IMG/VR virus record: IMGVR_UViG_3300036782_000031
Location: 1 to 54,966 of that record
Reading direction: 5' to 3' (one strand)
DNA length: 54,966 nucleotides
Source of the DNA: a virus
Taxonomy: Duplodnaviria > Caudoviricetes
In this document: piece after piece, positions 1-54,966 of the stretch
Layout of the letters: every line of letters begins with the position of its first letter
Position numbering within the stretch: the stretch's first letter is position 1
The notes under the pieces: generated by a model
Seen by the model: only the letters and a program-made list of their open reading frames with translations
Database searches by the model: none
What the model was told of the DNA's origin: nothing
Position numbers and translations under genes: made by a program

Positions 1-386
1 GAGGGGAGACACCACCTCCGCAGAGGCTCTATACGCTCGGTGCCAACCCGAGCGAGGTGCTAACTTGCTTACTTGCCCTCGGCTCGTCCGCTATGTAGTT
101 AGTCAGAGGAGAAGGCTGACGGGCCACGACCTAATCGCCTGGCGCCAGCAAAAGAACGTCACCAGGCACACCGGCCTGAATCCCACGCGGGACCCTACGT
201 TGACGCACACTGGCGACCCGCCAGCCTTCGCTCTGTTTTGCCGAGTGCCGCTGCACTTCCCAACCCCTTAGCGGACTACGGGGCGAGCGGCTCCTTGAAC
301 ACCGCCCTTAGCATGATGACCTTGGTTCCGGCCTGCTCGGCTACCGCTATTCAGTTTTCCGGGGAGCCGCGCTCCCTCGGCCTTAC
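1..386 (-). ncRNA. Candidate long structured non-coding RNA (3' part runs off the window)
   Basis: No credible ORF. Lies downstream of a leftward TATACT -10 (393-398). Nested complementary arms at 86-93/269-276, 104-108/231-235, 111-123/217-229 and 137-144/160-167; hairpins at 34-54 and 362-376. Confidence 0.55.
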
Positions 387-392
387 AACTAC

Positions 393-422
393 AGTATACC
401 CTACGCACTGCAGTTTCGCTCC
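393..422 (-). promoter_or_regulatory. Phage promoter, GGAGCG-N18-TATACT
   Basis: Same spacing and CTGCAG spacer as the copies near 5414, 5876, 10816 and 15399. Confidence 0.65.
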
Positions 423-574
423 GACAGATCTAGGAAAACTTTCTGTAACTTTGCGTAGTATACTTGACTACGAAACTGGTAACTGGCCTGTATGCGATTG
501 CAGTGGTCTAGGGCGAGTGCAGGGTCCGATCAGGCGCAGTTACCTGTGCACTTTCTACGGACCATTCCGCCTGG

Positions 575-808
575 TCAACGAGCTGCGAGTGCAGTCGCTA
601 TCCAACCGGCTGACCAAACGAGCCAGCCAGCGTCGGCCGCCCAACGCTGGCTGACCCTGCGCGCCGCATGCTTCCGCTCGTGCTCCGTCACGGGTATGGT
701 CAGGCCCGGACGGACAAGCCGCAGCGCGCGTAGGTGTAGGTTGTGGCTGACGAGCTGATGCACCAGAGGCGCACCGAGCCCGATCAGCACACAGGCGGCC
801 ACCCACAT
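575..808 (-). CDS. Small membrane protein, last gene of the traB-like operon
   Basis: 77 aa with hydrophobic N- and C-terminal segments; starts 1 nt after the upstream stop. Confidence 0.5.
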   Translation of the reverse strand: MWVAACVLIGLGAPLVHQLVSHNLHLRALRLVRPGLTIPVTEHERKHAARRVSQRWAADAGWLVWSAGWIATALAAR

Positions 809-809
809 G

Positions 810-1259
810 TCAGTGCTTCTTGGAAGCGAGGTTGCCGTCGGCCGTCCAGATCAGCTCCAGGTTGTCGTCGGCCAGCTGGTCGGCGTCCTGGGCGATGCCC
901 GCCTGGGCGCGGTCCTTGGGCTGGAACGCAGACACCGGGATGACCTGGGTCTCGTCCGCGTCCTGGACCGGCATCGGCTCGGTGTCGGTCGCCATCTGGA
1001 TCGCGTTGGCCTTGTGCTGCTTCCGGCTGGCCCAGGTGGCCCGCAGGATGCCCCGCGCGATGAACAGCACCAGCGCGGTACCGGCCGCGATGACGACAGC
1101 CCACATCGCGATCTTGAGAGCCTCGACGATGACGTTCCAGTACATGTAGAAGAAGACCGCGACGCAGACGATCGCCCCGGCCACGAACAGGGCAGGGCTG
1201 CACTGTGCCGTAGAGCACTGGCGCACCGCCCACTTCTGATAACGCTCCCACAGCTTCAT
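810..1259 (-). CDS. Two-TM membrane protein (Spd-like accessory)
   Basis: 149 aa, two hydrophobic helices, acidic C-terminus; ATGA overlap with the ATPase gene. Confidence 0.75.
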   Translation of the reverse strand: MKLWERYQKWAVRQCSTAQCSPALFVAGAIVCVAVFFYMYWNVIVEALKIAMWAVVIAAGTALVLFIARGILRATWASRKQHKANAIQMATDTEPMPVQDADETQVIPVSAFQPKDRAQAGIAQDADQLADDNLELIWTADGNLASKKH

Positions 1260-2938
1260 GCTGCAGCCCTACCTTTCCTGTTTTCGAGAGCGTAGTCGTG
1301 GAGGAACTGCGAGTCGTCGTAGAATCCCTGGACCCACGTCTGCTCTGAACCCTTAACCATACATATCCTACCTGGCCCGGTCTGGAATGACGGCGCAGGC
1401 GGACCGACGATCCTATCCCACTGTCCTTTCTTTGAGATCGACATGCCGAACACTCCGAAGGCAGCCTTCAGAGACTCACCACCGAGCGCTTTGTCGGTGA
1501 CGTCCTGGAACATCATCTCGCCTCGCATGTTGGCCTGCCGACCGAGCCGCAGGAGCGGCGCGATAGCCTCGCTCCAGATCGGCGGAGTGACCGGGCCACC
1601 GGTTGGCATCTTGAACCGCTTGTAGTAGGACTTCAGGTTGCCGCTGAGGTCGTTGCCCTCGTCCACCAGCACCCAGATGTCGTTGAAGTCCTCCGGCCGC
1701 TTCTGTCCGGTGCGGATGGCCGTGTAGCGCTTCCGGAGCATATCCTCCAGGATGTAGAACACATCCCAGATCTTGTCCATCTCGGACTCCGGGTTGTCGT
1801 AGACATGGACGCCAGGGATGCCACGCAGGTACTCGAAGCTGACCTGCTTCGTGTCGATGCAGTACAGGTCAGCCCACGGGTCGTTGTGGCAGATCTGGGC
1901 AGCCTTGACCAAGAAGCCAGTCGACTTGCCGGTGCCAGAGTCAGCCGCCCGCAGGTGCCACGGCGTATCGCCGTTGTGGCTGGTGACGTAGACGCTCTTG
2001 TCCTCCTGGACTCCGACCGCGTATTTGCCCCGAACCAGCCCTTCGATGTCCGTCAGGTAGTCCCGGAAAGTAGCGGCAGCCGGCAGCCCGCTTACAATCG
2101 GATGCCAGGTCAGCATGCGCGGGTTGGTGGTGGTGCTCCATCGGAAGCGCACCCGGCCGTCCGTGTGGGCCTCCAGCACCTCCTCCACCTGACCGCGCTG
2201 CTTGACCAGAGCCGGGTACCGATCCGGCAGCCGCAGCTCGCCGCGCTCTGGCGTGAGCCGCAGCCCGCGCTCGACCTCGGCCGGGCTCGCGCCCATCTGG
2301 TCAGCCAGCAGCGTAGCCAGCACGCCGACAGGCACCTCGGACTCCAGCTGGGGCTCCTCGGTGACGGTCAGCCTGGCCTTGTTCTCCACCGTCTGCTCGT
2401 CGTGGCTGAACACTGCCTTGGCCTTGCCGGTCATGCTGATGGCTGGCTTGCCGATCGGGTGCTTCCGGATGTGCCGACGCCGCGCCTTCCGGGTGAAGTG
2501 CACGACGAACAGGACCAGCGCGGCGCAGATCAGCCACACGATGGCGCGCAGGGTGTCAACCGGGTCGATGATGATGCCGCACCACGCCGTCAGCCAGGTA
2601 GCCACCAGAGCGTTGTTGCGGATGGCCCGCTGCCAGCGAGTGGTGGTGGTCCAGTAGACAGCCAAGCCCTCCGGCGTCGCGCGGGTCGTGTCGCCTGCAG
2701 TCTTCTTCAGCTTGGCCTCGTCGCCATAGGTGCGCTTCGGATCCAGGTGCAGCCCGGTGTGAACCTGGAACAACAGCCTGTGCATGCGACTTGGACGGCC
2801 AGGGTGGCGCCAGCCCGTGATGTCATGGGCGTAGCCGAACCCAACCGTCCACAAGGCCCAGAAGGCGTACAGGCCATAGATGACCACGAACACCACCCAG
2901 TCCTGCAGGTGGAGTGAACGCAGGAGGAGCCCGATCAT
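1256..2938 (-). CDS. Membrane-anchored FtsK/SpoIIIE (TraB-like) DNA translocase ATPase
   Basis: N-terminal TM helices; Walker A ADSGTGKST; IDTK; Walker B IWVLVDEG; LLRLGRQANM arginine-finger region; GPGR motif near the C-terminus. Confidence 0.85.
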   Translation of the reverse strand: MIGLLLRSLHLQDWVVFVVIYGLYAFWALWTVGFGYAHDITGWRHPGRPSRMHRLLFQVHTGLHLDPKRTYGDEAKLKKTAGDTTRATPEGLAVYWTTTTRWQRAIRNNALVATWLTAWCGIIIDPVDTLRAIVWLICAALVLFVVHFTRKARRRHIRKHPIGKPAISMTGKAKAVFSHDEQTVENKARLTVTEEPQLESEVPVGVLATLLADQMGASPAEVERGLRLTPERGELRLPDRYPALVKQRGQVEEVLEAHTDGRVRFRWSTTTNPRMLTWHPIVSGLPAAATFRDYLTDIEGLVRGKYAVGVQEDKSVYVTSHNGDTPWHLRAADSGTGKSTGFLVKAAQICHNDPWADLYCIDTKQVSFEYLRGIPGVHVYDNPESEMDKIWDVFYILEDMLRKRYTAIRTGQKRPEDFNDIWVLVDEGNDLSGNLKSYYKRFKMPTGGPVTPPIWSEAIAPLLRLGRQANMRGEMMFQDVTDKALGGESLKAAFGVFGMSISKKGQWDRIVGPPAPSFQTGPGRICMVKGSEQTWVQGFYDDSQFLHDYALENRKGRAAA

Positions 2939-3915
2939 AACTCGCCAGTGCCTTCCTGCTGCGCCTCGTCCGGGTGCGCCGCGTCGTAGATGTCCTTGTA
3001 CTTCTGGCTGAGCGCACCCCGGTCAGACACCGGATGGCCGTGCAGCCGCAGCCAGTCTCGCTTGTGCCGGTCGGGCGCGTGGGCGGAGCGACGCCGGGCC
3101 AGCTCGTCCTTCGTTCCTTCGTTCCCGGGCTGGGGAAGGACGGGAGGAACGTCGGGAGGAACGACCGTGGCCTGCTCGGAAGGAACGACGACCTCGGCGC
3201 TGGGAACGACGGGCTCTTGCGCCGCAGCGGATGGCGCAGCCGTGGGGTCTGGCCCTAGGGCTGGCTTGGCGGCCGGGATCGTTCGTTCCGGTCGTTCCAG
3301 GAGTGCGGGCTTCGTTCTGGCGGGCTGGGCGATCGTTTCGCCGAGACGACCAGCAAATGCGTCGGAAAGAGCGCGAGTGCGGGAACGAAGGACGCCCCGC
3401 AGCAACTTCGTGGTCTCGCCCGGGAAAAACACCCAGGAAAGGCGGCCGAAGGAAGGCAGAGCGGCCGGGTAGATGAAGCCAGCCCGCGCCAGCGCACGAC
3501 GCCTGATCCAGCGGGTCTGGAACTCAAACACCACCATCGCCAGGATCGGCAGAGACGACCACAGCGGGATAGCAGCCCGGCTCTCGTGCCCGAGGATGAC
3601 GTGCAGTGCCTGCAGGTAGGCAGACAGGATGGCGATGATGCGGACTGCCATCCGCGGACCTCCACCGCTCATGCCCTCTTCTGCGTACTTGAGCGTCAGC
3701 CCGGCCATGATGAGTGCAGAGCCGTCGAAGACGGTGCTCATGCCGATCGCGAAGATAGGCGGCACACCAAGCTTGCGTGCAACGTAGAACAGCGAGTAGC
3801 CACTGATGGCCAGGATGACGCTCAGGACGATCACCCAGAGCACGCTGTCCCAGACCGTGACTGCGGCCTTGCGGACCCTTTTGCCGATCGGAGCATCGGC
3901 GTTACCCTTGCTCAT
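2935..3915 (-). CDS. DUF2637/Spd-like 4-TM protein with Pro-rich linker and C-terminal Lsr2-like DNA-binding domain
   Basis: TM pattern S..SL..VA...G....A.....VFDG...S....LH; C-terminal RDWLRLHGHPVSDRGALSQKYKDIYDAAH resembles the Lsr2 motif REWARxxGxxVSxRGRIP. Confidence 0.75.
   Translation of the reverse strand: MSKGNADAPIGKRVRKAAVTVWDSVLWVIVLSVILAISGYSLFYVARKLGVPPIFAIGMSTVFDGSALIMAGLTLKYAEEGMSGGGPRMAVRIIAILSAYLQALHVILGHESRAAIPLWSSLPILAMVVFEFQTRWIRRRALARAGFIYPAALPSFGRLSWVFFPGETTKLLRGVLRSRTRALSDAFAGRLGETIAQPARTKPALLERPERTIPAAKPALGPDPTAAPSAAAQEPVVPSAEVVVPSEQATVVPPDVPPVLPQPGNEGTKDELARRRSAHAPDRHKRDWLRLHGHPVSDRGALSQKYKDIYDAAHPDEAQQEGTGEL
3110..3389. repeat. Cluster of eight GGAACGAM 8-mers in both orientations (clt/TRS-like)
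   Basis: Forward: 3158-65, 3182-89, 3203-10, 3382-89. Reverse: 3110-17, 3118-25, 3282-89, 3291-98. Near matches at 3146 and 3311. Confidence 0.8.
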
Positions 3916-4063
3916 GCGCTCACCTTCTTCCGGTAGGTGTTGCTGCTAGGTCCCGGTCTGTTCCGCCAGATACAGGCCGGGGCCGATATTGATCTTAAGG
4001 ATAGGCGTCCGCAGCCGTCCTGGCTACACGGCGTGGTCAGGAGCCCAGCGTATCCTTAGCTAC

Positions 4064-4630
4064 ATGATTAAAGCAATACAGACCCACTATGCTGGGTATT
4101 GGTTCCGCTCGCGCCTGGAGGCGCGGTGGGCGGTCTTCTTTGACACCACTGGCATTGAATGGCGCTACGAGCCAGAGGGTCTGGTTGTCGACACCCCGGA
4201 AGGCAGGATTCACTACCTGCCGGACTTTCTGCTCCCGAATCAGTGGGGCGAGGCCAAGGGCTATCTGCAGGACGCGAGCGTCGAGCGGGTCTGCTCTCTT
4301 GCGGCCGGGATGACCCGGTGCGAGGACAAGGACAGCATGGACCTTGTGATCCTGGGCGACATCCCCCGGCCGAACTCAGACCTGTGGCCGGTCCAGCTCC
4401 ACTACCATCGCGGCAAGCTGTGGGGCGTGGCCTGGGATCCTACTGAGGCTGGCTGCCCGATGGGTCGCCCCCATGTGCGTGTCGTCCCCGACGCCTTGAA
4501 CGCCGAGAGGCTGACGGAAGGATTCCCGTTCGGAGCGCCACCGCGTTGGGCTGTTGAGGGTTTGGACGCGGCTCGGCAGGCACGATTCGAGTTCGGCGAA
4601 TCGGGTCGGCCATCAGAGCGTGCGCGATAG
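4064..4630 (+). CDS. PD-(D/E)XK-family nuclease-like phage protein
   Basis: FRSRLEARWAVFFD..WRYEPEG..YLPDFLL..WGEAKG; ATG 7 nt after a TATCCT -10, so possibly leaderless. Confidence 0.8.
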   Translation: MIKAIQTHYAGYWFRSRLEARWAVFFDTTGIEWRYEPEGLVVDTPEGRIHYLPDFLLPNQWGEAKGYLQDASVERVCSLAAGMTRCEDKDSMDLVILGDIPRPNSDLWPVQLHYHRGKLWGVAWDPTEAGCPMGRPHVRVVPDALNAERLTEGFPFGAPPRWAVEGLDAARQARFEFGESGRPSERAR

Positions 4631-4754
4631 CCACCAGCGCCAGGTCCGCGATCGTGCGCGGCTGCTCGGGGTCGTTGAGCATGTCGTCGATCAGCAGCAG
4701 CATCCGCTCGCCTTCGTCCAGGTGATCCTGCTCGTCGAAGTAGTTAGCTCTCAT
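4440..4754 (-). CDS. Hypothetical protein
   Basis: Coupled to the upstream gene; 3' part overlaps the nuclease gene on the opposite strand. Confidence 0.45.
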   Translation of the reverse strand: MRANYFDEQDHLDEGERMLLLIDDMLNDPEQPRTIADLALVAIAHALMADPIRRTRIVPAEPRPNPQQPNAVALRTGILPSASRRSRRRGRHAHGGDPSGSQPQ

Positions 4755-4983
4755 CGCGGTGCCGCCGTTCGCTCTCGCGGGAGCCGCGCCGCGCTTCCAG
4801 CTCGTCCTCGTCCAGGAACCGGCGCTCGTCGCTGTCGGCGTACTTGTCCTGCTCGGAGGCGACCGCGCTGCCTCGCTCGGCGTAGTAAGCTGTCATTCTG
4901 CGCCCGGTGCTGAGCCGGAAGTAGACCATCAGCCCGGCAATGATGGCGATGGCCAGCCCGCCCACGATCAGATCGGACGTCAT
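4744..4983 (-). CDS. Small membrane-anchored protein
   Basis: MTSDLIVGGLAIAIIAGLMVYF N-terminal TM; ATGA coupling. Confidence 0.7.
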   Translation of the reverse strand: MTSDLIVGGLAIAIIAGLMVYFRLSTGRRMTAYYAERGSAVASEQDKYADSDERRFLDEDELEARRGSRESERRHRDES

Positions 4984-5126
4984 GACTGCAGCTCCTTGGC
5001 TCGCAGGGACATGATGTAGGCCAGGACCTGGATGACGTCGCAGGCCATGTTGAGCAGGAACAGGATGACGGCCAGGTGCTGGAGCAGACGGATCGTGTTC
5101 AGCATCGCCTCGTAGAAGAGCGTCAT
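4980..5126 (-). CDS. 48-aa hydrophobic protein (not in ORF track)
   Basis: MTLFYEAMLNTIRLLQHLAVILFLLNMACDVIQVLAYIMSLRAKELQS; ATGA overlaps at both ends. Confidence 0.65.
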   Translation of the reverse strand: MTLFYEAMLNTIRLLQHLAVILFLLNMACDVIQVLAYIMSLRAKELQS

Positions 5127-5380
5127 GCCGTCGCCTCCCGGTCGATGCGGAGGCCGAGGCCATCTCGGACGATGTTGCGGATGACCAGGAGCAGCCCGGT
5201 CAGGAGCGCCAGGATGATGGTGACGCTGACGATGAGCATCATGCTGATGCTGACCTGGGTGGTGCCGATGGTCGCGGTGACGTGGAGCTGAAGGATGTAG
5301 AACAGGAACGCCAGCGCGGCGATCGTGATCAGCACGGGGTGACGGTTGTTCCGGCGGCTCTTGCGGTTTCTGCGGTTCAT
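5123..5380 (-). CDS. Two-TM membrane protein
   Basis: Basic N-terminus and two TMs; GAAGGCGAG at 5384-5392. Confidence 0.75.
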   Translation of the reverse strand: MNRRNRKSRRNNRHPVLITIAALAFLFYILQLHVTATIGTTQVSISMMLIVSVTIILALLTGLLLVIRNIVRDGLGLRIDREATA

Positions 5381-5413
5381 GATCTCGCCTTCCGTTGTTC
5401 TCGCCTTAGGTAC

Positions 5414-5443
5414 AGCTTACGCGGTGGGCTGCAGTTTCGCTAC
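5414..5443 (-). promoter_or_regulatory. Phage promoter GTAGCG-N18-TAAGCT
   Basis: Member of the repeated promoter family. Confidence 0.65.
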
Positions 5444-5498
5444 CCTTTTGTGGAGAAAGTTTGGTGGGCAGGAGGCGGGTTGGCCCCCTGCCCGGCTC

Positions 5499-5708
5499 TT
5501 AGGCGGCTGGCGTTCCGGTGAACCAGCCTTCGCGAGTGATGCGCCGCATGAACGGGTCGTCCAGGCTGTCGGAGTCCAGGACGATGCCGATGGCCTCCAT
5601 GGCCTCGTCGGCGGAGCTGAGGTGCTTGTCGCCCTCGTCGTCGTTGTTGGCGTCCAGCTGGGTGTTGACGATCTGCCGGATCATCACCATGCGCTCTTCG
5701 TCAGTCAT
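5499..5708 (-). CDS. Hypothetical acidic protein
   Basis: ORF with ATGA coupling to the upstream gene. Confidence 0.65.
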   Translation of the reverse strand: MTDEERMVMIRQIVNTQLDANNDDEGDKHLSSADEAMEAIGIVLDSDSLDDPFMRRITREGWFTGTPAA

Positions 5709-5869
5709 GCCCATTCCTCAATCGTCTCTCGCGGGTCGATGTCGCTGCAGTTGCCGGCCCGGTCCATGCACCAGGTGGTCCACATCGCGGCCTGGAACTC
5801 AGTCACGCTGCTGTCGCTGATGGTCCGGACCTCTTTGCGGGTCGGGGTGATGCTCGCCTTCGTGCTCAT
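5705..5869 (-). CDS. 54-aa hypothetical protein, probably leaderless (not in ORF track)
   Basis: MSTKASITPTRKEVRTISDSS...EEWA; ATG 6 nt after a TAGACT -10. Confidence 0.6.
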   Translation of the reverse strand: MSTKASITPTRKEVRTISDSSVTEFQAAMWTTWCMDRAGNCSDIDPRETIEEWA

Positions 5870-5875
5870 ACCTAC

Positions 5876-5905
5876 AGTCTACGCTAGCAGACTGCAGTTC
5901 GCTAC
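5876..5905 (-). promoter_or_regulatory. Phage promoter GTAGCG-N18-TAGACT
   Basis: Member of the repeated promoter family. Confidence 0.65.
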
Positions 5906-6090
5906 CCCTTCTGGCGCTCTTTCTCCATGTCGGCTAGGCGAGCCGCGTGGATCCACATCGCCTGGGTCCTGCCCTGGGTGTACTGCCACTCGGTGGGCAC
6001 CCGCGCGCCGTTGGTCCTGATGGCCTGGATCTGACGAAAGACGCCGTAGGCTTCCTCGGCGTCCTTCATCAGCTCGCTGATCTCCTTCAC
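5902..6090 (-). CDS. Hypothetical protein
   Basis: 62 aa; GTGA overlap with the DUF2786 gene. Confidence 0.65.
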   Translation of the reverse strand: MKEISELMKDAEEAYGVFRQIQAIRTNGARVPTEWQYTQGRTQAMWIHAARLADMEKERQKG

Positions 6091-7112
6091 CCGATCTGCC
6101 GCTTCTCAGCAGTCCCGACGTTGCCGCCCAGGTCGGCGGAGTTGGCCTGCCGGACACCGGCGCTGTAGCCAGCGTCGCTGAACGCCTGCTCCCGGAACCG
6201 CATCGCCGGGTGGGCGCGGCAGTGGCCGCTCTTGGCCTTCTTGCAGTTCGGGCACTCCGGCACGTCCTCGGCCTCCTTGAACATGTCCGGGTTCTGCTCC
6301 TTGAAGAAGGCGTTGAGGTCGTTGGCCGCATTCGCCAGCACCAGCTCGGCTCCGGTGCCAGCCTCGCGGCCGGACTCCAGCTTGGACAGCCGACCGCGCA
6401 TCCTGGCGACGTAGCCTTGCGCCGCGCTGCGACGGAACGTCTCGCTGGCGCTCGCCGGGATGGACAGCACCTTCTCGCCTCGCGCCTTACAGGCGCGCTG
6501 GCAGGCTCGCTTGTAGTGGGAGCCAACAGTCCAGTTGGACTTGCGCTCGCCCAGCTTGGCGTTGACGTACATGACGGGCTGGGTGTCCTCGGGCTGGATG
6601 TCCCTGGCCTTCTTCCAGCCGTACTCGCCTGCGATCTCTAGCCAGTTCAGGCCAGCCTTGTGCAGCTCGTAGGCGTTGTCCTCCAGCGACCTGGCCGGGT
6701 CGACCTTGGGACGCAGCGCGCCGATCATGTGGAGCCGGAGGGTGGTGTACAGAACCTCGAAGTACCGCAGGTCCGACTCGAAGCCGTAGACCGTGCTGCG
6801 GTACCCGGCCTCGTTCGTCCACTTGGTGTACTGCCGAATCTTGCAGCGGCAGGTCCGAGCGCAGCTCGCGGCCAGCTGGGCCACGTAGCCAACCAGGTCG
6901 TAGTCGGGGGTCAGGTCGATGTCGATGATACCAGGCTTGGCGCGCTGCGGGGCCGGACGGCTGGCGTCCAGCTCGGCCTGCTCGATCGCGTACTTCAGCA
7001 TCAGGCTGTCAGCCATCTGCCGCGCCGCGTTGGCCTCTTCCACGCCGGTGCCTGGGTGCTCGGCGATCGCGACCAGCTTACGGACGCGCTCCAGAACGGT
7101 GTTCAGTTCCAC
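6087..7112 (-). CDS. DUF2786-domain protein
   Basis: N-terminal VLERVRKLVAIAEHPGT..EEANAA..MA..LM.KY; FRRS...GY motif. Confidence 0.8.
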   Translation of the reverse strand: MELNTVLERVRKLVAIAEHPGTGVEEANAARQMADSLMLKYAIEQAELDASRPAPQRAKPGIIDIDLTPDYDLVGYVAQLAASCARTCRCKIRQYTKWTNEAGYRSTVYGFESDLRYFEVLYTTLRLHMIGALRPKVDPARSLEDNAYELHKAGLNWLEIAGEYGWKKARDIQPEDTQPVMYVNAKLGERKSNWTVGSHYKRACQRACKARGEKVLSIPASASETFRRSAAQGYVARMRGRLSKLESGREAGTGAELVLANAANDLNAFFKEQNPDMFKEAEDVPECPNCKKAKSGHCRAHPAMRFREQAFSDAGYSAGVRQANSADLGGNVGTAEKRQIG

Positions 7113-7146
7113 TTTTGCCTCTCGCCTTCGGGTCTCTTGCTCTCTG

Positions 7147-7197
7147 CCTTACGTAGGGTATAACCCCGGCCGGACTGGTAACCATACCCGGCCGGGG
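7147..7197 (-). promoter_or_regulatory. Promoter cassette GGTATGG-N19-TATACC..CGTAAGG inside an inverted repeat
   Basis: One of four similar copies (7147, 7491, 8699, 9450). Confidence 0.7.
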
Positions 7198-7205
7198 CAA
7201 CTTTC

Positions 7206-7469
7206 TTACAGCTTGGCGTTCACCGAGTCGCCCGGCTTGCGGATCGGGCCGACCACGAGAAGGTCAGCCACGTCGCACCAGAACTGGACGGTGGCGTCCT
7301 CTTGGTCGGTCGCGACGCCGTTCACGGTCACGACCTCGTCGATGAACTGGAGGACCAGCGCACCCGGTCGGGCAATCCGCTCGACCAGGATGGTCAGCTT
7401 GCCGATCTCGTCCTGGTCAATCAGCGTCAGCTTCATGGCCTCGGATCGGACCCAGCTCGTGTCAGTCAT
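7206..7469 (-). CDS. Hypothetical protein
   Basis: Start placed after GAAGGCGAG (7472-7480); the upstream ORF extension is the promoter. Confidence 0.7.
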   Translation of the reverse strand: MTDTSWVRSEAMKLTLIDQDEIGKLTILVERIARPGALVLQFIDEVVTVNGVATDQEDATVQFWCDVADLLVVGPIRKPGDSVNAKL

Positions 7470-7490
7470 TTCTCGCCTTCCTGTTGACTG

Positions 7491-7531
7491 CCTTACGTCT
7501 AGTATAACGCCAGCTGACTGCAGACCATACC
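7491..7531 (-). promoter_or_regulatory. Promoter cassette GGTATGG-N18-TATACT..CGTAAGG
   Basis: Repeat copy. Confidence 0.7.
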
Positions 7532-7541
7532 GCAAAAGTGC

Positions 7542-7569
7542 AAAAAGAAACCCCGGCTGGCGACCGGGG
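7542..7569 (-). terminator. Intrinsic terminator
   Basis: CCCCGG/CCGGGG stem followed by a U-rich tract on the minus strand. Confidence 0.7.
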
Positions 7570-7586
7570 CTGGTTGGCGGCTTGGG

Positions 7587-7796
7587 TCAGCCAGCAACGT
7601 GGAAGTAGTGGAGGACGATGGCGATCAGGATGGCCACGGTGAGCTCGATCAGGAAGTCGTGCCCGGCCTCGCGCGCCTTCTCCTCGATCCGGCGCTCGAT
7701 GCTCTCGGGGATCTCGACCGCGATGGCCTGGGCGTTGATGTGCTGGCAGTAATAGCTGGGGTAGGTCTCCTGGCTGGGGTGCTGGATCGGGTTCAT
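7587..7796 (-). CDS. Small protein with C-terminal TM
   Basis: GAAGGCGAG at 7801-7809; FLIELTVAILIAIVL. Confidence 0.7.
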   Translation of the reverse strand: MNPIQHPSQETYPSYYCQHINAQAIAVEIPESIERRIEEKAREAGHDFLIELTVAILIAIVLHYFHVAG

Positions 7797-7892
7797 CGGG
7801 CTCGCCTTCCCTCGGGGTCTCGCTTACAGTTCAATCATAACCTGCAGTCCGATCCGGGGTAAAGCAGTTTCCAGTTTTATTTCCTGGAGTTT

Positions 7893-8048
7893 TCAGGCCC
7901 AGCCTTCCCGGCGCATCTCCCGGAGTGCCTGCCGGTAGCCTTTGCGGTACTGGTGCCGCTGCCAGAAGCTGCCACGCGGGCTGCGCGGCGACCTGCGCCG
8001 CGCGTCCCAACGTCCTCTGGCTAGGTTGAAGTCTGTCCTGCGCCTCAC
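7893..8048 (-). CDS. 51-aa basic protein (not in ORF track)
   Basis: VRRRTDFNLARGRWDARRR..QYRKGYRQALREM..; GTGA overlap. Confidence 0.5.
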   Translation of the reverse strand: MRRRTDFNLARGRWDARRRSPRSPRGSFWQRHQYRKGYRQALREMRREGWA

Positions 8049-8665
8049 TTGAACACCCAGTGCCGCAGCTTGCGGTCGGGCACCTGGCCCATCTGCTGGC
8101 CGCTCTTGAAGTCGATGAAGCCGACGACCTCGTACCGACCCATGTCCCGGTGGGTCTGGTCGTGGATGATGGTGTGCTGGGTGCCTATCGCCCAGCTGTC
8201 GTTGCTACGGCCGAAGCTGGTAAGTACCCGGCTCGGAGCGACGTCGCCGACCTTACGGGCGATGTAGCCCACAGCGTCTTCGTCGTAGTACATCGCGGTG
8301 GTCGGCTTGCTCGGGTTCATCAGCTCGCCGGTCGGCAGGAGCGCGGCCGGGCCTTCCTTGTCGGCCATGGCCTGGTTCACTTCGGCGGTCGCGGCGACCT
8401 GGTCCTGGTTGACGATGAAGTCCAGGTTGCTCAGCATCTCGCGGGCGAAGCGCAGCTCGTCGATGGCCTTCTGCATCGCGTCGATGCTCTGCGAGCCGTG
8501 GAAGTCGTAGACGGTCTGACCATCCTGCAGGTTCCGCTTGACGGTGTTCAGGTCACCGATCGCAGAATCGGCGTGCCGAGCGATCAGCTCGGTCTGGGTG
8601 CGGACCTTGCGCTGCATCTCGCGGCGCATCATCTCGATGGCCTCGGTCTTGGTCATGTCGGGCAT
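8045..8665 (-). CDS. Hypothetical protein
   Basis: Start after GAAGGCGAG (8672-8680). Confidence 0.75.
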   Translation of the reverse strand: MPDMTKTEAIEMMRREMQRKVRTQTELIARHADSAIGDLNTVKRNLQDGQTVYDFHGSQSIDAMQKAIDELRFAREMLSNLDFIVNQDQVAATAEVNQAMADKEGPAALLPTGELMNPSKPTTAMYYDEDAVGYIARKVGDVAPSRVLTSFGRSNDSWAIGTQHTIIHDQTHRDMGRYEVVGFIDFKSGQQMGQVPDRKLRHWVFK

Positions 8666-8698
8666 TTCGTACTCGCCTTCTCGGGGTCTCTCGTTCTG

Positions 8699-8747
8699 CC
8701 TTACGTACAGTATAACGCCAGCGGGCTGTAATCCATACCCGCTGGCG
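8699..8747 (-). promoter_or_regulatory. Promoter cassette GGTATGG-N18-TATACT inside a 10-bp inverted repeat
   Basis: CGCCAGCGGG / CCCGCTGGCG arms. Confidence 0.7.
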
Positions 8748-8756
8748 CAACTTTCT

Positions 8757-8999
8757 TCAGGAAAGAATGCTGATCGCTGCCTCGAAGTCGGCCCGCAGCT
8801 TCTCGACATCCACGCCGCGCCGGAACGCCTTGACGATCGGCAGGCTGATCTCGTTGATGAAGTCGCTTTGCGCCTCGAACTGGTCCGGGTCGCTCTCGTC
8901 GCCCGGGACCTCCAGCGTGACGCCTAGGTGGTCGGGCCGGACCTCGTGGCTGTGCTCGGCGTAACCGTCGTGGGCCATCAGGCCAACGTGCTGTTCCAC
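8757..8999 (-). CDS. Hypothetical acidic protein
   Basis: GTG start after GAAAGGCGAG. Confidence 0.7.
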   Translation of the reverse strand: MEQHVGLMAHDGYAEHSHEVRPDHLGVTLEVPGDESDPDQFEAQSDFINEISLPIVKAFRRGVDVEKLRADFEAAISILS

Positions 9000-9017
9000 T
9001 GTCTCGCCTTTCAGGTG

Positions 9018-9043
9018 GGCCGGGCGGTGGGAGCCGCCCGGCC
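9018..9043. terminator. GC-rich hairpin, probable terminator
   Basis: GGCCGGGCGG / CCGCCCGGCC 10-bp stem between genes. Confidence 0.6.
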
Positions 9044-9050
9044 GGGTCTG

Positions 9051-9422
9051 CTAGAAGTTGTAGTCGTGGAACCGGCGCCACGCCTTGCTGATGTCGCTCC
9101 GGCGAGTGCCGGGGCAGCTCGCGGTCCGCCAGCCGCGCTTGGTCAGGCGGGCGGTCCGCAGGGAGCCGTTGGGGTCCTCTTCGATGATCCAGCGCTGCTC
9201 GTAGTTGTTGTTGACGTGACCGACGAAGCCGCCAGGGCTGAAGTCCATCTTCCAGGTCGGGTCGATGGTGGCCTTGTCGGCCCGCATCGTGATGGTCTTG
9301 CCGCTTGGGCTGACCTTGACGACGGTGTAGGGGAAGGCATCGCTGCCCACGTGCCAGGTGGCGTGGTCGCCAACCTTGTAGGTCTCGTAGTCGGGCCGCT
9401 CGGTCTTCGGTGCTTCGGTCAT
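9051..9422 (-). CDS. Hypothetical phage protein
   Basis: KVGDHATWHVGSDAFPYTVVKVSPSGKTI..DYNF; GAAGGCGAG at 9426-9434. Confidence 0.75.
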   Translation of the reverse strand: MTEAPKTERPDYETYKVGDHATWHVGSDAFPYTVVKVSPSGKTITMRADKATIDPTWKMDFSPGGFVGHVNNNYEQRWIIEEDPNGSLRTARLTKRGWRTASCPGTRRSDISKAWRRFHDYNF

Positions 9423-9449
9423 TTTCTCGCCTTCGGGGTCTCTGTTGTT

Positions 9450-9498
9450 CCTTACGTACAGTATAACCCCGGCAGGCTGCATTCCATACCCACCGGGG
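9450..9498 (-). promoter_or_regulatory. Promoter cassette GGTATGG-N18-TATACT inside an inverted repeat
   Basis: CCCCGG / CCGGGG arms; repeat copy. Confidence 0.7.
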
Positions 9499-9518
9499 CC
9501 AACTTTCCGCAAAAACTT

Positions 9519-10151
9519 TCAGGAGACCTTGCCGGTGAAGCTGGCGTTCTGGTAGTCGAAGCCAGGCGTCACCGTGATGTTCAGCGGGTTGCCGTTCGTG
9601 GTCTTCTGCAGGTCGAACAGGAACGTGTAGCTGCCGGTCTCGCCGGGCGCGAGCGTGCCAGACGGGTTGCTCGTGTTGACGTCAAACGACTGGTTCAGCT
9701 GCGTGCCGTCCGGGCCGCCGTTCGCGCTGACGCTGATCTCGGTGGCGTCGATGCTCGCCTTGCCTGCAGTCACCCGGATGGTGACGTTCACGGCCGGGTC
9801 GCCCGCGTTGCCTCCGGCTGCCTCCTGGCTGAGTGTGGCCGGGGTGGCGCTGGAGACGGACACCTGTGTGCCGTCGGAGTACCGGAAGAACGCAGAGCCG
9901 AAGCCCAGGGTGCTCGGCGTAGTCGGAGCAGACGCCGGGCTGGTCTGCGTGGATGCTGACGTGGTGTGGTTGACGTTCGGCTGCCCGCCGCTCGGGGTCG
10001 GCTTGTTGCTGCCGGACACCACGCCGACGATGACGAGGATCAGAACCAGCAGGACGAACGCTCCGCCCGCTATGCGTACGATCCGACTGCGCGGCCTTCG
10101 CCTCGGCCGCTGTGGCGGCTGGCCGGTAGTCTGGTAATCGGTGTCCATCAA
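9519..10151 (-). CDS. Membrane-anchored extracytoplasmic protein (DUF4352/Ig-like)
   Basis: Basic stretch, one TM, Ser/Thr/Pro linker, beta-rich domain with LAPGETGSYTFLFD. Confidence 0.7.
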   Translation of the reverse strand: MMDTDYQTTGQPPQRPRRRPRSRIVRIAGGAFVLLVLILVIVGVVSGSNKPTPSGGQPNVNHTTSASTQTSPASAPTTPSTLGFGSAFFRYSDGTQVSVSSATPATLSQEAAGGNAGDPAVNVTIRVTAGKASIDATEISVSANGGPDGTQLNQSFDVNTSNPSGTLAPGETGSYTFLFDLQKTTNGNPLNITVTPGFDYQNASFTGKVS

Positions 10152-10232
10152 TGTGCCCTCTTCTCGGACTCGCGGTGCCTTCTTCCGCGTAGTCTACGCT
10201 TAACCTGTGCGGATCGGAATGCATTTCCAGGC

Positions 10233-10269
10233 AAAGAGAAAGACCCGGCCGTAGTGGCCGGGCCTCTCT
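10233..10269 (-). terminator. Intrinsic terminator
   Basis: CCCGGCC/GGCCGGG stem with a pyrimidine tail on the minus strand. Confidence 0.6.
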
Positions 10270-10278
10270 CGGATCGGG

Positions 10279-10776
10279 TTACCGCCAGTCGCTGCGGTCG
10301 GGCTTGGGCAGACCCTGCGCCCACCAGCGCTGGTCGCCCTCGTTGCCGGTCGGCAGGTGGTGCAGCCACTGGGCCACAGCCGCCTCGGCCTCGTCCTTGG
10401 TCAGACCGGCCAGGAACGCCTCGTCGCCCTGCAGCTGACCGTTGAACAGGTCGGCCGCAGCCTGGACGACGCGCCGCGCCAGATCCTGCTTGGCCTGACG
10501 CCGGTCGACCTTGGCCTCGGGGGTCGCCTTGGGCTCGGCGGTCTTGGGGGACTTGGAAGGAGCAGTCTTGCTGGCCGGAGCCTTGGTGGTCGGCTTGGCC
10601 GGGGTGCCCTTGCGCGCGGTCCGCGGAGCGGGCTTGGCAGGGGCCTCGGGGTGGTCGGCAGCGCGGACGCCATCCAGGACGGAAGCGTCGCGGGCGGAAC
10701 CAGCGTCGGGCACGTTCTGGGCCTTGGAGGTGCGGCCTCGCGGGGTCTTCGCAGGGGTCGCGGTGGAGTCGGTCAT
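10279..10776 (-). CDS. Ala/Lys/Pro-rich protein with helical C-terminal domain
   Basis: Start after GAAGGCGAG (10783-10791); PAK-rich low-complexity N-terminal half. Confidence 0.7.
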   Translation of the reverse strand: MTDSTATPAKTPRGRTSKAQNVPDAGSARDASVLDGVRAADHPEAPAKPAPRTARKGTPAKPTTKAPASKTAPSKSPKTAEPKATPEAKVDRRQAKQDLARRVVQAAADLFNGQLQGDEAFLAGLTKDEAEAAVAQWLHHLPTGNEGDQRWWAQGLPKPDRSDWR

Positions 10777-10815
10777 TTCTAGCTCGCCTTCGTGCGTTGG
10801 GTTGCTTACAAGACC

Positions 10816-10845
10816 AGTATACGTCCTTTCTGCAGTCTGCGCTAC
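10816..10845 (-). promoter_or_regulatory. Phage promoter GTAGCG-N18-TATACT
   Basis: Member of the repeated promoter family. Confidence 0.65.
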
Positions 10846-11027
10846 TCCTAGCTCAGAAAACTTTGCCATAGGTATGGGTGGGAGGAAGTGGATGGTCGCT
10901 GCTTCGCTCATGGCAGCCTCTTTGGTCTGATCCCCGGCCGTGTAGTTGAGGCAAGGACCTGACGGACTAGATCCTGCCTCTGCTACGTCTATTGGGCCGT
11001 ATACTACCCCAGCAATATTAATGAATC

Positions 11028-11339
11028 CTATGAGCCGGAATCCGCTGGCGGCAAGGCAAATCCGACGACTCTCATCCAGACCAGATCCCAGCCCTCGTTC
11101 TCGGCACACTCGTGCTCGCGGCCGTCGTCCCGGGTGATGACGAACCGGCTGGCAGCGATCTCCGGTTCCTCCACCATGACCCCACCCTGCGACAGCAGGA
11201 CATCGTCCCAGGTCCAGCGCAGAACAGCCTCGCAAAGGGATGGGTCGTAGTACATGGCCCGCTCGATCGGCGTTACAATCGCAAACTGCTGCAGCTCCTG
11301 GCTGGGCTGCTCTTTGGGCTTCTTCCAGAACAGGCTCAT
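11028..11339 (-). CDS. Hypothetical protein
   Basis: ATGA overlap with the resolvase gene. Confidence 0.65.
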   Translation of the reverse strand: MSLFWKKPKEQPSQELQQFAIVTPIERAMYYDPSLCEAVLRWTWDDVLLSQGGVMVEEPEIAASRFVITRDDGREHECAENEGWDLVWMRVVGFALPPADSGS

Positions 11340-11857
11340 CGCGGCCACAGCTCCTTCGCGAAGTCAGAATTGTTGCGCGCCCGGCGGAGCGCGGTGATGG
11401 CGTGGCGGTGGGCGTCGCGCTCATGTGGCGAGCCGCTAGTGTACAGGCCCCACGCCTTCAGCCGTTCGTCAGTAGCTGTGCTTTTGGCCAGGACGCGGCT
11501 CTGCTCGGTCAGGGTCGCATTGCTGAGCTTGCCCATGAACTTGAGCAGATGCAGCATGGCGTTGATTCGGGCTGGCGCCAGCGCGGCCGGGTCGGTGCTC
11601 TTGAATGTCGGATCCTGGTCCCACGCCTCGGTCACGATGGCGGGACCGTTCGGGTAGTCCAATCCCTCGACCTCACGGACCCACGTAGCGATGTCCACAG
11701 CCTGCTCTTCTTCGGAGCCCTGGAATTCGCCATAGTCGCGCTCCCACAGCTCGCTCGGCGCGTCGCCGAAGATGCTCTCGCGCGGAATCGTCAGCCTGCA
11801 GTAGCCTGTCGTGCCACCCGGATCTATCCCGATCAGGTGCAGATGCCTCGGTGCCAT
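11336..11857 (-). CDS. RuvC-like Holliday junction resolvase
   Basis: LIGIDPGGTTG, IVTE, and HERDAHRH motifs of phage RuvC-like proteins. Confidence 0.8.
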   Translation of the reverse strand: MAPRHLHLIGIDPGGTTGYCRLTIPRESIFGDAPSELWERDYGEFQGSEEEQAVDIATWVREVEGLDYPNGPAIVTEAWDQDPTFKSTDPAALAPARINAMLHLLKFMGKLSNATLTEQSRVLAKSTATDERLKAWGLYTSGSPHERDAHRHAITALRRARNNSDFAKELWPR

Positions 11858-12260
11858 GCTCGCCTCCAAATGGTACAGCCTGGCACTAGTCTACGCTAGG
11901 CCAGGCTGGGGATTATCGGGCCGAGCTGGGAGGGTTGGTCCGGCCATGTCCACGGTGCCAGCCCTCCCAGCACGCTGCCCCTTGTGGCTCGGAAGGCGAG
12001 TAACGAGCCACGGCCCTGGGCACGCGCTATCTACGATACCGTACGAGGCCGGAATCGCCTACTGCCAGGTCAGACGCACATTCGGCTGGATTCGGCCAGG
12101 AGGTTAGAAGGTATAGTTAAGGGTCCCGGACGGTGGCGACCAATCCGGGACCCCCAAGCGCTGTGGCAGGCGCGGTAACTCGGCTCGGCAAGGAGCTAGG
12201 CTCTATGATACCTGATGCTCGCGCGCATGCGCGATTCCGCACGATGAAGGCGAGTACATC

Positions 12261-14258
12261 GTGAACAATGCTCTGGAACACGCACATTCCCTGATCAAGA
12301 TGGGTGTGCCTGTTTTCGCAGCCAAGCTGGATGATGAAGGCGACCCGGACCCCAAGAACGACCGCAGATGGGCGCGGTGGCACAAGAAGCAGCCTGACCC
12401 GGCTGCGCTAGCTTCGTACAAGCCTGGTGACGCGCTGTGCGCTGTTACCGGGATCGTGTTCGACGTGATTGACTGGGACCCGCGCAATGACCCCGACAAG
12501 AAATCGTTCAACAGGCTGAGGGAAGAACTGGGCGAAGGCGGACCCAAGATCTACTGGCAGGTGGCCACGCCTAGGCGCGGACGTCACTTGTATGTCGCCA
12601 AGCTGGGTGTGGGCAGTCACAATGGCTTCCTACCTGGCATTGACGTTAAAAGTGGCAAGTCGGATGGCACAGGTCGCGGATTCGTGTTCCTGCCAGGTAC
12701 CGAGCGCAACGGCGGCAAGTACCAGCCGACGTCTCGCTTGCAGGTGCTGAATGGCGTGCCGGATGCAAGCGGTCGCTCGCTGGCCGAATTCATCGAGCAG
12801 TGCCTAGAGGATCAGCGCAACGCGGCCGATGCAGCTGCCTCTGGTGCCAAACGCGAACAGCCGGACGAACTCAAGCGCGCCGTGCTCACTGCTGGGTCGG
12901 GTGAACAGCGTACGGCGCTGCTGCGCTATGTGCACGAGCTAGAACGGCGCGGCTACGCTCGAGACGATATCAAGTCGATTCTGCGAGACGTCTGTTCCCA
13001 GATGCGGAACTTTGACAGCAAGGATCCGTGGTACCCAGCTCGGGGCAATCCTGACAAGCACATCAACGGTCTGTTCCACCGCGCCGGTGCTGTCGTGGCG
13101 GATGGGACGAAGGAAGAGCTGGAGGGAATTCGCGGTCCTAGTCGACCGGGTCTGATGCGGAGCTTCGCCGAGGTCACGACGCGGAAAATCAGCTGGGTGT
13201 ATCCGCCGTATCTGGCGCGCGGCGAAATGACGATCCTGGACGGCGAGAAAGGTGTTGCCAAGTCGCTCACGATCCTGGACGTACTCGCGCGGCTGACTGA
13301 AGGTCGGGATCTCCCAAATGGCGAAATGACCGGCGAGAAAATGAACGTGGTCATCTTCACCAACGAATCCAGTGCGGAGACGGAAATCGCGCCTAGGCTG
13401 CAAGCTGCTGGTGCGAATCTCAGCATGGTGCACGCTCCGAAGATCGAGAAGGACAAACGGGGCAAGGTGAAGGAAACGTGGATCCTGCCAGATGGCTTTG
13501 AGGCGTTCGATCGCGCCATTCGTGAATGCGATGCTCAGGTCGCTGTGTTTGATCCTATCAACGATTTCCTGCAGGAAGATATCAACACGAACAACGATGC
13601 GTCTATCCGGCGGGCTCTCGGGCCGCTGGGTCGTGTTCTGCAGCAGACGGGCTGCGCCGGATGGCTAGTCCGGCATATGAACAAGGACACAGGTGCTAGT
13701 GCGCGAATGCGCGGAACCGGAACAACGGCGTACCAGAATAGGGCCAGAATCCACATGGTCGCTGGACGGCTGCCTCCGGGTGCTGTGGATGGCGCCCGGT
13801 TTGGCCTGGCTGTCGTAGATTCCAACATTCGGAAGGTAGAGGATGCGGTCCTCGCCTACAACGTCGTAGATTCGGACATTGAGGCGGACGACGCCGGTGG
13901 CATGGTGCCTGTGGTGGAATGGTTCGGCATGTGCAACGTCAAGGCCGATGATCTCGTCAAGGAGAACACCGGTAAGCGGCGCGGTCCGGAACCGGTCGCA
14001 CAAGAGGCGATTCGGGAAGTTCTGGACGACATGTTCTCGCGGAAGGACACATGGGCTCGCGCTCGTGTCCTAGCGGAGCTGAAGGCGGCCGGGTGCTCTA
14101 CGAACGAGAAAACGATCAACAAGGTCAGGGACATGATGGGAATCAACGCTGTTCGTGTTATGCGACGCGGTGGGGAAGGCGGAGGCGTGGATCACTGGAA
14201 TTGGACCAACCTGACCGTCAAGGGTCGCGTGCAAGTGCAAGGCGACGATGATGACTGA
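12261..14258 (+). CDS. Bifunctional primase-polymerase fused to a RecA-type/AAA helicase
   Basis: FDVIDWD and TPRRGRHLY prim-pol motifs; Walker A GEKGVAKS; VFDP; LVRHMNK; RGT. Confidence 0.85.
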   Translation: MNNALEHAHSLIKMGVPVFAAKLDDEGDPDPKNDRRWARWHKKQPDPAALASYKPGDALCAVTGIVFDVIDWDPRNDPDKKSFNRLREELGEGGPKIYWQVATPRRGRHLYVAKLGVGSHNGFLPGIDVKSGKSDGTGRGFVFLPGTERNGGKYQPTSRLQVLNGVPDASGRSLAEFIEQCLEDQRNAADAAASGAKREQPDELKRAVLTAGSGEQRTALLRYVHELERRGYARDDIKSILRDVCSQMRNFDSKDPWYPARGNPDKHINGLFHRAGAVVADGTKEELEGIRGPSRPGLMRSFAEVTTRKISWVYPPYLARGEMTILDGEKGVAKSLTILDVLARLTEGRDLPNGEMTGEKMNVVIFTNESSAETEIAPRLQAAGANLSMVHAPKIEKDKRGKVKETWILPDGFEAFDRAIRECDAQVAVFDPINDFLQEDINTNNDASIRRALGPLGRVLQQTGCAGWLVRHMNKDTGASARMRGTGTTAYQNRARIHMVAGRLPPGAVDGARFGLAVVDSNIRKVEDAVLAYNVVDSDIEADDAGGMVPVVEWFGMCNVKADDLVKENTGKRRGPEPVAQEAIREVLDDMFSRKDTWARARVLAELKAAGCSTNEKTINKVRDMMGINAVRVMRRGGEGGGVDHWNWTNLTVKGRVQVQGDDDD

Positions 14259-14484
14259 GCGGTATTCGGAGTCCTATGAGGATCGGGATGGAGTCGTGTC
14301 CATGATGCCAGCTACTGGCTGGGTGCTCAAGCGGACCAACGGCGCGGTAGATCCTCTGATCGGCTGGGCTCAAATGCGTAGCGGGCGCGTTCTACCGCTG
14401 ATATGGGATGGCTACGTCAAAGCGCTTATCCAGCTGCTACCTTCGGATCGGATTGTGAACGTAGACCATGTCAGCGCCAAATAG
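14251..14484 (+). CDS. Hypothetical protein
   Basis: Overlaps the primase stop. Confidence 0.6.
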   Translation: MTERYSESYEDRDGVVSMMPATGWVLKRTNGAVDPLIGWAQMRSGRVLPLIWDGYVKALIQLLPSDRIVNVDHVSAK

Positions 14485-14713
14485 CCAAACGCGAGGCGAA
14501 TGTCCGATATGCCACAAGCTGCCCGCTGTACATCCTACGGTGGTGGCTTTCTCCGATATTCGGACTTCTAGGGACTGTGCCTGGATGTTGAAGATACTAC
14601 GCATCGAAACTGACGTCGTAGATCCGATTCTCGCGCGGGTCGGCGTTTCTACGTCGGGTACAGTACGGCGTGAGCTGGCGATACTCGTTTTCGGCTACAT
14701 TAATCGGTCTTAG
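14468..14713 (+). CDS. Hypothetical protein (CxxC)
   Basis: 81 aa, CPICH. Confidence 0.45.
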   Translation: MSAPNSQTRGECPICHKLPAVHPTVVAFSDIRTSRDCAWMLKILRIETDVVDPILARVGVSTSGTVRRELAILVFGYINRS

Positions 14714-14876
14714 AAGGTATAGATCTACTGGGGCGGATAAGTAGGTTAGGGGTTAGAAGGTATATCCCCGCCTACTCTACCGTCTAAGTTCGAAAGTGCA
14801 GTACAGGAAATGAATAACCCCTGGTATAGAGGTTAGAAGGTATAGTAGGTACAGTAAGGGGGGATATACCTTCTAA
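14710..14876. repeat. TTAGAAGGTATA iteron-like repeats, candidate replication origin
   Basis: Direct copies at 14710, 14753 and 14833; inverted copy at 14865-14876; fifth copy at 12104; AT-richer than the surroundings. Confidence 0.7.
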
Positions 14877-15398
14877 GTTCGACGACGTCGCACACCACGT
14901 CCACATTTATTTCCGCTGTAGAAAACGCCTTTTGCAGTGTGCAGTGCAGTGTTACGCTACGTAATCGAAATCGGCCTGCCTTCGCGTGTCTGCTACAGTC
15001 CTTTGCTAGGCAAACTGTATATGGTTAGCGGCGGAAAGGTGTTACCTTTAGCGCGGATAACGATGTGGAGTTCTGCGCGCCCATTACGTACAGTAATTGA
15101 GCGCAGTGCGACTGTCTTGGGGCATCGCTGACCTTCGTGTGCGCCGGTTGTGGTCGTCTGCTGCGTCGCATGCTGGTGTGCATGGGACTGCACATTGGCT
15201 ACGCCATGTGCATGGGACTGTCATGGCAGTGGTACTACCATGGCCAGTTGTTTGCAGTGCTCTGTGTGGTCTCTGTCGCAGATGTATTGGGTGCTGCCTG
15301 CGCTGCAAAATGTCCCGCACAGGTTCACGAGTGGTGTGCACATCCATTTGAGTACATTACAGCATCAACTGATCCCTACCGCAACAGTAGGGAATGCT

Positions 15399-15428
15399 GT
15401 AGCGCGCGCAACCGACACGCGGTATACT
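15399..15428 (+). promoter_or_regulatory. Phage promoter GTAGCG-N18-TATACT
   Basis: Same family, rightward; GAAGGCGAG at 15452-15460. Confidence 0.65.
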
Positions 15429-15465
15429 CAAGCGTAGCGAAGGCGAACAGAGAAGGCGAGCGGCA

Positions 15466-15630
15466 ATGACACGCGTGCAGACTGACTGGATCACCATTGA
15501 GATCCACGACGGACACATCGACATCATGACCACAGACATCAATCAGGACCTGAGCGTCAGTGCCTGGCAGCGCGGCGAGAAGGCCGGGACCATGAACAGC
15601 GGCGTGCTGAGCATCGAGAAGGCGGAATGA
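15466..15630 (+). CDS. 54-aa hypothetical protein (not in ORF track)
   Basis: MTRVQTDWITIEIHDGHIDIMTTD...; promoter and RBS upstream. Confidence 0.65.
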   Translation: MTRVQTDWITIEIHDGHIDIMTTDINQDLSVSAWQRGEKAGTMNSGVLSIEKAE

Positions 15631-15633
15631 CCT

Positions 15634-15960
15634 ATGACGAACATGTGCCACAGATGTGGGCACGCGACGCAGTCAACGAAGCCATACGGCGAGCACTGCG
15701 AGAAGCTGGTCATGGCCGGGGTGACAGCGCTGAGCACGTTCAGCAGAAAGATCACATGCGTGACAGCGGCCGAACTTCTGAGGGAGGGACTCCTAACACC
15801 AGTACCCAATAAGCCAGGCTACTGGACCTGCCCCAGCACACGAGACCCCAACGTCCTGTACGTCGTCACCGACCACTCCTGTACGTGCCCGGCTGCCCAG
15901 CACACCCACAACGAGGTCCTGTGTAGGCACAGGCTGGCGGCGACTGTACTGGCGGCCTAA
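15634..15960 (+). CDS. SWIM zinc-finger protein
   Basis: YVVTDHSCTCPAA..LCRHRLA (CxC-xn-CxH), plus an N-terminal CxxC. Confidence 0.75.
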   Translation: MTNMCHRCGHATQSTKPYGEHCEKLVMAGVTALSTFSRKITCVTAAELLREGLLTPVPNKPGYWTCPSTRDPNVLYVVTDHSCTCPAAQHTHNEVLCRHRLAATVLAA

Positions 15961-16028
15961 CCGCACCGCACACACCGCACCCACACAACCCGCAGAAACG
16001 ATTAGGGCAACTTGCTGGCACAGCCAGC

Positions 16029-16379
16029 ATGAGTAGGAAGAGCATGGACGATAGTACCACCATCAGCAGCATGTGTTCGTCCGCCGCGATCAAGTGCGAC
16101 GCCCTGGCCCAGACCGAACGGCTAATGGGCTTCCGGGATTCCGCCAACACCTACCAGGAGATGGCCGACGATGCCCGTAAGAACCAATTCTGGTTCAGAC
16201 GTCAGGTCCCACAGGCGCAGACATACTCGCTCAGCCGACAGCGTCGGCCTGCCGGCCCCGACACAGGGCAGGCACCACCACCCCAAGGATCCCGACCGGG
16301 CACCGGGCGTAGTGGCGCTGATCTCCGGCGCGTTCGCATGCGGCGCTTCAGTTGGGCTCTACAACACGAGTGGCCCTAG
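16029..16379 (+). CDS. Hypothetical protein
   Basis: ORF; start uncertain. Confidence 0.45.
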   Translation: MSRKSMDDSTTISSMCSSAAIKCDALAQTERLMGFRDSANTYQEMADDARKNQFWFRRQVPQAQTYSLSRQRRPAGPDTGQAPPPQGSRPGTGRSGADLRRVRMRRFSWALQHEWP

Positions 16380-16465
16380 CCACACAGCATGGGTGACCCT
16401 GTTCTGGGACGCCGTTGTCATCGCTCTTCTGTCCGCATTGTTCATCTTCTCACGAAAGGCGCACC

Positions 16466-16873
16466 ATGTCGCGAAGGAACACGGCTTCCTGGATCGTCAA
16501 CGACGTTCACGCACCCGTCCAGAGGCCCAGATTGGGCCACGATCCCCTGTGCATCCTCGTCACTGGCGCTTACGAGCCCATTCCGCTCAAAAATTGCTGG
16601 TGCAAGTGCTCGAAATGCTGGGACACGGCCAATCAGAGGTGTATCTGTCGCCATTGTCCCTGTCCTATGAGCGATATGGGCATGGGTCCGACCACCTTCG
16701 TCCCGCAGAACACGCTCGCGCCGGAGATCCGGCCTAGCGAGCGGCGAGACGGCCGGGTCCCGCTCGGCCGGTCGGGCAACGGACAGCCCGCCTCGACCAA
16801 AGAAGCCGCAGGTAGGACCAAGGGAAGTCCTCGGAAGGCGAACAAGCGCGCGGCCGGTAGAAAAGCAAGTTAG
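16466..16873 (+). CDS. Cys-rich hypothetical protein
   Basis: GAAAGG RBS; CWCKCSKCW..CICRHCPC. Confidence 0.6.
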   Translation: MSRRNTASWIVNDVHAPVQRPRLGHDPLCILVTGAYEPIPLKNCWCKCSKCWDTANQRCICRHCPCPMSDMGMGPTTFVPQNTLAPEIRPSERRDGRVPLGRSGNGQPASTKEAAGRTKGSPRKANKRAAGRKAS

Positions 16874-16900
16874 GCGAAATCGCAGACCGTAGGGTACCTT
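16871..16900 (+). promoter_or_regulatory. Candidate late-operon promoter TAGGCG-N18-TACCTT
   Basis: GCGAAA..GCAG..CGTAGGGTA closely matches the promoter at 393-422. Confidence 0.5.
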
Positions 16901-16920
16901 TCTGCCTCGGGAGGGCAAAT

Positions 16921-17466
16921 ATGTCCCGGTCTGCGGAAACCGATCACCACGACGACGCACACCCGTACGTCCCGTCACGCCGCAAACCGGCTGGCGGGAC
17001 GAACCTTCTGGACGACGAGCTCAAGGGACACGAGAGGCTTCGGCTGATCGCTGACCTGGCGATGAATGAGCTGAGTCACCGGGAACTAGCCCACCGAGAA
17101 GGCGTCACCCAGGCGGACGTGAAGGAATTCGCGACAGCGCACGTAGGCGAGATCGCCGAGGTCCGAGCGGCGCTGGCAGGCCAGCTGGCTATTGAGTCGG
17201 CTGGCCTTTGGATTTCCAAGAAGCAGAACCGGCTGGCGGAGTATCAGAACGAGGCCGAGGAGATCAGGGACTTCCTGGCGGACATGCGCCACCAGGGCAT
17301 CCGCTGGTCCCGCTCTCATCGCGACATGCTCAAGCTCTATTTCGACATCTTCAAGCAGGCTGCAGACGAACTGGGTGCATACCCGCAGCGTGCTCAGGCA
17401 CCGGCTCGAACTGGACAAACTGTCCATTATGTCATAGATACCGAAAATCCAGGAGCGCTTCAATGA
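16921..17466 (+). CDS. Probable terminase small subunit
   Basis: HTH-like segment (LSHRELAHREGVTQADV) then helical region; first gene of the virion operon. Confidence 0.55.
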   Translation: MSRSAETDHHDDAHPYVPSRRKPAGGTNLLDDELKGHERLRLIADLAMNELSHRELAHREGVTQADVKEFATAHVGEIAEVRAALAGQLAIESAGLWISKKQNRLAEYQNEAEEIRDFLADMRHQGIRWSRSHRDMLKLYFDIFKQAADELGAYPQRAQAPARTGQTVHYVIDTENPGALQ

Positions 17467-17966
17467 GCAAGCTCGGAGAGTATCGGAAGGCACTCACCGG
17501 TGTGGCTGCCGTCGCGGTTACCTACCTCAGCACCTACTACTCACACACCCACTGGGTCGGCATCGTCGTCGGTGTCGCCGGAGCCCTCGGCGTCTACGCG
17601 GTGCCCAACGCGCCCGGCGAGAAGACGATCAACGCGCTGCTCCCGTACGTCGAGCAGATGTTCAAGGACGGCAAGTTCGACAAGTACATGCCCCAGCCGG
17701 CAACGCTGGCCCCTGTGCAGCACTCCTACGCCAGCGGTTACGGCGGGCAGGGTGGCAGCAGCTTGTCCAGCGGACAGGGCAGCACGGCTGTTGGCGGAGC
17801 TGGCGGTGGGGGAGGTGGCGGAGGACTTGTGAGCCCTGCTGGCTCCGGGTCGGCTAACAGCGGCACTGCCTCGGCCCCTGCCTCACCGCCACTGTCCGAT
17901 GTGGCAGGAGTCCCGGCTCCTGAGACCACACCCGTAGACCCCACCCCACCCACTCCGGCCGCCTGA
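17463..17966 (+). CDS. Holin-like two-TM protein with Gly/Pro-rich tail
   Basis: YRKAL..TM..TM..ALGVYAVPN pattern typical of actinophage holins. Confidence 0.6.
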   Translation: MSKLGEYRKALTGVAAVAVTYLSTYYSHTHWVGIVVGVAGALGVYAVPNAPGEKTINALLPYVEQMFKDGKFDKYMPQPATLAPVQHSYASGYGGQGGSSLSSGQGSTAVGGAGGGGGGGGLVSPAGSGSANSGTASAPASPPLSDVAGVPAPETTPVDPTPPTPAA

Positions 17967-17975
17967 TCTCCGCCG

Positions 17976-18383
17976 GTGGACGCGCAGGGGCAGTCCTTCT
18001 ACACAACGCCTGAGCAAGAAGCCTGTCAGGTGCGCTCACCGGGGTGTACGGGCATCGTTGCCCAGCTTATCTTCTGCAGGATAGAAGGCCGATCGCTGCC
18101 GGCGTGCCAGTACTGCTTCGTGCTGTGGCGCACCAAGGTTCGGGACGAGGGCACGCAAGTCCTGGTAAACCGGTGCCCCAACTGCGCAGACTGGCACCCG
18201 GCCACGATCGCCGTCACAGACGTCGCCGCATCCGTTCCGCTCGCGGGTGCGGCGGCTCAGGCAATAAATGATGCCATGTGGAAAGAGGGACTCCTGCAGG
18301 ACGTACGCCGGAAGATACTGATCCGCCTAGCGAATGAGTATCCCTGGCTGGCGACTGCTTTCGAGCGGGAGATCGCCGCATGA
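17976..18383 (+). CDS. Zinc-binding hypothetical protein
   Basis: CQVRSPGC, CQYC, CPNC. Confidence 0.6.
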   Translation: MDAQGQSFYTTPEQEACQVRSPGCTGIVAQLIFCRIEGRSLPACQYCFVLWRTKVRDEGTQVLVNRCPNCADWHPATIAVTDVAASVPLAGAAAQAINDAMWKEGLLQDVRRKILIRLANEYPWLATAFEREIAA

Positions 18384-19732
18384 CAATGCCAGCGATCACG
18401 GAGCACAGGTTCAGTCCGCGCGGCGCGTGTGCTGACCTGTTCAACGCTCGTGATCCTGAGGTGCTCGTCGCAGGCCCGGCCGGGACAGGGAAGAGCCGGG
18501 CCTGCCTTGAGAAGCTCCACATCATGATGCTACTGAATCCCGGGGCACGCGGGCTGATCGCTCGGAAGGCTGCGGTCACGCTCAGCAGCACTGCCCTCGT
18601 GACTTGGCAAAGGTTCGTCGCCAAGGAGGCCATTGAGGTCGGCGACGTCGTGTACTACGGCGGCAGCGCGCAGGAGCCTGCGAGTTACCAGTACAAGAAC
18701 GGCAGCGTCGTCTCCATCGGCGGGCTGGACAAGGTGAGCAAGATCATGTCGGCGGAGTACGACGTGGTCTATGTCCAGGAGGCCACGGAGCTGACAGAGA
18801 ACGACTGGGAGAGCATCACCACCCGGCTGCGGAACTGGCGCATCACGTTCCAGCAGCTGATCGCAGACTGCAACCCGCAATCCCCAGAACACTGGCTGAA
18901 GCAGCGGGCTGACAATGGCAAGACTCTCATGCTGGAGAGCCGCCACGAGGACAACCCCATCCTCTTCACCGGGGATGGGGTCATCACAGATAAGGGTGCC
19001 GCCTACATCTCGAAGCTGGACGCGCTGTCGGGCGTACGGTATCAGCGGCTGCGACTGGGACGATGGGTAGCGGCCGAAGGCGTCATCTACGAAGACTGGG
19101 GCCAGGTCCACCTGACCGACGGGCCGCGCGTCACCACGGAGCACGTAGACAGCTCCGGCATCCCGATGAGCTGGCCGCGCTACTGGAGCGTGGACTTCGG
19201 CTACACCAACCCGTTCGTGTGCCAGTTCTGGGCGGAGGATGGCGACGGCCGGTTGTGGATGTACCGGGAGATCTACCACACGCACCGGACGGTTGACCAG
19301 CACGCCAAGAAGATCCTGGACCTGGTGCGGAACGAGTACGACTCCTGGATCGAGCCGCGTCCGCGCAGCATCGTCTGCGACCACGACGCGGAAGGTCGCG
19401 CCACTCTCGAGGACTGCATCGGCCAGAGCACCGAACCGGCGCACAAGTCAGTGCTGGAAGGCATCGAGAGCGTGCAGCGTAGGCTGCGGCTTCAGCCGGA
19501 TGGCCAGCCGCGCCTCTTCATCCTCCGCTCCGCCCTCGTGGAGCGCGATCAGGAACTGGCTGACGCCGGTCGCCCGACGTGCACGATGGAAGAGCTGCCC
19601 GCGTACGTGTGGTCCAGCAAGAAGAAGGAACAGCCCCACAAGGAAGACGACCACGGCGCTGACGCGATGCGGTATGTCGTAGCCCACAAGGACTTCGGCA
19701 TCCGCCCGATCTACAGGAGCTTCACGGTATGA
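18380..19732 (+). CDS. terL: Terminase large subunit
   Basis: Walker A GPAGTGKS; Walker B VVYVQE; motif III DCNP; nuclease SVDFGYTNP and DDHGADAMRY. Confidence 0.95.
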   Translation: MTMPAITEHRFSPRGACADLFNARDPEVLVAGPAGTGKSRACLEKLHIMMLLNPGARGLIARKAAVTLSSTALVTWQRFVAKEAIEVGDVVYYGGSAQEPASYQYKNGSVVSIGGLDKVSKIMSAEYDVVYVQEATELTENDWESITTRLRNWRITFQQLIADCNPQSPEHWLKQRADNGKTLMLESRHEDNPILFTGDGVITDKGAAYISKLDALSGVRYQRLRLGRWVAAEGVIYEDWGQVHLTDGPRVTTEHVDSSGIPMSWPRYWSVDFGYTNPFVCQFWAEDGDGRLWMYREIYHTHRTVDQHAKKILDLVRNEYDSWIEPRPRSIVCDHDAEGRATLEDCIGQSTEPAHKSVLEGIESVQRRLRLQPDGQPRLFILRSALVERDQELADAGRPTCTMEELPAYVWSSKKKEQPHKEDDHGADAMRYVVAHKDFGIRPIYRSFTV

Positions 19733-19806
19733 GCGCCGAACTGTTTGCAGCCGTTCTGGCAGCCGTCATCTGTCTGGCTTTGCTGTGGGCTCTGGGGGTC
19801 CTGTGA
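19729..19806 (+). CDS. 25-aa single-TM peptide
   Basis: MSAELFAAVLAAVICLALLWALGVL; ATGA and GTGA overlaps. Confidence 0.5.
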   Translation: MSAELFAAVLAAVICLALLWALGVL

Positions 19807-20057
19807 CGTATCTGCCGCAGGCCCAGGCTCCCACCCGGCTGGGTCGCATCAGGGAGCGCGCCGGAGGCTTCGCAGCCAGCCTCAGGACCCAGGCCAAGCT
19901 CCGTTCTCGCCCACTCCGAGCACACCTGCAGGATCACGCCTATACATTGGTGGGATTCGGATCTATCGACGCAGCATGTTTCCTACACTCGCTCTTTTGT
20001 GGGCTGCTTGTTGGTGGTATCTTGGTGCTTGTTTTCGAGTGGAAGGTGAGCGACTAG
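19803..20057 (+). CDS. Small membrane protein
   Basis: C-terminal hydrophobic helices; coupled to neighbours. Confidence 0.6.
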   Translation: MTYLPQAQAPTRLGRIRERAGGFAASLRTQAKLRSRPLRAHLQDHAYTLVGFGSIDAACFLHSLFCGLLVGGILVLVFEWKVSD

Positions 20058-20599
20058 TGCTGCCATCCCTCACAGACCTCGACCAGTACAGCAAAGCGGG
20101 GTGGCCGAAGACCTGGCCTGCTACCTCGCGGACGTTCTGGTCACCGGTGGATGATGTGCACGGCGCGCTGGCCGCGCTGCTGAAGTCCGCTACCATCTCC
20201 GTCGTGGTTGCCATGTACGGCTTCGACGACGAGGAGCTGGCTGAGATCATCCGGGCCAAGATAGACCAGCCGGGTGTCTTCGTTCAGCTGAGCCTGGACA
20301 AGACCCAGGCGGCCGGGAAGGCTGAGCAGGCCATCCTGACGAAGAACGACTTCCCTGCAACCAGCATCGCCATCGGTCATAGCGAGCGCGGCGCCATCAT
20401 GCACCTCAAGACCTTCATCGTCGATGGGGTCTATGTGGCAACCGGCTCGACCAACTGGTCGACGGGCGGCGAGACGAAGCAGGACAACCAGCTCACCATC
20501 GTGAGCAACCCGTACGAGTCAGCGAACGCCAGGGCTCGGGTCGACACCATCCATGACAACATGCTCCAGCAGATGGCAGCCAGGAGGGTGGTGACGTAA
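20057..20599 (+). CDS. Phospholipase D superfamily (single HKD, Nuc-like) protein
   Basis: MHLKTFIVDG..TGSTNWS..DNQL = HxK(x)4D(x)6GSxN; VAMYGF. Confidence 0.85.
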   Translation: MLPSLTDLDQYSKAGWPKTWPATSRTFWSPVDDVHGALAALLKSATISVVVAMYGFDDEELAEIIRAKIDQPGVFVQLSLDKTQAAGKAEQAILTKNDFPATSIAIGHSERGAIMHLKTFIVDGVYVATGSTNWSTGGETKQDNQLTIVSNPYESANARARVDTIHDNMLQQMAARRVVT

Positions 20600-22075
20600 A
20601 TCCCAAAGTCCCTGATCGGCAAAGTGCTGAATCAGGGGTCACCGGTTCCACTTGCTTCTAAGTGGGGCGGTAGCCAGAGCGGCCTGTATGGAACTGGCAT
20701 TCAAGACCGATTTACCATGATGAGCTCGATGGGGCTCCAGGGAACGCTGTTCGCAATCGTCCAGCTTCTCTCCACCGGCAGCCAAGCCTATGGCGGATGG
20801 CAGCTGTTTAAGACCCCCACCGACGCCCGCGTCCGTTACTCCAAGAGCGATGTCGGCAGCGACCAGCGCACTGAGGTCCTGCAGCACCAGGCACTGAAGC
20901 TGTGGAACAACCCCAACCCGTTCATGACTGGGCCGGAGTTCCGTGAGATCGGCTGGCAGCACATGGAGCTGGCCGGTGAGTGGTACTGGGTCCTCGACAG
21001 GGGTCCAAGTGGACAGGGAGTCCCGACGGAGATGTGGCCCGTGCGGCCAGACCGCATGGAGCCGGTGCCCGATCCGCAGCAATTTCTCAAGGGCTGGATT
21101 TACACAGGCCCAAACGGTGAGGCTGTGCCACTCGCAGCGAGTGAGGTCATACAGCTCCGTTACCCGCATCCGACTGATTACTTTCGCGGTCTCAGCGCGG
21201 TTCAGAGTGTTCTTGTGGACATTGATGCCGCGAAGTATTCTGCGGAGTGGTCGCGGAACTTCTTCCTCAACTCCGCACAACCGGGCGGGATCGTAACCTT
21301 CAGCAAGCGGCTGTCGGATGAGGAGTTCAACGAGTTCACAGACCGCTGGCGTGAGCAGCATCAGGGTGTGGCGCGCGGGCACCGGGTAGGCGTCCTGGAG
21401 CAAGGCGCAGCGTGGACCCCGAACACCTACTCCATGCAGGACATGCAGTTCGCCGAGCTGCGGCGCGTCACGAGCGACATGATCCGGCAGGCGTACCGCG
21501 TCCATGAGGCGATGCTCGGTGGCAGCACAGACGTCAACCGGGCCAACGCCCAGACTGCCCAGGAAGTCCACATCTCCTGGCACGAGGTGCCGCGCCTCAA
21601 CCGGCTGAAGAACACGCTCAACTCCAAGTTCCTCAGCATGTTCAACGCGGAGGACGTCTACCAGTTTGACTTCCCGGACCCCAACCCAGAGAACCGGGAA
21701 GAGGCCAACGAGGAGCTGACGTCCAAGACGCAGGCTGCCTCCGTCCTCGTGTCCGCCGGATATGACCCCAACGATGTGCTGGAGGCTGTCGGCCTGCCAG
21801 ACATGAAGGTGGTCGAGAAGGCCACGCCCGAACCAGCACTGCCACCCGGATGGGTACCGGCCGCTCCGGCTGGGGCTCCCGGCGCACCGGCCGCGCCCGG
21901 CGCTCCGACACCTCCCAAGCCATCCACGTCGCAGCCCGCTCCGGAAGGCGACCCCGGCTCGCCAGGCGGCGACAGCGCGCCCGCCCAGACCAACCTGCTC
22001 AGCGTCACGGCGCTCGTCGAGCAGGCAGTCAAGCAGATCAAGGCCAACGGCAACGGGCACAAGGTGAACCAGTGA
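20600..22075 (+). CDS. Portal protein (HK97 type); start either ATC 20600 or GTG 20624
   Basis: NNPNPFMTG, LAGEWYW, WPVRPDRM, RGLS, NFFLNSAQPGG, VLEQG; Pro-rich tail. Confidence 0.9.
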   Translation: MPKSLIGKVLNQGSPVPLASKWGGSQSGLYGTGIQDRFTMMSSMGLQGTLFAIVQLLSTGSQAYGGWQLFKTPTDARVRYSKSDVGSDQRTEVLQHQALKLWNNPNPFMTGPEFREIGWQHMELAGEWYWVLDRGPSGQGVPTEMWPVRPDRMEPVPDPQQFLKGWIYTGPNGEAVPLAASEVIQLRYPHPTDYFRGLSAVQSVLVDIDAAKYSAEWSRNFFLNSAQPGGIVTFSKRLSDEEFNEFTDRWREQHQGVARGHRVGVLEQGAAWTPNTYSMQDMQFAELRRVTSDMIRQAYRVHEAMLGGSTDVNRANAQTAQEVHISWHEVPRLNRLKNTLNSKFLSMFNAEDVYQFDFPDPNPENREEANEELTSKTQAASVLVSAGYDPNDVLEAVGLPDMKVVEKATPEPALPPGWVPAAPAGAPGAPAAPGAPTPPKPSTSQPAPEGDPGSPGGDSAPAQTNLLSVTALVEQAVKQIKANGNGHKVNQ

Positions 22076-23061
22076 TCCGCAACCCGTACCCGTGGCGCAG
22101 CAGCCGGGCGTCGTGGCAGCGCAACCGCACACGAGTGCGCAACGAGTACTACCAGAGCACTCCGCCCAACCCGCCCGACCTGGACGACATGTTCTGGAAC
22201 ATCGTCCTCGCGTACTCACCGGATCAGCCGCGCGGCGACGATGGCAAGTGGCTCGGCGGCGAACAGGAGTGGGAGCAAAAGGGCGAGGAGATCTACAAGG
22301 AGCACGAGTACAAGGGAACCGGCGCCAAGATCCCGGCCTCCGAAGAGGTGTGGGCCAACAACCGCAGCCAGGCCATCTGGCCGGAGTCGGTTGACCCAAC
22401 CAAGTGGGAGAAGCAGGGCACCCACGGTGTGGGTCCAGACGTTTCGGTCTCTAAGGCTGTCTTCGCTGACTACCCGAAACAACGCGAGGAGATGCTAGCC
22501 AGTGTGCACCAGGCCCTGGCTGACCTCAACCCTCATATCAACGACGTCCTGGCCAAGCGCGGCGAGCAGGTCCGCATCGGCGACAACAAGGACGTCGACA
22601 ACATCGTCGGCGAGCGGTACTCCGAGACGCTAGGCGCGGCGGACGAGGACGGCCACCTGGTCGTGGACGGAACCATCCGGGACAAGACCCAGAGCGTCAA
22701 GCACGTTGCGCTGCACGAGATGATGCATGCGTTTGACTTCTCGGCCGACCCCAAGGGCGACGGTACCTGGCTGAGCGAGGACCCCAAGTTCCTGGCCATC
22801 AGCGACAAGATCTCTGACGCCATTGATGATGGCACCATCCGGGGCACCAACCCTGAGTTCACGAGCCCGTCTGCCAGCGGGCTGATGGACAGCGACTTCC
22901 AGGCTGAGCGGTTTGCCGAGCTGGCCGCCTGGTATCTGGACCGCGCCAACAACGGCGCGAAGATCCAGCTGGGCGAGACCAGCGCATCCAAGATCCCCGG
23001 ACCAATCCGGGCCGAGCTGGTCCTGTGGTTCAGGAACCAGGGAATGGCGCCGCCACAATGA
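22072..23061 (+). CDS. HExxH zinc metallopeptidase-like protein in the head module
   Basis: ALHEMMHAFD with downstream ERFAE; YSPDQPRGDDGKW linker; GTGA overlap with portal. Confidence 0.75.
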   Translation: MIRNPYPWRSSRASWQRNRTRVRNEYYQSTPPNPPDLDDMFWNIVLAYSPDQPRGDDGKWLGGEQEWEQKGEEIYKEHEYKGTGAKIPASEEVWANNRSQAIWPESVDPTKWEKQGTHGVGPDVSVSKAVFADYPKQREEMLASVHQALADLNPHINDVLAKRGEQVRIGDNKDVDNIVGERYSETLGAADEDGHLVVDGTIRDKTQSVKHVALHEMMHAFDFSADPKGDGTWLSEDPKFLAISDKISDAIDDGTIRGTNPEFTSPSASGLMDSDFQAERFAELAAWYLDRANNGAKIQLGETSASKIPGPIRAELVLWFRNQGMAPPQ

Positions 23062-23198
23062 GGATCATCTACCACGACGACGCCGGGAACATCAGGTATG
23101 CCAACAACTACCATCCCGGCGACAAGCTGCCCGGCAAGACACCGGCAAAGGCCACCGCCGAGGCAGCGCCGAAGGAACCGAACAAGGAGGAGGCATGA
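23058..23198 (+). CDS. 46-aa hypothetical protein (not in ORF track)
   Basis: MRIIYHDDAGNIRYANNYHPGDK...; ATGA overlaps at both ends. Confidence 0.6.
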   Translation: MRIIYHDDAGNIRYANNYHPGDKLPGKTPAKATAEAAPKEPNKEEA

Positions 23199-24529
23199 GT
23201 CGAAACACGCCCTGGCGAACGTCCAGGAAACAGTACGCTCTGCACCAGAAGTCGAACGACTGGTACCGGATTCGCAACCAGGTCAACGGACCGACTCAGC
23301 TTCACATCTACGATGAGATCGGCTACTTCGGGGTGTCGGCTGGCGACATGATCCGGGACCTGGCGAATGTTGACGGGCCTGTGGAGGTCCACCTCAACTC
23401 GCCGGGCGGTGAGGTGTTCGACGGCATCGCGATCTACAACGCGCTGCTGGCTCGGAAGGACGTCACCGTCATCATCGACGGGCTGGCCGCTTCTATCGCA
23501 AGCGTCATCGCGATGGCGGGCAACCCGGTCCTGATCGCACGGAACGCCCAGATGATGGTGCACGATGGGTTCGGGATGGCCATCGGCAACGCCCAGGACC
23601 TCCGGGAACTGGCTGAGCTGCTGGACAGGACGAGCAACAACATCGCCAACATCTACAGCGACCACACCGGCCACCCGCAGGACTACTGGCGGAACATCAT
23701 GAAGGCCGAGACGTGGTACGACAGCGCCGAGGCCATCGAGGCCGGGCTGGCCGACCGTCTGGTTGACTCCGGTGCGGGCCGCCAGGTCAACCTGACGCAG
23801 CCGCCAGGGGACAAGTGGGATCTGGGTGGAGCGTTCCGGGTGGACGGTACGCGCTCCGCTCCCTCTCTCGTGAACGCCAACCAGCAAACCCACGCTCCGA
23901 TGTCCGGCACCCACAGCCACGATCACTACGGGCAGGGTCAGCAGGACGCGGCCGAGGGTACGCACAACCACAGCCACACTCACGACAACGACGCCGACCA
24001 CTCCCACCATGCAGCATGGGATCCGGACGGCAACGGCGATGACGACAGCACGCCAGAGGGTGACACGGACCACAGCCACTGGGCTCCGGACGGCACCCAG
24101 AAGAAGTCCGTTCCGGGCAAGCCGCTGGACTCCTACGGCAACCGCATCGACATCACCAACGCTTCCGTGGACAACAGCCCGTGGGATGGCGGCAAGGCCA
24201 TGAGCAACGCGGCCAATGCCGACAACCCGGCTGGCTTCTACGCAGGCATCTGCGCCGGGAAGCGTTCCGGCGACACCAGCGTGCAGGCAACGTGGGCGTT
24301 GCCGTACCGCTATACCCCGAACTCCGCGCCGAACGCGGCCGGTGTCAAGAACGCTTTGAGTCGGCTGCCTCAGACTCAGGGTCTCGTCAACAAGGAGGCG
24401 GCTCAGTCCAAGCTCGAAGGGCTGATGAAGCAGGTCAACCCGGACTGGGAGCCAAGCGCCAGTCTCGAAAACCCGTTCGGCCTGTCGGCGGAGGACTTCG
24501 ACCGCATCGCCAGGGAACTTAGGCTCTGA
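23195..24529 (+). CDS. ClpP-family prohead maturation protease with His/Asp-rich insert and C-terminal domain
   Basis: IYDEIG, LNSPGGEVFDG, AASIAS, MMVHD, ETWY..EA...GLAD. Confidence 0.9.
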   Translation: MSRNTPWRTSRKQYALHQKSNDWYRIRNQVNGPTQLHIYDEIGYFGVSAGDMIRDLANVDGPVEVHLNSPGGEVFDGIAIYNALLARKDVTVIIDGLAASIASVIAMAGNPVLIARNAQMMVHDGFGMAIGNAQDLRELAELLDRTSNNIANIYSDHTGHPQDYWRNIMKAETWYDSAEAIEAGLADRLVDSGAGRQVNLTQPPGDKWDLGGAFRVDGTRSAPSLVNANQQTHAPMSGTHSHDHYGQGQQDAAEGTHNHSHTHDNDADHSHHAAWDPDGNGDDDSTPEGDTDHSHWAPDGTQKKSVPGKPLDSYGNRIDITNASVDNSPWDGGKAMSNAANADNPAGFYAGICAGKRSGDTSVQATWALPYRYTPNSAPNAAGVKNALSRLPQTQGLVNKEAAQSKLEGLMKQVNPDWEPSASLENPFGLSAEDFDRIARELRL

Positions 24530-24544
24530 GAGGAGCGCACCAAG

Positions 24545-25966
24545 ATGACGATGACCATCCCCACGAAGCCTGAGGAACTGGAAGAGTTCCTGGGCGACCC
24601 GACGAACGTCCGCAACATGATGACGGAGCCGGGCAAGTTCAAGGACTTCATCAAGGCGTACGCCCAGATGACGGTCGACAAGGACAACGACCTGCAGCGG
24701 CAGATCAAGGACCAGGTGCAGCTGGGCCTGGCCGACTTCATGCAGAGCAACGGGATCAACTCCCGTCGGCTGGACCTCAGCAACATGGCCAACAAGCTGG
24801 GTCCGGGCAAGCCCGACATGCGGCGCATCAGCCACGGCAAGGGTGCGGCCTACAACAACGCGAGCTACGGCGCCAAGCTGGAGAACGAGCTCAAGAACCA
24901 CGGCGGCGAGGACCTGAACTTCGAGAGCACCTCGGAGTTCTTCCAGGCCATCTGGCCCCGGTTCGAGACGCTGAAGAACAGCCAGACGCTTGGCAAGAAG
25001 CGCTCGGCCGCGCTGCAGATCCAGAACAGCTTCGGCTCCGAGGTTCCCGCCGACGGTGGCTTCCTCATCCCCGAGGTGCTGCGGTCCGAGATCCTGCAGG
25101 TCGCGCTGGAGGACGCGGTGGTCCGCCCTCGCGCCCAGGTCATCCCGATGGACTCGCTGCGGGTCCCGATCCCGATGATCGACGTGACGAGCAACGTCAG
25201 TTCCGTGTTCGGTGGCGTGGTCTGCTACTGGACGGAGGAAGCGGCGCAGCTCGTGGAGTCGCAGGCGTCGTTCGGCCGGGTCGTGCTGGACGCGAAGAAG
25301 CTCACTGGCTACGCGGAAGTGCCGAACGAACTGCTGGCGGACGCTCCGGCGTTCGGCTCGTTCTTCGACACGATCTTCCCGCGCGCCATCGCCTGGTTCG
25401 AGGACATCGCGTTCATGACGGGCACCGGCGTCGGTGAGCCGCTCGGCTTCGTCAACTGCCCGGCCTCCGTTCAGGTGGCGGCGCAGTCCGGCCAGGCCAG
25501 CCACACCATCGTGTGGGAGAACATCATCAGCATGTACTCCCGCATGCTGCCGACCGCGCTGGGCCGCGCCGTGTGGATCGCTTCCATCGACACCTTCCCA
25601 GAACTGGCGACCATGGCTCTGTCCGTGGGCACCGGTGGTGGGCCGGTCTGGATGGGCAACTACACGGACCCCGGCACCGACACCCCGCCCGTCAACATCC
25701 TGGGCCGTCCGGTGTACTTCACGGAGAAGACCCCGCCGCTGGGCACGACCGGCGACATCTCCTTCGTGGACTTCGGCTACTACCTCATCGGTGACCGACA
25801 GGTCATGCAGTCGATGAGCAGCGAGCACTACAAGTTCCAGAACGACAAGACCGCGTTCCGGGTCATCGAGCGGCTGGACGGTCGGCCGTGGATCCAGAGC
25901 GCGATCACCCCGCACAACAACAGCTCCAACACGCTCACCCCGTTCGTCCAGCTCGCGTCCCGGTAG
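24545..25966 (+). CDS. Major capsid protein (HK97 fold)
   Basis: DGGFLIPE, AKKL, NELLAD, GTGVGEPLG, ILGRPV, GDR, FR..ERLDG. Confidence 0.95.
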   Translation: MTMTIPTKPEELEEFLGDPTNVRNMMTEPGKFKDFIKAYAQMTVDKDNDLQRQIKDQVQLGLADFMQSNGINSRRLDLSNMANKLGPGKPDMRRISHGKGAAYNNASYGAKLENELKNHGGEDLNFESTSEFFQAIWPRFETLKNSQTLGKKRSAALQIQNSFGSEVPADGGFLIPEVLRSEILQVALEDAVVRPRAQVIPMDSLRVPIPMIDVTSNVSSVFGGVVCYWTEEAAQLVESQASFGRVVLDAKKLTGYAEVPNELLADAPAFGSFFDTIFPRAIAWFEDIAFMTGTGVGEPLGFVNCPASVQVAAQSGQASHTIVWENIISMYSRMLPTALGRAVWIASIDTFPELATMALSVGTGGGPVWMGNYTDPGTDTPPVNILGRPVYFTEKTPPLGTTGDISFVDFGYYLIGDRQVMQSMSSEHYKFQNDKTAFRVIERLDGRPWIQSAITPHNNSSNTLTPFVQLASR

Positions 25967-26037
25967 CCAGCAGGCATTCAAACCCCTGCTGGTGAGTTAG
26001 CAGAAGTGCAGTAACGCCCACTTTCAAGGAGAAGGTT

Positions 26038-26505
26038 ATGGCAGGAATGGAGGCGCTCGGTCGCCTCGTCAACGTGATCCCGATCGCGTCGGGCAACGCA
26101 TTCAAGATGCGTGGCGGTTCCGGCGTCATGGTCGTGGTCACGGGCAGCACCGCTGTCATCACGGTCACTCAGTCCAGCTCGTTCGCGGGCACGTACACCA
26201 ACCTGGCGTGCATCAAGAACGTCTACTGGACCACGGCGACCAACGGCACCGCTGCCTGGAACAAGCTGGCCTACGTCAGCGGCGTCGCGCCGTTCTCGTC
26301 TGGTCCGATCGCCACCTACACGCACGGCACCACGACCGGCCTGACGACCGCGACGTGCTCCGTGTTCCACATCTTCACCTCGGAGATGTCGGACCCCAAC
26401 GACTACATCACTTGCACCGCGACGGGCTCCGGCCTGTGCTCGGTGGTCCCGTACGACCTGGTCCACGCTCGTGGCCCGGCCAACCTGGAGATCCTGGGAG
26501 CCTGA
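26038..26505 (+). CDS. Virion protein (head decoration-like)
   Basis: Directly after the capsid gene; Thr/Ser beta-rich. Confidence 0.7.
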   Translation: MAGMEALGRLVNVIPIASGNAFKMRGGSGVMVVVTGSTAVITVTQSSSFAGTYTNLACIKNVYWTTATNGTAAWNKLAYVSGVAPFSSGPIATYTHGTTTGLTTATCSVFHIFTSEMSDPNDYITCTATGSGLCSVVPYDLVHARGPANLEILGA

Positions 26506-26988
26506 GTGTCCTCGACCGTTAGGGGTTACACCCTACGCGCCGTTGACACGAGCCACGGCAGGGCGGATCCCGGCAAGTGCAACGTCAGCGTGGGGAAGAC
26601 CAATCCCCAAACCAACACCATCAGTCTCTTCACCGTCACCGGCTCGATCCTGTGTGATCTGGTGGGCGTTGTGTCGACCGTGTTCGGCGCGGTCGCGCAG
26701 CACCTCACGATCGGGGTCACCGGCAGCCCGGCCGCCATCGCAGCGGCGCCAGCAGTGGCGCTCAACGCAACGGCGGTCGGCGCGGTGGTTAACACTCCGT
26801 CTGCTCTCGGGGGTGCCCTGCCTGCTCCGATCACTGCGACCGCTGCGGCTGGCTCCCTGATGCTGCTGGAAGTGTCCAACACGATCATCACCGTGTCGTC
26901 CGACGCCTCAACAACCGGGGCGATCACCTGGATCCTTGACTGGGTCCCGCTGTCACCGCAAGGTGGCGCGTCGGTCACGACCAACTAG
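26506..26988 (+). CDS. Virion protein, paralog of the next gene
   Basis: LFTVTG..VG.V.TV..; TTGAITW. Confidence 0.7.
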   Translation: MSSTVRGYTLRAVDTSHGRADPGKCNVSVGKTNPQTNTISLFTVTGSILCDLVGVVSTVFGAVAQHLTIGVTGSPAAIAAAPAVALNATAVGAVVNTPSALGGALPAPITATAAAGSLMLLEVSNTIITVSSDASTTGAITWILDWVPLSPQGGASVTTN

Positions 26989-26997
26989 GAGGTCATC

Positions 26998-27483
26998 GTG
27001 TCTGTGTTTCCGACTGGTACCCAGCTCCGAGAGGCCACGTATGGCTTGCTCGCTTCTGGCGCTGCCAAGACGATCCCAGCCACAACCTCCCAGAACCTGT
27101 TCACCGTGAGTGGTGGCCGTATCCTGCTGACCTCGTTCGTGGGTCAGGTTACGACCGTGATTGGCGCTACGGCCACCACGCTATCGGTAGGGGTAACGCC
27201 CAGCGGCGGAACGCTTCAAGCGGCTGCGATCGCTACGGCCACGGCCATCAACGGATCAGCCGTCGGGACGCTAGTCTCGGTGGCCATGCCTGTGGCGGCT
27301 CTCGTGGTCGGAGCGAGCGCGGGCCTCGTCGCTATCGGCGGTGCCTCTATCGATGACCAGACTGCCCTGCTTGTAGGACCGGGAGCCATCAACATCAGCA
27401 CAAGCGCCACCACAACGGGCGCGATGAGCTGGGCGATGAGCTACCTGCCCTATGACTCGGCCGCCACCGTCACGGCGCTCTAG
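26998..27483 (+). CDS. Virion protein, paralog of the previous gene
   Basis: LFTVSG..VG.V.TV..; TTGAMSW; AGGAGG RBS. Confidence 0.7.
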   Translation: MSVFPTGTQLREATYGLLASGAAKTIPATTSQNLFTVSGGRILLTSFVGQVTTVIGATATTLSVGVTPSGGTLQAAAIATATAINGSAVGTLVSVAMPVAALVVGASAGLVAIGGASIDDQTALLVGPGAINISTSATTTGAMSWAMSYLPYDSAATVTAL

Positions 27484-27491
27484 GAGGCATC

Positions 27492-27680
27492 GTGTACTGG
27501 AACTGTCCCAACTGCGGAACCGGCAACATCCTTCAGGACGTCCAGTGGTGTCCTGGCTGCAAGCTCCCCAAGGACAACCCGAACGAAGAGGCTGACCAGG
27601 AAGCTGGCCTGCCAAAGCAAGGCGAGGTCGATGAGCTGGCGGCCGAGCCGAAGGAGGACAAGAATGCCAAAGGCTCATAG
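27492..27680 (+). CDS. Small zinc-ribbon protein
   Basis: WNCPNCG..WCPGC; AGGAGG RBS. Confidence 0.65.
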   Translation: MYWNCPNCGTGNILQDVQWCPGCKLPKDNPNEEADQEAGLPKQGEVDELAAEPKEDKNAKGS

Positions 27681-28134
27681 CTGGGGCTACAGCAACGCAA
27701 CGGCTCCCGAAGGTGAGCAGGAGGTCCACTACTTCCCGCCACCCATCGAGGACCTCAGCGGCGAGATCAGCAAGGCTGAGGAGAAGCAGCTGGAGCGCGC
27801 CGTGGCCGCCGACGAGAAGGACGCGAAGGAGGAAGAGTCATCAGCTGGTACGAGCTCCTCGACATCAGGAAAGACGCCCGCCAAGAGTGGGAGTTCTACA
27901 ACAACCGGCCGCCAGTCGCGTGCCCAAGGTGCGGGGAACCCCTCCGAACCGGGCCAACCAGCCAAGCAAGTATTAGCTTCTGCACCTTCGACGGCTGGCA
28001 GTACCCGAAGGACTGGATCCGACCGACAGAGCCCATCGGACTCTTCGGCGGAGTCAGCTCCGCAGACGGAAGCTACGGCGGGCCAGGGATATAGCGAGGA
28101 GTCACCGCAAGGTGGCGGCTTCCTGATCCCCTAA
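27664..28134 (+). CDS. Low-complexity hypothetical protein
   Basis: MPKAHSWGYSN.., Ser/Thr-rich; AAGGAGG upstream. Confidence 0.55.
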   Translation: MPKAHSWGYSNATAPEGEQEVHYFPPPIEDLSGEISKAEEKQLERAVAADEKDAKEEESSAGTSSSTSGKTPAKSGSSTTTGRQSRAQGAGNPSEPGQPAKQVLASAPSTAGSTRRTGSDRQSPSDSSAESAPQTEATAGQGYSEESPQGGGFLIP

Positions 28135-28189
28135 CTGAATATCGCCTATCCCACACTTCGGTGTTCTCGGCAAGAAAGCAAGGCACAGG

Positions 28190-29275
28190 ATGGCATCGAT
28201 CTATCGACCGTGCTACTGCACGCGTGAAGAAGTCATGCGCGCTCTCGACATACGGCAGGCAGCATACAGCCGTGAGCGGATAGATCGTGCCGTCCTGTCC
28301 GGGGCCGAAGCTGTTGACAGTCTGACCCAGCGCAAGTTCTTCTACGAGACCACGACCCACAGCTTTGACTGGCCCAACTATCAGTACGCCTACCCGTGGC
28401 GCATCTGGCTGGACAACAAGGAGATGGCGGGCACTCCGTCCCTCTTCGTGACCGGCTCTCTGCTTCCGATCCCGGTGGTGATCCCGGTCGGCTCGTACAT
28501 CATGCAACCGATCAACTCCGGTCCGCCCTGGACCTACATCGAGCTACGGCGCGACACCAACAGCGCATTCGGCTACAACGAGACTCCGCAGCTGGACATC
28601 GCGATCACTGGACCCTTCGGCTACTGGCAGCGCGTCCGCCCGGCCGGTTCCCTCGCGGCCACCGTGAGCAGCACGAGCGCCACGACGGTCACGGTGAGCG
28701 ATGGCGTCAGCGTCGGCGTCGGCGACACGATGAACATCGACTCCGAGCGCATGATCGTGACCGGCAGTCACTACATTGACACGACGATCTCGTTCGCCGG
28801 GCTGAGCACGGCCCAGGCCAACGACAACATCGTCAACGTGGCGGATGGTACGCAGTTCGCTGAGGACGAGACGATCCAGGTCGACAGCGAGTGGCTGCTG
28901 ATCCAGAGCATCCAGGGGAACAACCTGATCGTCAAGCGCGGCTGGGATGCGAGCGTGCTGTCCTCTCACACGGGCGGGACCATCTGGGCGCGGCGCTCCC
29001 TCAGCGTTCTCCGTGGCGCGCTCGGCTCAGTAGCGGCCACGCACACGAGCGGCGCGGCGATCTCGGTAGACGAGACGCCGGGACTCATACGCCAGCTGGC
29101 CATCGCGGAAGCGGTCGTCTGGCTGTCGCAGGAGCCGGGAGCCTACGGCGGAGCTTCCGCGCCAATGCAGCCGAGCGCTCAAGGCGAACCTGCGCCCGGC
29201 GCTGGGCTCCCGGACCTGCGTAACCGTGTTGCCAACTCCCACTACTCCCGCAAGGCAAGGACACGAGTCATATGA
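28190..29275 (+). CDS. Head-to-tail adaptor with inserted beta domains
   Basis: YCTREEV..ID..A...VD..T.RKF N-terminus; ITGPFGY; PGLIRQLAI. Confidence 0.7.
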   Translation: MASIYRPCYCTREEVMRALDIRQAAYSRERIDRAVLSGAEAVDSLTQRKFFYETTTHSFDWPNYQYAYPWRIWLDNKEMAGTPSLFVTGSLLPIPVVIPVGSYIMQPINSGPPWTYIELRRDTNSAFGYNETPQLDIAITGPFGYWQRVRPAGSLAATVSSTSATTVTVSDGVSVGVGDTMNIDSERMIVTGSHYIDTTISFAGLSTAQANDNIVNVADGTQFAEDETIQVDSEWLLIQSIQGNNLIVKRGWDASVLSSHTGGTIWARRSLSVLRGALGSVAATHTSGAAISVDETPGLIRQLAIAEAVVWLSQEPGAYGGASAPMQPSAQGEPAPGAGLPDLRNRVANSHYSRKARTRVI

Positions 29276-29652
29276 GCACTGAGCAGGACGTCCTGATCGA
29301 GCTGCAGAAGGTGCGGGCCGAGGTAGCGGCGCTCCGCGTCCAGCACGCCCGTCAGCTTCACCCCATGCCGCACGGCTGGCTGAAGCACATCATCAAGGAT
29401 CTCGAGACCAACCCACACACCCAGTACAAGGTGCACCTCTACGGCTCCGTGTACTGGCTCATCAACTTTCCTCTCGTGTGTGCCCTGTTCTTCGGGCTGC
29501 CGACGCTGTGGCTGAAGCTGGGTATCTTCATCACGCTGATCTACAGCATCTACGCCAACTTCGCTACCGACTACGGCGGCATGAGCGCGGCCATGGCCAG
29601 CTACGGCGGCACGGGCCTGCCGGAGCTACCGGTCGAGAGCCACCCGCAATGA
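29272..29652 (+). CDS. Membrane protein
   Basis: Two TMs; YSIYANFAT. Confidence 0.7.
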   Translation: MSTEQDVLIELQKVRAEVAALRVQHARQLHPMPHGWLKHIIKDLETNPHTQYKVHLYGSVYWLINFPLVCALFFGLPTLWLKLGIFITLIYSIYANFATDYGGMSAAMASYGGTGLPELPVESHPQ

Positions 29653-30098
29653 GCGACGTCACGGTCAGCACAAGCGGCGCGCTCTTCAACGGCGACGCCG
29701 AGCGCAGCCTGGACAACGGCGAGGTCGCGGTCCGACGCCGCATAGCGGCCGAAGGCGAAGGGCTGATCCGCGCCAACTTCATGGCCACCATCAAGCACGA
29801 CACTGGCGGTAAGTTCCTGCGGTCCATCAAGACCATCGAGGACAGCAAGGTCTTCACCACCTTCAGCAACGACAAGTCATACACGATGGCTGTCGTCGAG
29901 GATCGCTCCACAGAGACCACGGTCACGAGCGACCTCGCCACCTACGGGCCGTGGCTAGAAGGGACGGGCTCCAGGAACAGCAGCACAAGGTTCTCAGGAT
30001 ACCAGGGATTCAGGCGGGCCACGCAGGCACTCAACCTGCAGGCCAGCGCTCTGGGAGAAGAGGCAATGATGCCATTCGTAGAAGAGATGAACAGGTAG
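29649..30098 (+). CDS. Neck protein (HK97 gp10-like)
   Basis: YGPWLEGTGSRN..TRF.GY..FRRA. Confidence 0.65.
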   Translation: MSDVTVSTSGALFNGDAERSLDNGEVAVRRRIAAEGEGLIRANFMATIKHDTGGKFLRSIKTIEDSKVFTTFSNDKSYTMAVVEDRSTETTVTSDLATYGPWLEGTGSRNSSTRFSGYQGFRRATQALNLQASALGEEAMMPFVEEMNR

Positions 30099-30111
30099 AG
30101 CGGAGAGCGGA

Positions 30112-30375
30112 ATGGACTGTCTACAATGCACGAGCGAGAGCGTACTGCACGAGAACAAGATCAAGAGCGGGCAGATCGTGGACGGGACCGAGGGACCTCC
30201 AGTGAACGAGGCAGTGACGATGGCCCCGGCCTGGCAGCAGCAGAACATCGGCGGCCAGATGATCATGGCGTGCGTCACGGTCCCAGCCTGTCGGATGCAT
30301 ATTCAGGTGGCCGAGATGTCGCCAGTGGAGCAGGCCGTGCGGAACGGCCGGATCCTGCCGGGAGGTCGGGGATGA
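30112..30375 (+). CDS. Hypothetical protein (Cys motifs)
   Basis: MDCLQC..PACRMH. Confidence 0.65.
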   Translation: MDCLQCTSESVLHENKIKSGQIVDGTEGPPVNEAVTMAPAWQQQNIGGQMIMACVTVPACRMHIQVAEMSPVEQAVRNGRILPGGRG

Positions 30376-30578
30376 TCAGCCAGCCGCGCCGCACCGAGCG
30401 GAAGAAGTTCCTGGACGCCAGCGTCATCCCGGTGGAGCAAGCGCTCCTGACGCGGGCGGGAGCGCTGCGTGCCCGGGCCGAGCTACACCCGCCGCAGGAT
30501 CCCGAGGTTGAGATCCAGGCCGAAGAGATGATCGCCAGGGAATTCGAGACGCTCGCTGAGGAGCTGCATTTCTGGTGA
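30372..30578 (+). CDS. Hypothetical protein
   Basis: MISQPRRTERKK..; ATGA and GTGA coupling. Confidence 0.6.
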   Translation: MISQPRRTERKKFLDASVIPVEQALLTRAGALRARAELHPPQDPEVEIQAEEMIAREFETLAEELHFW

Positions 30579-31048
30579 GCAACTTCAACGACGCCGCTGT
30601 GAATGACGTACTGGACCGGGTCGTCAGCTTCGCCATGGGGCTGGGCCGGTTCGACCAGGTGAATGCGCACGAGCCGAAGAGCTCACCCGGAACAGGAATG
30701 CACTGCGCCGTGTGGATGCAATCGGTTCAGCCGACGCGCTCCTCTGGGCTCGCCATTACCAGCGGCGTCGTTGTGCTCAACGCTCGCATCTACACCGACT
30801 TCAAGAGCCAGCCGTATGACGCCATTGATCCTCAGGTGACGTCAGCCGTCTGCGATGTGATCGGTGCCCTCTCCGGTGACTTTGAGCTAGGCGGAGCGGA
30901 CGATGTGCGAGCCGTTGATCTTCTCGGGATGGCTGGTTCTCCCCTTGGTGCCGTGGCAGGCTACATAGAACTGGACCGGACGATGTTCCGGGTCATGACG
31001 ATCACCATCCCGATAATCATCAACGACATGTTCGAGCAGGTGGCATAA
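30575..31048 (+). CDS. Tail terminator-like protein
   Basis: Position; FDQVNAHEPKSSP, DFELGG..VRAVDLLG, FRVMTITIP. Confidence 0.65.
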   Translation: MSNFNDAAVNDVLDRVVSFAMGLGRFDQVNAHEPKSSPGTGMHCAVWMQSVQPTRSSGLAITSGVVVLNARIYTDFKSQPYDAIDPQVTSAVCDVIGALSGDFELGGADDVRAVDLLGMAGSPLGAVAGYIELDRTMFRVMTITIPIIINDMFEQVA

Positions 31049-31800
31049 TGGCAAAGTCAAGTGGACTCGGAGACAACTTCTACGTTGGCGGCTATGACCT
31101 CTCCGGTGACGTCGCGAGCGTCGACACGCTCAGTGGGCCTACTGCCCTGCTCGACGTCACCCCGGTCAGCAAGTCGGCCAACCAGCGAATCAACGGACTG
31201 CGCGATGGCGACATGCAGTTCACGTCGTACTTCGAATATGGCGGGACAGGCAACCCGATCTTCGAGCACGACGCGCTGTCCAGGCTGCCGCTGACGGACC
31301 AGGTGGGGACCTACTTCCGCGGAACGACGATACTGAACCAGGCCGCGTGCATCAACGGCAAGCAGATCAACTACGACCCGACCCGCGACAACACGGGCAA
31401 CCTGACACTCAAGGTGGAAATACAGGCCAACTCGTTTGGTCTCGAGTGGGGCAAGATGCTCACGGCCGGGCTGCGCACGGATGGCTCGGCCACCACCGGC
31501 ACGTTCGTCCAGGACAACACGACGAGCGCAACAACGTTCGGAGCGCAGGCGTACCTCCAGCTCGTGGCGTTCACCGGTACCTCCGTGGACGTGACCATCG
31601 CGCACTGCGCTACATCCGGTGGCACGTACACGACGCTGATCGACTTCGCAGCGCTCACAGCCGTCGGCTCGAAGCGGGTGGCGGTCAGCAACACCACAAC
31701 CGTCCAGCCCTACCTCAAGGTGAACACGGCCGGCACCTTCACCAACGCCGTGTTCGCCGTCATGTTCAACCGCAACCCGATCGCTGGGGTGAGCTTCTGA
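31048..31800 (+). CDS. Tail tube-like protein 1 (with C-terminal extra domain)
   Basis: MAKSSGLG..DLSGDV..DVT..K.A..RI.GLRD. Confidence 0.6.
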   Translation: MAKSSGLGDNFYVGGYDLSGDVASVDTLSGPTALLDVTPVSKSANQRINGLRDGDMQFTSYFEYGGTGNPIFEHDALSRLPLTDQVGTYFRGTTILNQAACINGKQINYDPTRDNTGNLTLKVEIQANSFGLEWGKMLTAGLRTDGSATTGTFVQDNTTSATTFGAQAYLQLVAFTGTSVDVTIAHCATSGGTYTTLIDFAALTAVGSKRVAVSNTTTVQPYLKVNTAGTFTNAVFAVMFNRNPIAGVSF

Positions 31801-32285
31801 TGCCAGGCATGATCCAGGTTCCGTACGGACACGGCCGCATCAGCCGGATGGCACCGGCCATGCCGCCAGCCAGCTACAAGACATATGCCTGGAGCGCTCC
31901 GCTCCGGACGCACTTCCGGAAGGGCACCTGCGAGGAGGCGGGCTGCGAAGCCTACCTCTACGGCTGGGTGTCTACGTTCGACCTCAGCACCGAGCTGGGG
32001 CTGAAGCAGTACGAGTTCTGCAAGGCCGACAAGGAACGCGGCTTCAGCATCCAGCGCACGAGCCTGACGATCGTCAAGTTCGTCTACAAGCCGGGCAACC
32101 GGTGCTTCCGAAGCGAGGAGCATCGGGTGCCTGTGGGGAAGCCTCCTCGCTTCCTCGTGGTTGGCGGTGACTGGCGGGGCAACCCGCGCGGCACCCCGAC
32201 CCAAGTCCATCGGAGCGCCGAAGACTGGATCGACGACTTCGCCAACCACCAGGACAACCTGAAGACAGCGATCGAGAGAGGCTAG
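31800..32285 (+). CDS. Hypothetical protein
   Basis: TCEEAGC..GW; GQ/GN.CF..H; GGDWRGNP. Confidence 0.7.
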   Translation: MPGMIQVPYGHGRISRMAPAMPPASYKTYAWSAPLRTHFRKGTCEEAGCEAYLYGWVSTFDLSTELGLKQYEFCKADKERGFSIQRTSLTIVKFVYKPGNRCFRSEEHRVPVGKPPRFLVVGGDWRGNPRGTPTQVHRSAEDWIDDFANHQDNLKTAIERG

Positions 32286-32286
32286 C

Positions 32287-32715
32287 ATGGCAAAGACCAG
32301 TGGTCTCGGTGGCGCCATCCTTGTGCAGGATGCAGCGGCTTCCGTGCAGACCATCACGAACGACGTCACCAACTACCAGTTCACCACCCCGCGCGCCGTT
32401 CAGGACGTGACCGGTGTGGACAAGTTCGCCAACGAGCGCATCCTGCTCCTGGCCGACTACAGCGTCACGCTGAACGGCGTCTTCAACGCGGCTGCCAACC
32501 TGAGCCACGCGGTCTTCAGCACGGTGACGTCCACCAACGTCATCCGGTCCTGCGAGATCGACCCGGTCGGCACCACAACCGGGCTGCCCCAGCTCAAGGT
32601 GAACAGCTGGTTCACGGACTACCAGATCACGCGCGCCAACACCGGTGAGCTGACCTGGCAGGTTCCGGGGCAGCTGGCGGACGGCACCGTCCCGACCTGG
32701 GGCACGCACTCCTAA
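32287..32715 (+). CDS. Major tail tube protein candidate
   Basis: MAKTSGLG..NDVT..DVTGVDK.A.ERI.LLAD; directly before the chaperone. Confidence 0.65.
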   Translation: MAKTSGLGGAILVQDAAASVQTITNDVTNYQFTTPRAVQDVTGVDKFANERILLLADYSVTLNGVFNAAANLSHAVFSTVTSTNVIRSCEIDPVGTTTGLPQLKVNSWFTDYQITRANTGELTWQVPGQLADGTVPTWGTHS

Positions 32716-32742
32716 GTTCGACCGCAATCGGAAGGAGCGGAC

Positions 32743-33267
32743 ATGGGCAAGAAGAAGGGGTTCAGGCGGAAGCCGAAAGGCTACCGGCTCCACTTCGAGG
32801 GTGAGGAGTACGAAGGGCTTGAGGTCAGCGCGAGCAGCCTCAGCCTGGAGAAGTTCCTCCAGATCTCTGGTCTCGCAGCCAAGGTAGGCGCACCCGGTGG
32901 TGTCGTCTCCGAGGAGGAGGCCAAGGAGATGTTCCGCACCTTCGCGGGATCCCTCATTGAGTGGAACCTGGAAGAGGAAGACGGCACCGCGATCCCTGCC
33001 AAGTATGCCATCTGTCGGCTGAGTGGTGAGCCAGGCGAACCGGGTACCAGATGCTCGGCGCATGACAATGACCAGGCAACGGAAGAACCGTGCAGCTATA
33101 CAGGCGTGGTCGATCAGGAACTCGGATTCATCCTGACGATGGTCATGGCATGGATGAGCGCCATCTCGGATGTGGCTCCCCCTTTGCCGCCAGGCTCGAG
33201 CGATACCGAGACTTCCCCGGCGCCACCCGTCCCGATGGAAGTGTTGTCGCCGAGCCTTACGAACTAG
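32743..33267 (+). CDS. Tail assembly chaperone (G)
   Basis: LIEWNLEEEDG; before the tape measure; has a slippery site. Confidence 0.75.
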   Translation: MGKKKGFRRKPKGYRLHFEGEEYEGLEVSASSLSLEKFLQISGLAAKVGAPGGVVSEEEAKEMFRTFAGSLIEWNLEEEDGTAIPAKYAICRLSGEPGEPGTRCSAHDNDQATEEPCSYTGVVDQELGFILTMVMAWMSAISDVAPPLPPGSSDTETSPAPPVPMEVLSPSLTN

Positions 33268-33416
33268 CCGAAGTCAAAACCATCCTGGCCATATGTGATC
33301 GATTCAAGTGTCTGCCAAGCCAGGCACTGCAGGAAGACGTCAGCATCATCCGGATTCTCAAGATCGAGGGTCTGGGTGTCGACAAGGAGAATGGGCCGGG
33401 AGGTGATCTGCTGTGA
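33180..33416 (+). CDS. -1 frameshift extension of the tail assembly chaperone (GT)
   Basis: In-frame C CCT TTG heptamer at 33180-33186; the -1 frame is open to 33416 (..ICDRFKCLPSQ..ED). Confidence 0.75.
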   Translation, partial: PFAARLERYRDFPGATRPDGSVVAEPYELAEVKTILAICDRFKCLPSQALQEDVSIIRILKIEGLGVDKENGPGGDLL

Positions 33417-36400
33417 ACCTGGTTGACGTTACCATCCGGACCACAGCGGACTCCTCCGGGCTCGGCAAGGCCAAGACCGATGCGGCCGCAGCTGGGGCCG
33501 CTGCCGGTAAGGCTTACGCTAACGCCTTCAACAAGGCAAGCAAGGTGTCGGCCGGTGGCGTCAAGGGCGGCTCGTCCTCGGCGTCGTCGGCCGCGCCCGG
33601 CATCGCTGGCACAGACAACACCCTGCTGAAGAAGCTCGAGAGCCAGGCCAGCCAGCCGGGTGGCATCGGCATCATCGGCACGGGCACGGACAGCACGCTC
33701 CGGAACATGCTGCGGAACGTTCTGTCCAAGGGCACTGCTGGTATCCTGGGCGGAGCGAGCACCGGGACCACGACAGCCGGAACGAACAACGGCAAGACCA
33801 CACTGGGCACGATGCTCGGCAGCGCGCTTGGCTTCTCGGGCGACAGCGCCGGAGCCAAGGCGGCCGGGTCCTCCGACGGCAAGAGCTACGCGGCTGGCTT
33901 CAAGGCCAGCATGGTGACGGCTGTCGGTGGGGTCCTCGGCGGGATCTTCGGCGGCAGCAACAGCGACCAGGACGACGCGAAGAAGGCCGGCACCGACACT
34001 GGCAAGTCGTTCGCATCTGGTGTACTGTCTGCACTCGCGTCCAGCGGGATCGCCAAGACAGTAGCCGACTTGCTCGGGATGGGCGGAGGCGGCAACGACG
34101 GTACGAAGCAGGGCAAGACGTTCGCCCAGAACCTGGCCGACGGCATGGGGCCAGGCATCCTCGGGCTGGACGCGAAGACGACGTCGATCATCGGCGCGAT
34201 TGGTACCGCGCTTGCGACCCTACCGGGCATAGCCGGGATAGCGGGCGTCGGCATAGGCGTTGCGCTGATCGGCGAGATGATCGCCCAGGTCGTCAAGAAC
34301 AGCCCCAAGCTCACGGCGCAGTTCACCGGCATTGAGAACGACGCCAAGAAGATGCTCACCACCATCGGTGAGCCGATCATCCCGGCGCTGAGCAAGGTAC
34401 TGGATCAGGTACCCGGTCTCCTGAAGCAGATCACCCCGGCGCTGTCCGGCGTCATGAAGTCCGTCGCGCCACAGCTGGCCGGGATCTTCCAGGGCCTGAT
34501 CCCGATCATCAAGGATCTGGTCGGCGTCATGCAGGCAGCCGCGCCTGCGTTCGGCCCGGCGATCGAAGCGCTGGAGAAACTGGCGGCCGGGATCCTGCCC
34601 GGTCTCGAGGCGATCATCAAGGCGATGGTCCCGGAGATGGGCCAGTTCACTAAACTCTTCTCCACGGCCGGGGCCGCCATCGGCGGGATCTTCACGGCCG
34701 CAGCGCCAGCCGTCGGCGCAAGCATGAAGGTCATCACCGCGCTGCTGTCCGTGGTTGGTGCGCTGCTCCCGATCCTGATGAAGGTCGGCGGCGTGTTCGC
34801 CAACGCGCTCGCCCCGGCTATCGCGGCTGCTGCGTCCGTGCTGAAGGACATGGCCCCGTTCCTCATCATCATCGGCAACGTCCTGGCGGGCCTGGCCTCG
34901 GCCATCCTGGGCGACCTCGTCGGCGCGTTCGACGCTCTGGTCACGCTGCTGAAGGGCATCACGCCTTCCCTGAACTTGTTCGCCAACCTGCTAGACCAGG
35001 TCTTCCACATCCTCGAGAACAAGGGTGTGTTCGCGGTCCTGGGTGACGCGCTGGAGAACACGGTCAAGCCGCTGGCTGCTGTCGTCAACGAGCTAGTCAC
35101 CGGGCTGGCCCCGATCCTCCCGACGATCGTCCAGCTCCTCAGCACCTTGCTCGTGACGGCCATCCAGCAGGTGTCGAGTGTCTTCCTGGTCCTGATCGGT
35201 GCGCTCGTCCCGCTCATCCCGGCCATCACCGAGATCATCACCTGGGTCGTCAAGCTGATAAGCGGCGCGCTACAGCCGCTGATCCCAGCCATCACCGCCG
35301 TGATGATCATCTGGAAAGCACTGACGATCGCGCTCGAGATCAACCCGTGGGCGGCTGCTATCGCTGCAGTCATTCTCGTGGCCGCCATCATCGTCAAGTA
35401 CCACACCCAGATCTGGAACTTTATCCAGCAGATCTGGAATGACATTGTCAACTTCATCAAGCAGGTGTGGAACGACATCCTCACCTTCGCCGAACAATGG
35501 TGGCCCCTGCTGCTCGGCGTCGGCGGTGTGATCTATAAGTACCACGAACAGATATGGTCGTTCATCCAGTCCATCTGGAACGACATACTCAACTTCTTCA
35601 AGTCGATCTGGAACAGTATATCGTCCTTCGTGTCCAGCGCGGTGGCCGGTATCGTGACCGACCTGAGCAACGCCTGGAACAGCATCAAGAATACGGCGGA
35701 GTCGATATGGAACGCCGTCGCCACATTCTTCACGACGTTCTGGAACAACCTGATATCGGGCTGGCGCTCTGACATCAGCACCATTGAGTCCATCCTGTCG
35801 GCCGCCTGGACCTCGGTCAAGAACACGGTCACCTCCGTGTGGGACTCCATCGTCAGCTTCTTCGCCGGCATCCCGGGCAAGATAGAGGCGTCGCTGAAGT
35901 CGCTCGGCTCGGGCCTGGAAGGCATCGCCAAGAGCGCGCTGACGGACTTCTGGAACGGCGCCAAGTCCATCGCCTCTGATGTGACGTCCTGGTTCTCTGG
36001 CTTCGCGTCCGGCGTCATCGGTGTCGTCAAGAAGATCCTCGGTGTGCTCAGCCCGTCGACTGTCTTCTACGACATCGGCAAGAACCTGATGATTGGTCTG
36101 AAGAACGGCATCGTCGACCACCTCAAGACTGCCGTAGACGCGACGACGAAGGCAGCCACCGGCGTGGCAGGCGCAGCCGGTACGGCAGGCGGCTCCATTG
36201 AGTCGATGATGAAGTCGATGGCAGCGGCCAAGGGCTGGACCGGCGCTGAGTGGAATGCGCTGTATGCCGTGGAGGAGCGCGAGGCTGGCTTCAGCATGAC
36301 AGCCCAGAACCCAACCAGCAACGCCTACGGTCTGGCCCAGTTCATCAATGGTCCGTCTGAGTATGCGCAGTATGGCGGTGACGTCAACACGGCGGCCGGG

Positions 36401-36799
36401 CAGATCACCGCCATGCTGAACTACATCAGCCAGCGGTACGGCTCGCCCAGCGCGGCCTGGGCCCACGAGGAATCGTATGGCTGGTATCAGGGTGGCGGTA
36501 CGACGAGCGCTGGCTGGGCCGAAGTCGGTGAGCATGGCCGCGAGCTAGTCAAGCTGCCGGGCGGTGCGTCGGTCTACCCGAACGGCATGACCGAGCAGAT
36601 GATGAACAGCATGATGCACGGCGATCCGCGGACGCCCCAGCGTGACCCACAGATAGACCAGCTCATCGCTGAGATCCAGAAGCTGCAGAAGGTTACCGCA
36701 GCCGTGCCCGGTGGCGTGGCGAACGGGCTCGGAGCAGTAGTCAACGGGAGCGCCAGGAATGCCTCCTTCCGCAATCGTTACCCGCAGGGTGGTTATTAA
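33413..36799 (+). CDS. Tape measure protein with C-terminal lytic transglycosylase
   Basis: 1128 aa helical, 11-residue Trp/Phe periodicity; EREAGF..AQNPTSNAYGLAQF..YISQRYG. Confidence 0.9.
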   Translation: MNLVDVTIRTTADSSGLGKAKTDAAAAGAAAGKAYANAFNKASKVSAGGVKGGSSSASSAAPGIAGTDNTLLKKLESQASQPGGIGIIGTGTDSTLRNMLRNVLSKGTAGILGGASTGTTTAGTNNGKTTLGTMLGSALGFSGDSAGAKAAGSSDGKSYAAGFKASMVTAVGGVLGGIFGGSNSDQDDAKKAGTDTGKSFASGVLSALASSGIAKTVADLLGMGGGGNDGTKQGKTFAQNLADGMGPGILGLDAKTTSIIGAIGTALATLPGIAGIAGVGIGVALIGEMIAQVVKNSPKLTAQFTGIENDAKKMLTTIGEPIIPALSKVLDQVPGLLKQITPALSGVMKSVAPQLAGIFQGLIPIIKDLVGVMQAAAPAFGPAIEALEKLAAGILPGLEAIIKAMVPEMGQFTKLFSTAGAAIGGIFTAAAPAVGASMKVITALLSVVGALLPILMKVGGVFANALAPAIAAAASVLKDMAPFLIIIGNVLAGLASAILGDLVGAFDALVTLLKGITPSLNLFANLLDQVFHILENKGVFAVLGDALENTVKPLAAVVNELVTGLAPILPTIVQLLSTLLVTAIQQVSSVFLVLIGALVPLIPAITEIITWVVKLISGALQPLIPAITAVMIIWKALTIALEINPWAAAIAAVILVAAIIVKYHTQIWNFIQQIWNDIVNFIKQVWNDILTFAEQWWPLLLGVGGVIYKYHEQIWSFIQSIWNDILNFFKSIWNSISSFVSSAVAGIVTDLSNAWNSIKNTAESIWNAVATFFTTFWNNLISGWRSDISTIESILSAAWTSVKNTVTSVWDSIVSFFAGIPGKIEASLKSLGSGLEGIAKSALTDFWNGAKSIASDVTSWFSGFASGVIGVVKKILGVLSPSTVFYDIGKNLMIGLKNGIVDHLKTAVDATTKAATGVAGAAGTAGGSIESMMKSMAAAKGWTGAEWNALYAVEEREAGFSMTAQNPTSNAYGLAQFINGPSEYAQYGGDVNTAAGQITAMLNYISQRYGSPSAAWAHEESYGWYQGGGTTSAGWAEVGEHGRELVKLPGGASVYPNGMTEQMMNSMMHGDPRTPQRDPQIDQLIAEIQKLQKVTAAVPGGVANGLGAVVNGSARNASFRNRYPQGGY

Positions 36800-39700
36800 T
36801 GGTTGACTCTCTTGTCCTCGGGAACAGCATCGAGCTGCTAGCCGAGACGCCAAGTATCAACCCGCTGTGCCCCGGCGCGGTCTTCTCGCTCCAGACAGCA
36901 GCCAACTTCGCCCTCGGCGCACCGCAGCCCACTACTGACTTTGTGGCCTCGCTGATCCTGGATGGCGAGCGTCCGTTCGGACGCCGGGCCTCCAACCGAA
37001 CCATCACGCTGCCAGTCAACATCGTCGCTCCGAACCGGCAGATCCTGGCGGCTGCCCGGGAGGTTCTCGAGTCCGTCGTAGACCAGGACATCTGGACCAT
37101 GACCTGGACCCGCGATCCCGGCACGGGCACGGCACTGCCGATGATCATCGACTGCTTCCGGGCGCAGCCGTCCGCGCCGGTCTACGACATCCTGGCGGAG
37201 AAGAACGCCAACTTCATGCAGGTCGTCCTGACGATCCCGGCGCTACCGTACGGCCGGTCCGATGTCCAGACGCAGATGCAGTTCGCCAGCCCGGTACCGG
37301 CCTCGCCTCCGGCTCCGCCAGCGCCAGTCACCATTGACGGCTTCACCACGATCAGTTCGCCGCAGTGCCAGCAGAGCAACCAGTGCATCATCGGACCCAA
37401 CTCCTGCTGCTGGGACCCAGACTTCTTTGGCGACTTCGGCGGCCAGGAGAACTACTTCATCTATGGCACCTCGTTCTCGTCTGCACTGAACCTGACGAGC
37501 ATGACGTCCATCCAGATGTACCTCGGCTTCGGCAGCCGGTACTACCCATATCTGGAGTACCACGGCAAGGTCTCCGGCGTCAACATCTACATCACGCTGA
37601 CCGACAAGAACAGTAACACGCTGAGCTTCAGCCGGGCCAACGTGCGGCTGCCGTGTGCGCCGTCGTATGGCTCCCCTGTCTTCTCTCGCGTGAGCCTACC
37701 GATCCCGCAGAACAACACAGTCTTCGACTACAGCGCAGTCACGGCGTACTCCATCAACATCCTTAACCGGCAGGACCGCGTCCGGCGGCTGAGCTGGATC
37801 ACGCTGTACGTCGACAACATCGTGGCGTACCCGAGCAGCCAGACAGCGACCCCGGTCGTCCGCTCCTCGCTCATCAACATGTACGGGCTCGTCGGGTCGG
37901 CCCGGTCTCCGGCCACGCTTAGCTTCCAGCAGGCTCCGACGGCAGGCACTCCGACCACTATCACGACGGTCGGCTCGGGCACCTACACCGTGCCGGGCGG
38001 CACAGCCTACCTCAACGTGCAGGCCTGGGGCGGAGGTGGTCCCGGCGCGACGATGACGACGACCGGGAACGGAGGCGGTGGAGGTGGCGCCGAGTACGCA
38101 GCCGAGACCCTGTTCCCGGCCGCTCCTGCCCAGGTCATTCCGTACCTGGTCGCGGCGGGCGGCACAGCCGGGAACAACGGGCCGTCCACCTACTTCGGGC
38201 CTGGCCCGTCTGGCACGCTGCAGGTTATCGCCAACGGCGGTCTCGCGGCCATCCAGAACAGCCCGACCGGAGCGCTCGGAGGATCCGGCTCGCCCAACTC
38301 CGTGGAGGAGCCGGGCGGTGCCGGCCGAACCAACCCCAGCGGCACGGTGGCGGGCGGTGGCGGTAGCTCGGGTGGTACGGTCTCGCCCGGTGGTACCCCG
38401 ATGGGTACCGGGTCTGTTCTGTTCACGACGCCGGGTAGCTACTCCGGCAGCAGCTCGGGCTGGCTCTGTCCGGCCGGTGTGTTCCAGATCTTCGCTGAAG
38501 CCTGGGGAGGTGGAGGTGGAGGCGCGGCGGGATCCAACAGCGACAACGGCACGGGTGGTTCTGGCGCTGAGTACCGGGCCTCGTTCCTGGCTGTCACCCC
38601 TGGCGTCTACTACTCGTTCACGGTCGGCGCAGGTGGGGCTGGCGGCTCTGGCTCCGGCGGTGGTGGCCAGAACGGTTCGGCCGGTGGGCTGTCCAACTTC
38701 ATCGGCGACGCGGCGTCTGTCATCGCGCACGCTGGCCTCGGCGGTTTCGGCAGCCAGAGCAACGGACCCAACGGTGGGTCTGGCGGTACGGGCACCACAG
38801 GGTTCAACGGAGGCAAGGGCGGTCCGGCCTACCCGTACACTGGCGGTGGTGGATCGTCGGCCGGTGTGAGTGCAGCGGGCAACGCAGGTAGCACCCCGAA
38901 CGGCGCGACTCCTCCCAGCCAGGGTGGTGCGGGAGGCGCAGGATCCGGCTACAACAACGCGGTCGGCACGGCCGGTAGTCAGCCCGGTGGTGGCGGTGGT
39001 GGCACATGGACTCCCGGCTACGCGGGCGGTGCCGGTGGGGCAGGCCAGGTTCGGATCACGTATCCGAGCGGGGTGGGCGCTCCCACGAACACCGGCGCTC
39101 CGGCGGTAACCGGCGGAGGAGCGGGCGGCAACGGCGCTGCGACAGCCGGGGTCGGATCAGTTGGCGCCCAGCCCGGAGGCGGAGGCGGTGGGGCGGAGTC
39201 GTCCGGCTCGACCGAGGCAGGCGGCACGGGCGGTGCGGGCAAGCTGATCATCACGCCCTACGCATCGACCGCGTTCAAGTCGCTGATCGTACACCGGCCT
39301 CCGCTCGGCGCGCTCAAGACGTTCCAGCCTCTGGTCTCGGTCGGGGCCGGATCAGACGTGCCGAACGGCGGTACCCAGTACACCATGCCGCAGCCGGTGT
39401 CCGGCGTCCAGGCTGACTTCGGCGGCACCTACACCATCTACCTCATCAACAAGACCTGGAACGGAAGTAGCAACCGCACGATCACGGTGACGGTGACACA
39501 GTACGAGTACAGCGGTGGCGCGAGCTACACGACCAGCACGATCCCCATCACCATTCAGCCGTCGCAGATCACGAACGGGATCGTAACGGCGGGCGTCCTC
39601 ACCCTGCCCATCAAGGCGGTGGCCGCAGACAACACAGGCGGCTACTACTCCGTCTCCGTCACCGACACCAACACGAGCGACCGGTTCTACGACTGTATCT

Positions 39701-39990
39701 TCCTGGACACCCAGGGCCAGACAGTCATCATCAACGAGCCGTCCACCGGTTACATCACCTACTACATCGACGCGCCGGATCCCAACATCGCTCTCGGCAA
39801 CATCATGGGGTCGCAGCTCGGCCGGGCCGACGCGATCAGCGTCATGGACCAGTGCGTGCTGAGCGGCGGACCGCTGACCATCGAACCGGCCGACGGTGAC
39901 AACCAGCTGTTCGTGTACAGCGCTGACGCTAGCGCACCCGCCATCTCCCTCGCCTACTTTCCGTGCTGGTACTTCGATAGGACACAGTAA
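36799..39990 (+). CDS. Minor tail protein (distal-tail-like N-terminus, Gly-rich repeats)
   Basis: Follows the tape measure; NRTITLPV; repeated AWGGGG units. Confidence 0.75.
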   Translation: MVDSLVLGNSIELLAETPSINPLCPGAVFSLQTAANFALGAPQPTTDFVASLILDGERPFGRRASNRTITLPVNIVAPNRQILAAAREVLESVVDQDIWTMTWTRDPGTGTALPMIIDCFRAQPSAPVYDILAEKNANFMQVVLTIPALPYGRSDVQTQMQFASPVPASPPAPPAPVTIDGFTTISSPQCQQSNQCIIGPNSCCWDPDFFGDFGGQENYFIYGTSFSSALNLTSMTSIQMYLGFGSRYYPYLEYHGKVSGVNIYITLTDKNSNTLSFSRANVRLPCAPSYGSPVFSRVSLPIPQNNTVFDYSAVTAYSINILNRQDRVRRLSWITLYVDNIVAYPSSQTATPVVRSSLINMYGLVGSARSPATLSFQQAPTAGTPTTITTVGSGTYTVPGGTAYLNVQAWGGGGPGATMTTTGNGGGGGGAEYAAETLFPAAPAQVIPYLVAAGGTAGNNGPSTYFGPGPSGTLQVIANGGLAAIQNSPTGALGGSGSPNSVEEPGGAGRTNPSGTVAGGGGSSGGTVSPGGTPMGTGSVLFTTPGSYSGSSSGWLCPAGVFQIFAEAWGGGGGGAAGSNSDNGTGGSGAEYRASFLAVTPGVYYSFTVGAGGAGGSGSGGGGQNGSAGGLSNFIGDAASVIAHAGLGGFGSQSNGPNGGSGGTGTTGFNGGKGGPAYPYTGGGGSSAGVSAAGNAGSTPNGATPPSQGGAGGAGSGYNNAVGTAGSQPGGGGGGTWTPGYAGGAGGAGQVRITYPSGVGAPTNTGAPAVTGGGAGGNGAATAGVGSVGAQPGGGGGGAESSGSTEAGGTGGAGKLIITPYASTAFKSLIVHRPPLGALKTFQPLVSVGAGSDVPNGGTQYTMPQPVSGVQADFGGTYTIYLINKTWNGSSNRTITVTVTQYEYSGGASYTTSTIPITIQPSQITNGIVTAGVLTLPIKAVAADNTGGYYSVSVTDTNTSDRFYDCIFLDTQGQTVIINEPSTGYITYYIDAPDPNIALGNIMGSQLGRADAISVMDQCVLSGGPLTIEPADGDNQLFVYSADASAPAISLAYFPCWYFDRTQ

Positions 39991-40526
39991 TGAAGAAGCT
40001 CTTGCTCCAGATCGCGGCCGGGGCCTGCCTCCTCCTGGTACACGGCACGCTCGGCATGTTCCTGCTTGCTCTCTACGTCATCCTTACGGCCGGTGTCAGC
40101 ACGGCCAACACGGCCAAGACGCGAGCGGTAGAGCAGCGGGTCGCGGCGCTGGCGAGCACAGCCGTTCAGGGCGACGGCTCCGGCAACGTCACGATCAGCG
40201 GCGACCTCCACGTTGACGGCACTCTGTATGGCGTCGGTGGCACCCTGACGATCGGCGACACGGCTCAGTTCGAGGCATCCGGCAACGGGCCGACTGGAAG
40301 CAACACCTTCCTGGGCATGACCAACAGCCAGGCATCGTTCCTTGGCAACCTATCCCAGATGACCGGGGAAGGCTCGCAGCCAACCGGGTCGGACGGATTC
40401 GGCGGTGGCGTCTGGACGGCCAACCAGGCCACCTCCCTGTCGACACTTCAGTCAATCATGAACGATACCGTCGGCGGACTTAACAACCTGATCGCCCGGC
40501 TGATCAGCAACGGATACATGGCCTGA
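39990..40526 (+). CDS. Minor tail/virion protein with hydrophobic N-terminus
   Basis: ORF coupled to both neighbours. Confidence 0.65.
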   Translation: MKKLLLQIAAGACLLLVHGTLGMFLLALYVILTAGVSTANTAKTRAVEQRVAALASTAVQGDGSGNVTISGDLHVDGTLYGVGGTLTIGDTAQFEASGNGPTGSNTFLGMTNSQASFLGNLSQMTGEGSQPTGSDGFGGGVWTANQATSLSTLQSIMNDTVGGLNNLIARLISNGYMA

Positions 40527-40527
40527 C

Positions 40528-41679
40528 ATGACGACGTACCCATCTCCCAACTGCTCCCAGGTGGCCGTGGCGCCACCAGGATCAACGACATGGCAGTACG
40601 TCGGGCAGTACGGCCAGGTGACCGGGCTGAAGTACAGCTTCATCTATCCGGGCGGCTGCGACCAGATGAGCTGCCAGCTCGAGATCCCAACCACCTACCG
40701 GCCACAGATCCTGAACCCTGGCTGGAAGGTCCGCATCACGCGCGGTGGGCATCAGGTGTGGGACGGCAAGATGGACGAGCCGGTATTCTCGGCAGCTGGC
40801 GCCGCGCTGTCGGCCATCGGTACCGGGAACCTGGGCCAAGACTACCTCGCCATCTACACGAGCACGTGGCCGACGAGCGAGCCGGACCAGATCATCAACA
40901 ACGCCATCACGCGCGGCCTGCCGTGGTTCAACCCCGGCCAGGGCACGCCCAGTGGCGCATGGTACGGGCAGGCTGTCGACTCGGCCGCCCAGACCGTGAC
41001 CGACATGCTCAACCTGATCTGCACGCGCGGTGGCCTGGGCTGGTACGTCAACAGCCAGCCGGGCGGGAATCCCGGCGACGACCTCAACATCGCAGCCCTG
41101 CCGAGCACGCCCAACCGGATCCTCGTCTGCACGACGCCGGTGAGCCGGACGCTCGGCGGCGACATCAACACCATCTACATCCGGTACGAGATCTCGGCCG
41201 ACAACAGTTCAGGCACGACGGACGTACCGGCCGTCTACGGCTACACCTCCGTACAGAACGCGGCGTCGGTCGCGGCGCACGGCGTCATGGAGACGTTCAT
41301 CGACCTGAGCGACGTAGGTGTGATGACGTCCAGCGCGGCGCAGGCTGTGGCCAGCAACGTCCTGGCGATCTATCAGCGTGCCTCCTTCGCGGGCTCCTTC
41401 ACGGTCAGCCAGGGGCAGCTACTGACGCTCGGCGGGCAGCCGATCGACCTCGGCACCGAGCAGGCCGGTACGCTCTGCAAGGTTGTGCTGACAGACTACG
41501 CCTACGGTGGCGAGGTCCTGCCAAACACCCCGATGCAGTTCATCGTCGGATCCTACGCATGGGATGACCAGAACGAGGTCGCGACGGTCACGCCCTACCA
41601 GAGCGTGGACGAGTCCCTCACCGGGCTGCTGTCCATGGAGAACACGGTGCTCACCCCGATCACCGTCGCAAGTACCTGA
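40528..41679 (+). CDS. Minor tail protein (baseplate hub-like)
   Basis: PGGC..SC.L, VWDGKMDEP, S.A.HG..E. Confidence 0.7.
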   Translation: MTTYPSPNCSQVAVAPPGSTTWQYVGQYGQVTGLKYSFIYPGGCDQMSCQLEIPTTYRPQILNPGWKVRITRGGHQVWDGKMDEPVFSAAGAALSAIGTGNLGQDYLAIYTSTWPTSEPDQIINNAITRGLPWFNPGQGTPSGAWYGQAVDSAAQTVTDMLNLICTRGGLGWYVNSQPGGNPGDDLNIAALPSTPNRILVCTTPVSRTLGGDINTIYIRYEISADNSSGTTDVPAVYGYTSVQNAASVAAHGVMETFIDLSDVGVMTSSAAQAVASNVLAIYQRASFAGSFTVSQGQLLTLGGQPIDLGTEQAGTLCKVVLTDYAYGGEVLPNTPMQFIVGSYAWDDQNEVATVTPYQSVDESLTGLLSMENTVLTPITVAST

Positions 41680-41688
41680 GGAGGTGAT

Positions 41689-41934
41689 ATGGCTATTGGT
41701 GACTGGGTCACGCTGCTAGGTGGGAGCGGTGCCGGTAGCCTGGTCATTTTCACGGCCCTGTGGCTGGCAGGATTCATCCACACCAAGGCCGAACTAGAAG
41801 ACAAAGACAAGCAGATAGCCGAATACAAGCAAGCGCTCGCCCTAGAGCGCACCAGGAGTGACACGCTAGTAGCCACCGGACAAATTGTCAGAGAAGTCAT
41901 GACGGGGCTCCGGGAGGAGCTGGGTACAAAATGA
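41689..41934 (+). CDS. Membrane protein of the lysis cassette
   Basis: N-terminal TM plus coiled coil; AGGAGGTG RBS. Confidence 0.7.
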   Translation: MAIGDWVTLLGGSGAGSLVIFTALWLAGFIHTKAELEDKDKQIAEYKQALALERTRSDTLVATGQIVREVMTGLREELGTK

Positions 41935-42131
41935 AACTGCCTTGGAGGCGGAACAGGAAGATGGGGAGGAAGAGTGACGTAGAGGCTGCACGCCGAGAGA
42001 GGGAGCTGTCCGAGGAGCGGCTGGCGGAGGTAGCACCCATAGCACATACGCTGCACGAGATCCGACAGACCAATCATGTGCGGCCGTTGCTGCGAAAACT
42101 CATTCAAGAATCAAACAGCAAGGAGCAATGA
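41931..42131 (+). CDS. Small basic protein of the lysis cassette
   Basis: ATGA overlap; RQTNH motif. Confidence 0.65.
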   Translation: MKLPWRRNRKMGRKSDVEAARRERELSEERLAEVAPIAHTLHEIRQTNHVRPLLRKLIQESNSKEQ

Positions 42132-42132
42132 C

Positions 42133-42486
42133 GTGACCCAGATGGAATTCCTATATGACTGGGTATCATGGGCGGTCGTGGTCGCCTTTCTCGTCGCGCT
42201 CCTACTGCCCTTTGCACTGCTACCCATCTGGCGGTGGTACAAGGACAGCTTCGGCGTCAACCTTCAGATGAAGGACTTCGCTATCGCTGCTGCTCTGCTC
42301 GCCTCGTTCCTGCACCGAGCGTTCGGGATCAGTCCCAACTCGCTGTGGTTCGGATGGCTGGAAGCGGCAGCTATCACGTCCGTACCGATCATCCTCGTCT
42401 GGAGATTCTTCATCATTCTGAAGGAGCAACGCAACGGCGCGGCAGAAGACCGAGCCAGGAAACAAGAGAAGGAGCGGAAGCCATGA
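42133..42486 (+). CDS. Three-TM holin candidate
   Basis: Three hydrophobic helices, RWYKDSFGVNL, basic tail; abuts the endolysin. Confidence 0.65.
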   Translation: MTQMEFLYDWVSWAVVVAFLVALLLPFALLPIWRWYKDSFGVNLQMKDFAIAAALLASFLHRAFGISPNSLWFGWLEAAAITSVPIILVWRFFIILKEQRNGAAEDRARKQEKERKP

Positions 42487-43433
42487 TCATCGACTACAGC
42501 ACGGCACGGCCGACGATGGCAGCATTGCGCACGGCCGGAGTCACGGCGGTCGGCCGGTACCTCGGCTGGGACTGCCAGCCCGGCTACGGGTGCATCGGTA
42601 AGAACATCACGAAGACGGAGGCGACGCTCCTGCGTGAGAACGGGATCGCCCCGTTCCTCTGCTTCGAGTACGCAGCCGACGGCGCGGCCAACGGCGCCAA
42701 CCAGGGGCACATCGACGGGCAGCTGGCCTACAACCAGGTGGCCGAGATCGGCGCTCCGCCTACCGTCGGTGTCTACTTCGCGGTCGACTACGACATCCCC
42801 GACTACGACCCCACCCTGCCGGACACGGCGGCCAACGCTATGAAGAAGCTGGGGCCGGTCGGCGAGTACTTCCAGTCCATCAAGAACCTGCACTACAGCT
42901 ACCGGGTCGGCGTGTATGGCGGCTACTACGCTGTCAAGCGCGTGCTGGACGCGGGCCTGGCTACGCTGGGCTGGCAGACAGTGGCCTGGAGCGGCGGGCA
43001 GCGGGACACGCGCGCCGTGCTCTACCAGACGACCCAGACCACGCCCATCCCCGGCGCGGACACCGACATCCGGGAGAACGCGGCCACGAGCGCCAACTTC
43101 GGCCAGTGGGCTCCCGGCTCTACGCCACCACCCACCCCGACCCCACCCCAGCCCAGCACGGCTCCGGCGTTCCCCTGGGGTCCGCTGGACTACATCGGCG
43201 TCGAGTCGTCCGCTGTTCGCTGCCACTCTGGGATCCTCCCGGCCGACACACCACACGTCAAGACGTGGCAGCAGAAGATGAAGGACCGTGGCTGGAACAT
43301 CGCAGTCGACGGTATGTACGGTCCGGCCTCGCAGTCCGTCGCGGAAGCCTTCCAGGGCGAGAAGGCTCTGTCGGTGGACGGCAAGGTCGGGCCAGTCACA
43401 TGGAAGGCGTCCTGGGCGGACGCTGTCACCTGA
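42483..43433 (+). CDS. Endolysin: DUF1906/GH25-like glycoside hydrolase plus peptidoglycan-binding domain
   Basis: IDYS..RP, GRY, YFAVDYD, GVYGG, WQTVAWSGG; C-terminal VDGMYGP..FQ..LSVDGKVGP.TW. Confidence 0.85.
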   Translation: MIIDYSTARPTMAALRTAGVTAVGRYLGWDCQPGYGCIGKNITKTEATLLRENGIAPFLCFEYAADGAANGANQGHIDGQLAYNQVAEIGAPPTVGVYFAVDYDIPDYDPTLPDTAANAMKKLGPVGEYFQSIKNLHYSYRVGVYGGYYAVKRVLDAGLATLGWQTVAWSGGQRDTRAVLYQTTQTTPIPGADTDIRENAATSANFGQWAPGSTPPPTPTPPQPSTAPAFPWGPLDYIGVESSAVRCHSGILPADTPHVKTWQQKMKDRGWNIAVDGMYGPASQSVAEAFQGEKALSVDGKVGPVTWKASWADAVT

Positions 43434-43442
43434 GGAGGAGAC

Positions 43443-43694
43443 ATGGCAGAGGGAGAGACCCCGGAGCAGTTCCGGGATCGCATGCGGTCCATCGGCTACC
43501 TGAGCCGGGGCCGCACGCGGAACAGGGAGATACTCATCACAAGGTCAACCGAGGAAGGCGGCGTGGACGCGGGCAAGCGAGCCAAGGTTGTCGTCGACGA
43601 ACTCGGAACCACCGTTACGACGTCGGACAACCGTCAGGACGTCAACGTCGTCCCCGAAACCGTCTACCAGGATGTAAAGGTAGGGCTGCTATGA
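43443..43694 (+). CDS. Hypothetical protein
   Basis: AGGAGG RBS; DELGTTVT..RQDV. Confidence 0.7.
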   Translation: MAEGETPEQFRDRMRSIGYLSRGRTRNREILITRSTEEGGVDAGKRAKVVVDELGTTVTTSDNRQDVNVVPETVYQDVKVGLL

Positions 43695-44119
43695 CTTCCA
43701 TCGACACGTTCGTCCTGCCTGCAAACAGCTTCGGATCCGACGGCTCTCCGATCGGAACCGATTTCAACGGCGCGACGGTGATCGTTGCCGCCAACGGATT
43801 CTGGATGAACCCGTCCGAGTACCCATCCGACGCCATAGTCGAGGTCGACTACTACATCGTTCCCGATGACGATGGTGACTTTCCGACTGGCTATGGAGAG
43901 TACGACGTCGCCCTGGGCACCCCGGACGGTAATCTGGAGTCGTCCTTCCAGGACAGCAGCGGTATCTGGACCCCATCCGGCAACCCGGTTCGTTTCCGAT
44001 TCGAGATCAGCGACTTCGGAGAGAGCCCAACGGCTGGCTTCATGCTGTTTATGCACCGAGCCGCTACGCCAGCCAACTTCACCGGCATCGGCCCGGTGAC
44101 CGTCACCATCTCTAGCTAG
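43691..44119 (+). CDS. Hypothetical acidic beta-rich protein
   Basis: Start overlaps the upstream stop. Confidence 0.65.
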   Translation: MTSIDTFVLPANSFGSDGSPIGTDFNGATVIVAANGFWMNPSEYPSDAIVEVDYYIVPDDDGDFPTGYGEYDVALGTPDGNLESSFQDSSGIWTPSGNPVRFRFEISDFGESPTAGFMLFMHRAATPANFTGIGPVTVTISS

Positions 44120-44128
44120 GAGCACGGA

Positions 44129-44659
44129 ATGGCCTTCACCAAGTCCGGATGGTACACGCAGTCTCTGCTATACACGCTGGCACAGACGACCATGACCGGG
44201 TCGCCAACCACCATGGCATTGACTGGTGATGACGCCACCAACTACCTCTCCCTCCACAACAGCTCCGGCACCGACTACTCGGCTGAGCTCGCGGTCGGCG
44301 GAGCGACCACCACGACGGCATGGGTCAACACGAACGAGATCACCGTCGGAACCGGATACACGTCCGGCGGATGGCAGCTATCCACAGCAGCGAACGGCGG
44401 GTCGGTCGCAACTGCCCTGGCGCAGTTCGGCTCCGGACCATACGGGATCCAGTACTCTTGGACCAACCCGCTGTCCGTCCCCAGCACAACGCTGTCCGGG
44501 ATCTACGGCTGCATCATCTACGCCCACGGCATCACCGCGCCGGTCTCCAAGCCGATGCTCCTCGTGCTGTGCTTCGGAACGGCGTACGCCACCGTGGCCG
44601 GTACCTTCGGCATCACGCCGAGCGGCTCGGGCCTGTCCCAGCTCACGCTCACCCAGTAG
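44129..44659 (+). CDS. Virion structural protein
   Basis: NEITVGTGYTSGG..L; Thr/Gly-rich. Confidence 0.65.
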   Translation: MAFTKSGWYTQSLLYTLAQTTMTGSPTTMALTGDDATNYLSLHNSSGTDYSAELAVGGATTTTAWVNTNEITVGTGYTSGGWQLSTAANGGSVATALAQFGSGPYGIQYSWTNPLSVPSTTLSGIYGCIIYAHGITAPVSKPMLLVLCFGTAYATVAGTFGITPSGSGLSQLTLTQ

Positions 44660-44667
44660 GAGGAACG

Positions 44668-44931
44668 ATGGCAGTCCTCACCAACGTCCAGGTCGCTGGC
44701 GTCTACTACAACGGCGCGTCCGACCAGGTGGCCCTCTACGCTCTGCGCAAGGTCACCACGGGCGACACCTACGACCTGTCGGCGGACTTCAGCAGCCCGC
44801 GCCAGGCATTCATCATCGGCACGACGGTACTCGGCGAGGAGCAGTGCACCATAAACGGCACGGTCGTCACGATGCCGTCCGGCCTGAACAATGACGCGGG
44901 CTGGCTGCTGGTCTGGGGAGCGCACGCCTAA
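44668..44931 (+). CDS. Probable virion protein
   Basis: AGGAGG RBS; MAVLTNVQV.. Confidence 0.65.
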   Translation: MAVLTNVQVAGVYYNGASDQVALYALRKVTTGDTYDLSADFSSPRQAFIIGTTVLGEEQCTINGTVVTMPSGLNNDAGWLLVWGAHA

Positions 44932-45527
44932 TGCCTCTTCAGACATGGGCCCAGCTGCTCAACGCAGGTGTGCCATGGCAGAGCACAAACGGAACGGCGC
45001 TGACGTCTAGTGCTGCGACCGCCACCATCAGTCCGCAGGCTGCCGGCAACCAGGACTTCATCCTGCCGGGCCAGCCCAACGGCACCCAGTTCTATCCGGG
45101 CATGTCGCTGCTCATCCGGGCGGGCGGCACGCTCAACGCCGGAGCCACGACAAGCAACCTGACAATGTTCCTGGCGGCCGGTGTCAGCGGCACACTCGGC
45201 ACAACGCTGGGCACTACCGGCGCGCTGACGCTCGGCACGACAGTAACGACGGCCGTCGGCTGGGCTCTGGAAGCAGTGCTCAGATGTACCGCTATCGGTT
45301 CGTCGGGTACGACGCTCAGCTGCGGCGGGACAATTGAGTTCCCGACAGCGGCCGGGGCCAACGCCGCCACCCTGGGCACGGCCAACAACACCATCATGAA
45401 CATACCGGAGACGACCACTGCCTTCAACACATACACCACAGGCACGGCGCTCGGTTTGAGGGCAACGCTCAGCGCGGCCTTCGGCTCGGTCGTCTGCAAC
45501 CAGTTCCTCATCCTCCAGCTCTGCTAG
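44931..45527 (+). CDS. Probable virion protein
   Basis: Thr/Gly/Ala-rich; TAATG coupling. Confidence 0.65.
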   Translation: MPLQTWAQLLNAGVPWQSTNGTALTSSAATATISPQAAGNQDFILPGQPNGTQFYPGMSLLIRAGGTLNAGATTSNLTMFLAAGVSGTLGTTLGTTGALTLGTTVTTAVGWALEAVLRCTAIGSSGTTLSCGGTIEFPTAAGANAATLGTANNTIMNIPETTTAFNTYTTGTALGLRATLSAAFGSVVCNQFLILQLC

Positions 45528-45537
45528 GGGCCTGACG

Positions 45538-47958
45538 ATGGCGGCTATGACGGTCACAGTCACGCAAAGTGGCACGACCGACCCTGGGATGGTAACGCAG
45601 GTCCTGCTGTACTCCGGTTCGGCATCTCCTGCGTCCATCTTCAGCGGTGGCAAGACCGGCTCCAAGACGTTCAGCGCGAACGGAGCAACCCAGCTCGCCA
45701 TCACCCCCAACGCCACCGGCTCGCTCATCGTCGGCACGATGACGAACGGCATCAACACCGCGTTCACAGCCCTGGCATCCACAACATTCAAGACCAACTT
45801 CGCCGACGCCACCAACACCAACCAGCTAGGTGTCTGCGTCTCTTCCGCCACCACGACGTCGGGCACCCCGGTGACCATCGGGGCCTCGGCTCCAACTACG
45901 GCTGAAGGCCAGATCGTTCTGGCTGAGCTTCTCGCGTCCGGCTCGCTCACCGAGGACACAGCCAACGAGCCAGCAGCCGTCACGTCCACCTCAGCCACGG
46001 CCCAGACGACCGCGTCCTTCAACCCCAACGCTGGCGACCTCGTTGTCCTGCTCTCCACCACGGCGGGTGGTAGTGGCAACAGCCCAACACTGACGCCCAC
46101 CAATACGGGCGGCCTGACGTTCACTTCGCTGATCGTAGCCAACGCTCAGTTCTACGGCACAGCTCAGATCTGGGTCGCACAGATACCGGGCGGTGTGACG
46201 CCCACACCTACCTTCTTCGGCTTCAACGTTCCACCGGGCATGGCCAACCCGATGTTCTGGGAACTCAACACCACACCTCAGATCTCCAACGCGCCGTACT
46301 TCGAGCCTGCCGTCATCGGCCCCAACCCGCTGATGGCCACCGTTGACTTCGGCGTCATCACAGTCAACTGCGACGCCGACATCACCGAGACCGATCTCGC
46401 CTGCACGGTAACGTTCCCGGCTCCGACGATCAGCACGGGCGAGAACGTCACCACGACGATCCTGGCAGACTCCGTCTCCTTCCCGGCGCCAGCTGTCAAG
46501 ACCAGCTCCACGGTAACGACGTCGGCGCTGAACTGCACGGTAGCCTTCTCTGCTCCGACCATTCACGCGGGCTCTACTGTCACGCCAACGGACCTCGCCG
46601 GATCCGTCTCCTTCGCGAGTACCGCAGAGACCACAGGCGAGACGGTAACACCGACGAACCTGTCTACAACGGTCGGCTTCTCGGCTCCGACCATCACTCA
46701 CAACTCCAACGCCACGATCACGACGACCGCGTTCAGCACGTCTGTGTTGTTCTCTGAGGTCGTCAATGCGAGCGAGACGGTCGGCCCTACGGCGCTCGCC
46801 GGGTCGGTAGCCTTCCCGGCCCCCACGGAGCACGCCGGGGAGACGGTCTCGACAAGCGGGGTCGCATGCGGCGTCGCTTTCCCAGCGCCGACGGTCAACG
46901 CTAGCGAGGTCGTAACGACGACCGTGCTGGCGGGCTCCGTAGCCTTCAGCGCGCCCACGGTCAACGCGGGCGTCCTCATCGTCCCGTCTGCTGTCGGCGG
47001 TAGCGTCGCATTCAGCGCACCCAGCATCACGACCGGCAACGCCATCAGCCCGGCCTCGCTCGCCACCTCGGTCAGCTTCCCGGCCGCGTCCCACCGCACG
47101 GACGAGACAGCCACCACAGTCATCCTGGCGACCGGCGTGGTGTTCTCTGCCCCGCAGCCTAACGCGAGTGAGACCGCTACCGAGACCCTGCTCAGCACCA
47201 GCGTGGCGTTCGGCGCTGCCTCGTTCCGGGCAGACCAGATCGTCACCACCGTTGTCATGTCTTGTACCGTTGCGTTCCCGGCCGTCAGCATTCAGAGCGG
47301 CACGGCGGGCGTCGCCAACCCGACCACCTACGTCACAACCGTCGCCTTCACCGGGCCGCAGATCCACACCGAAGAGCACGCCACCACGACAGTGCTCAGT
47401 ACGGCGGTCGCCTTCTCGGCCCCAACCGTCAACGCCAGCCAGACTGTCGCCACGACAATGCTCAGCTGCACCGTTGGCTTCATCGCGTCGCAGCCGAACG
47501 CCAGCCAGACGACATCCCCGAACGCGGTGGGCGGGTCGGTCGCCTTCAGCGCGCCGGTCATCAACCAGAGCCAGACGGTTACGCCCACGGCGCTAGCAGC
47601 GTCCGTCAGCTTCAGCGCGGTGACGCCCAACGCGGGCTCCGGTGCGCATCCGACAGCGCTCGCGGCCTCTGTCTCGTTCCCGGCGTCCGTCCGGAACATC
47701 AGCCGCACAGCACAGGTTGTCCTGCTGGCGCCGACAGCCGCTACCTTCCCGCCGATCAGTACAGCGGCCGGGCTGACCATCATGCCGACGACGCTCCACA
47801 CGGCGGTGGACTTCCCGTTCTCCTTCGTGATCGACTTCATCGGCACAGTCACCTCCCAGAACTTCGGCGTGTACAGCGTCACCACCGGGCAGGGCGGAGC
47901 CACCGCCACATCCTACAACATACCTAGCGGGTCCGTCACTCAGGAGAACTTCGAATGA
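45538..47958 (+). CDS. Fibre-like repeat protein
   Basis: Globular N-terminal part, then about 20 repeats of roughly 24 aa (V.PT.L..SVAF.AP.V). Confidence 0.7.
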   Translation: MAAMTVTVTQSGTTDPGMVTQVLLYSGSASPASIFSGGKTGSKTFSANGATQLAITPNATGSLIVGTMTNGINTAFTALASTTFKTNFADATNTNQLGVCVSSATTTSGTPVTIGASAPTTAEGQIVLAELLASGSLTEDTANEPAAVTSTSATAQTTASFNPNAGDLVVLLSTTAGGSGNSPTLTPTNTGGLTFTSLIVANAQFYGTAQIWVAQIPGGVTPTPTFFGFNVPPGMANPMFWELNTTPQISNAPYFEPAVIGPNPLMATVDFGVITVNCDADITETDLACTVTFPAPTISTGENVTTTILADSVSFPAPAVKTSSTVTTSALNCTVAFSAPTIHAGSTVTPTDLAGSVSFASTAETTGETVTPTNLSTTVGFSAPTITHNSNATITTTAFSTSVLFSEVVNASETVGPTALAGSVAFPAPTEHAGETVSTSGVACGVAFPAPTVNASEVVTTTVLAGSVAFSAPTVNAGVLIVPSAVGGSVAFSAPSITTGNAISPASLATSVSFPAASHRTDETATTVILATGVVFSAPQPNASETATETLLSTSVAFGAASFRADQIVTTVVMSCTVAFPAVSIQSGTAGVANPTTYVTTVAFTGPQIHTEEHATTTVLSTAVAFSAPTVNASQTVATTMLSCTVGFIASQPNASQTTSPNAVGGSVAFSAPVINQSQTVTPTALAASVSFSAVTPNAGSGAHPTALAASVSFPASVRNISRTAQVVLLAPTAATFPPISTAAGLTIMPTTLHTAVDFPFSFVIDFIGTVTSQNFGVYSVTTGQGGATATSYNIPSGSVTQENFE

Positions 47959-48245
47959 ACCAGTACATCAGTGGCGCGCTCGTTCGTTCCGTAGCCACCT
48001 TCGTGAACGTCGCCGGGCAGCCAGCCAACCCAACCACGACAGTGCTGAAGTACCGGGCCGGAGCCGGGGAGGTACAGACCATCTCGTCGCCGACCAACGA
48101 TGAGGAAGGCGTCTTCCACTACGACATCGACACCACAGGATGGGAAGGCCCAGAGGATCTGATCTACGCGCTGGAGTGGGTTGGCACCGGTGTAGTCCAG
48201 GCCATCACGGTCGACTGGTTCAACGTCATCGCGCCAGCCCTATAA
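47955..48245 (+). CDS. Small virion beta-sandwich protein
   Basis: NPTTTVLKY..GVFHYDIDTT..W.GTG. Confidence 0.65.
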   Translation: MNQYISGALVRSVATFVNVAGQPANPTTTVLKYRAGAGEVQTISSPTNDEEGVFHYDIDTTGWEGPEDLIYALEWVGTGVVQAITVDWFNVIAPAL

Positions 48246-48361
48246 AGGCAGAACCATCTGGCCTATACTCAGGGTCTGGTACAGGGGATCCCTAGCGGCT
48301 GGAGGCCATATGCGGCGCTACAAGTAATCGCGCCTACACCTACAACCGTACGTGCGCGTAG

Positions 48362-48400
48362 AGCCCCAGGGCAGTCCCGCATAGACGCCCTGGGGCTTTC
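48362..48400 (+). terminator. Terminator ending the virion operon
   Basis: AGCCCCAGGGC / GCCCTGGGGCT 11-bp stem plus TTC, between convergent operons. Confidence 0.7.
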
Positions 48401-48541
48401 GCTTGCCTGGGGATCCGGGTCCGGCCCGTCCAGTCGCTCTCTGCTGTCAAACGGAGTAATGCCGGCCCACAACTACTGACGTCGACGTCTTCAGGCTTAC
48501 ACCTTCGCAGTGTGCCGCGACTCGCCCGGATCCCCAGAACT

Positions 48542-48691
48542 CTACCATCCGCTCTGGCTGCTACCTATCCGCATCCGATCCTTGACACCGTCCCCGATCA
48601 CAACCTGGTAGGTCATGCCGGGCGGGTCCGGGATCTCCATAGCACCCCATGTGATGGTCGGTACTTCTTCCTGCTTCTTCTCATCAGCCAC
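48542..48691 (-). CDS. 49-aa hypothetical protein (not in ORF track)
   Basis: GAAGGAG RBS before GTG; ADEKKQEEVPTITWG.. Confidence 0.5.
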   Translation of the reverse strand: MADEKKQEEVPTITWGAMEIPDPPGMTYQVVIGDGVKDRMRIGSSQSGW

Positions 48692-48717
48692 GGTGGCTCC
48701 TTCCGCTCAGGGGAAGC

Positions 48718-49950
48718 CTACTTGACTACGCGGAAGAACTCTGTCGGATGCCAGCTGCCACCGTAGCTCATGAAGCCCACGCCCTCGGCCGCATCGTGCG
48801 CTCCGAACGTCTCGCCCGGCTTGACGTACAGCTCAACGTGCCCGGTGCCGAAGAACGCGAGGTCGCCCGCCTGTGGGCTGTAGGTACGGACGAGCATCCG
48901 GCTGTCCAGCATCTCGTACGTGTCTCGCGGAAGGCTGATGCCCGCACCGTGCAGGTAAGCCTCGACGACGAGACCGGAGCAGTCGTACGCTGGCCCCAGG
49001 CCACCCCAGGCGTAGGCGTGGTGGTTGGCGTTGGCCTCGGCCCACATCAGCGCGCGGTAACCGTACCCACCCACAGGCACGGCATGAGCGGCCAGCCACC
49101 TCAGGTGAGCCAGGTGAGCAAGGTGTGCTTCGTGTGCGACTTGTGCGGCGGTGAGGACGACGGCATCAGTCTCAACAGATCCGGTGGCCACTCCTTGTAC
49201 CGCTGCGTCGGTGCATCCGTCGTACGGTGTCCAGTTGGAGGCTCCGGCTGGGGTTGCCATTGCGTTGTCGAAGACCTGGTTCTGCTGGGCGACCGAGGCG
49301 TGCCCAAAGGTGGCGGCTGAACCGCCGTACTCTTCCCAGGTGGACTCTGAGAACTGATAGAGCCCGTAGTGCCCGCTTGCGTTGGTGATGTCTGGGTTGC
49401 CGCCAGACTCGTTCTTGATGACGCATTGCTGAAAGGAGCTGTCGCCCTGCACCGGTGGGCTCACCGCCGATTGGTGCACGGGAGCAGGGACAGCGGTGAC
49501 CGGAGCGACGGCCGCAGCAGGCGCGGCGGGCTGAGGTGGAGGCGTGGGCAGGGCAACCGTCGGGTCGCTGCCCGTGGCGGGCATCACCAGCTCCTGCCCC
49601 GGCTCGATCAGGTTGGGGTTGGTACCTATCAGACGCTTGTTGGCCTCGTAGACGCCGGACCAGTCAGCCGCCTTCCCATAGTCCCGGGCGGCGATGGCGC
49701 TCAGGCTGTCGCCCGGCCGGACCCTGTAGTGCATCACTGCCGCTACCGTCGCGTTGGGCCGAGTCGCCTCGTGGTGGAGATCAATGGCGATCGGCTGGCT
49801 GTGGTGGCCGGGTGACGTCAGCATCACAACGCCAGCTGCCGCCGTGCCAACACCAACCGTCCCTGCGGATGCTGCTGCTAGCGCACGGTTCGCCTTCTTG
49901 TGACTCGGCCTGTACTTGCGGCCGAGCCGCCTATGCGTGCCCCTACTCAT
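48718..49950 (-). CDS. Secreted LysM + Rpf-like transglycosylase + NlpC/P60 cell-wall hydrolase
   Basis: GTHRR basic signal region; YRVRPGDSLSAIA..NPNLIEPGQ; CVIKNESGGN..GLYQFSESTW; YAWGG.GP.YDCSGLV..GDL.FF..GHV. Confidence 0.9.
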   Translation of the reverse strand: MSRGTHRRLGRKYRPSHKKANRALAAASAGTVGVGTAAAGVVMLTSPGHHSQPIAIDLHHEATRPNATVAAVMHYRVRPGDSLSAIAARDYGKAADWSGVYEANKRLIGTNPNLIEPGQELVMPATGSDPTVALPTPPPQPAAPAAAVAPVTAVPAPVHQSAVSPPVQGDSSFQQCVIKNESGGNPDITNASGHYGLYQFSESTWEEYGGSAATFGHASVAQQNQVFDNAMATPAGASNWTPYDGCTDAAVQGVATGSVETDAVVLTAAQVAHEAHLAHLAHLRWLAAHAVPVGGYGYRALMWAEANANHHAYAWGGLGPAYDCSGLVVEAYLHGAGISLPRDTYEMLDSRMLVRTYSPQAGDLAFFGTGHVELYVKPGETFGAHDAAEGVGFMSYGGSWHPTEFFRVVK

Positions 49951-50023
49951 GTGAATACCCTCACAGTGGGTGATTGGGCACGGCTTACACCTGCGATTCG
50001 CAGCGGCGTGCCGGACGCCGTTG

Positions 50024-50072
50024 ACGCTACGCCAAATGCGCAACGGTAACCGGTTCGTTACCGGATCGTTAT
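50024..50072 (-). promoter_or_regulatory. TAGCGT -10 with three GTWAY boxes at 11-bp pitch over the -35 region
   Basis: -10 at 50024-50029; GTAAC 50046, GTTAC 50057, GTTAT 50068. Confidence 0.5.
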
Positions 50073-50217
50073 TCTGGGCGGCCGGGAGCGGCCTACCGGG
50101 GCCGATCAGGCCCGACGCATGCGACCGGGGCTGTCGAGGTCGGACAAACTAGGGTCGCCGGGTATAACCGGGTGGGTCGGTAGGGTCGGACACGCTCCGA
50201 TCCGATACGCGAACAGC

Positions 50218-50252
50218 AAAAAGGCGACACCGGGATGCTAGTCGGTGCCGCC
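50218..50252 (-). terminator. Intrinsic terminator after the dnaE operon
   Basis: GGCGGCACCG/CGGTGTCGCC stem plus TTTTT on the minus strand. Confidence 0.75.
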
Positions 50253-50338
50253 CTATGCTTGCCGGTACGCCCGGTCTGGCGCTTCCCTGGGGAGGGAAGA
50301 AGTGAAGGTGATCTCCGTCGCCCTCACGCATCGGTAGC

Positions 50339-50563
50339 TTAGCCGGTCTCGTCGTCCGGCGGTAGGGGAACGTCCTGAATCGCTGGCGGAGGCCGGTACG
50401 GCGCGTGCGACGTGACGTAGCTGATGTTGACTTCGGGGTTGCCGAAGCCGACTCCGTTCCGCACATCCTGGGTCAGCATCTCCAGGTTCATCTCCTGCGG
50501 AACGGTGACGGCCACGTTGAAGTGGACCGTCTTCATCAGCCGCTTAGGCCGGTCCGTGGTCAT
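50339..50563 (-). CDS. Hypothetical protein
   Basis: 74-aa ORF in the operon. Confidence 0.6.
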   Translation of the reverse strand: MTTDRPKRLMKTVHFNVAVTVPQEMNLEMLTQDVRNGVGFGNPEVNISYVTSHAPYRPPPAIQDVPLPPDDETG

Positions 50564-50792
50564 GGCTCACGTCCAGACTCAGCTCATGGAGCCGAGCGTG
50601 GAACGCGCGCCAGCTGCCTTCCGTGTCGACCATCCGCTCCACGTACAGCACCGACAGCCCACCCAGGCTTTCCTGGTGGCGATGCGTCATGTGGAGCGCG
50701 AAGTCTTCTGTCCCCATGTTCTCGGCCGCCTGAACGACCGGAACTCTTTCTGCCACGTGTGTCACTTCAATCCCCGCTCTAGTCAGGATCAA
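50544..50792 (-). CDS. Hypothetical protein (start uncertain)
   Basis: ORF bridging dnaE and the next gene. Confidence 0.5.
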   Translation of the reverse strand: MILTRAGIEVTHVAERVPVVQAAENMGTEDFALHMTHRHQESLGGLSVLYVERMVDTEGSWRAFHARLHELSLDVSHDHGPA

Positions 50793-53067
50793 CGACGTAC
50801 AGCTTGTCCACCATTACCGGAGTGCCGAACCCAGCGATCCGGTTGCCGACCGCGACGACAACGTCGTGATTGACTGCGATGCTTTCGATGGTCTTCTTCA
50901 GCTTCGGGAAGGTGAACCGGTTGACACGCAGATACACTTCCTCATCAGTAACGTCGTAGCACCGGAGTGAGCAGTACTCAAGTAGCTCGGGGTGCTTCAG
51001 CGTCTTAAGGATATCCGCTTCTTCCTCGCCGGTACGCGAGCGCCGGTTCTCCACGGCGTCCTGGTAGTTGCGCTCTCTCACCATGCCCGCGTAGACGACG
51101 CGCGGACCCTTCCCATAGTTCGCTCTCGCGTTCGCCCCATAGGTTTGCTCCACGAACTCCTCGGCCACCTGGATACCGGTGTGTGTCGGGCGCGGTATGT
51201 CGTGCTGCTTTGACAGCCACGTCAGCGTAGCCTTCATCGTCCGCTCTACGCGATACAGACCGAACGGGTCATCCGCGGAGGCGAACGTCTCCATCTTCTC
51301 GGTGGTCTTCGGTCCGATGCCCGGGATGACCTGGAGGTCGGACCAGTTCTTCGGAGGCGCCAGGGCCTTCAGGTCGTCAATCCGGGTGGCTGTCTTCGCT
51401 CCGACGCCGGGTATGCTCTCCCAGCCCGCGATCAGCTGCGGCGTGCCGGTCTGGGGGTTGTCGCCTCCGCCCGCGTGCCAGCCCGTCCAGGACGACGAGC
51501 TCAGCCGGATGTTCGGCGGCTTCACGTCGATGCCGTGCCCGAGCGCATCCTTCATAAGCTTGTACTGCTGCTCGGCGTCCGACGCCTTGGCCAGAGAAGC
51601 CGCATAGAATTCCAGTGGGTAGTGTGTCTTCAGCCATGCGGTCCAGAACGCCAGCATGCTGTAGCTGATGGCGTGCGCGATGTTGAACGAGTAGGTGCCA
51701 GAGGTGACGAGCCGCTTCCATATCTTGTCCGCCAGCTTCGGGTTGATGTTCCGCTCGGCCGCGCCGTCGATGAACTGCTGATAGCTCATCTGGAAGGAGG
51801 CCTCGCCTAGCTTCTTGGATATGATGCGGCGGATCTGGCCAACCGAGAACCAGTCGAATCCACCGATCTCCTTCAGGACGCGGAGGATCTGTTCCTGGTA
51901 GATGATCTGCCCGTAGGTATCAGCGGTGACGGCATCAACCATAGGATGTAGCCGTTCGGCTTTCCGCTTTCCGTGTCGTACTTCAACGTACGCAGCAGTC
52001 TGGCCCGAGAACAGAGGACCCGGCCGGGAAAGAGCGTTGATGTCCGCGATGTGCTGGAAATGATCTGGATGAACGTCACGGTTGACGAGCCGAGTAGCAC
52101 GACCTTCAAACTGAAAGATCCCGGTGACGTCCCCTTTACGGAATACATCAATCGTCCCTTGGTCCGTGTCCGGGATAGCATATAGATCCTCCAGCGTCAG
52201 CCCAGCTAGCTCCAGGCAGCGGGCGATCATCCCCATCGTGGTGAGTCCCAGGAAGTCCAGCTTCAGCGCATCAACGTACTCAACGTCATACTTGTCGATG
52301 CTGAGGCTCCGAACGCCGTTCCGTTCGTACACGGCGCAGATGTCAGTGAGCGGCGAGTTAGCGACGATCATTCCGGCCGCGTGAATGGACATCCCTCGCA
52401 CATCGCCCTCAAGTCGGGCAGCTTTCCACAGGTCAGGGAATTCATCGAACACAGCCTTTGCGTTCGGAAACATCGCAACTGTATCCTGAAGCGAAGTGTC
52501 GAACCGGCTGTCGCCACCACTTCGCTCAATGATGAGGTTAGAGACTGTCTCCTTCGCAGCGTGCGGTATGTTGTAGACCCGAGCCACGTCGACCAAGCTG
52601 TTCTTACCCCGGTATCGAATGAAGTTCGCAACCTGTCCCACGCATTCTGGACCGTACTTGCCAGCCAGATACTCGCGAACCTCATCGCGCCGATCATCTG
52701 AGCAGTCCGTGTCAATGTCGGGCGGGTCGGCTCTTGACACATCCAGGAACCGCTCGAAAAGCATCCCCTGATAACGGTACGGGTCGATCTCGGTGATTCG
52801 TAGGAGCCACGCGACAACCGACGCTGCCACGCTACCACGGCCGGGTCCGATGGGGATCCCGTTGTCCTTGGCCCACCGGATAGCGTCGGAGGTGAAGAGG
52901 AAGAAGTCAGCAAGATCCTTCTCCAGCATGAGATGCAGTTCGTACTTGACTCGTTCGGCATACCACGCCTGCTCTTCCTTCGGCCGCGAGCCGATCTTCC
53001 GATAGCGCCAGCCCATCCGGCACCACTCGGTCAGTAGCTCCTCCGCGTTAAGCTTGCCAGTCATCAT
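50779..53067 (-). CDS. dnaE: DNA polymerase III alpha, catalytic part (lacks PHP)
   Basis: GPGRGS, FERFL, PPDIDTD, HAAG, KLDFLGL, GIFQFE, RPGPL, YQEQI, YSFN.AH. Confidence 0.95.
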   Translation of the reverse strand: MMTGKLNAEELLTEWCRMGWRYRKIGSRPKEEQAWYAERVKYELHLMLEKDLADFFLFTSDAIRWAKDNGIPIGPGRGSVAASVVAWLLRITEIDPYRYQGMLFERFLDVSRADPPDIDTDCSDDRRDEVREYLAGKYGPECVGQVANFIRYRGKNSLVDVARVYNIPHAAKETVSNLIIERSGGDSRFDTSLQDTVAMFPNAKAVFDEFPDLWKAARLEGDVRGMSIHAAGMIVANSPLTDICAVYERNGVRSLSIDKYDVEYVDALKLDFLGLTTMGMIARCLELAGLTLEDLYAIPDTDQGTIDVFRKGDVTGIFQFEGRATRLVNRDVHPDHFQHIADINALSRPGPLFSGQTAAYVEVRHGKRKAERLHPMVDAVTADTYGQIIYQEQILRVLKEIGGFDWFSVGQIRRIISKKLGEASFQMSYQQFIDGAAERNINPKLADKIWKRLVTSGTYSFNIAHAISYSMLAFWTAWLKTHYPLEFYAASLAKASDAEQQYKLMKDALGHGIDVKPPNIRLSSSSWTGWHAGGGDNPQTGTPQLIAGWESIPGVGAKTATRIDDLKALAPPKNWSDLQVIPGIGPKTTEKMETFASADDPFGLYRVERTMKATLTWLSKQHDIPRPTHTGIQVAEEFVEQTYGANARANYGKGPRVVYAGMVRERNYQDAVENRRSRTGEEEADILKTLKHPELLEYCSLRCYDVTDEEVYLRVNRFTFPKLKKTIESIAVNHDVVVAVGNRIAGFGTPVMVDKLYVVDPD

Positions 53068-53345
53068 CGTCCTCGCTTCTCAGAGCCACCCATAGCACGA
53101 CGCTGACGACGAGCGCCAAGATCGCCAACACCATCAGGCAGCTCTCGAGGTACGTCATCCCCGGGAACGTCGGGCTCTCGCATTGCGTCTTCCACACGGC
53201 GCTTGTTCTCCTCGGTCGGCTCCCGCTCGTACTGGCAGATGACGCAGTCGTCGGTGTTGCCCTCGGGCTGACCCAGGACGACCGCTGTCTTGGCGTGACC
53301 GATCAGGCTGTGAAGGGTAGCGATGTACCAGGCGATCACGTCCAT
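53064..53345 (-). CDS. Small CxxC protein between the two dnaE parts
   Basis: DDCVICQYE; overlaps both neighbours. Confidence 0.6.
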   Translation of the reverse strand: MDVIAWYIATLHSLIGHAKTAVVLGQPEGNTDDCVICQYEREPTEENKRRVEDAMREPDVPGDDVPRELPDGVGDLGARRQRRAMGGSEKRGR

Positions 53346-54316
53346 GGCTTCAGGTCCTCCTCGCTGATCGGGTAGCGGAGCCGCTCGGCCTTGGGGAGCG
53401 TGACGTTACAGCCCTCTGCGATGTACGCGCTCCGCTCGATGGCCGACCACGCCGTCCGGCCGGATAGCCCGGTCTTCTTCAGCCGGTCGGCTAGGGCCTC
53501 GTCGCTGTCGGGCAGCGTCAGCGGCACCTCATAGTTCCACTCCCGCATGGCGTCGTCAACGGACGCCTTGCCCCGGTGAACCGCGTGGAGCACAGCCTGC
53601 ATCTCACCGTCGTCCGGACGCGGGTAGTGGACGTCGCCGGTCACCACGAGCGGGACACCCGTCTCCTTCGAGATCTGCTCGTAGGCTACGTTCATCTGGC
53701 ACGTCCGCTCCAGCTCATAGAACGGCTGGCACTCTAGGTAGTAGTCGTCTCCGAAGATTCGGCTGTAGCTGTCGACCAGTTCGTAGGCTCCGTCCCAGTC
53801 GTATCCACCTTCAGGCTCAGGGATCCCTTTGCCACCCAGGAGCGTGCAAGCGAGCTGAGACCCGGAGCAGCCACTGAGCACAACGAGACCAGAGCGGAAC
53901 TCAAGGAGCGCAGCTCCGCTGACGGTGGGATGGTAATAGTAATCGAGATAGCTCTGGGTGACGATCCGGTTGAGGTTTCGGTAGCCATTGACATCCTTCG
54001 CCACGATCGTGAGATGGTTCTTGAACTGGCCCTTGGCCGGGAGGAGGTCAACCTCACCGTCCGCGCGCACCCGCATCCGCCGTTCGTCGTTCTCCTCTAG
54101 CACGGACCCGCAGTATGCCTCGAGACCAAACAGCGGCTTGATGCCCGCCTTGTTCGCGGCCTTCTCGAGCTGGAAGTGTGAGCTGACGTTGCCGTGCTCC
54201 GTCAGGGTCATTGCGGTGTAGCCCAGCTCAACGGCGCGCTCTACGTGCTTGGCCGGGGTCCCGAAGCCATCCCCGAAAGAGAACGTGCTGTGATGGTGCA
54301 GATTGACAAACCTCAT
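53336..54316 (-). CDS. dnaE: DNA polymerase III alpha N-terminal PHP domain (stand-alone)
   Basis: FVNLHHHSTFS..DG, LTEHG, GLEAY, HLT, GYRNL, LSGC, DVHY. Confidence 0.9.
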   Translation of the reverse strand: MRFVNLHHHSTFSFGDGFGTPAKHVERAVELGYTAMTLTEHGNVSSHFQLEKAANKAGIKPLFGLEAYCGSVLEENDERRMRVRADGEVDLLPAKGQFKNHLTIVAKDVNGYRNLNRIVTQSYLDYYYHPTVSGAALLEFRSGLVVLSGCSGSQLACTLLGGKGIPEPEGGYDWDGAYELVDSYSRIFGDDYYLECQPFYELERTCQMNVAYEQISKETGVPLVVTGDVHYPRPDDGEMQAVLHAVHRGKASVDDAMREWNYEVPLTLPDSDEALADRLKKTGLSGRTAWSAIERSAYIAEGCNVTLPKAERLRYPISEEDLKPWT

Positions 54317-54330
54317 ACTCGCCTCCTGGA

Positions 54331-54364
54331 GGGAGCCAGGCCGGGGCGCACCGGCCCGGCTCCC
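54331..54364. terminator. GC-rich hairpin between genes
   Basis: GGGAGCC.GGCCGG / CCGGCC.GGCTCCC. Confidence 0.5.
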
Positions 54365-54371
54365 AGTTCAG

Positions 54372-54965
54372 TTAGGAGGTGAACGGATCCGGCTGCCCGG
54401 TCAGCGTGGCGTACTGCTGACCGAGGACCTGGAGGTCCACTCCCTCAGGGTCGGTGCCCTTGACCTTGCTGACCCATTCCTGAGCCACGACGCCCCACAC
54501 CTCAGCACAGTTCTGGGTGAACCATCCGGGTGTCATGCCCTGGAGGCCACCCCAGGTCCAGGCCCAGTAGGAGCCGGGCTGATAGCCGCAGAGGATGATG
54601 CAGTGATCCTCCTCGTTGGCGGTCGGCTGCTCGACCCACATCTGGCCGTTCTCGAACGCCTGCTGCTCCGCGTCCCCGACACCGACGCCGATCATCAGCG
54701 GGCCAAGCTCCGCCAGAGCCTGCTGCCAGTTGTTCGTCTTGCTGACGCTCAGCTCGCCGAACGGGCCGCTCTTGATCCCTGACAGCCCGGTCTTCTGCAG
54801 GTACCCGAGCCCAGCCTGCAGCGTGCTGCCCTGGTCGGTTGGGTTGTTTCCGGGCGGGCCTGCGTTCTCGTCGAAGCCAGCCACGGCCGAGTACATCTTG
54901 AGGATCTCGGCCTCGGTCATGTCGACTTCCTGGCCCTGGCCCCAGAACGACCAGCCCTCGACGAG
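54372..54965 (-). CDS. Papain-like (C1-type) peptidase domain, 5'-truncated by the window edge
   Basis: Frame open to the edge; TDQG, LGPLMIGV, HCIILCGY, WTWG; the catalytic Cys would lie outside the window. Confidence 0.55.
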   Translation of the reverse strand, partial: LVEGWSFWGQGQEVDMTEAEILKMYSAVAGFDENAGPPGNNPTDQGSTLQAGLGYLQKTGLSGIKSGPFGELSVSKTNNWQQALAELGPLMIGVGVGDAEQQAFENGQMWVEQPTANEEDHCIILCGYQPGSYWAWTWGGLQGMTPGWFTQNCAEVWGVVAQEWVSKVKGTDPEGVDLQVLGQQYATLTGQPDPFTS

Positions 54966-54966
54966 G

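What the first reader, a model, noticed from the sequence alone, without database searches (positions are those of the whole stretch)
1..386. Large structured ncRNA candidate next to the transfer operon
Seen: at least 385 nt without a credible ORF, behind its own phage-type promoter. Nested long-range helices: GTCCGCTA 86-93 with 269-276; 104-108 with 231-235; a 13-bp helix 111-123 with 217-229; and 137-144 with 160-167. The apparent mismatches become G-U pairs only on the minus strand, which agrees with the promoter direction. A local hairpin (210-224) competes with the 13-bp helix. GAAAACTGAATAG (347-359, minus) near the 5' end resembles rRNA-leader boxA/processing-stalk sequences. I do not recognise tRNA, tmRNA, RNase P or intron cores. 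Inference: an undescribed large phage RNA.
Basis: partly seen in the sequence, partly recalled or inferred. Interest (0 to 1): 0.75.

Follow-up and report, generated by a model that had tools for sequence, protein, structure and literature searches.

The report
New large structured phage RNA
The left end of this soil actinobacterial phage contig holds the first ~385 bases of a conserved, heavily folded non-coding RNA of at least 600 bases that matches no described RNA family and whose job is still unknown.

Summary
Window 1-386 (minus strand) lies behind a promoter word that recurs in this phage group, has no credible ORF, matches no Rfam family, and folds better than shuffles (z -2.4). Two distant IMG/VR phage contigs (L013, L014) carry homologues. 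They share invariant blocks of 20-29 nt separated by variable stretches. The helices between the blocks keep pairing through compensatory changes: 10 of 31 core pairs changed on both sides, 94.6% of cells paired against 37-59% when partners are slid. In L013 and L014 the non-coding RNA runs on for about 600 and 1,250 nt and has a second conserved 3' domain, so the window copy is cut by the contig end. An antisense ORF that stays open across the conserved blocks fails codon-position and GC3 tests. The element is rare and accessory: 3 full or partial copies plus one near-identical fragment, and it is missing from two near-complete relatives. It always sits after a phage promoter, upstream of a DUF6011 early gene. 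My best reading is a new family of large phage RNA that acts as a folded RNA. A cis-acting leader is the main rival. There are no expression data.

The parts
393..420 (-). Phage-group promoter word: AGCG (-35-like), 18-nt spacer, G+TATACT (-10-like)
   Evidence: 3 sites in the window against 0.11 expected. The same word precedes the RNA in L013 and L014 and precedes genes in related loci.
384..386 (-). Predicted transcription start
   Evidence: Inferred from the 7-nt distance to the -10 word at 398..393. Not measured.
359..380 (-). P1 hairpin at the 5' end
   Evidence: RNAalifold pairs it in all 3 sequences, with one pair changed on both sides. The stem sequence differs in L013 and is longer in L014.
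343..359 (-). Conserved block S1 (contains GAAAACUGAAUAG), mostly unpaired
   Evidence: Identical in the window and L013; 4 changes in L014.
237..342 (-). Variable peripheral domain.
   Evidence: About 50 nt of it are missing in L013 and it is replaced by other sequence in L014.
105..236 (-). Conserved core junction. Helices: Pa 217-228/112-123; Pb 208-215/143-150; Pd 200-205/157-162; small hairpin 134-138/126-130. The 29-nt block 121-149 is invariant except at 3 positions.
   Evidence: 94.6% of cells paired, 10 of 31 pairs changed on both sides, 0 of 500 shuffles as high. Covariance model R1 scores 112.4 bits here, against at most 21.7 bits for chance hits.
1..104 (-). Start of the next domain, cut by the contig end
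   Evidence: L013 and L014 continue here with a domain closed by a UGACCG/CGGUCA helix and then a conserved 3' domain. A 388-nt contig of run X3 covers 1..157 and runs about 193 nt past position 1.

Best explanation
Window 386..1 (minus strand) is the 5' part of a multi-domain structured RNA of at least 600 nt, cut off by the contig end. It belongs to an accessory cassette in a group of soil phages of Actinomycetota. A phage-group promoter (AGCG-N18-GTATACT) starts transcription near 386. The RNA forms a 5' hairpin, then a conserved unpaired block, a variable domain, and a junction of three covarying helices around a nearly invariant 29-nt strand. In the full-length homologues two further domains follow. 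I take the folded RNA itself to be the product: a stand-alone RNA whose invariant junction is the site that binds a partner or does the chemistry, made early together with a small downstream ORF. Shown here: conservation, strand-specific covariation, the promoter word, absence of coding signal, absence from Rfam. Inferred: transcription, the start site, action in trans, early timing.
For: Homologues were found with nhmmer in L013 (E 9.7e-15) and L014 (E 1.4e-07) out of 13 related loci. Core structure: 31 pairs, 94.6% of cells paired against 36.6-59.1% when partners are slid, 10 pairs changed on both sides against 0-3 when slid, and 0 of 500 shuffles reach any of the five measures. The wider 5' region has 47 pairs, 10 of them compensatory. 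The 3' domain shared by L013 and L014 has 51 pairs, 13 compensatory. Full-length L013 RNA folds to -325 kcal/mol, z -5.41, on the sense strand and to -290.2, z -3.32, on the antisense strand. No Rfam match at E<=1 for the window or either homologue. Promoter word enriched. In L013 and L014 a second copy of the promoter word stands between the cassette and the next gene, a DUF6011 gene, so the RNA plus small ORF form a unit of their own. A 600-1,250-nt RNA that tolerates a ~645-nt insertion in L014 looks like a large ncRNA, not a leader for an 81-108-aa ORF.
Against: There are only 3 sequences plus one near-identical fragment, so no R-scape-grade statistics are possible. The structure tested was drawn from these same sequences. 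No RNA data: no RNA run was listed that holds it. No canonical terminator separates the RNA from the small ORF in L013 or L014, which would also fit a leader. In the window the RNA sits where relatives L002 and L003 have promoter followed directly by the DUF6011 gene, which again would fit a leader. No partner, ligand or activity is known.
Confidence: 0.5

Rival explanations
1. It is a very long cis-acting leader (a riboswitch-like, protein-binding or antitermination element) that controls the small ORF and perhaps the DUF6011 early genes downstream on the same transcript.
For: It lies directly after a promoter and on the same strand as the next ORF in L013 and L014. No canonical terminator was found between the RNA and that ORF. 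In the window it occupies the place where L002 and L003 have a short leader before the DUF6011 gene. The invariant junction could be a binding pocket.
Against: At 600-1,250 nt it is far longer than cis-regulators as I know them (my knowledge, not a call). L014 carries a ~645-nt insertion between two conserved domains. A second promoter word precedes the DUF6011 gene in L013 and L014, so only an 81-108-aa ORF would be under its control. The sequence between the 3' domain and the start codon is not conserved.
Confidence: 0.25
2. It is an RNA-primed replication origin. Like ColE1 RNA II, or the non-coding RNA regions needed for replication of extrachromosomal cluster A mycobacteriophage prophages, the transcript would prime or open the origin.
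For: Non-coding, promoter-driven regions of about 400-500 bp serve as prophage origins in actinobacteriophages (PMC7157519: abstract, sections 7, 10, 15 and passages read). The element lies in the early/replication part of the genome.
Against: Relatives estimated 97% and 98% complete lack it, as do the 11 other related or closest records searched whole. The window encodes its own primase-polymerase/helicase and Pol III alpha. No ParB, ParA/CbiA or tyrosine integrase was found in the 55 kb held. blastn found no similar sequence in 50,697 phage records.
Confidence: 0.07
3. The conserved blocks belong to a protein gene on the opposite strand (window 2..271 +, L013 3581..3276 -, L014 2491..1757 -). 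That frame reads GHDLIAW, NTGDP and TAIQFSG in all three sequences.
For: The frame is open in all three. It stays in register across the three blocks in L013 and L014, and across two of them in the window. GC at its third codon position is slightly raised: 0.68 and 0.71.
Against: Differences are spread evenly over codon positions: [26,23,30], [39,38,46], [43,37,40]. Real genes of the same loci show a 1.4-1.8-fold excess at position 3. GC3 is 0.60-0.71 against 0.76-0.93 in real genes. The 29-nt block has no synonymous change; its 3 variable positions all change the amino acid in that frame and, on the RNA, sit in pairs that stay paired or in a hairpin loop. In the window the frame is broken by a stop and a shift before the third block. 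The L013 frame found no relative among 5.8 billion proteins. The ORF would run backwards through a conserved promoter.
Confidence: 0.03
4. It is a conserved DNA-level site (protein-binding or recombination region) or a leftover without RNA function, and the folds are incidental.
For: There is no expression evidence. The sample is tiny. GC-rich sequence folds well anyway.
Against: The compensatory changes include several G-U pairs that would be A-C mismatches on the other strand. The sense strand is 35 kcal/mol more stable than the antisense strand in L013. A conserved promoter faces into the element.
Confidence: 0.05

Closest known systems
GOLLD and ROOL (large ornate RNAs of phages and prophages)
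   Same: Encoded by phages. Several hundred nt or more. Many helices. Conserved domains joined by variable or insertable regions. Function unknown. (Properties taken from passages of bioRxiv 10.1101/2024.12.08.627333.)
   Different: No match to any Rfam model at E<=1. Hosts are Actinomycetota-like, judged from the terminase relatives. It is not next to tRNA genes: none in the window, and one tRNA-Met 11-12 kb away in L013 and L014. Multimer or cage formation cannot be tested here.
Non-coding RNA origins of extrachromosomal cluster A mycobacteriophage prophages (Wetzel et al. 2020, PMC7157519)
   Same: An actinobacteriophage region of some hundreds of bases without a real ORF, driven by a promoter, where spurious ORFs on the other strand overlap the RNA (sections 10, 15 read).
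   Different: Those regions lie beside parABS and are needed for prophage maintenance. Here no ParA/ParB was found, the element is missing from near-complete relatives, and blastn found no sequence likeness to any of 50,697 phage records.
ColE1 RNA II
   Same: A promoter-driven, highly folded RNA of about 550 nt (as described in the introduction of PMC7157519, and from my own knowledge).
   Different: No antisense RNA I-like unit was seen, and no origin evidence. The phage has its own replication proteins.
Processive antitermination / rRNA-leader boxA-type elements
   Same: It sits directly after a promoter at the head of a run of genes on the same strand.
   Different: It is much larger. No Rfam leader or antitermination family matched. 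The likeness of the S1 word to boxA rests on recall only and was not tested.

Membership tests
Any Rfam 15 family (incl. GOLLD, ROOL, OLE, RNase P, tmRNA, group I/II introns, 6S, riboswitches) | Match to the family's covariance model | tested here: not met
   cmscan with permissive filters, E<=1. Window 1-3000: only an unrelated sub-threshold hit at 2141-2219. L015 and L016, covering the whole L013 RNA and the 5' part of the L014 RNA: none. L014 1800-3500: none.
tRNA / tmRNA | Detected by ARAGORN | tested here: not met
   0 genes in the whole window. None inside the RNA in L013 or L014.
GOLLD/ROOL-like large phage RNAs (as a kind, not a homology family) | Phage-encoded, over 500 nt, many helices supported by covariation | tested here: met
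   About 600 nt non-coding in L013 and about 1,250 nt in L014. Compensatory pairs: 10 of 31, 10 of 47 and 13 of 51. The window copy is cut at 386 nt.
GOLLD/ROOL-like large phage RNAs (as a kind) | Frequent position beside tRNA islands | tested here: not met
   No tRNA in the window. A single tRNA-Met lies 11-12 kb downstream in L013 and L014.
GOLLD/ROOL-like large phage RNAs (as a kind) | RNA-only homo-oligomeric assembly | not testable with these tools
   Needs cryo-EM or native gels of the transcribed RNA.
RNA-based prophage origin (cluster A parABS phages) | Adjacent parABS partition cassette | tested here: not met
   PF02195 (ParB_N) and PF01656 (CbiA/ParA): no match in the window, and the controls rang. 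The record is estimated only 58% complete.
RNA-based prophage origin (cluster A parABS phages) | [quoted passage not shown] | not testable with these tools
   Needs a cloning/transformation assay.
Protein-coding gene (antisense frame) | Excess of third-position change and raised GC3, as in neighbouring genes | tested here: not met
   Flat codon-position differences and GC3 of 0.60-0.71, against a 1.4-1.8-fold position-3 excess and GC3 of 0.76-0.93 in control genes. No protein relatives.
boxA / rRNA-leader antitermination element | boxA consensus next to a processing stalk, with NusB/NusE binding | not tested
No tool here scores boxA. No Rfam leader family matched.

The most novel reading that the evidence does not exclude
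This is the founding example of a new class of giant ornate RNA carried by phages of soil Actinomycetota. It would be a counterpart of GOLLD/ROOL, unrelated to them in sequence and fold: a stand-alone RNA of 600-1,250 nt whose invariant junction is a catalytic or assembly site (an RNA-only machine or cage, or a decoy for a host factor), moved between phages as a promoter-RNA-small-ORF cassette.
Probability: 0.3. Interest if true: 0.8.

Novelty: new variant of a known kind. Interest (0 to 1): 0.62.

Why it matters
Large, elaborately folded bacterial and phage RNAs outside the classic set are few, and each has raised new questions; GOLLD, ROOL and OLE were recently shown to form RNA-only assemblies (passages of bioRxiv 10.1101/2024.12.08.627333). 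As far as my searches show, none of this kind has been described from phages of high-GC Actinomycetota. This candidate has a defined promoter, a compact invariant core that can be mutated, and a full-length 600-nt version (L013) short enough to transcribe and to probe or image. It also illustrates a trap in GC-rich genomes: the opposite strand carries a long open frame that stays in register across the conserved blocks and could be annotated as a hypothetical protein, as the mycobacteriophage origin paper also noted for its RNAs (PMC7157519, section 10).

Tried and rejected
More homologues:
- Exact-pattern scans of IMG/VR with the core 20-mer, the S1 block, a two-block pattern and a 3'-domain pattern returned only the L013 and L014 contigs. 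One search returned only L013's contig, although L014 carries the word; I cannot explain that miss.
- The one metagenome scan gave one hit, L017, which lies inside a coding region with no neighbouring conservation.
- The genome-contig scan with an 18-specified-base core gave 18 hits in unrelated taxa. All are chance: nhmmer matched only the word itself and the covariance model scored at most 21.7 bits.
- Model R1 found nothing in 5 actinobacterial and other genomes, nor in 151 genomes of the family of a Streptomyces genome. That means not found in those searched, not absent.
- blastn against phages and plasmids: no match. Short conserved blocks would not reach those E-value limits.
- Searches through neighbouring proteins. 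The FtsK-like protein alone found nothing in viral contigs or cultured phages; its alignment gave 13 loci. The small-ORF alignments found only the same two contigs. Its profile found 5 representatives among 1.84 billion proteins, but their DNA could not be fetched.

Expression and extension:
- No RNA holder was listed for the stretch.
- Laying contigs of 3 soil DNA runs could not extend the window. The X1 contig, which may be the source of this DNA, stops at position 3. An X3 contig runs past position 1, but its letters are not shown.
- The uncovered part 158-324 in X3 is not evidence of anything.

Ideas considered and dropped:
- Physical genome end at position 1: the X3 contig runs on past it.
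- An internal terminator at 175..161: it is part of the extended Pb/Pd stem.
- Long-range pairing between S1, S2 and the 3' domain: judged by eye only, not convincing.
- A weak R1 hit inside the L013 3' domain (19.2 bits, E 0.16) and one in G162 (13 bits, E 0.23): chance level.

Tools and papers:
- The look-up of encoding contigs was stated closed and was not called.
- Literature searches gave no description of this RNA. Supplements of the two papers I used were not opened and might hold alignments relevant to the comparison.

Full report
WHAT THE WINDOW IS. The window is a whole IMG/VR virus record of 54,966 bp. It is linear, with no end repeats, and is estimated 58% complete. Its large terminase is closest to Thermobifida phage P1312 (60% aa identity) and Streptomyces phage Dagobah (55%). 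It carries a primase-polymerase/helicase, a Pol III alpha split into two ORFs, and a lysin. It is therefore a phage of a high-GC actinobacterium from soil; the runs that hold it are soil metagenomes. On the minus strand, genes of 326, 560 and 149 aa end at position 810. The 560-aa one is FtsK/SpoIIIE-like: it has 81 metagenomic relatives, four of which carry PF01580. The finding lies further along the same strand, at the contig end.

CHECK OF THE OBSERVATION.
- The RNA-sense strand has no ORF above 46 aa.
- ARAGORN finds nothing in the window.
- Rfam at E<=1 finds nothing in 1-386.
- The minus strand folds to -176.7 kcal/mol against -161.0 +/- 6.5 for 100 dinucleotide shuffles (z -2.44, 1 shuffle as good). 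The plus strand gives z -1.49.
- The promoter is real as a recurring word. AGCG-N15-18-GTATAVT occurs 3 times in the window against 0.11 expected. It precedes genes and this RNA in related loci.

HOMOLOGUES. blastn against 50,697 phage records found nothing. I therefore went through the neighbouring FtsK-like protein: 81 relatives, an alignment, and 13 IMG/VR loci. nhmmer with window 810..1 as query hit L013:3277-3532 (E 9.7e-15) and L014:2019-2292 (E 1.4e-07). Two further hits were not the RNA: one in L002 falls on a small conserved ORF, and one in L003 covers only the promoter and the first bases of the transcript. The three copies share the promoter, a 5' hairpin, the block with GAAAACUGAAUAG, the word GGGUCGCC(A/G)GUGU, and a 29-nt block invariant except at 3 positions. 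Between these lie stretches that differ in sequence and length. The proteins of these phages are only 44-46% identical to the window's, so identity over 20-29 nt points to selection on the nucleotide sequence itself.

STRUCTURE. RNAalifold on the 5' 200-300 nt predicts 47 pairs, 10 of which are kept through changes on both sides. I then wrote down a core structure of four helices. In window coordinates they are Pa 217-228/112-123, Pb 208-215/143-150, Pd 200-205/157-162, and a small invariant hairpin 134-138/126-130. I counted it on the three sequences:
- 94.6% of cells pair, against 36.6-59.1% when the 3' partners are slid by 1-3 columns.
- 10 of 31 pairs have changes on both sides, against 0-3 when slid.
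- None of 500 shuffles reaches any of the five measures.
- Several pairs are G-U, so the structure belongs to this strand.

Caveat: with three sequences, and a structure drawn from them, these numbers are indicative and not a formal test. Helices 86-93/269-276 and 137-144/160-167 have no counterpart in the homologues, and the latter overlaps Pb, Pd and the small hairpin.

FULL LENGTH. In L013 the stretch without a supported gene runs from 3242 to 3951. In L014 it runs from 1958 to 3287. After the core both have a domain closed by an invariant UGACCG/CGGUCA helix. Both then have a 3' domain (L013 3732-3860, L014 3035-3156) with a long hairpin in which five consecutive pairs are changed on both sides; 13 of 51 predicted pairs are compensatory. 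L014 has about 645 extra non-coding bases between these two domains, with no Rfam match. The 615-nt L013 RNA folds to -325 kcal/mol (z -5.41, 20 shuffles); its reverse complement reaches -290.2 (z -3.32). The window holds only the 5' hairpin, the variable domain, the core, and about 100 nt of the next domain. A 388-nt contig of an independent soil run (X3) matches window 1..157 with 5 differences, none listed within the invariant block, and continues about 193 nt beyond position 1. So the break is an assembly end and not a genome end. This contig is also a fourth, closely related, partial copy.

THE ANTISENSE ORF. The opposite strand is open in all three copies. It reads the conserved blocks as GHDLIAW, NTGDP and TAIQFSG, in one frame in L013 and L014. 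I took this rival seriously.
- Differences between the copies are spread evenly over codon positions ([26,23,30], [39,38,46], [43,37,40]). The FtsK-like gene and the small ORF of the same loci show a 1.4-1.8-fold excess at position 3.
- GC3 is 0.60-0.71 against 0.76-0.93.
- The 29-nt block has no synonymous change. Its three variable positions all alter the amino acid, yet on the RNA they sit in pairs that stay paired or in a hairpin loop.
- In the window the frame breaks before the third block.
- A search of 5.8 billion proteins found no relative.

I reject it.

CONTEXT. In L002 and L003 the promoter word after the FtsK-like operon leads straight into a DUF6011 gene (phrog_636). In L013 and L014 the order is promoter, RNA, small ORF (81 or 108 aa, coding by codon tests, no Pfam or PHROG family), a second promoter word, then the DUF6011 gene. 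In the window the RNA follows the promoter at the L003-like place, and the rest is off the contig. No homologue of the small ORF or of the DUF6011 gene is in the window. The RNA is thus part of an accessory cassette that sits in front of the DUF6011 early gene. Model R1 found it in 2 of 15 related or closest records searched whole. It did not find it in two relatives estimated 97% and 98% complete, nor in P1312 or Dagobah.

COMPARISON WITH KNOWN THINGS. No Rfam family matches. In kind it is closest to GOLLD and ROOL: large, ornate, phage-borne, of unknown function (passages read). It differs in having no homology to them, a different host group, and no neighbouring tRNA island. The RNA-based prophage origins of cluster A mycobacteriophages (PMC7157519) are the nearest actinophage precedent for a promoter-driven non-coding region. 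However, there is no parABS here, the element is dispensable in relatives, and the phage has its own replication proteins.

HOW IT MOST LIKELY WORKS.
- That this is a real, selected, strand-specific RNA structure: about 0.85-0.9.
- That the RNA acts as a stand-alone folded product, with the invariant junction as its active or binding site: 0.5. The reasons are its size, its modular domains, its tolerance of a large insertion, and its own promoter with a second promoter for the next gene.
- A cis-acting leader for the small ORF: 0.25. There is no terminator between them.
- RNA-primed origin 0.07; DNA-level site or non-functional leftover 0.05; antisense protein 0.03; the remainder something not thought of.

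Nothing here shows transcription. No RNA run holding the stretch was listed.

LIMITS. The sample is three full or partial copies plus one fragment. Supplements were not opened.

Noticed in passing
window 575-808 (-): A 77-aa ORF starts at the ATGTGA overlap with the stop of the 149-aa gene. Its DNA is conserved in L002:5657-5842 (nhmmer E 2.1e-09). It has no Pfam or PHROG family. It is probably a real small gene that closes the FtsK-like operon.
   Followed up: partly
window 451-463 (+) and 392-406 (-): There are two inverted copies of TGCGTAG(GG)TATACT about 45 bp apart. The left-facing one is the RNA promoter's -10 region. The right-facing one lacks the AGCG word upstream and would transcribe antisense into the end of the FtsK-like operon.
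   Followed up: no
window 7135-7170, 7479-7540, 8687-8748, 9438-9499 (+): Four copies of a 36-56-nt repeat contain CCTTACGTA..GTATAAC. This looks like a second promoter-like family in the early region, related in its -10 part to the RNA promoter.
   Followed up: partly
window 1256-2938 (-): A 560-aa protein with a GTGKS Walker A motif has 81 metagenomic relatives, many on contigs of 50-70 kb. PF01580 (FtsK_SpoIIIE) is precomputed for four of them, but the window's own protein gets no Pfam or PHROG hit, and tblastn finds nothing in 50,697 cultured phage records.
   Followed up: partly
window 50779-53067 and 53336-54316 (-): DNA polymerase III alpha is split into two ORFs: a PHP-domain protein of 326 aa, and a 762-aa protein with the NTPase, finger and HhH parts.
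   Followed up: no
L014 2390-3035: About 645 nt of extra non-coding sequence lie between two conserved domains of the L014 RNA. They are absent from L013 and have no Rfam match. This could be an inserted element or an extra RNA domain.
   Followed up: partly
window 14753-14876 and 15401-15428 (+): A 34-nt inverted repeat (85% complementary, 56 nt apart) lies upstream of another copy of the promoter word. In L013 and L014 the matching promoter copies (14293, 14195) are followed about 500 nt later by a tRNA-Met, which the window lacks.
   Followed up: no
window 46406-47579 (+): Eight copies of a 43-nt unit, spaced at multiples of 66 nt, lie inside the 806-aa ORF 45538-47958. This is a repeated 22-aa module in a probable tail or fibre protein.
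   Followed up: no
window 3; Logan contig of run X1: An independent assembly of the likely source run ends within 2 nt of the IMG/VR contig end, although a related contig in run X3 reads through. Something at this point breaks assemblies, for example strain variation in the RNA's variable parts.
   Followed up: partly

Follow-up and report, generated by a model that had tools for sequence, protein, structure and literature searches.

A phage-borne operon resembling the membrane DNA-transfer modules of actinomycete plasmids

TraB, the translocase of Streptomyces conjugative plasmids, reads clt via a C-terminal winged helix-turn-helix (wHTH). Its partner SpdB2 is reported, in the accessible part of PMC4447253, to be an oligomeric, dsDNA-binding and pore-forming membrane protein that binds TraB. 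Phage-borne transfer genes as such are already known. The cultured Streptomyces phages of cluster BG (Woodruffvirus: YDN12 gp66-gp70, TP1604, Xkcd426 and Geonosis), which are tailed and have a mycelial host, carry true TraB homologues with 40-46% identity. In YDN12, gp70 has the wHTH and shares 40% identity with pIJ101 Tra across 653 aa, and gp69, with three transmembrane (TM) helices and a C-terminal HTH, is homologous to a plasmid 'conjugal transfer protein' (E 4e-32). The cluster BG translocase gene is merely named in PMC5511901 and in the available portion of PMC11536984. As far as the accessible text of Thoma et al. 2015 goes, SpdB2 homologues of phiC31 and VWB were suggested to spread phage DNA, and the sources available in part describe the Streptomyces plasmid-phages pZL12 and pFP4 as conjugative, that is, as phage genomes with a virion-independent route. 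With these cases in print, the idea of phage-encoded DNA spread is less novel than a sequence-only reading of the present locus had implied; the operon itself was previously unannotated.

The present operon resembles that of cluster BG in that a plasmid-type translocase gene is preceded by genes for TM proteins. It differs in that the cluster BG translocase is a true TraB whereas the window's belongs to a different clade, tblastn between the two giving no match, and in that the cluster BG membrane partner comes from another family than gene 1. The temperate actinophages phiC31 and VWB share the functional idea, but in the text available they are cited for the SpdB2 homologue alone, without a motor. 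pZL12 and pFP4 are, in the same partial sources, stably maintained plasmids, whereas in the features tested the lineage studied here gave no indication of lysogeny or of maintenance as a plasmid.

The operon and its phage setting

The window, by which we mean the full 54,966-nt stretch of IMG/VR record IMGVR_UViG_3300036782_000031, carries at 3915-575 an operon of four minus-strand ORFs (Table 1). Genes 1 and 2, and likewise genes 2 and 3, overlap by 4 nt (ATGA), and 1 nt separates gene 3 from gene 4. The GC3 of the four frames is 0.72-0.93, and TM helices were predicted in all four products from hydrophobic stretches in a Kyte-Doolittle scan. ORFs, overlaps and hydropathy thus agree with the four translationally coupled TM-protein genes proposed at 575-3915 by the sequence-only reading. 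The ribosome-binding site (RBS) of gene 1, GAAGGTGAG, differs by one base from the phage's GAAGGCGAG-type sites, which stand upstream of at least six other window genes (for example, ahead of 5123-5380, 7587-7796, 12261-14258 and 15466-15630); its claimed match to the phage RBS family is borne out to this extent. The operon matches the remainder of the genome in GC content (0.62-0.66).

Table 1. Features of the operon and its surroundings in the window
Feature	Position	Strand	Details
RBS of gene 1	3919..3927	-	GAAGGTGAG; read directly; 3 nt ahead of ATG at 3915
Gene 1	2935..3915	-	326 aa
Predicted TM core of gene 1	3481..3888	-	residues ~10-145; AF2 helices, hhalign columns
GGAACGA cluster	3111..3388		8 copies, 4 per strand; within linker-coding part of gene 1
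Predicted Lsr2-like DNA-binding domain of gene 1	2950..3075	-	residues ~281-322; Pfam, relatives, Foldseek
Gene 2	1256..2938	-	560 aa
Walker A of gene 2	1922..1942	-	SGTGKST, residues 333-339; G335, G337, K338 invariant in 29 sequences
PF01580 match in gene 2	1706..1939		
Walker B of gene 2	1655..1675	-	WVLVDEG, residues 422-428; D426, E427, G428 invariant in 29 sequences
Gene 3	810..1259	-	149 aa
Gene 4	575..808	-	77 aa
Endonuclease I-like (PD-(D/E)xK) gene	3989..4630	+	Pfam Phage_endo_I E 5.8e-5, below cut-off

The genome is that of a genuine tailed phage. It encodes TerL, portal, protease, major head protein, tape measure, endolysin and a DnaE-like polymerase, as well as PrimPol, an AAA_25 helicase and a PHP domain protein, which confirms the full phage setting with its own primase and DnaE read from the sequence. 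The absence of an integrase was likewise upheld, as no tyrosine or serine recombinase was found in the window or in four relatives, and the phage lineage looks lytic.

Related phages keep the operon: its synteny holds in 13 related viral contigs, where phage genes flank it on either side, and it is internal in two of them, which are rated 97-98% complete. Gene 1 is directly upstream of the ATPase gene in 11 of the 13 viral loci, a contig end cutting the other two, and the same adjacency recurs in both distant metagenome loci (54% GC). The divergently transcribed endonuclease I-like gene has a homologue (48-62% identity) in the same position in 11/13 loci, the other two again being cut by a contig end. 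A homologue of gene 3 immediately follows the ATPase gene in 12/13 loci, and gene 4 homologues, at the same relative position, occur in just two (L003 and L011). The relative G002, 98% complete, has only 10 of the 66 window ORFs in common, among them the operon module, DnaE, PHP and DUF2786, and its operon is embedded among early genes. Given the synteny in 13 contigs, the phage RBS type and the lack of an integrase, the operon is native to the phage.

By TerL, the closest cultured relatives are Thermobifida P1312 (60%) and Streptomyces phage Dagobah (55%), with Xkcd426, Mischief19 and cluster BG at 41-45%; the closest infect mycelial actinomycetes, and several carry FtsK/TraB-like genes. A mycelial host is not supported as such, and the phage probably infects a filamentous actinomycete. 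Two ~100-kb Streptomyces plasmids have a TerL 49-53% identical to that of the window; the one that was searched, NZ_CP109332.1 (53%), contains no relative of the ATPase.

Predicted products of the operon

On sequence comparison, gene 1 is assigned to the DUF2637 family as an SpdB-like integral membrane protein; its four long helices lie at the N-terminus, and a disordered linker joins them to an Lsr2-type DNA-binding domain at the C-terminus. It matches phrog_10376 (E 4.8e-31). Alone, it scores 13.9 bits against Pfam DUF2637, under the cut-off of 22.8, and the assignment holds because its relatives match, 12 of the 14 family members doing so (best 1.7e-11). The AF2 model places helices at residues 10-48, 53-79, 85-108 and 115-145 (pLDDT 85-94). 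When the gene 1 family was compared with the pIJ101 SpdB family, hhalign gave 90.4% (E 1.4e-6, 116 columns), aligning the TM core with SpdB residues 51-187; the value was still 88.5% with three extra sequences, and the score of 51.3 compares with a maximum of 21.7 among reversed, shuffled and unrelated-TM controls. This shows remote homology of the TM core to pIJ101 SpdB. A tblastn search with pIJ101 SpdB itself found no match in 50,697 phage records. DUF2637 homologues gave hits in 91 phage records; in Coruscant, the only BE-type phage inspected, they have no FtsK neighbour, indicating that the SpdB-like part can also function otherwise.

For the predicted DNA-binding domain, Pfam PF23359 matches residues 286-313 (E 0.0048), and Lsr2_DNA-bd is matched in 8/14 relatives (best 1.8e-6). 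Foldseek pairs it with the Lsr2 C-domain (2kng) at a probability of 0.92; across 40 columns the two are 40% identical, though the E value is 1.9. The Lsr2-type motif is kept in 12 of the 14 aligned relatives and in L032 and L033. GGAACGA occurs 21 times in the window, against 7.4 +/- 2.6 expected, and 8 of these copies lie in the linker-coding region; no other 7-mer of the window is as locally clustered. The copies occupy all three frames; the cluster is a candidate cis site, or it may be a mere quirk of the low-complexity linker.

Gene 2 is modelled as an ATPase of FtsK fold (AF2 pLDDT 80.9). N-terminal TM helices would anchor it in the membrane, and it has alpha-like and RecA-like domains; in the model, long helices span residues 14-41, 101-124 and 126-159. 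Its top Foldseek matches are the FtsK motor 6t8o (1.2e-13) and TcpA 6o1z (2.7e-13). Against Pfam FtsK_SpoIIIE (PF01580) it scores 15.4, under the cut-off of 24; the assignment was nevertheless confirmed, since 24/29 family members match (best 9.9e-7) and the fold agrees. The proposed pairing of a DUF2637-like protein with an FtsK-family ATPase is thereby confirmed from relatives and fold. Gene 2 homologues numbered 81, and representatives at E <= 1e-3 numbered 855.

By tblastn, the ATPase matched 94 plasmid records (54 Streptomyces, 28 Rhodococcus), the best being 15-18 kb linear Streptomyces plasmids (pRL2-like; NZ_CP108050.1 and NZ_CP108466.1). Their 828-aa FtsK-like protein is 30% identical to gene 2 over 237 aa (E 3e-29), and its gene lies beside one annotated as a 'conjugal transfer protein' and one for a GntR regulator. 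The gene 2 family HMM scored 143 and 134 bits on pRL2-like plasmid proteins (hhalign 99.8%), and in the tree the window ATPase family is sister to the clade with these proteins (support 100). By sequence, the nearest named relatives are the FtsK-like and 'pRL2-11' proteins of pRL2-like linear plasmids. The ATPase groups with these transfer proteins of actinomycete plasmids and not with packaging, HerA or EccC ATPases.

The same HMM gave 12.5 bits on pIJ101 Tra and 6.4 bits on E. coli FtsK, from which the ATPase is about equally remote. FtsK_gamma, HTH_24, MarR and other classical HTH families were matched by none of the 29 family members (E <= 0.1), and one member had a weak wHTH-HSP90_Na-assoc match (E 0.074); the positive controls, pIJ101 Tra and YDN12 gp70, both show such a domain. 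With no C-terminal wHTH, 12.5 bits on Tra and a position outside the TraB clade, gene 2 was rejected as a TraB in the strict sense. The TraB-plus-Spd kit of the sequence-only reading survives in its SpdB-like half, through the hhalign result for gene 1, but not in its TraB half, against which the missing wHTH, the HMM and the tree speak.

Genes 3 and 4 encode small proteins. By hydropathy, gene 3 has two TM helices next to each other, ahead of a C-terminal tail that is acidic, and gene 4 has a single N-terminal hydrophobic helix. No protein family was matched by gene 3. Neither product matched Spd or KilB proteins, and a designation as Spd proteins is not supported for them.

Possible roles of the operon

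Considering the observed gene order and its conservation, the folds and homologies, and the phage context, we propose, at a probability of about 45%, that the operon builds a plasmid-like membrane DNA-handling complex that carries the phage genome through a membrane or septum. Such a complex would be like those with which actinomycete plasmids achieve relaxase-free transfer and spread of dsDNA, and would be expressed together with the early and replication genes. We infer its formation, its DNA substrate, the direction of pumping and any movement between compartments. Gene 2 would be the membrane-anchored FtsK-type motor, presumably a hexamer pumping dsDNA with ATP. The four-helix gene 1 product would tether DNA at the membrane by its Lsr2-type domain, and may provide the DNA-recognition part missing from the motor; genes 3 and 4 would supply small accessory membrane subunits. 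The likeliest job would be passage of the phage genome through hyphal cross-walls, sporulation septa or into contacting hyphae, and virion-free spread of phage DNA by this means is plausible.

A less probable but serious alternative is that the membrane-anchored motor acts within one cell, tethering replicating phage DNA and segregating it, untangling it or resolving concatemers and branched DNA, perhaps with the neighbouring endonuclease I-like resolvase, or else manipulating the host chromosome or host development, with no transfer between compartments. The operon lies in the early/replication block that phages with differing structural genes have in common (DnaE, PHP, DUF2786), and since it travels with replication genes, as in G002, a role in replication or segregation fits equally well. 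The endonuclease I-like gene as constant divergent neighbour and the lack of a clt-reading wHTH in the ATPase point the same way, and the accessible portions of PMC11536984, PMC4569894 and PMC10117723 suggest that phage FtsK-like genes serve in replication, in DNA segregation or in manipulating development. Against this, the nearest named relatives of the ATPase are plasmid transfer-region proteins rather than chromosomal FtsK, a purely cytoplasmic task needs no SpdB-like partner or several TM subunits, and terminase plus resolvase normally suffice for phage concatemers.

Superinfection exclusion is often mediated by early-expressed phage membrane proteins, and the motor and its partners might block or expel incoming phage or plasmid DNA, or disturb host plasmid transfer. 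FtsK/HerA-type ATPases do occur in defence systems, and weaker SIR2/HerA matches were obtained by Foldseek (E 1.9e-7 and 1.6e-4), but the FtsK/TcpA fold matches six orders of magnitude better than HerA, and none of five proteins matched the 5027 PADLOC models (E <= 0.01). Moreover, in a lytic-looking lineage lacking an integrase there is no prophage for such a system to defend, and we consider exclusion improbable.

Still less credit is given to gene 2 as an EccC/EssC-like protein export motor of the type VII secretion kind. EccCb1 was the sole match in a PDB sequence search (E 0.33-0.73), and EccC/EssC folds match well (7e-12, for EccC 4nh0, to 1e-7); yet FtsK and TcpA outrank EccC, gene 2 has one ATPase domain against three in EccC, its partner bears a DNA-binding domain, and neither WXG substrates nor other ESX components were seen. 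That the operon is a recent AICE or plasmid-fragment insertion or a chimeric assembly, and no working part of the phage, as its place at the contig terminus (575 bp to the end) and a CheckV completeness of 58% might suggest, is largely refuted by the shared synteny in independent viral contigs, internal in two of them, the phage-type RBS, matching GC, lack of an integrase and an Atlas cluster of the ATPase that is 97% viral.

Comparison with cellular and plasmid systems

The window ATPase shares the alpha/beta motor fold with FtsK/SpoIIIE, EccC and TcpA, the coupling protein of pCW3. It has neither the FtsK_gamma domain nor the 4TM N-domain of FtsK/SpoIIIE, and in sequence it resembles E. coli FtsK only marginally (hhalign 51%).

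As in the window, the pRL2-like plasmids have a TM protein gene directly upstream of the ATPase gene, but this 'conjugal transfer protein' has no detectable kinship with gene 1. The plasmid FtsK-like proteins, whose transfer role is assigned by annotation and context only, are longer (828-842 aa, against 560 aa for the window ATPase) and carry a long extension at the C-terminus.

With the TraB/Spd systems of pSVH1 and pIJ101, the operon shares a membrane FtsK-type ATPase and small membrane proteins encoded in one translationally coupled operon, with neither relaxase nor T4SS. SpdB2, as described in the accessible part of PMC4447253, and gene 1 would both combine about four TM helices with a means of binding DNA. 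The plasmid TraB differs in its clade and in its C-terminal wHTH, whereas in the window DNA binding is predicted through the Lsr2-type domain that the SpdB-like protein itself carries as a fusion. The window module lacks the GntR kil/kor regulator, and its SpdB-like gene comes first, in contrast to the order tra, spdA, spdB, orf66, kilB of pIJ101. The carrier of TraB/Spd is a plasmid, and that of the present operon is a phage, probably a lytic one.

Operon layout and its phage context

A sequence-only reading of this DNA had claimed a TraB/Spd-type transfer and spread module at 575-3915, made up of four translationally coupled genes, all with TM helices. ORF calls, hydropathy and AF2 models bear out this four-gene layout and its coordinates; all four genes are on the minus strand, and all their products have hydrophobic helices. 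Genes 1 and 2 are joined by an ATGA overlap of 4 nt, genes 2 and 3 are likewise joined by ATGA, and genes 3 and 4 are separated by a 1-nt gap. The ribosome-binding site of gene 1, GAAGGTGAG, had been assigned to the phage early-gene type, and it does belong to a GAAGGCGAG-type family that is also found ahead of at least six other genes of the window. The extended RBS-like motif GAAGGCGAG was located upstream of 5123-5380, 6087-7112, 7587-7796, 8757-8999, 12261-14258, 15466-15630 and 15634-15960; since it exceeds the length of a plain Shine-Dalgarno sequence, it may serve as a regulatory signal as well. No sigma-70-like promoter was found in window positions 1-5200, and the window gave no tRNA or Rfam match. 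Between the operon end and a convergent partial gene (2-271, plus strand) lie about 300 bp (272-574) of lower GC, with two GTATACT-containing motifs, no tRNA/Rfam match and no ORF passing the GC3 filter.

Coordinates of the operon and of landmark genes in the phage genome
Feature	Position	Strand	Length or sequence
RBS of gene 1	3919-3927	-	GAAGGTGAG
Gene 1 (SpdB-like/DUF2637)	3915-2935	-	326 aa
Gene 2 (FtsK-fold ATPase)	2938-1256	-	560 aa
Gene 3 (small TM protein)	1259-810	-	149 aa
Gene 4 (small TM protein)	808-575	-	77 aa
PrimPol + AAA_25 helicase	12261-14258
Large terminase (TerL)	18380-19732
Portal	20624-22075
Head protease	22913-24529
Major head protein	24545-25966
Tape measure	33413-36799
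Endolysin	42168-43433
DnaE-like polymerase	50779-53067	-
PHP-domain protein	53336-54316	-

The window, an IMG/VR virus record of 54,966 bp, is that of a real tailed phage, as had been proposed: a head/tail/lysis set, a PrimPol and a DnaE-like polymerase were all identified. The reported absence of an integrase also stood, as a search of the window and of four relatives, including two rated 97-98% complete, detected no tyrosine or serine recombinase. Because of this, and because scanning 185,579 species genomes with narrow patterns returned no confirmed relative of the ATPase family (weak evidence of absence), the lineage looks lytic.

Related phages keep the operon. In 13 IMG/VR loci, the order of a divergent endonuclease I-like gene, gene 1, the ATPase gene and the 149-aa gene is preserved wherever it is uncut by a contig end. 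Gene 1 adjoins the ATPase gene in 11 of these 13 viral loci and in both metagenome loci, which have 54% GC and a far more distant ATPase with a DUF2637-plus-Lsr2-like gene directly upstream. Only 10 of the 66 window ORFs have a counterpart in the near-complete relative G002; apart from the module, these include the endonuclease, DnaE, PHP and DUF2786, with little beyond them. Here the module sits inside a long run of early genes that share one orientation. From this conservation, we regard the pairing of gene 1 with the ATPase as old and functional and the module as native to the phage. The G002 record itself (63,254 bp, loci L027-L030, given as linear in IMG/VR) repeats its first 100 bases near its end, and its PHP and DnaE genes adjoin each other when the two ends are joined; the record probably represents a complete genome that is circularly permuted or terminally redundant. 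The window further encodes a second cell-wall hydrolase on the early strand, separate from the endolysin: a 441-aa protein (48718-50043, minus strand) with LysM, Rpf-type transglycosylase and NlpC/P60 domains, which is not among the 10 ORFs common to G002.

Megablast of window positions 1-8000 and tblastn of gene 2 against 50,697 GenBank phage records gave no match. By its large terminase, the phage is nearest to Thermobifida phage P1312 (60%) and Streptomyces phage Dagobah (55%), followed by Xkcd426, Mischief19 and cluster BG phages (41-45%). Gene 1 matches 91 phage records, 90 of them from Streptomyces phages, and the window DnaE is closest to those of cluster-D-type mycobacteriophages (e.g. 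PBI1, 50%). The host is likely to be a mycelial actinomycete. The terminase is also 49-53% identical to genes on two circular Streptomyces plasmids, NZ_CP109332.1 (102 kb) and NZ_CP108279.1 (99 kb), which are probably phage-plasmids; no ATPase relative was found in the one of the two that was searched.

The ATPase and its place among plasmid translocases

Gene 2 alone scored 15.4 bits against Pfam FtsK_SpoIIIE (PF01580), under the cut-off of 24, and the model was matched by 24 of the 29 aligned family members at E <= 0.1 (best, 9.9e-7). Walker A residues G335, G337 and K338 and Walker B residues D426 and E427 are invariant across the 29 sequences. The AF2 model (pLDDT 80.9) had as its top Foldseek matches the FtsK motor 6t8o (1.2e-13) and the coupling protein TcpA 6o1z (2.7e-13), with EccC/EssC next and HerA far behind among 98 matches at E <= 0.001. 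With this predicted RecA-like motor fold and the Walker A and B residues, gene 2 is placed in the FtsK/SpoIIIE ATPase superfamily (FtsK-HerA). It also has the N-terminal membrane association expected of a TraB protein, as judged from predicted helices: hydrophobic stretches lie at residues 14-34 and 122-152, and the AF2 helices span residues 14-41, 101-124 and 126-159.

The close homologues of gene 2 (n=81, 43-100% identity, about 555 aa) are all unannotated metagenome or virus proteins. A family profile search of 1.84 billion representatives yielded 855 relatives at E <= 1e-3, of which 100 reached E <= 1e-30; the majority of the 855 are 500-650 aa long and stop directly after the ATPase domain, as gene 2 does. 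The ESM Atlas cluster of gene 2 is 97% viral; adjacent clusters contain actinomycete proteins labelled "FtsK domain", "pRL2-11" and "type IV ... conjugative DNA transfer". Among 10 distant relatives, one is named, a Kitasatospora hypothetical protein. A viral-contig scan with an alignment of the sister clade of gene 2 gave no match.

The claim that gene 2 is a TraB protein was not borne out in the strict sense: the C-terminal wHTH, with which TraB proteins recognise clt/TRS repeats, is absent, and the protein falls outside the TraB clade. Its AF2 model stops after the RecA domain, and none of the 29 family members matched FtsK_gamma, HTH_24, MarR or other classical HTH families at E <= 0.1; a single member gave a weak wHTH-HSP90_Na-assoc match (E 0.074). 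Positive controls were detected, pIJ101 Tra by MarR_2 at E 2.9e-5 and gp70 of Streptomyces phage YDN12 by HTH_24 at 31.7 bits, above the cut-off. Compared directly with pIJ101 Tra, gene 2 gave a BLASTP E value of 0.29, and the hhalign match of its family profile covered 147 columns.

The nearest named relatives of gene 2 lie on other plasmids. A tblastn search against plasmids matched 94 records (Streptomyces, 54; Rhodococcus, 28), the best being linear Streptomyces plasmids of 15-18 kb whose 828-842-aa FtsK-like protein is 30% identical over 237 aa (E 3e-29). On these plasmids, a gene annotated as "conjugal transfer protein" comes before the FtsK-like gene, and a GntR regulator is encoded nearby. 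Reference proteins were also compared with the family by hhalign and by the family HMM, with the following scores.

Similarity of reference proteins to the gene 2 family (hhalign against the family profile; family HMM score)
Protein	hhalign (%)	HMM (bits)
pRL2-like 828-aa protein	99.8	143
pRL2-like 842-aa protein	99.8	134
pRL2-11	98.9	84
pBD2 FtsK/SpoIIIE protein (beside VirB4-like and M23 genes)	98.1	54
Microbacterium plasmid FtsK/SpoIIIE protein	97.5	50
pIJ101 Tra	74.9	12.5
Xkcd426 gp78	67.8	5.2
E. coli FtsK motor	51.3	6.4
YDN12 gp70	1.9	-0.1

A FastTree phylogeny with SH-like support only was built from 129 ATPase domains (9 family members, 111 unnamed representatives and 9 references). In this tree, the gene 2 family forms a clade (support 100) within 71 unnamed sequences, and this group is sister (support 100) to a clade with the pRL2-like plasmid proteins; TraB stands apart in a clade of its own, connected to E. 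coli FtsK by long branches. The rows were drawn from the matches of the window-family profile itself, representatives under 430 aa were dropped, and EccC, HerA and terminase rows were not included, so that the tree speaks to the placement of the family outside TraB alone and not to the order of the deep clades.

The SpdB-like partner, the small membrane proteins and the repeat arrays

Gene 1 matched phrog_10376 at E 4.8e-31. Against DUF2637 (PF10935), it scored 13.9 bits alone, under the cut-off of 22.8, and its homologue in the related viral locus L005 (37% identity over 318 aa) scored 28.3 bits. Of 14 family members, 12 matched DUF2637 at E <= 0.1 (best, 1.7e-11), and the family profile aligned with the DUF2637 protein of Streptomyces phage Coruscant at an hhalign probability of 99.6%. 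The 14 rows consist of the window, 10 loci and 3 database proteins, with L013 omitted as a duplicate of L012 and L004 and L009 omitted as the contig end cuts the gene. By way of its relatives, gene 1 is assigned to the DUF2637 family.

In the AF2 model of gene 1, four long helices occupy residues 10-145, the linker at 195-268 is disordered, and the C-terminus folds into a small helical domain that is modelled with confidence. This last domain scored 16.6 bits (E 0.0048) against Lsr2_DNA-bd (PF23359; cut-off 26.9), which was matched in 8 of the 14 family members (best, 1.8e-6). Foldseek paired it with the Lsr2 C-domain structure 2kng at a probability of 0.92 and 40% identity over 40 columns, but with an E value of 1.9. 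In 2 of the 14 relatives, the Lsr2-type domain is replaced by a Cys-rich, CGNR-like motif, with a zf-CGNR match in one.

The link of gene 1 to plasmid SpdB is the new point, and it is a remote one. The family profile aligned with a profile of 12 pIJ101 SpdB relatives over 116 columns (hhalign 90.4%, E 1.4e-6; 88.5% after three more diverse sequences were added), with D-G, H-A, G-x-E, G-A-W, L-P and W-E-R positions as well as polar positions of the TM core in common. The real score was 51.3, against at most 21.7 for controls consisting of two unrelated TM alignments, a reversed profile and 20 column shuffles (one without a result). BLASTP of gene 1 against SpdB found nothing, nor did the SpdB profile match single DUF2637 sequences, tblastn of pIJ101 SpdB match phages, or Foldseek of the gene 1 TM core return anything. 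The Pfam scan of pIJ101 SpdB matched no family in a library that lacked the SpdB models PF27080 and PF27079. On the profile comparison, gene 1 is a putative remote homologue of SpdB.

No support was found for genes 3 and 4 as Spd proteins, as neither matched any family, Spd or KilB protein. Comparison with pIJ101 SpdA, SpdB, orf66 and KilB, with the pRL2-like neighbours and with YDN12 gp68 and gp69 found nothing, and an NCBIfam search gave no usable match, either for the proteins of the window or for the "conjugal transfer protein" of the plasmids. Gene 3 encodes a protein with a pair of adjacent TM helices and a tail of acidic residues, and its homologue follows the ATPase gene in 12 of the 13 loci; gene 4 recurs in only 2 of the 13.

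The most locally clustered 7-mer of the window is GGAACGA, of whose 21 copies 8 lie at 3111-3388 (278 bp), in the linker-coding part of gene 1. Because these copies occur on both strands (four on each) and in all three frames, the cluster was rejected as a single peptide repeat. Two other loci have lineage-specific arrays at the equivalent place: in L003, GCCAATG occurs 14 times, with six copies in the non-coding spacer that directly precedes the ATPase gene, and in L012, AGCGCTA occurs 9 times. In L006, 6 copies of CGATAGC surround the gene 1 start. For the most part, the arrays of L003 and L012 encode ANA/ANG and SAT repeats, and 6 of the 11 loci examined, the window counted, have no comparable array. 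These repeats in or near gene 1 could be clt-like sites or operators, or they could have arisen by slippage in a linker of low complexity.

Two further arrays were noted elsewhere in the window. Just downstream of the PrimPol-helicase gene, at 14704-14882 in a non-coding, AT-richer stretch (14485-15465; GC falls to 0.56), the 12-mer TTAGAAGGTATA occurs in three direct copies. Two more copies are inverted, of which TATACCTTCTAA at 14865 is perfect and the one near 14778 has diverged, and the whole forms nested inverted repeats as long as 34 nt. This array may be a replication origin or a set of operators. Inside the tape-measure gene, five copies of ATCTGGAA within 300 bp (35309-35606) are probably a coding repeat.

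Interpretation and comparison with known systems

The composition of the operon and its homologies, as observed, point to a membrane dsDNA-translocation complex of the plasmid transfer/spread type that would move phage DNA across a septum or membrane. We put this reading at roughly 45%. That the proteins form a complex, that DNA is its substrate and that transfer occurs between compartments we infer; the predicted complex of the N-terminal 200 residues of gene 2 with the first 200 residues of gene 1 scored 0.00, which counts neither way.

Among the alternatives, a motor that handles DNA within the cell, linked to replication or segregation, fares best and is still doubtful. Other papers, in their passages on phage FtsK-like genes, merely name these genes and propose replication, segregation or manipulation of development. 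An exclusion or conflict system is improbable, and none of five proteins matched a PADLOC model at E <= 0.01. Protein secretion is less probable again: the EccC/EssC type VII secretion ATPases, next among the structural matches, have three tandem FtsK-like domains and lie in an ESX/Ess locus, whereas gene 2 has one ATPase domain, and no ESX-type neighbours were seen among the window ORFs. Chimeric assembly and AICE insertion were rejected on the order kept across the viral loci and the internal position of the module in G002, which leaves an inserted fragment or assembly artefact as the least credible explanation. Something else takes the remainder.

A more specific and bolder version of the transfer-type reading, which we consider unlikely, is that lytic phages of mycelial actinomycetes use a plasmid-derived, relaxase-free pump to send out naked genomes. 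The pump would consist of the FtsK-like motor and the SpdB-like membrane protein, the latter reading phage DNA via its Lsr2-type domain; unpackaged genomes would be pushed through hyphal cross-walls or into prespores, and the short arrays in or beside the gene for the SpdB-like protein would serve the phage as a clt of its own. If so, infection would spread, or persist in spores, without virions. The spread of phages through a multicellular, compartmented mycelium is poorly understood, and a virion-independent route would alter the reading of plaques, of developmental containment and of spore carriage in Streptomyces-like bacteria. The operon offers a compact four-gene candidate, clearly phage-native and recurring across divergent uncultured phages.

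Transfer genes of this kind have been met in phages before. Thoma et al. (2015) proposed that SpdB2 homologues of phiC31 and VWB spread phage DNA, and plasmid-phages able both to conjugate and to form particles, including pZL12 and pFP4, are cited in the relevant passages of the literature. Cultured cluster BG / Woodruffvirus phages encode full-length homologues of pIJ101 Tra (40-46% identity), annotated as "FtsK-like DNA translocase". In YDN12 (L021, NC_028974.1), the locus at 2560-6965 lies at the genome end, with a NUDIX hydrolase gene upstream, and comprises gp66 (2 TM), gp68 (2-3 TM), gp69 and gp70. YDN12 gp70 is a true TraB homologue that is 40% identical to pIJ101 Tra and keeps the wHTH. 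The gene before it encodes gp69, with 3 TM helices and a C-terminal HTH, which is homologous to the plasmid "conjugal transfer protein" (BLASTP 35% identity, E 4e-32); tblastn of that plasmid protein against phages gave no match, contrary to this pairwise result; the low-complexity filter is suspected, and we trust the pairwise result. Taken together, these YDN12 genes resemble a full transfer kit of the plasmid type carried by a phage. The cluster BG announcement (PMC5511901) is silent on genes of the gp66-gp70 type, and the literature searched, which has few subscription journals, yielded no other paper on the YDN12 kit, no description of a phage TraB/Spd module and only two papers on DUF2637. 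Nor did it show any apparent uptake of the phage-transfer idea for the BG-cluster TraB homologues. As these phages are cultured and carry true TraB homologues, the general idea is already open to bench testing.

DUF2637, a family of unknown function present in 90 cultured Streptomyces phage records, is now tentatively tied to plasmid SpdB. Homologues of the DUF2637 gene occur in Coruscant (L018) and 90 other phage records, in Streptomyces phages of ~130 kb; in Coruscant, the gene lies among glycosyltransferase, Dps and nucleotide-metabolism genes and has no FtsK-like neighbour. If DUF2637 is SpdB-like, such ~130-kb phages bear a spread-protein homologue without a motor of their own.

Given these several prior instances in print and in databases, the general idea of phage-borne transfer genes is not new; what is new here is the divergent, unannotated motor family and the split architecture, in which the motor has no DNA-reading domain and its membrane partner has a predicted Lsr2-type one. 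SpdB2 is described, in the passages of PMC4447253 that deal with it, as the most conserved Spd protein, oligomeric, dsDNA-binding and pore-forming, with four TM helices and an interaction with TraB. SpdB/SpdB2 proteins are integral membrane proteins with about four TM helices, and their genes share an operon with the translocase gene; gene 1 likewise has four predicted helices and overlaps its ATPase gene, and its putative Lsr2-type DNA-binding domain may correspond to the reported dsDNA binding of SpdB2.

Follow-up and report, generated by a model that had tools for sequence, protein, structure and literature searches.

An alternating-strand octamer array inside the membrane-protein gene of an FtsK-like module in a phage genome: a putative clt-like docking site

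A 54,966-bp stretch of phage DNA from a metagenomic virus record (the window, by which we mean the whole stretch analysed) contains, within a single gene, a dense array of the octamer GGAACGAM that is real and constrained at the DNA level. Across relatives, arrays of this kind are associated with a two-gene module encoding a membrane protein and an FtsK-like ATPase. We favor, with a confidence somewhat short of even, the explanation that the array has been selected as a cis-acting site of this module at which a protein docks, its reader being the tail of the membrane protein and not the pump. It would be a clt-like handle on the phage DNA, and we infer both the identity of the binder and the tethering effect that binding would have. 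The features of the region are as follows.

1256..2938, minus strand: P0002, gene for an FtsK/TcpA-like ATPase of 560 aa, predicted to be membrane-anchored (Foldseek; AF2 model, pLDDT 82)
2935..3915, minus strand: P0001, gene for a membrane protein of 326 aa (open reading frame, translation, phrog_10376 at E 4.8e-31, homologues)
3481..3888, minus strand: DUF2637-type membrane domain of P0001 with four long helices, aa 10-145 (AF2 pLDDT 83-96)
3112..3330, minus strand: disordered P/A/V-rich linker of P0001, aa 196-268 (AF2 pLDDT <50 for most of 196-266)
2950..3111, minus strand: Lsr2-like C-terminal domain of P0001, aa 269-322, candidate array reader (Pfam Lsr2_DNA-bd, phrog_1223, Foldseek 2kng)
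3110..3389, both strands, four copies each: GGAACGAM array with eight exact copies (motif count, k-mer clustering, Markov model, recoding)
3110-3117, 3118-3125, 3282-3289 and 3291-3298, minus strand: exact GGAACGAM copies
3158-3165, 3182-3189, 3203-3210 and 3382-3389, plus strand: exact GGAACGAM copies
3146-3153, plus strand: GGAACGAM copy with one mismatch, reading GGAACGTC
3311-3318, minus strand: GGAACGAM copy with one mismatch

The stretch is present in two soil sequencing runs, one of which may be its source and the other of which has no coverage of 3076-3408.

GGAACGAM occurs 13 times in the window, with 8 of these matches falling within 3110-3389. In 100 dinucleotide shuffles the whole-window expectation was 3.73 +/- 1.93 copies and the largest count was 10, so that none of the 100 reached 13. 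The five copies outside the array match this background (~3.7 expected over the window), so the motif is not enriched genome-wide; the signal is local, GGAACGA being the top 7-mer cluster of the window (8 copies in 300 bp, versus 4-5 for the next-best 7-mers) with a Poisson log10 P of -14.3 under an order-1 Markov model. The flanks of the copies lengthen the consensus to GGAACGAMSG. Our motif count reproduced the description given in the initial annotation of this DNA, namely eight exact copies, four per strand, in blocks that alternate between strands and with a head-to-tail pair at 3110-3125, and the local enrichment that it had proposed to check against a genome-wide background is evident. 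A spread like that of the KOPS sites of FtsK is not supported. KOPS are dispersed and polar along the chromosome and are read by a gamma domain; here an oriented 8-mer does accompany an FtsK-fold motor (Foldseek match to 6t8o, E 8.8e-14), but the motif is confined to one array, its count elsewhere is not KOPS-like, and the P0002 model contains no gamma-like domain.

The array spans codons 176-269 of the P0001 gene, and seven of the eight exact copies lie in the linker-coding region. Five of the six possible strand/frame combinations are used. The earlier statement that the copies are translated in different frames and orientations is correct, with the qualification that the three copies translated as VVP are in a common frame, as are the two translated as ERP/ERT. 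When the gene (2935-3915) was recoded synonymously 200,000 times with the codon usage of the window, the recoded versions held 0-4 motif copies versus the 8 observed; four copies arose in 33 recodings, and five or more in none. The motif needs rare codons (GTT 0.12, GAA 0.24, CGA 0.08, GGA 0.10, CTT 0.05), and GC3, which is 0.77 over the gene, is 0.68 in the linker-coding region versus 0.78 and 0.85 in the flanking parts. Since five strand/frame combinations are used and no recoding exceeded four copies, the constraint acts on the DNA and not on the protein, as had been claimed at the outset. Among near-identical loci, motif positions are also less variable than the positions between them (3/239 versus 67/1077; one-sided Fisher P 4.6e-4). 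For the nearest relative, P0003/P0006 on a 36-kb contig (72-75% identical), which our viral and metagenome scans did not recover, motif conservation was judged from protein alone: ERPER and three VVP are conserved, as is GNEG apart from a T to R change in the second tandem copy, and LRSR has become LRGR.

Comparable clusters are found in homologous operons, a comparison that the initial annotation had proposed. In 14 of 25 distinct phage-like loci, the strongest 8-mer cluster of the locus lies wholly at -1300..-150 relative to the ATPase start, versus 4.4 expected (simulated P 1.2e-5, for a zone picked after the data were seen and for loci that are related to each other); it is tied in this zone in 4 more loci and lies elsewhere in 7. 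Each of the 14 carries a motif of its own in the zone. The array precedes the start of the ATPase gene by 170-450 bp in the window, as do the arrays of L002, L009, L017, L043, L038 and L056. Nine GCCAATG copies in the linker of L002 are joined by six in the non-coding spacer before the ATPase gene, and the non-coding spacer of L011 holds copies of the GAAGCGCTAC type. Several frames and/or both strands are also used by the arrays of L009, L038 and L056; in L002, L013, L017 and L043, (nearly) every coding copy is on the same strand and in the same frame, and the copies translate into simple peptide repeats, for example AN[GA], VKEP and NARHA. An intergenic array precedes the membrane gene in 12-14 relatives, and the class-A relatives have extra conserved TAACG/TAATCG-like sites upstream of that gene; intergenic and in-gene array positions may not be equivalent. 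Kin of P0001 are also neighbors of FtsK-like genes on two Streptomyces plasmids, a plasmid relative has a divergent GntR regulator beside its DUF2637 gene, and the linker of a Streptomyces plasmid DUF2637 gene harbors an array of 29 GAGACC copies.

P0001 and the membrane proteins of its relatives form one family in alignment. Against Pfam DUF2637 (PF10935; gathering cut-off 22.8 bits) P0001 scores 13.9 bits, and aligned relatives score at or above the cut-off in L017 (42.1), L013 (30.6), L002 (29.7), L056 (28.4), L008 (28.3), L009 (24.2) and L044 (22.9) and just under it in L043 (22.2). No PDB structure matched the membrane domain of P0001 at E <= 0.001 in Foldseek, and NCBIfam gave no match for P0001, P0002 or their relatives. 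The C-terminal domain scores 16.6 bits against Pfam Lsr2_DNA-bd (PF23359; cut-off 26.9), a threshold passed by the relatives L017 (41.0), L043 (37.7) and L002 (27.6) and missed by L013 (26.5) and L044 (22.5); its fold match to 2kng is weak (probability 0.91, TM 0.57, 33% identity over 51 columns; whole-model E 1.1). Lsr2 itself has an N-terminal oligomerisation domain, prefers AT-rich DNA and contacts the minor groove with an RGR loop. Here, in contrast, the Lsr2-like domain is joined to a membrane domain of four helices, and its proposed targets are 50-57% G+C; the RGR loop is absent from the tail in the window, which reads SDRGALS where relatives have RGR, RAR, HGR or RGP.

The ATG of P0002 overlaps the stop codon of P0001 by 4 bp (ATGA at 2935-2938). 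P0002 is an FtsK-type RecA-like motor, with Walker A (GSGTGKS) and Walker B (VLVDEGN) motifs read in the translation and Foldseek matches to TcpA (6o1x, E 5.5e-14) and to the FtsK motor 6t8o, at probability 1.00; against Pfam FtsK_SpoIIIE (PF01580; cut-off 24) it scores 15.4 bits, and one relative reaches 23.6. Long hydrophobic helices at 13-41, 101-124 and 126-159 of the AF2 model predict an N-terminal membrane anchor. The model contains no C-terminal winged helix, the only elements after the last motor strand being helices 543-552 and 555-559. Because it stops ~20 residues past that strand, P0002 lacks room for a C-terminal reader domain. It does have a helix-turn-helix (HTH)-like stretch at aa ~200-240, and 39 of the 48 ATPase differences between the relatives L004 and L026 fall within aa 101-315, so that a reader inside the ATPase may yet exist.

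The anatomy of the locus recalls the clt loci of Streptomyces plasmids, reported to consist of 5-9-bp repeats, direct and/or inverted, arrayed next to or within a tra gene of the FtsK-like type; those of pSVH1, pJV1, pIJ101 and pWTY27 span 50-200 bp, have an element-specific motif and are read by TraB/TraA (PMC4447253, PMC3583192). Likewise, the window has a repeat cluster beside the gene for an FtsK-like ATPase, with 8-10 copies of an 8-10-mer in 280 bp, and the motifs are locus-specific. Unlike the plasmid loci, the array belongs to a phage-like element with terminase, portal, capsid and tail genes, and lies in the linker-coding part of another gene and not in the tra gene. TraB reads clt with a C-terminal winged helix, of which the modeled ATPase shows no sign. 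A classical clt, in which the FtsK-like ATPase would itself recognize the repeats, load as a hexamer and pump the phage DNA with the membrane protein as an accessory, seems to us unlikely. Such an arrangement would suit the position of the array, ahead of the ATPase gene in the window and six relatives, and known clt loci are indeed repeat arrays that adjoin or overlap tra genes and are bound by TraB/TraA (PMC3583192). The arrays of L056 and L038 also have the core CCGCAC in common with the nine repeats of the pJV1 clt, and the HTH-like stretch of the ATPase differs between L004 and L026, whose motifs differ too.

Against the ATPase as reader stands the pattern in two recombinant triplets of loci. 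In the class-B triplet, the ATPase segments of L004 are 97/79/82/99% identical to those of L026 and 71/60/70/90% identical to those of L008; L004 thus goes with L026 in all ATPase segments, aa 201-315 among them. The L004 membrane protein, on the other hand, is 83% identical to that of L008 and 62% to that of L026, and the L004 array has an L008-like motif (CGCTTAC-type, unlike TCGCGTTT of L026). In the class-A triplet, the ATPase and the membrane N-terminus pair L009 with L056 (72% and 87%); L056 goes with L038 in its C-terminal 45 aa (73%) and in its CCGCAC motif. In these triplets the motif co-varies with the membrane protein or its tail, and not with the ATPase or the conserved upstream gene. 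Linkage, not function, could be the cause, because the array directly adjoins the DNA that codes for the tail. L017 and L043 point the same way, sharing CTAACG although their ATPases are only 45% identical and have unlike HTH-like helices, as does the closest ATPase pair, L009/L056, whose motifs differ. Of the initial proposal that a TraB-type ATPase loads at a clt-like site, the clt-like anatomy, the DNA-level constraint and the homologous clusters thus stand, while the ATPase as loader is disfavored by the missing winged helix and by the triplets. That the array marks the phage genome as cargo, and that the gene is Spd-like, are tentative parts of that proposal.

A conserved 170-aa protein encoded upstream in relatives was rejected as a reader, since it is absent from the window and is 95% identical between L004 and L026 though their arrays differ. 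One of its eight members matches a 'transcriptional regulator' PHROG (E 6e-4); a Pfam search, with the L006 member only, gave no match, and no PDB sequence match was found below E 0.07.

Classes of the Lsr2-like loop match classes of motif: RRGPL with CGCTTAC, QRG[KR]T with CGCTTAT, [QS]RGRL with CCGCGTAT, HGR[IM] with CGATAGCG, and RAR with CTAACG, the last pair being present in two distant, well-supported ATPase clades. One exception is L002 (THGRM, GCCAATG), whose loop is nearly that of L041 (EHGRM, CGATAGCG). Similar motifs also occur with unlike tails: the tail that accompanies xTAACGCT/GTAGCGCT is a Zn ribbon in L009 and Lsr2-like in L043. Mantel tests of motif similarity over eight class-A loci did not tell the candidate readers apart (ATPase, r 0.34, P 0.05; membrane N-terminus, r 0.30, P 0.08; C-terminal 45 aa, r 0.32, P 0.05).

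We think it similarly improbable that the repeats are operator sites for a transcriptional regulator, either the tail of the membrane protein or another factor, that throttles the module in a kil-kor-like manner. There is precedent in the kil-kor pair traB-traR, with TraR binding upstream of spdB3 (PMC4447253). The intergenic arrays of the 12-14 relatives lie directly upstream of the membrane gene, the arrays of L002 and L011 extend to the ATPase start, and the plasmid relative has its divergent GntR regulator. In the window, however, the P0001 and P0002 genes overlap, a weak scan of 1000-4700 found 0 sigma-70-like promoters, and 8-17 irregularly spaced copies is a high number for an operator. 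Nor does the 170-aa protein with its one regulator-like match qualify, for the reasons given above.

That the array is a replication origin, a partition centromere or a packaging site, lodged by chance in the linker and read by replication, partition or terminase proteins, is highly doubtful. Iterons, centromeres and some pac sites are short-repeat arrays that can lie inside genes, and genes for a primase-helicase and Pol III alpha are present in the window. Yet the arrays stay with the module across loci whose other neighbors differ, a better candidate origin is the low-GC non-coding DNA at 14.7-14.9 kb beside the primase-helicase gene, with five TTAGAAGGTATA copies, and the terminase gene is 15 kb away. 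Least probable of all, we scarcely credit a functionless by-product of slippage or duplication in a low-complexity linker: the linker is disordered and the one-strand, one-frame peptide repeats of L002, L013, L017 and L043 would fit, but the window array uses both orientations in five strand/frame combinations, depends on rare codons that no recoding assembled into five or more copies, and has non-coding counterparts in relatives, and motif positions in near-identical loci are less variable than the DNA around them.

Docking by the membrane-protein tail, the reading that we prefer, would operate as follows. The module would pair an FtsK-like ATPase with a DUF2637 membrane protein whose tail binds DNA. 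Disorder in the linker frees its coding DNA to accommodate 8-10 GGAACGAMSG copies, whatever their orientation or frame. Just downstream of the array, the gene encodes the Lsr2-like C-terminal domain, which would bind these copies and so tether the phage dsDNA to the membrane beside a hexameric ATPase. That ATPase, having no sequence-reading domain of its own, would pump or hold the tethered DNA. The phage DNA could in this way spread from one hyphal compartment to another, or be segregated and retained. The site would thus act like a Streptomyces clt, with recognition delegated to the membrane partner, much as SpdA2 binds inside its own gene.

SpdA2 of pIJ101 is described as binding sps, inside its own coding region (PMC4170104). 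The two cases are alike in having a binding site within the binder's own gene, on an element that in the pIJ101 case carries TraB and Spd genes, although binding in the window is a proposal. In that description sps is a conserved 12-bp palindrome present one to three times, and SpdA is small and soluble; in the window the motif is asymmetric, locus-specific and present many times, and the protein is anchored in the membrane. The membrane protein SpdB2 is described as binding dsDNA non-specifically and interacting with TraB (PMC4447253); P0001 is of the DUF2637 type with an Lsr2-like tail, and the analogy drawn here is a functional one.

Viral contigs searched with P0001 or P0002 singly gave no close relatives, isolated phages in INPHARED gave no match to 1000-5000 (megablast) or to P0002 (tblastn), a scan of GTDB genome contigs with the ATPase alignment confirmed no relative, and Rfam had no match in 2000-5000. 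In the literature covered (main texts, with few subscription journals) we found no description of such an array or gene pair in phages, and the main text of a survey of phage Lsr2 proteins does not contain 'membrane', 'transmembrane' or 'FtsK' (PMC8612146).

In a bolder version, to which we give little credence, a lineage of soil actinophages has adopted a plasmid-style machinery for dsDNA transfer, made up of the FtsK-like pump and the DUF2637 membrane protein, and marks its own genome with the linker array. The tail would read this array and pass the genome on to a pump without a reader, for virion-free movement between hyphal compartments or cells. In this version, arrays in DUF2637 linkers are a general, overlooked form of clt. 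The array of the same kind in a Streptomyces plasmid DUF2637 gene suggests that the feature is wider than this phage group. Natural specificity swaps are offered by the ~25 loci, the loop-matched motif classes and the two recombinant triplets. The proposal bears on the suggestion of Thoma et al. that Spd-like proteins aid the spread of phage DNA in mycelia. If docking by the tail is correct, cis-acting sites can hide in the codons of disordered linkers, where gene-centered annotation misses them, and sequence recognition in actinomycete FtsK-type DNA transfer would be delegable to a membrane partner.

The eight GGAACGAM copies that the initial annotation had claimed were all recovered at 3110-3389, four on each strand, inside the gene of membrane protein P0001, next to that of the ATPase P0002. 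Two further copies with one mismatch were read from the sequence.

1256-2938, minus strand: P0002 ORF, 560 aa, N-terminal hydrophobic helices and FtsK/TcpA-fold motor
2935-3915, minus strand: P0001 ORF, 326 aa, containing the array
3146-3153: one-mismatch copy of GGAACGAM
3311-3318: one-mismatch copy of GGAACGAM
P0001 aa 10-145: four long helices (AF2 model)
P0001 aa 165-194: helix (AF2 model)
P0001 aa 196-268: disordered stretch (AF2 pLDDT below 50)
P0001 aa 269-322: confident C-terminal domain of four helices (AF2 model)

Local enrichment was confirmed against background. The window holds 13 GGAACGAM copies versus 3.73 +/- 1.93 in 100 shuffles, and the five outside the array represent the background level. 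GGAACGA is the top 7-mer cluster of the window, with 8 copies in 300 bp (Poisson log10 P = -14.3; runners-up, 4-5), and the consensus becomes GGAACGAMSG once flanks are included. The claim that DNA rather than protein is constrained also held: the eight copies are spread over 5 of the 6 strand/frame combinations relative to the gene, encoding VVP (three times), ERP/ERT, N-E-G-T-K and LRS, and in 200,000 synonymous recodings of P0001 that followed the codon usage of the window, the maximum was 4 motif copies (33 of 200,000 recodings) versus the 8 observed. The motif depends on rare codons, and GC3 is 0.68 in the linker-coding part and 0.78 and 0.85 in the flanking parts.

The array corresponds to codons 176-269 of P0001, so that it takes up the linker and stops at the beginning of the tail domain. 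By sequence and model, this tail resembles the Lsr2 DNA-binding domain: it scores 16.6 bits against the Pfam family, under the cut-off (passing relatives, 27.6-41.0 bits), and Foldseek matched it to 2kng at probability 0.91, but with an E of 1.1. The membrane domain is classed by sequence as DUF2637-type (13.9 bits, also under the cut-off; relatives pass).

Homologues number 80 for P0002 (43-75% identity) and, counted as cluster representatives, 232 for P0001; the isolated phages and GTDB genomes searched yielded none. Scans with the ATPase alignment gave 13 viral and 49 metagenomic related loci (L-numbers), and the comparison set comprises 25 distinct loci including the window, with near-duplicates removed and at least 900 bp 5' of the ATPase gene. 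An automatic search placed a membrane-protein gene directly 5' of the ATPase in all but L020 and L032, and that of L032 was located by hand. In L020 the ORF at this place (2920-3465) has by eye an HNH-like C-terminus, not a membrane-protein tail. Tails are mostly Lsr2-like, and Zn-ribbon-like in L009, L011, L038 and L056.

The homologous operons have repeat clusters of their own in the same zone, as the initial annotation had proposed to check. In an unbiased scan of 8-mers (one mismatch allowed, 300-bp windows), 14 of 25 loci have their locus-wide maximum wholly between -1300 and -150 relative to the ATPase start, versus 4.4 expected (P 1.2e-5, a value limited by the post hoc choice of zone and the kinship of the loci). 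The maximum is tied there in 4 further loci and lies outside in L006, L014, L020, L029, L032, L043 and L044. Dense clusters of CCGGAGCC/CGGCCGGA-type 8-mers lie 3' of the ATPase gene, +2.5 to +3.3 kb relative to its start, in L006, L007, L008, L012 and L014, and probably reflect repetitive coding sequence; the contig of the window stops short of the equivalent place. Arrays fall into two classes. In class A, as in the window, the array is inside the membrane gene, in its linker-coding part or at its 3' end; in class B, it is in the intergenic region 5' of that gene.

L002, class A: GCCAATG, 9 coding and 6 non-coding copies
L009, class A: GTAGCGCT
L011, class A: GAAGCGCTAC, non-coding in part
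L017, class A: GCTAACG
L043, class A: CTAACGCT
L038 and L056, class A: CCGCAC, 11-12 copies in several frames
L004 and L008, class B: CGCTTAC
L012 and L046, class B: CGCTTAT
L014, L050 and L058, class B: CCGCGTAT
L007, L041 and L057, class B: CGATAGCG
L026, class B: TCGCGTTT
L029, class B: CGGAGTAT

Among the near-identical groups showing any variation, to which this test was restricted, 3 of 239 motif positions had changed versus 67 of 1077 between motifs (P 4.6e-4).

Directly 5' of the membrane gene, 23 loci (8 profile builders and 15 of 17 scanned sources; for example, L004 1808-2353 and L006 2010-2504) encode a conserved protein of ~170 aa. The window lacks this gene throughout; its place is occupied by a divergent endonuclease-I-like gene (3989-4630). 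For the 170-aa protein, the one member scanned had no Pfam match and no PDB sequence matched with E under 0.07; a 'transcriptional regulator' PHROG was matched by one member of 8. L043 carries an extra ORF (~1170-1769) between this gene and the membrane gene, whose translation looks by eye like a GntR-type helix-turn-helix and would recall plasmid TraR/Kor.

The clearest evidence on what reads the array comes from recombinants. L004 and L026 are ~95% identical in DNA through the stop of the 170-aa gene (172 of 181 protein residues match) and their ATPases are 91% identical (507/555), whereas no alignment is possible across the array region and identity between the membrane proteins is 62%. The membrane protein of L004 is instead 83% identical to that of L008, and its motif is likewise L008-like. 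Within class A, L009 and L056 pair by ATPase (72%) and membrane N-terminus (87%), whereas L056 and L038 pair by the last 45 residues (73%) and by motif; DNA identity is 77-96% over the N-terminal part, compared with 40-58% across linker plus tail. Classes of the tail loop that aligns with the Lsr2 DNA-contact loop correspond to motif classes, and the combination of an RAR loop with CTAACG occurs in two distant, well-supported ATPase clades. These sequence comparisons favor the tail over the ATPase, although the tail as reader is still a possible, somewhat doubtful assignment: L002 breaks the loop/motif match, both tail types can accompany similar motifs, and Mantel tests on the candidate readers gave no discrimination. 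Linkage would suffice as an explanation, as tail-coding DNA and array adjoin and could co-vary through adjacency alone, without function.

The initial annotation took the array for a clt-like loading site, at which loading by the ATPase itself now appears improbable. TraB reads clt through a C-terminal winged helix, according to PMC3583192. The P0001 stop overlaps the P0002 start as ATGA, and because the P0002 model leaves ~20 residues beyond the last motor strand, there is predicted to be no room for such a domain. Every ATPase segment of L004 is nearer L026 (97/79/82/99%) than L008 (71/60/70/90%), against the grouping of its motif. An HTH-like stretch at aa ~200-240 of the ATPase speaks for this reader, as does the concentration of 39 of the 48 L004/L026 ATPase differences in aa 101-315. 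An operator role for the array is similarly unlikely. Class-A loci also retain TAACG/TAATCG-like sites in the upstream intergenic region, which counts against the tail reading in that class-B arrays could be operators and not counterparts of the array in the window.

Streptomyces plasmids carry related gene pairs. A tblastn search with the P0002 motor matched 77 PLSDB records at ~23% identity, all Actinomycetota and 54 of them Streptomyces. Among the four inspected, a 34-kb linear Streptomyces plasmid carries genes for a GntR regulator and a DUF2637 protein (45.1 bits), as well as a small ORF and the gene of an FtsK-like protein of 598 aa with ~130 aa past the motor (translation read by eye); in a second Streptomyces plasmid, a DUF2637 gene lies 1.7 kb 5' of the FtsK-like gene, after which comes a 'conjugal transfer protein'; and the Microbacterium and Rhodococcus records had no annotated DUF2637 neighbor. 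The single plasmid match of P0001 is a 386-aa DUF2637-type protein adjoining a NUDIX gene (L064; NZ_CP107756.1, Streptomyces pseudovenezuelae). Its linker (4421-4905) contains an array of the same kind as the window's, here on a plasmid: GAGACC/GGTCTC hexamers, 29 in all, occur on both strands and cover 5 strand/frame combinations, with 21 of them inside 250 bp (log10 P -32).

The window is an entire IMG/VR virus record (54,966 bp; CheckV completeness estimate 58%). Alongside terminase, portal, protease, capsid, tape-measure and lysis genes, it encodes a Prim-Pol/AAA_25 primase-helicase and a split Pol III alpha. Its transglycosylase-like (PF06737), Rv2525c-like and Lsr2-like domains suggest, from the usual occurrence of these families, a presumptive Actinomycetota host. 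The DnaE-like Pol III alpha is divided into a PHP domain (53336-54316, minus strand) and polymerase and finger domains (50779-53067, minus strand), with a 93-aa ORF (53064-53345) between them, and a PLD-like (PLDc_2) gene (19745-20599) lies between large terminase and portal. A low-GC (0.56), non-coding stretch 3' of the primase-helicase gene (12261-14258) holds five TTAGAAGGTATA copies (14704-14882), of which three are direct and two inverted; the extended unit is 18 nt long. This stretch may be an origin or a regulatory region. ATCTGGAAC-type 7-8-mers cluster in the tape-measure gene at 35309-35420 (4 in 300 bp).

In the literature searched, with most subscription journals outside its scope, no such array or gene pair was described in phages. 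The plasmid papers describe clt loci as short-repeat arrays bound by TraB/TraA (PMC3583192, PMC4447253): nine CCGCACA[C/G][C/G] repeats in pJV1 and four TGACACC plus CCCGCCC repeats, 16 bp within traA, in pWTY27 (PMC3583192), and 8-bp repeats read by a C-terminal wHTH in pSVH1 (PMC3583192, PMC4447253). The CCGCAC/GCGCAC arrays of L056 (2228-2484) and L038 (1320-1647), with 11 in-gene copies each, share a core with the pJV1 clt, which could be coincidence for six bases in GC-rich DNA. This literature also places the palindrome bound by SpdA2 inside the protein's own gene (PMC4170104), and describes SpdB2 as a dsDNA-binding membrane protein whose actinophage homologues were suggested to aid the spread of phage DNA (PMC4447253).

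The array is real, constrained at the DNA level and part of a conserved module. It is probably a protein-binding cis element of the DUF2637/FtsK-like module and, by analogy, its function is most likely clt-like. Taken as a whole, our best explanation, tentative and a little short of evenly balanced, is that a clt-like site would be bound by the tail of P0001, tethering the DNA beside the ATPase.
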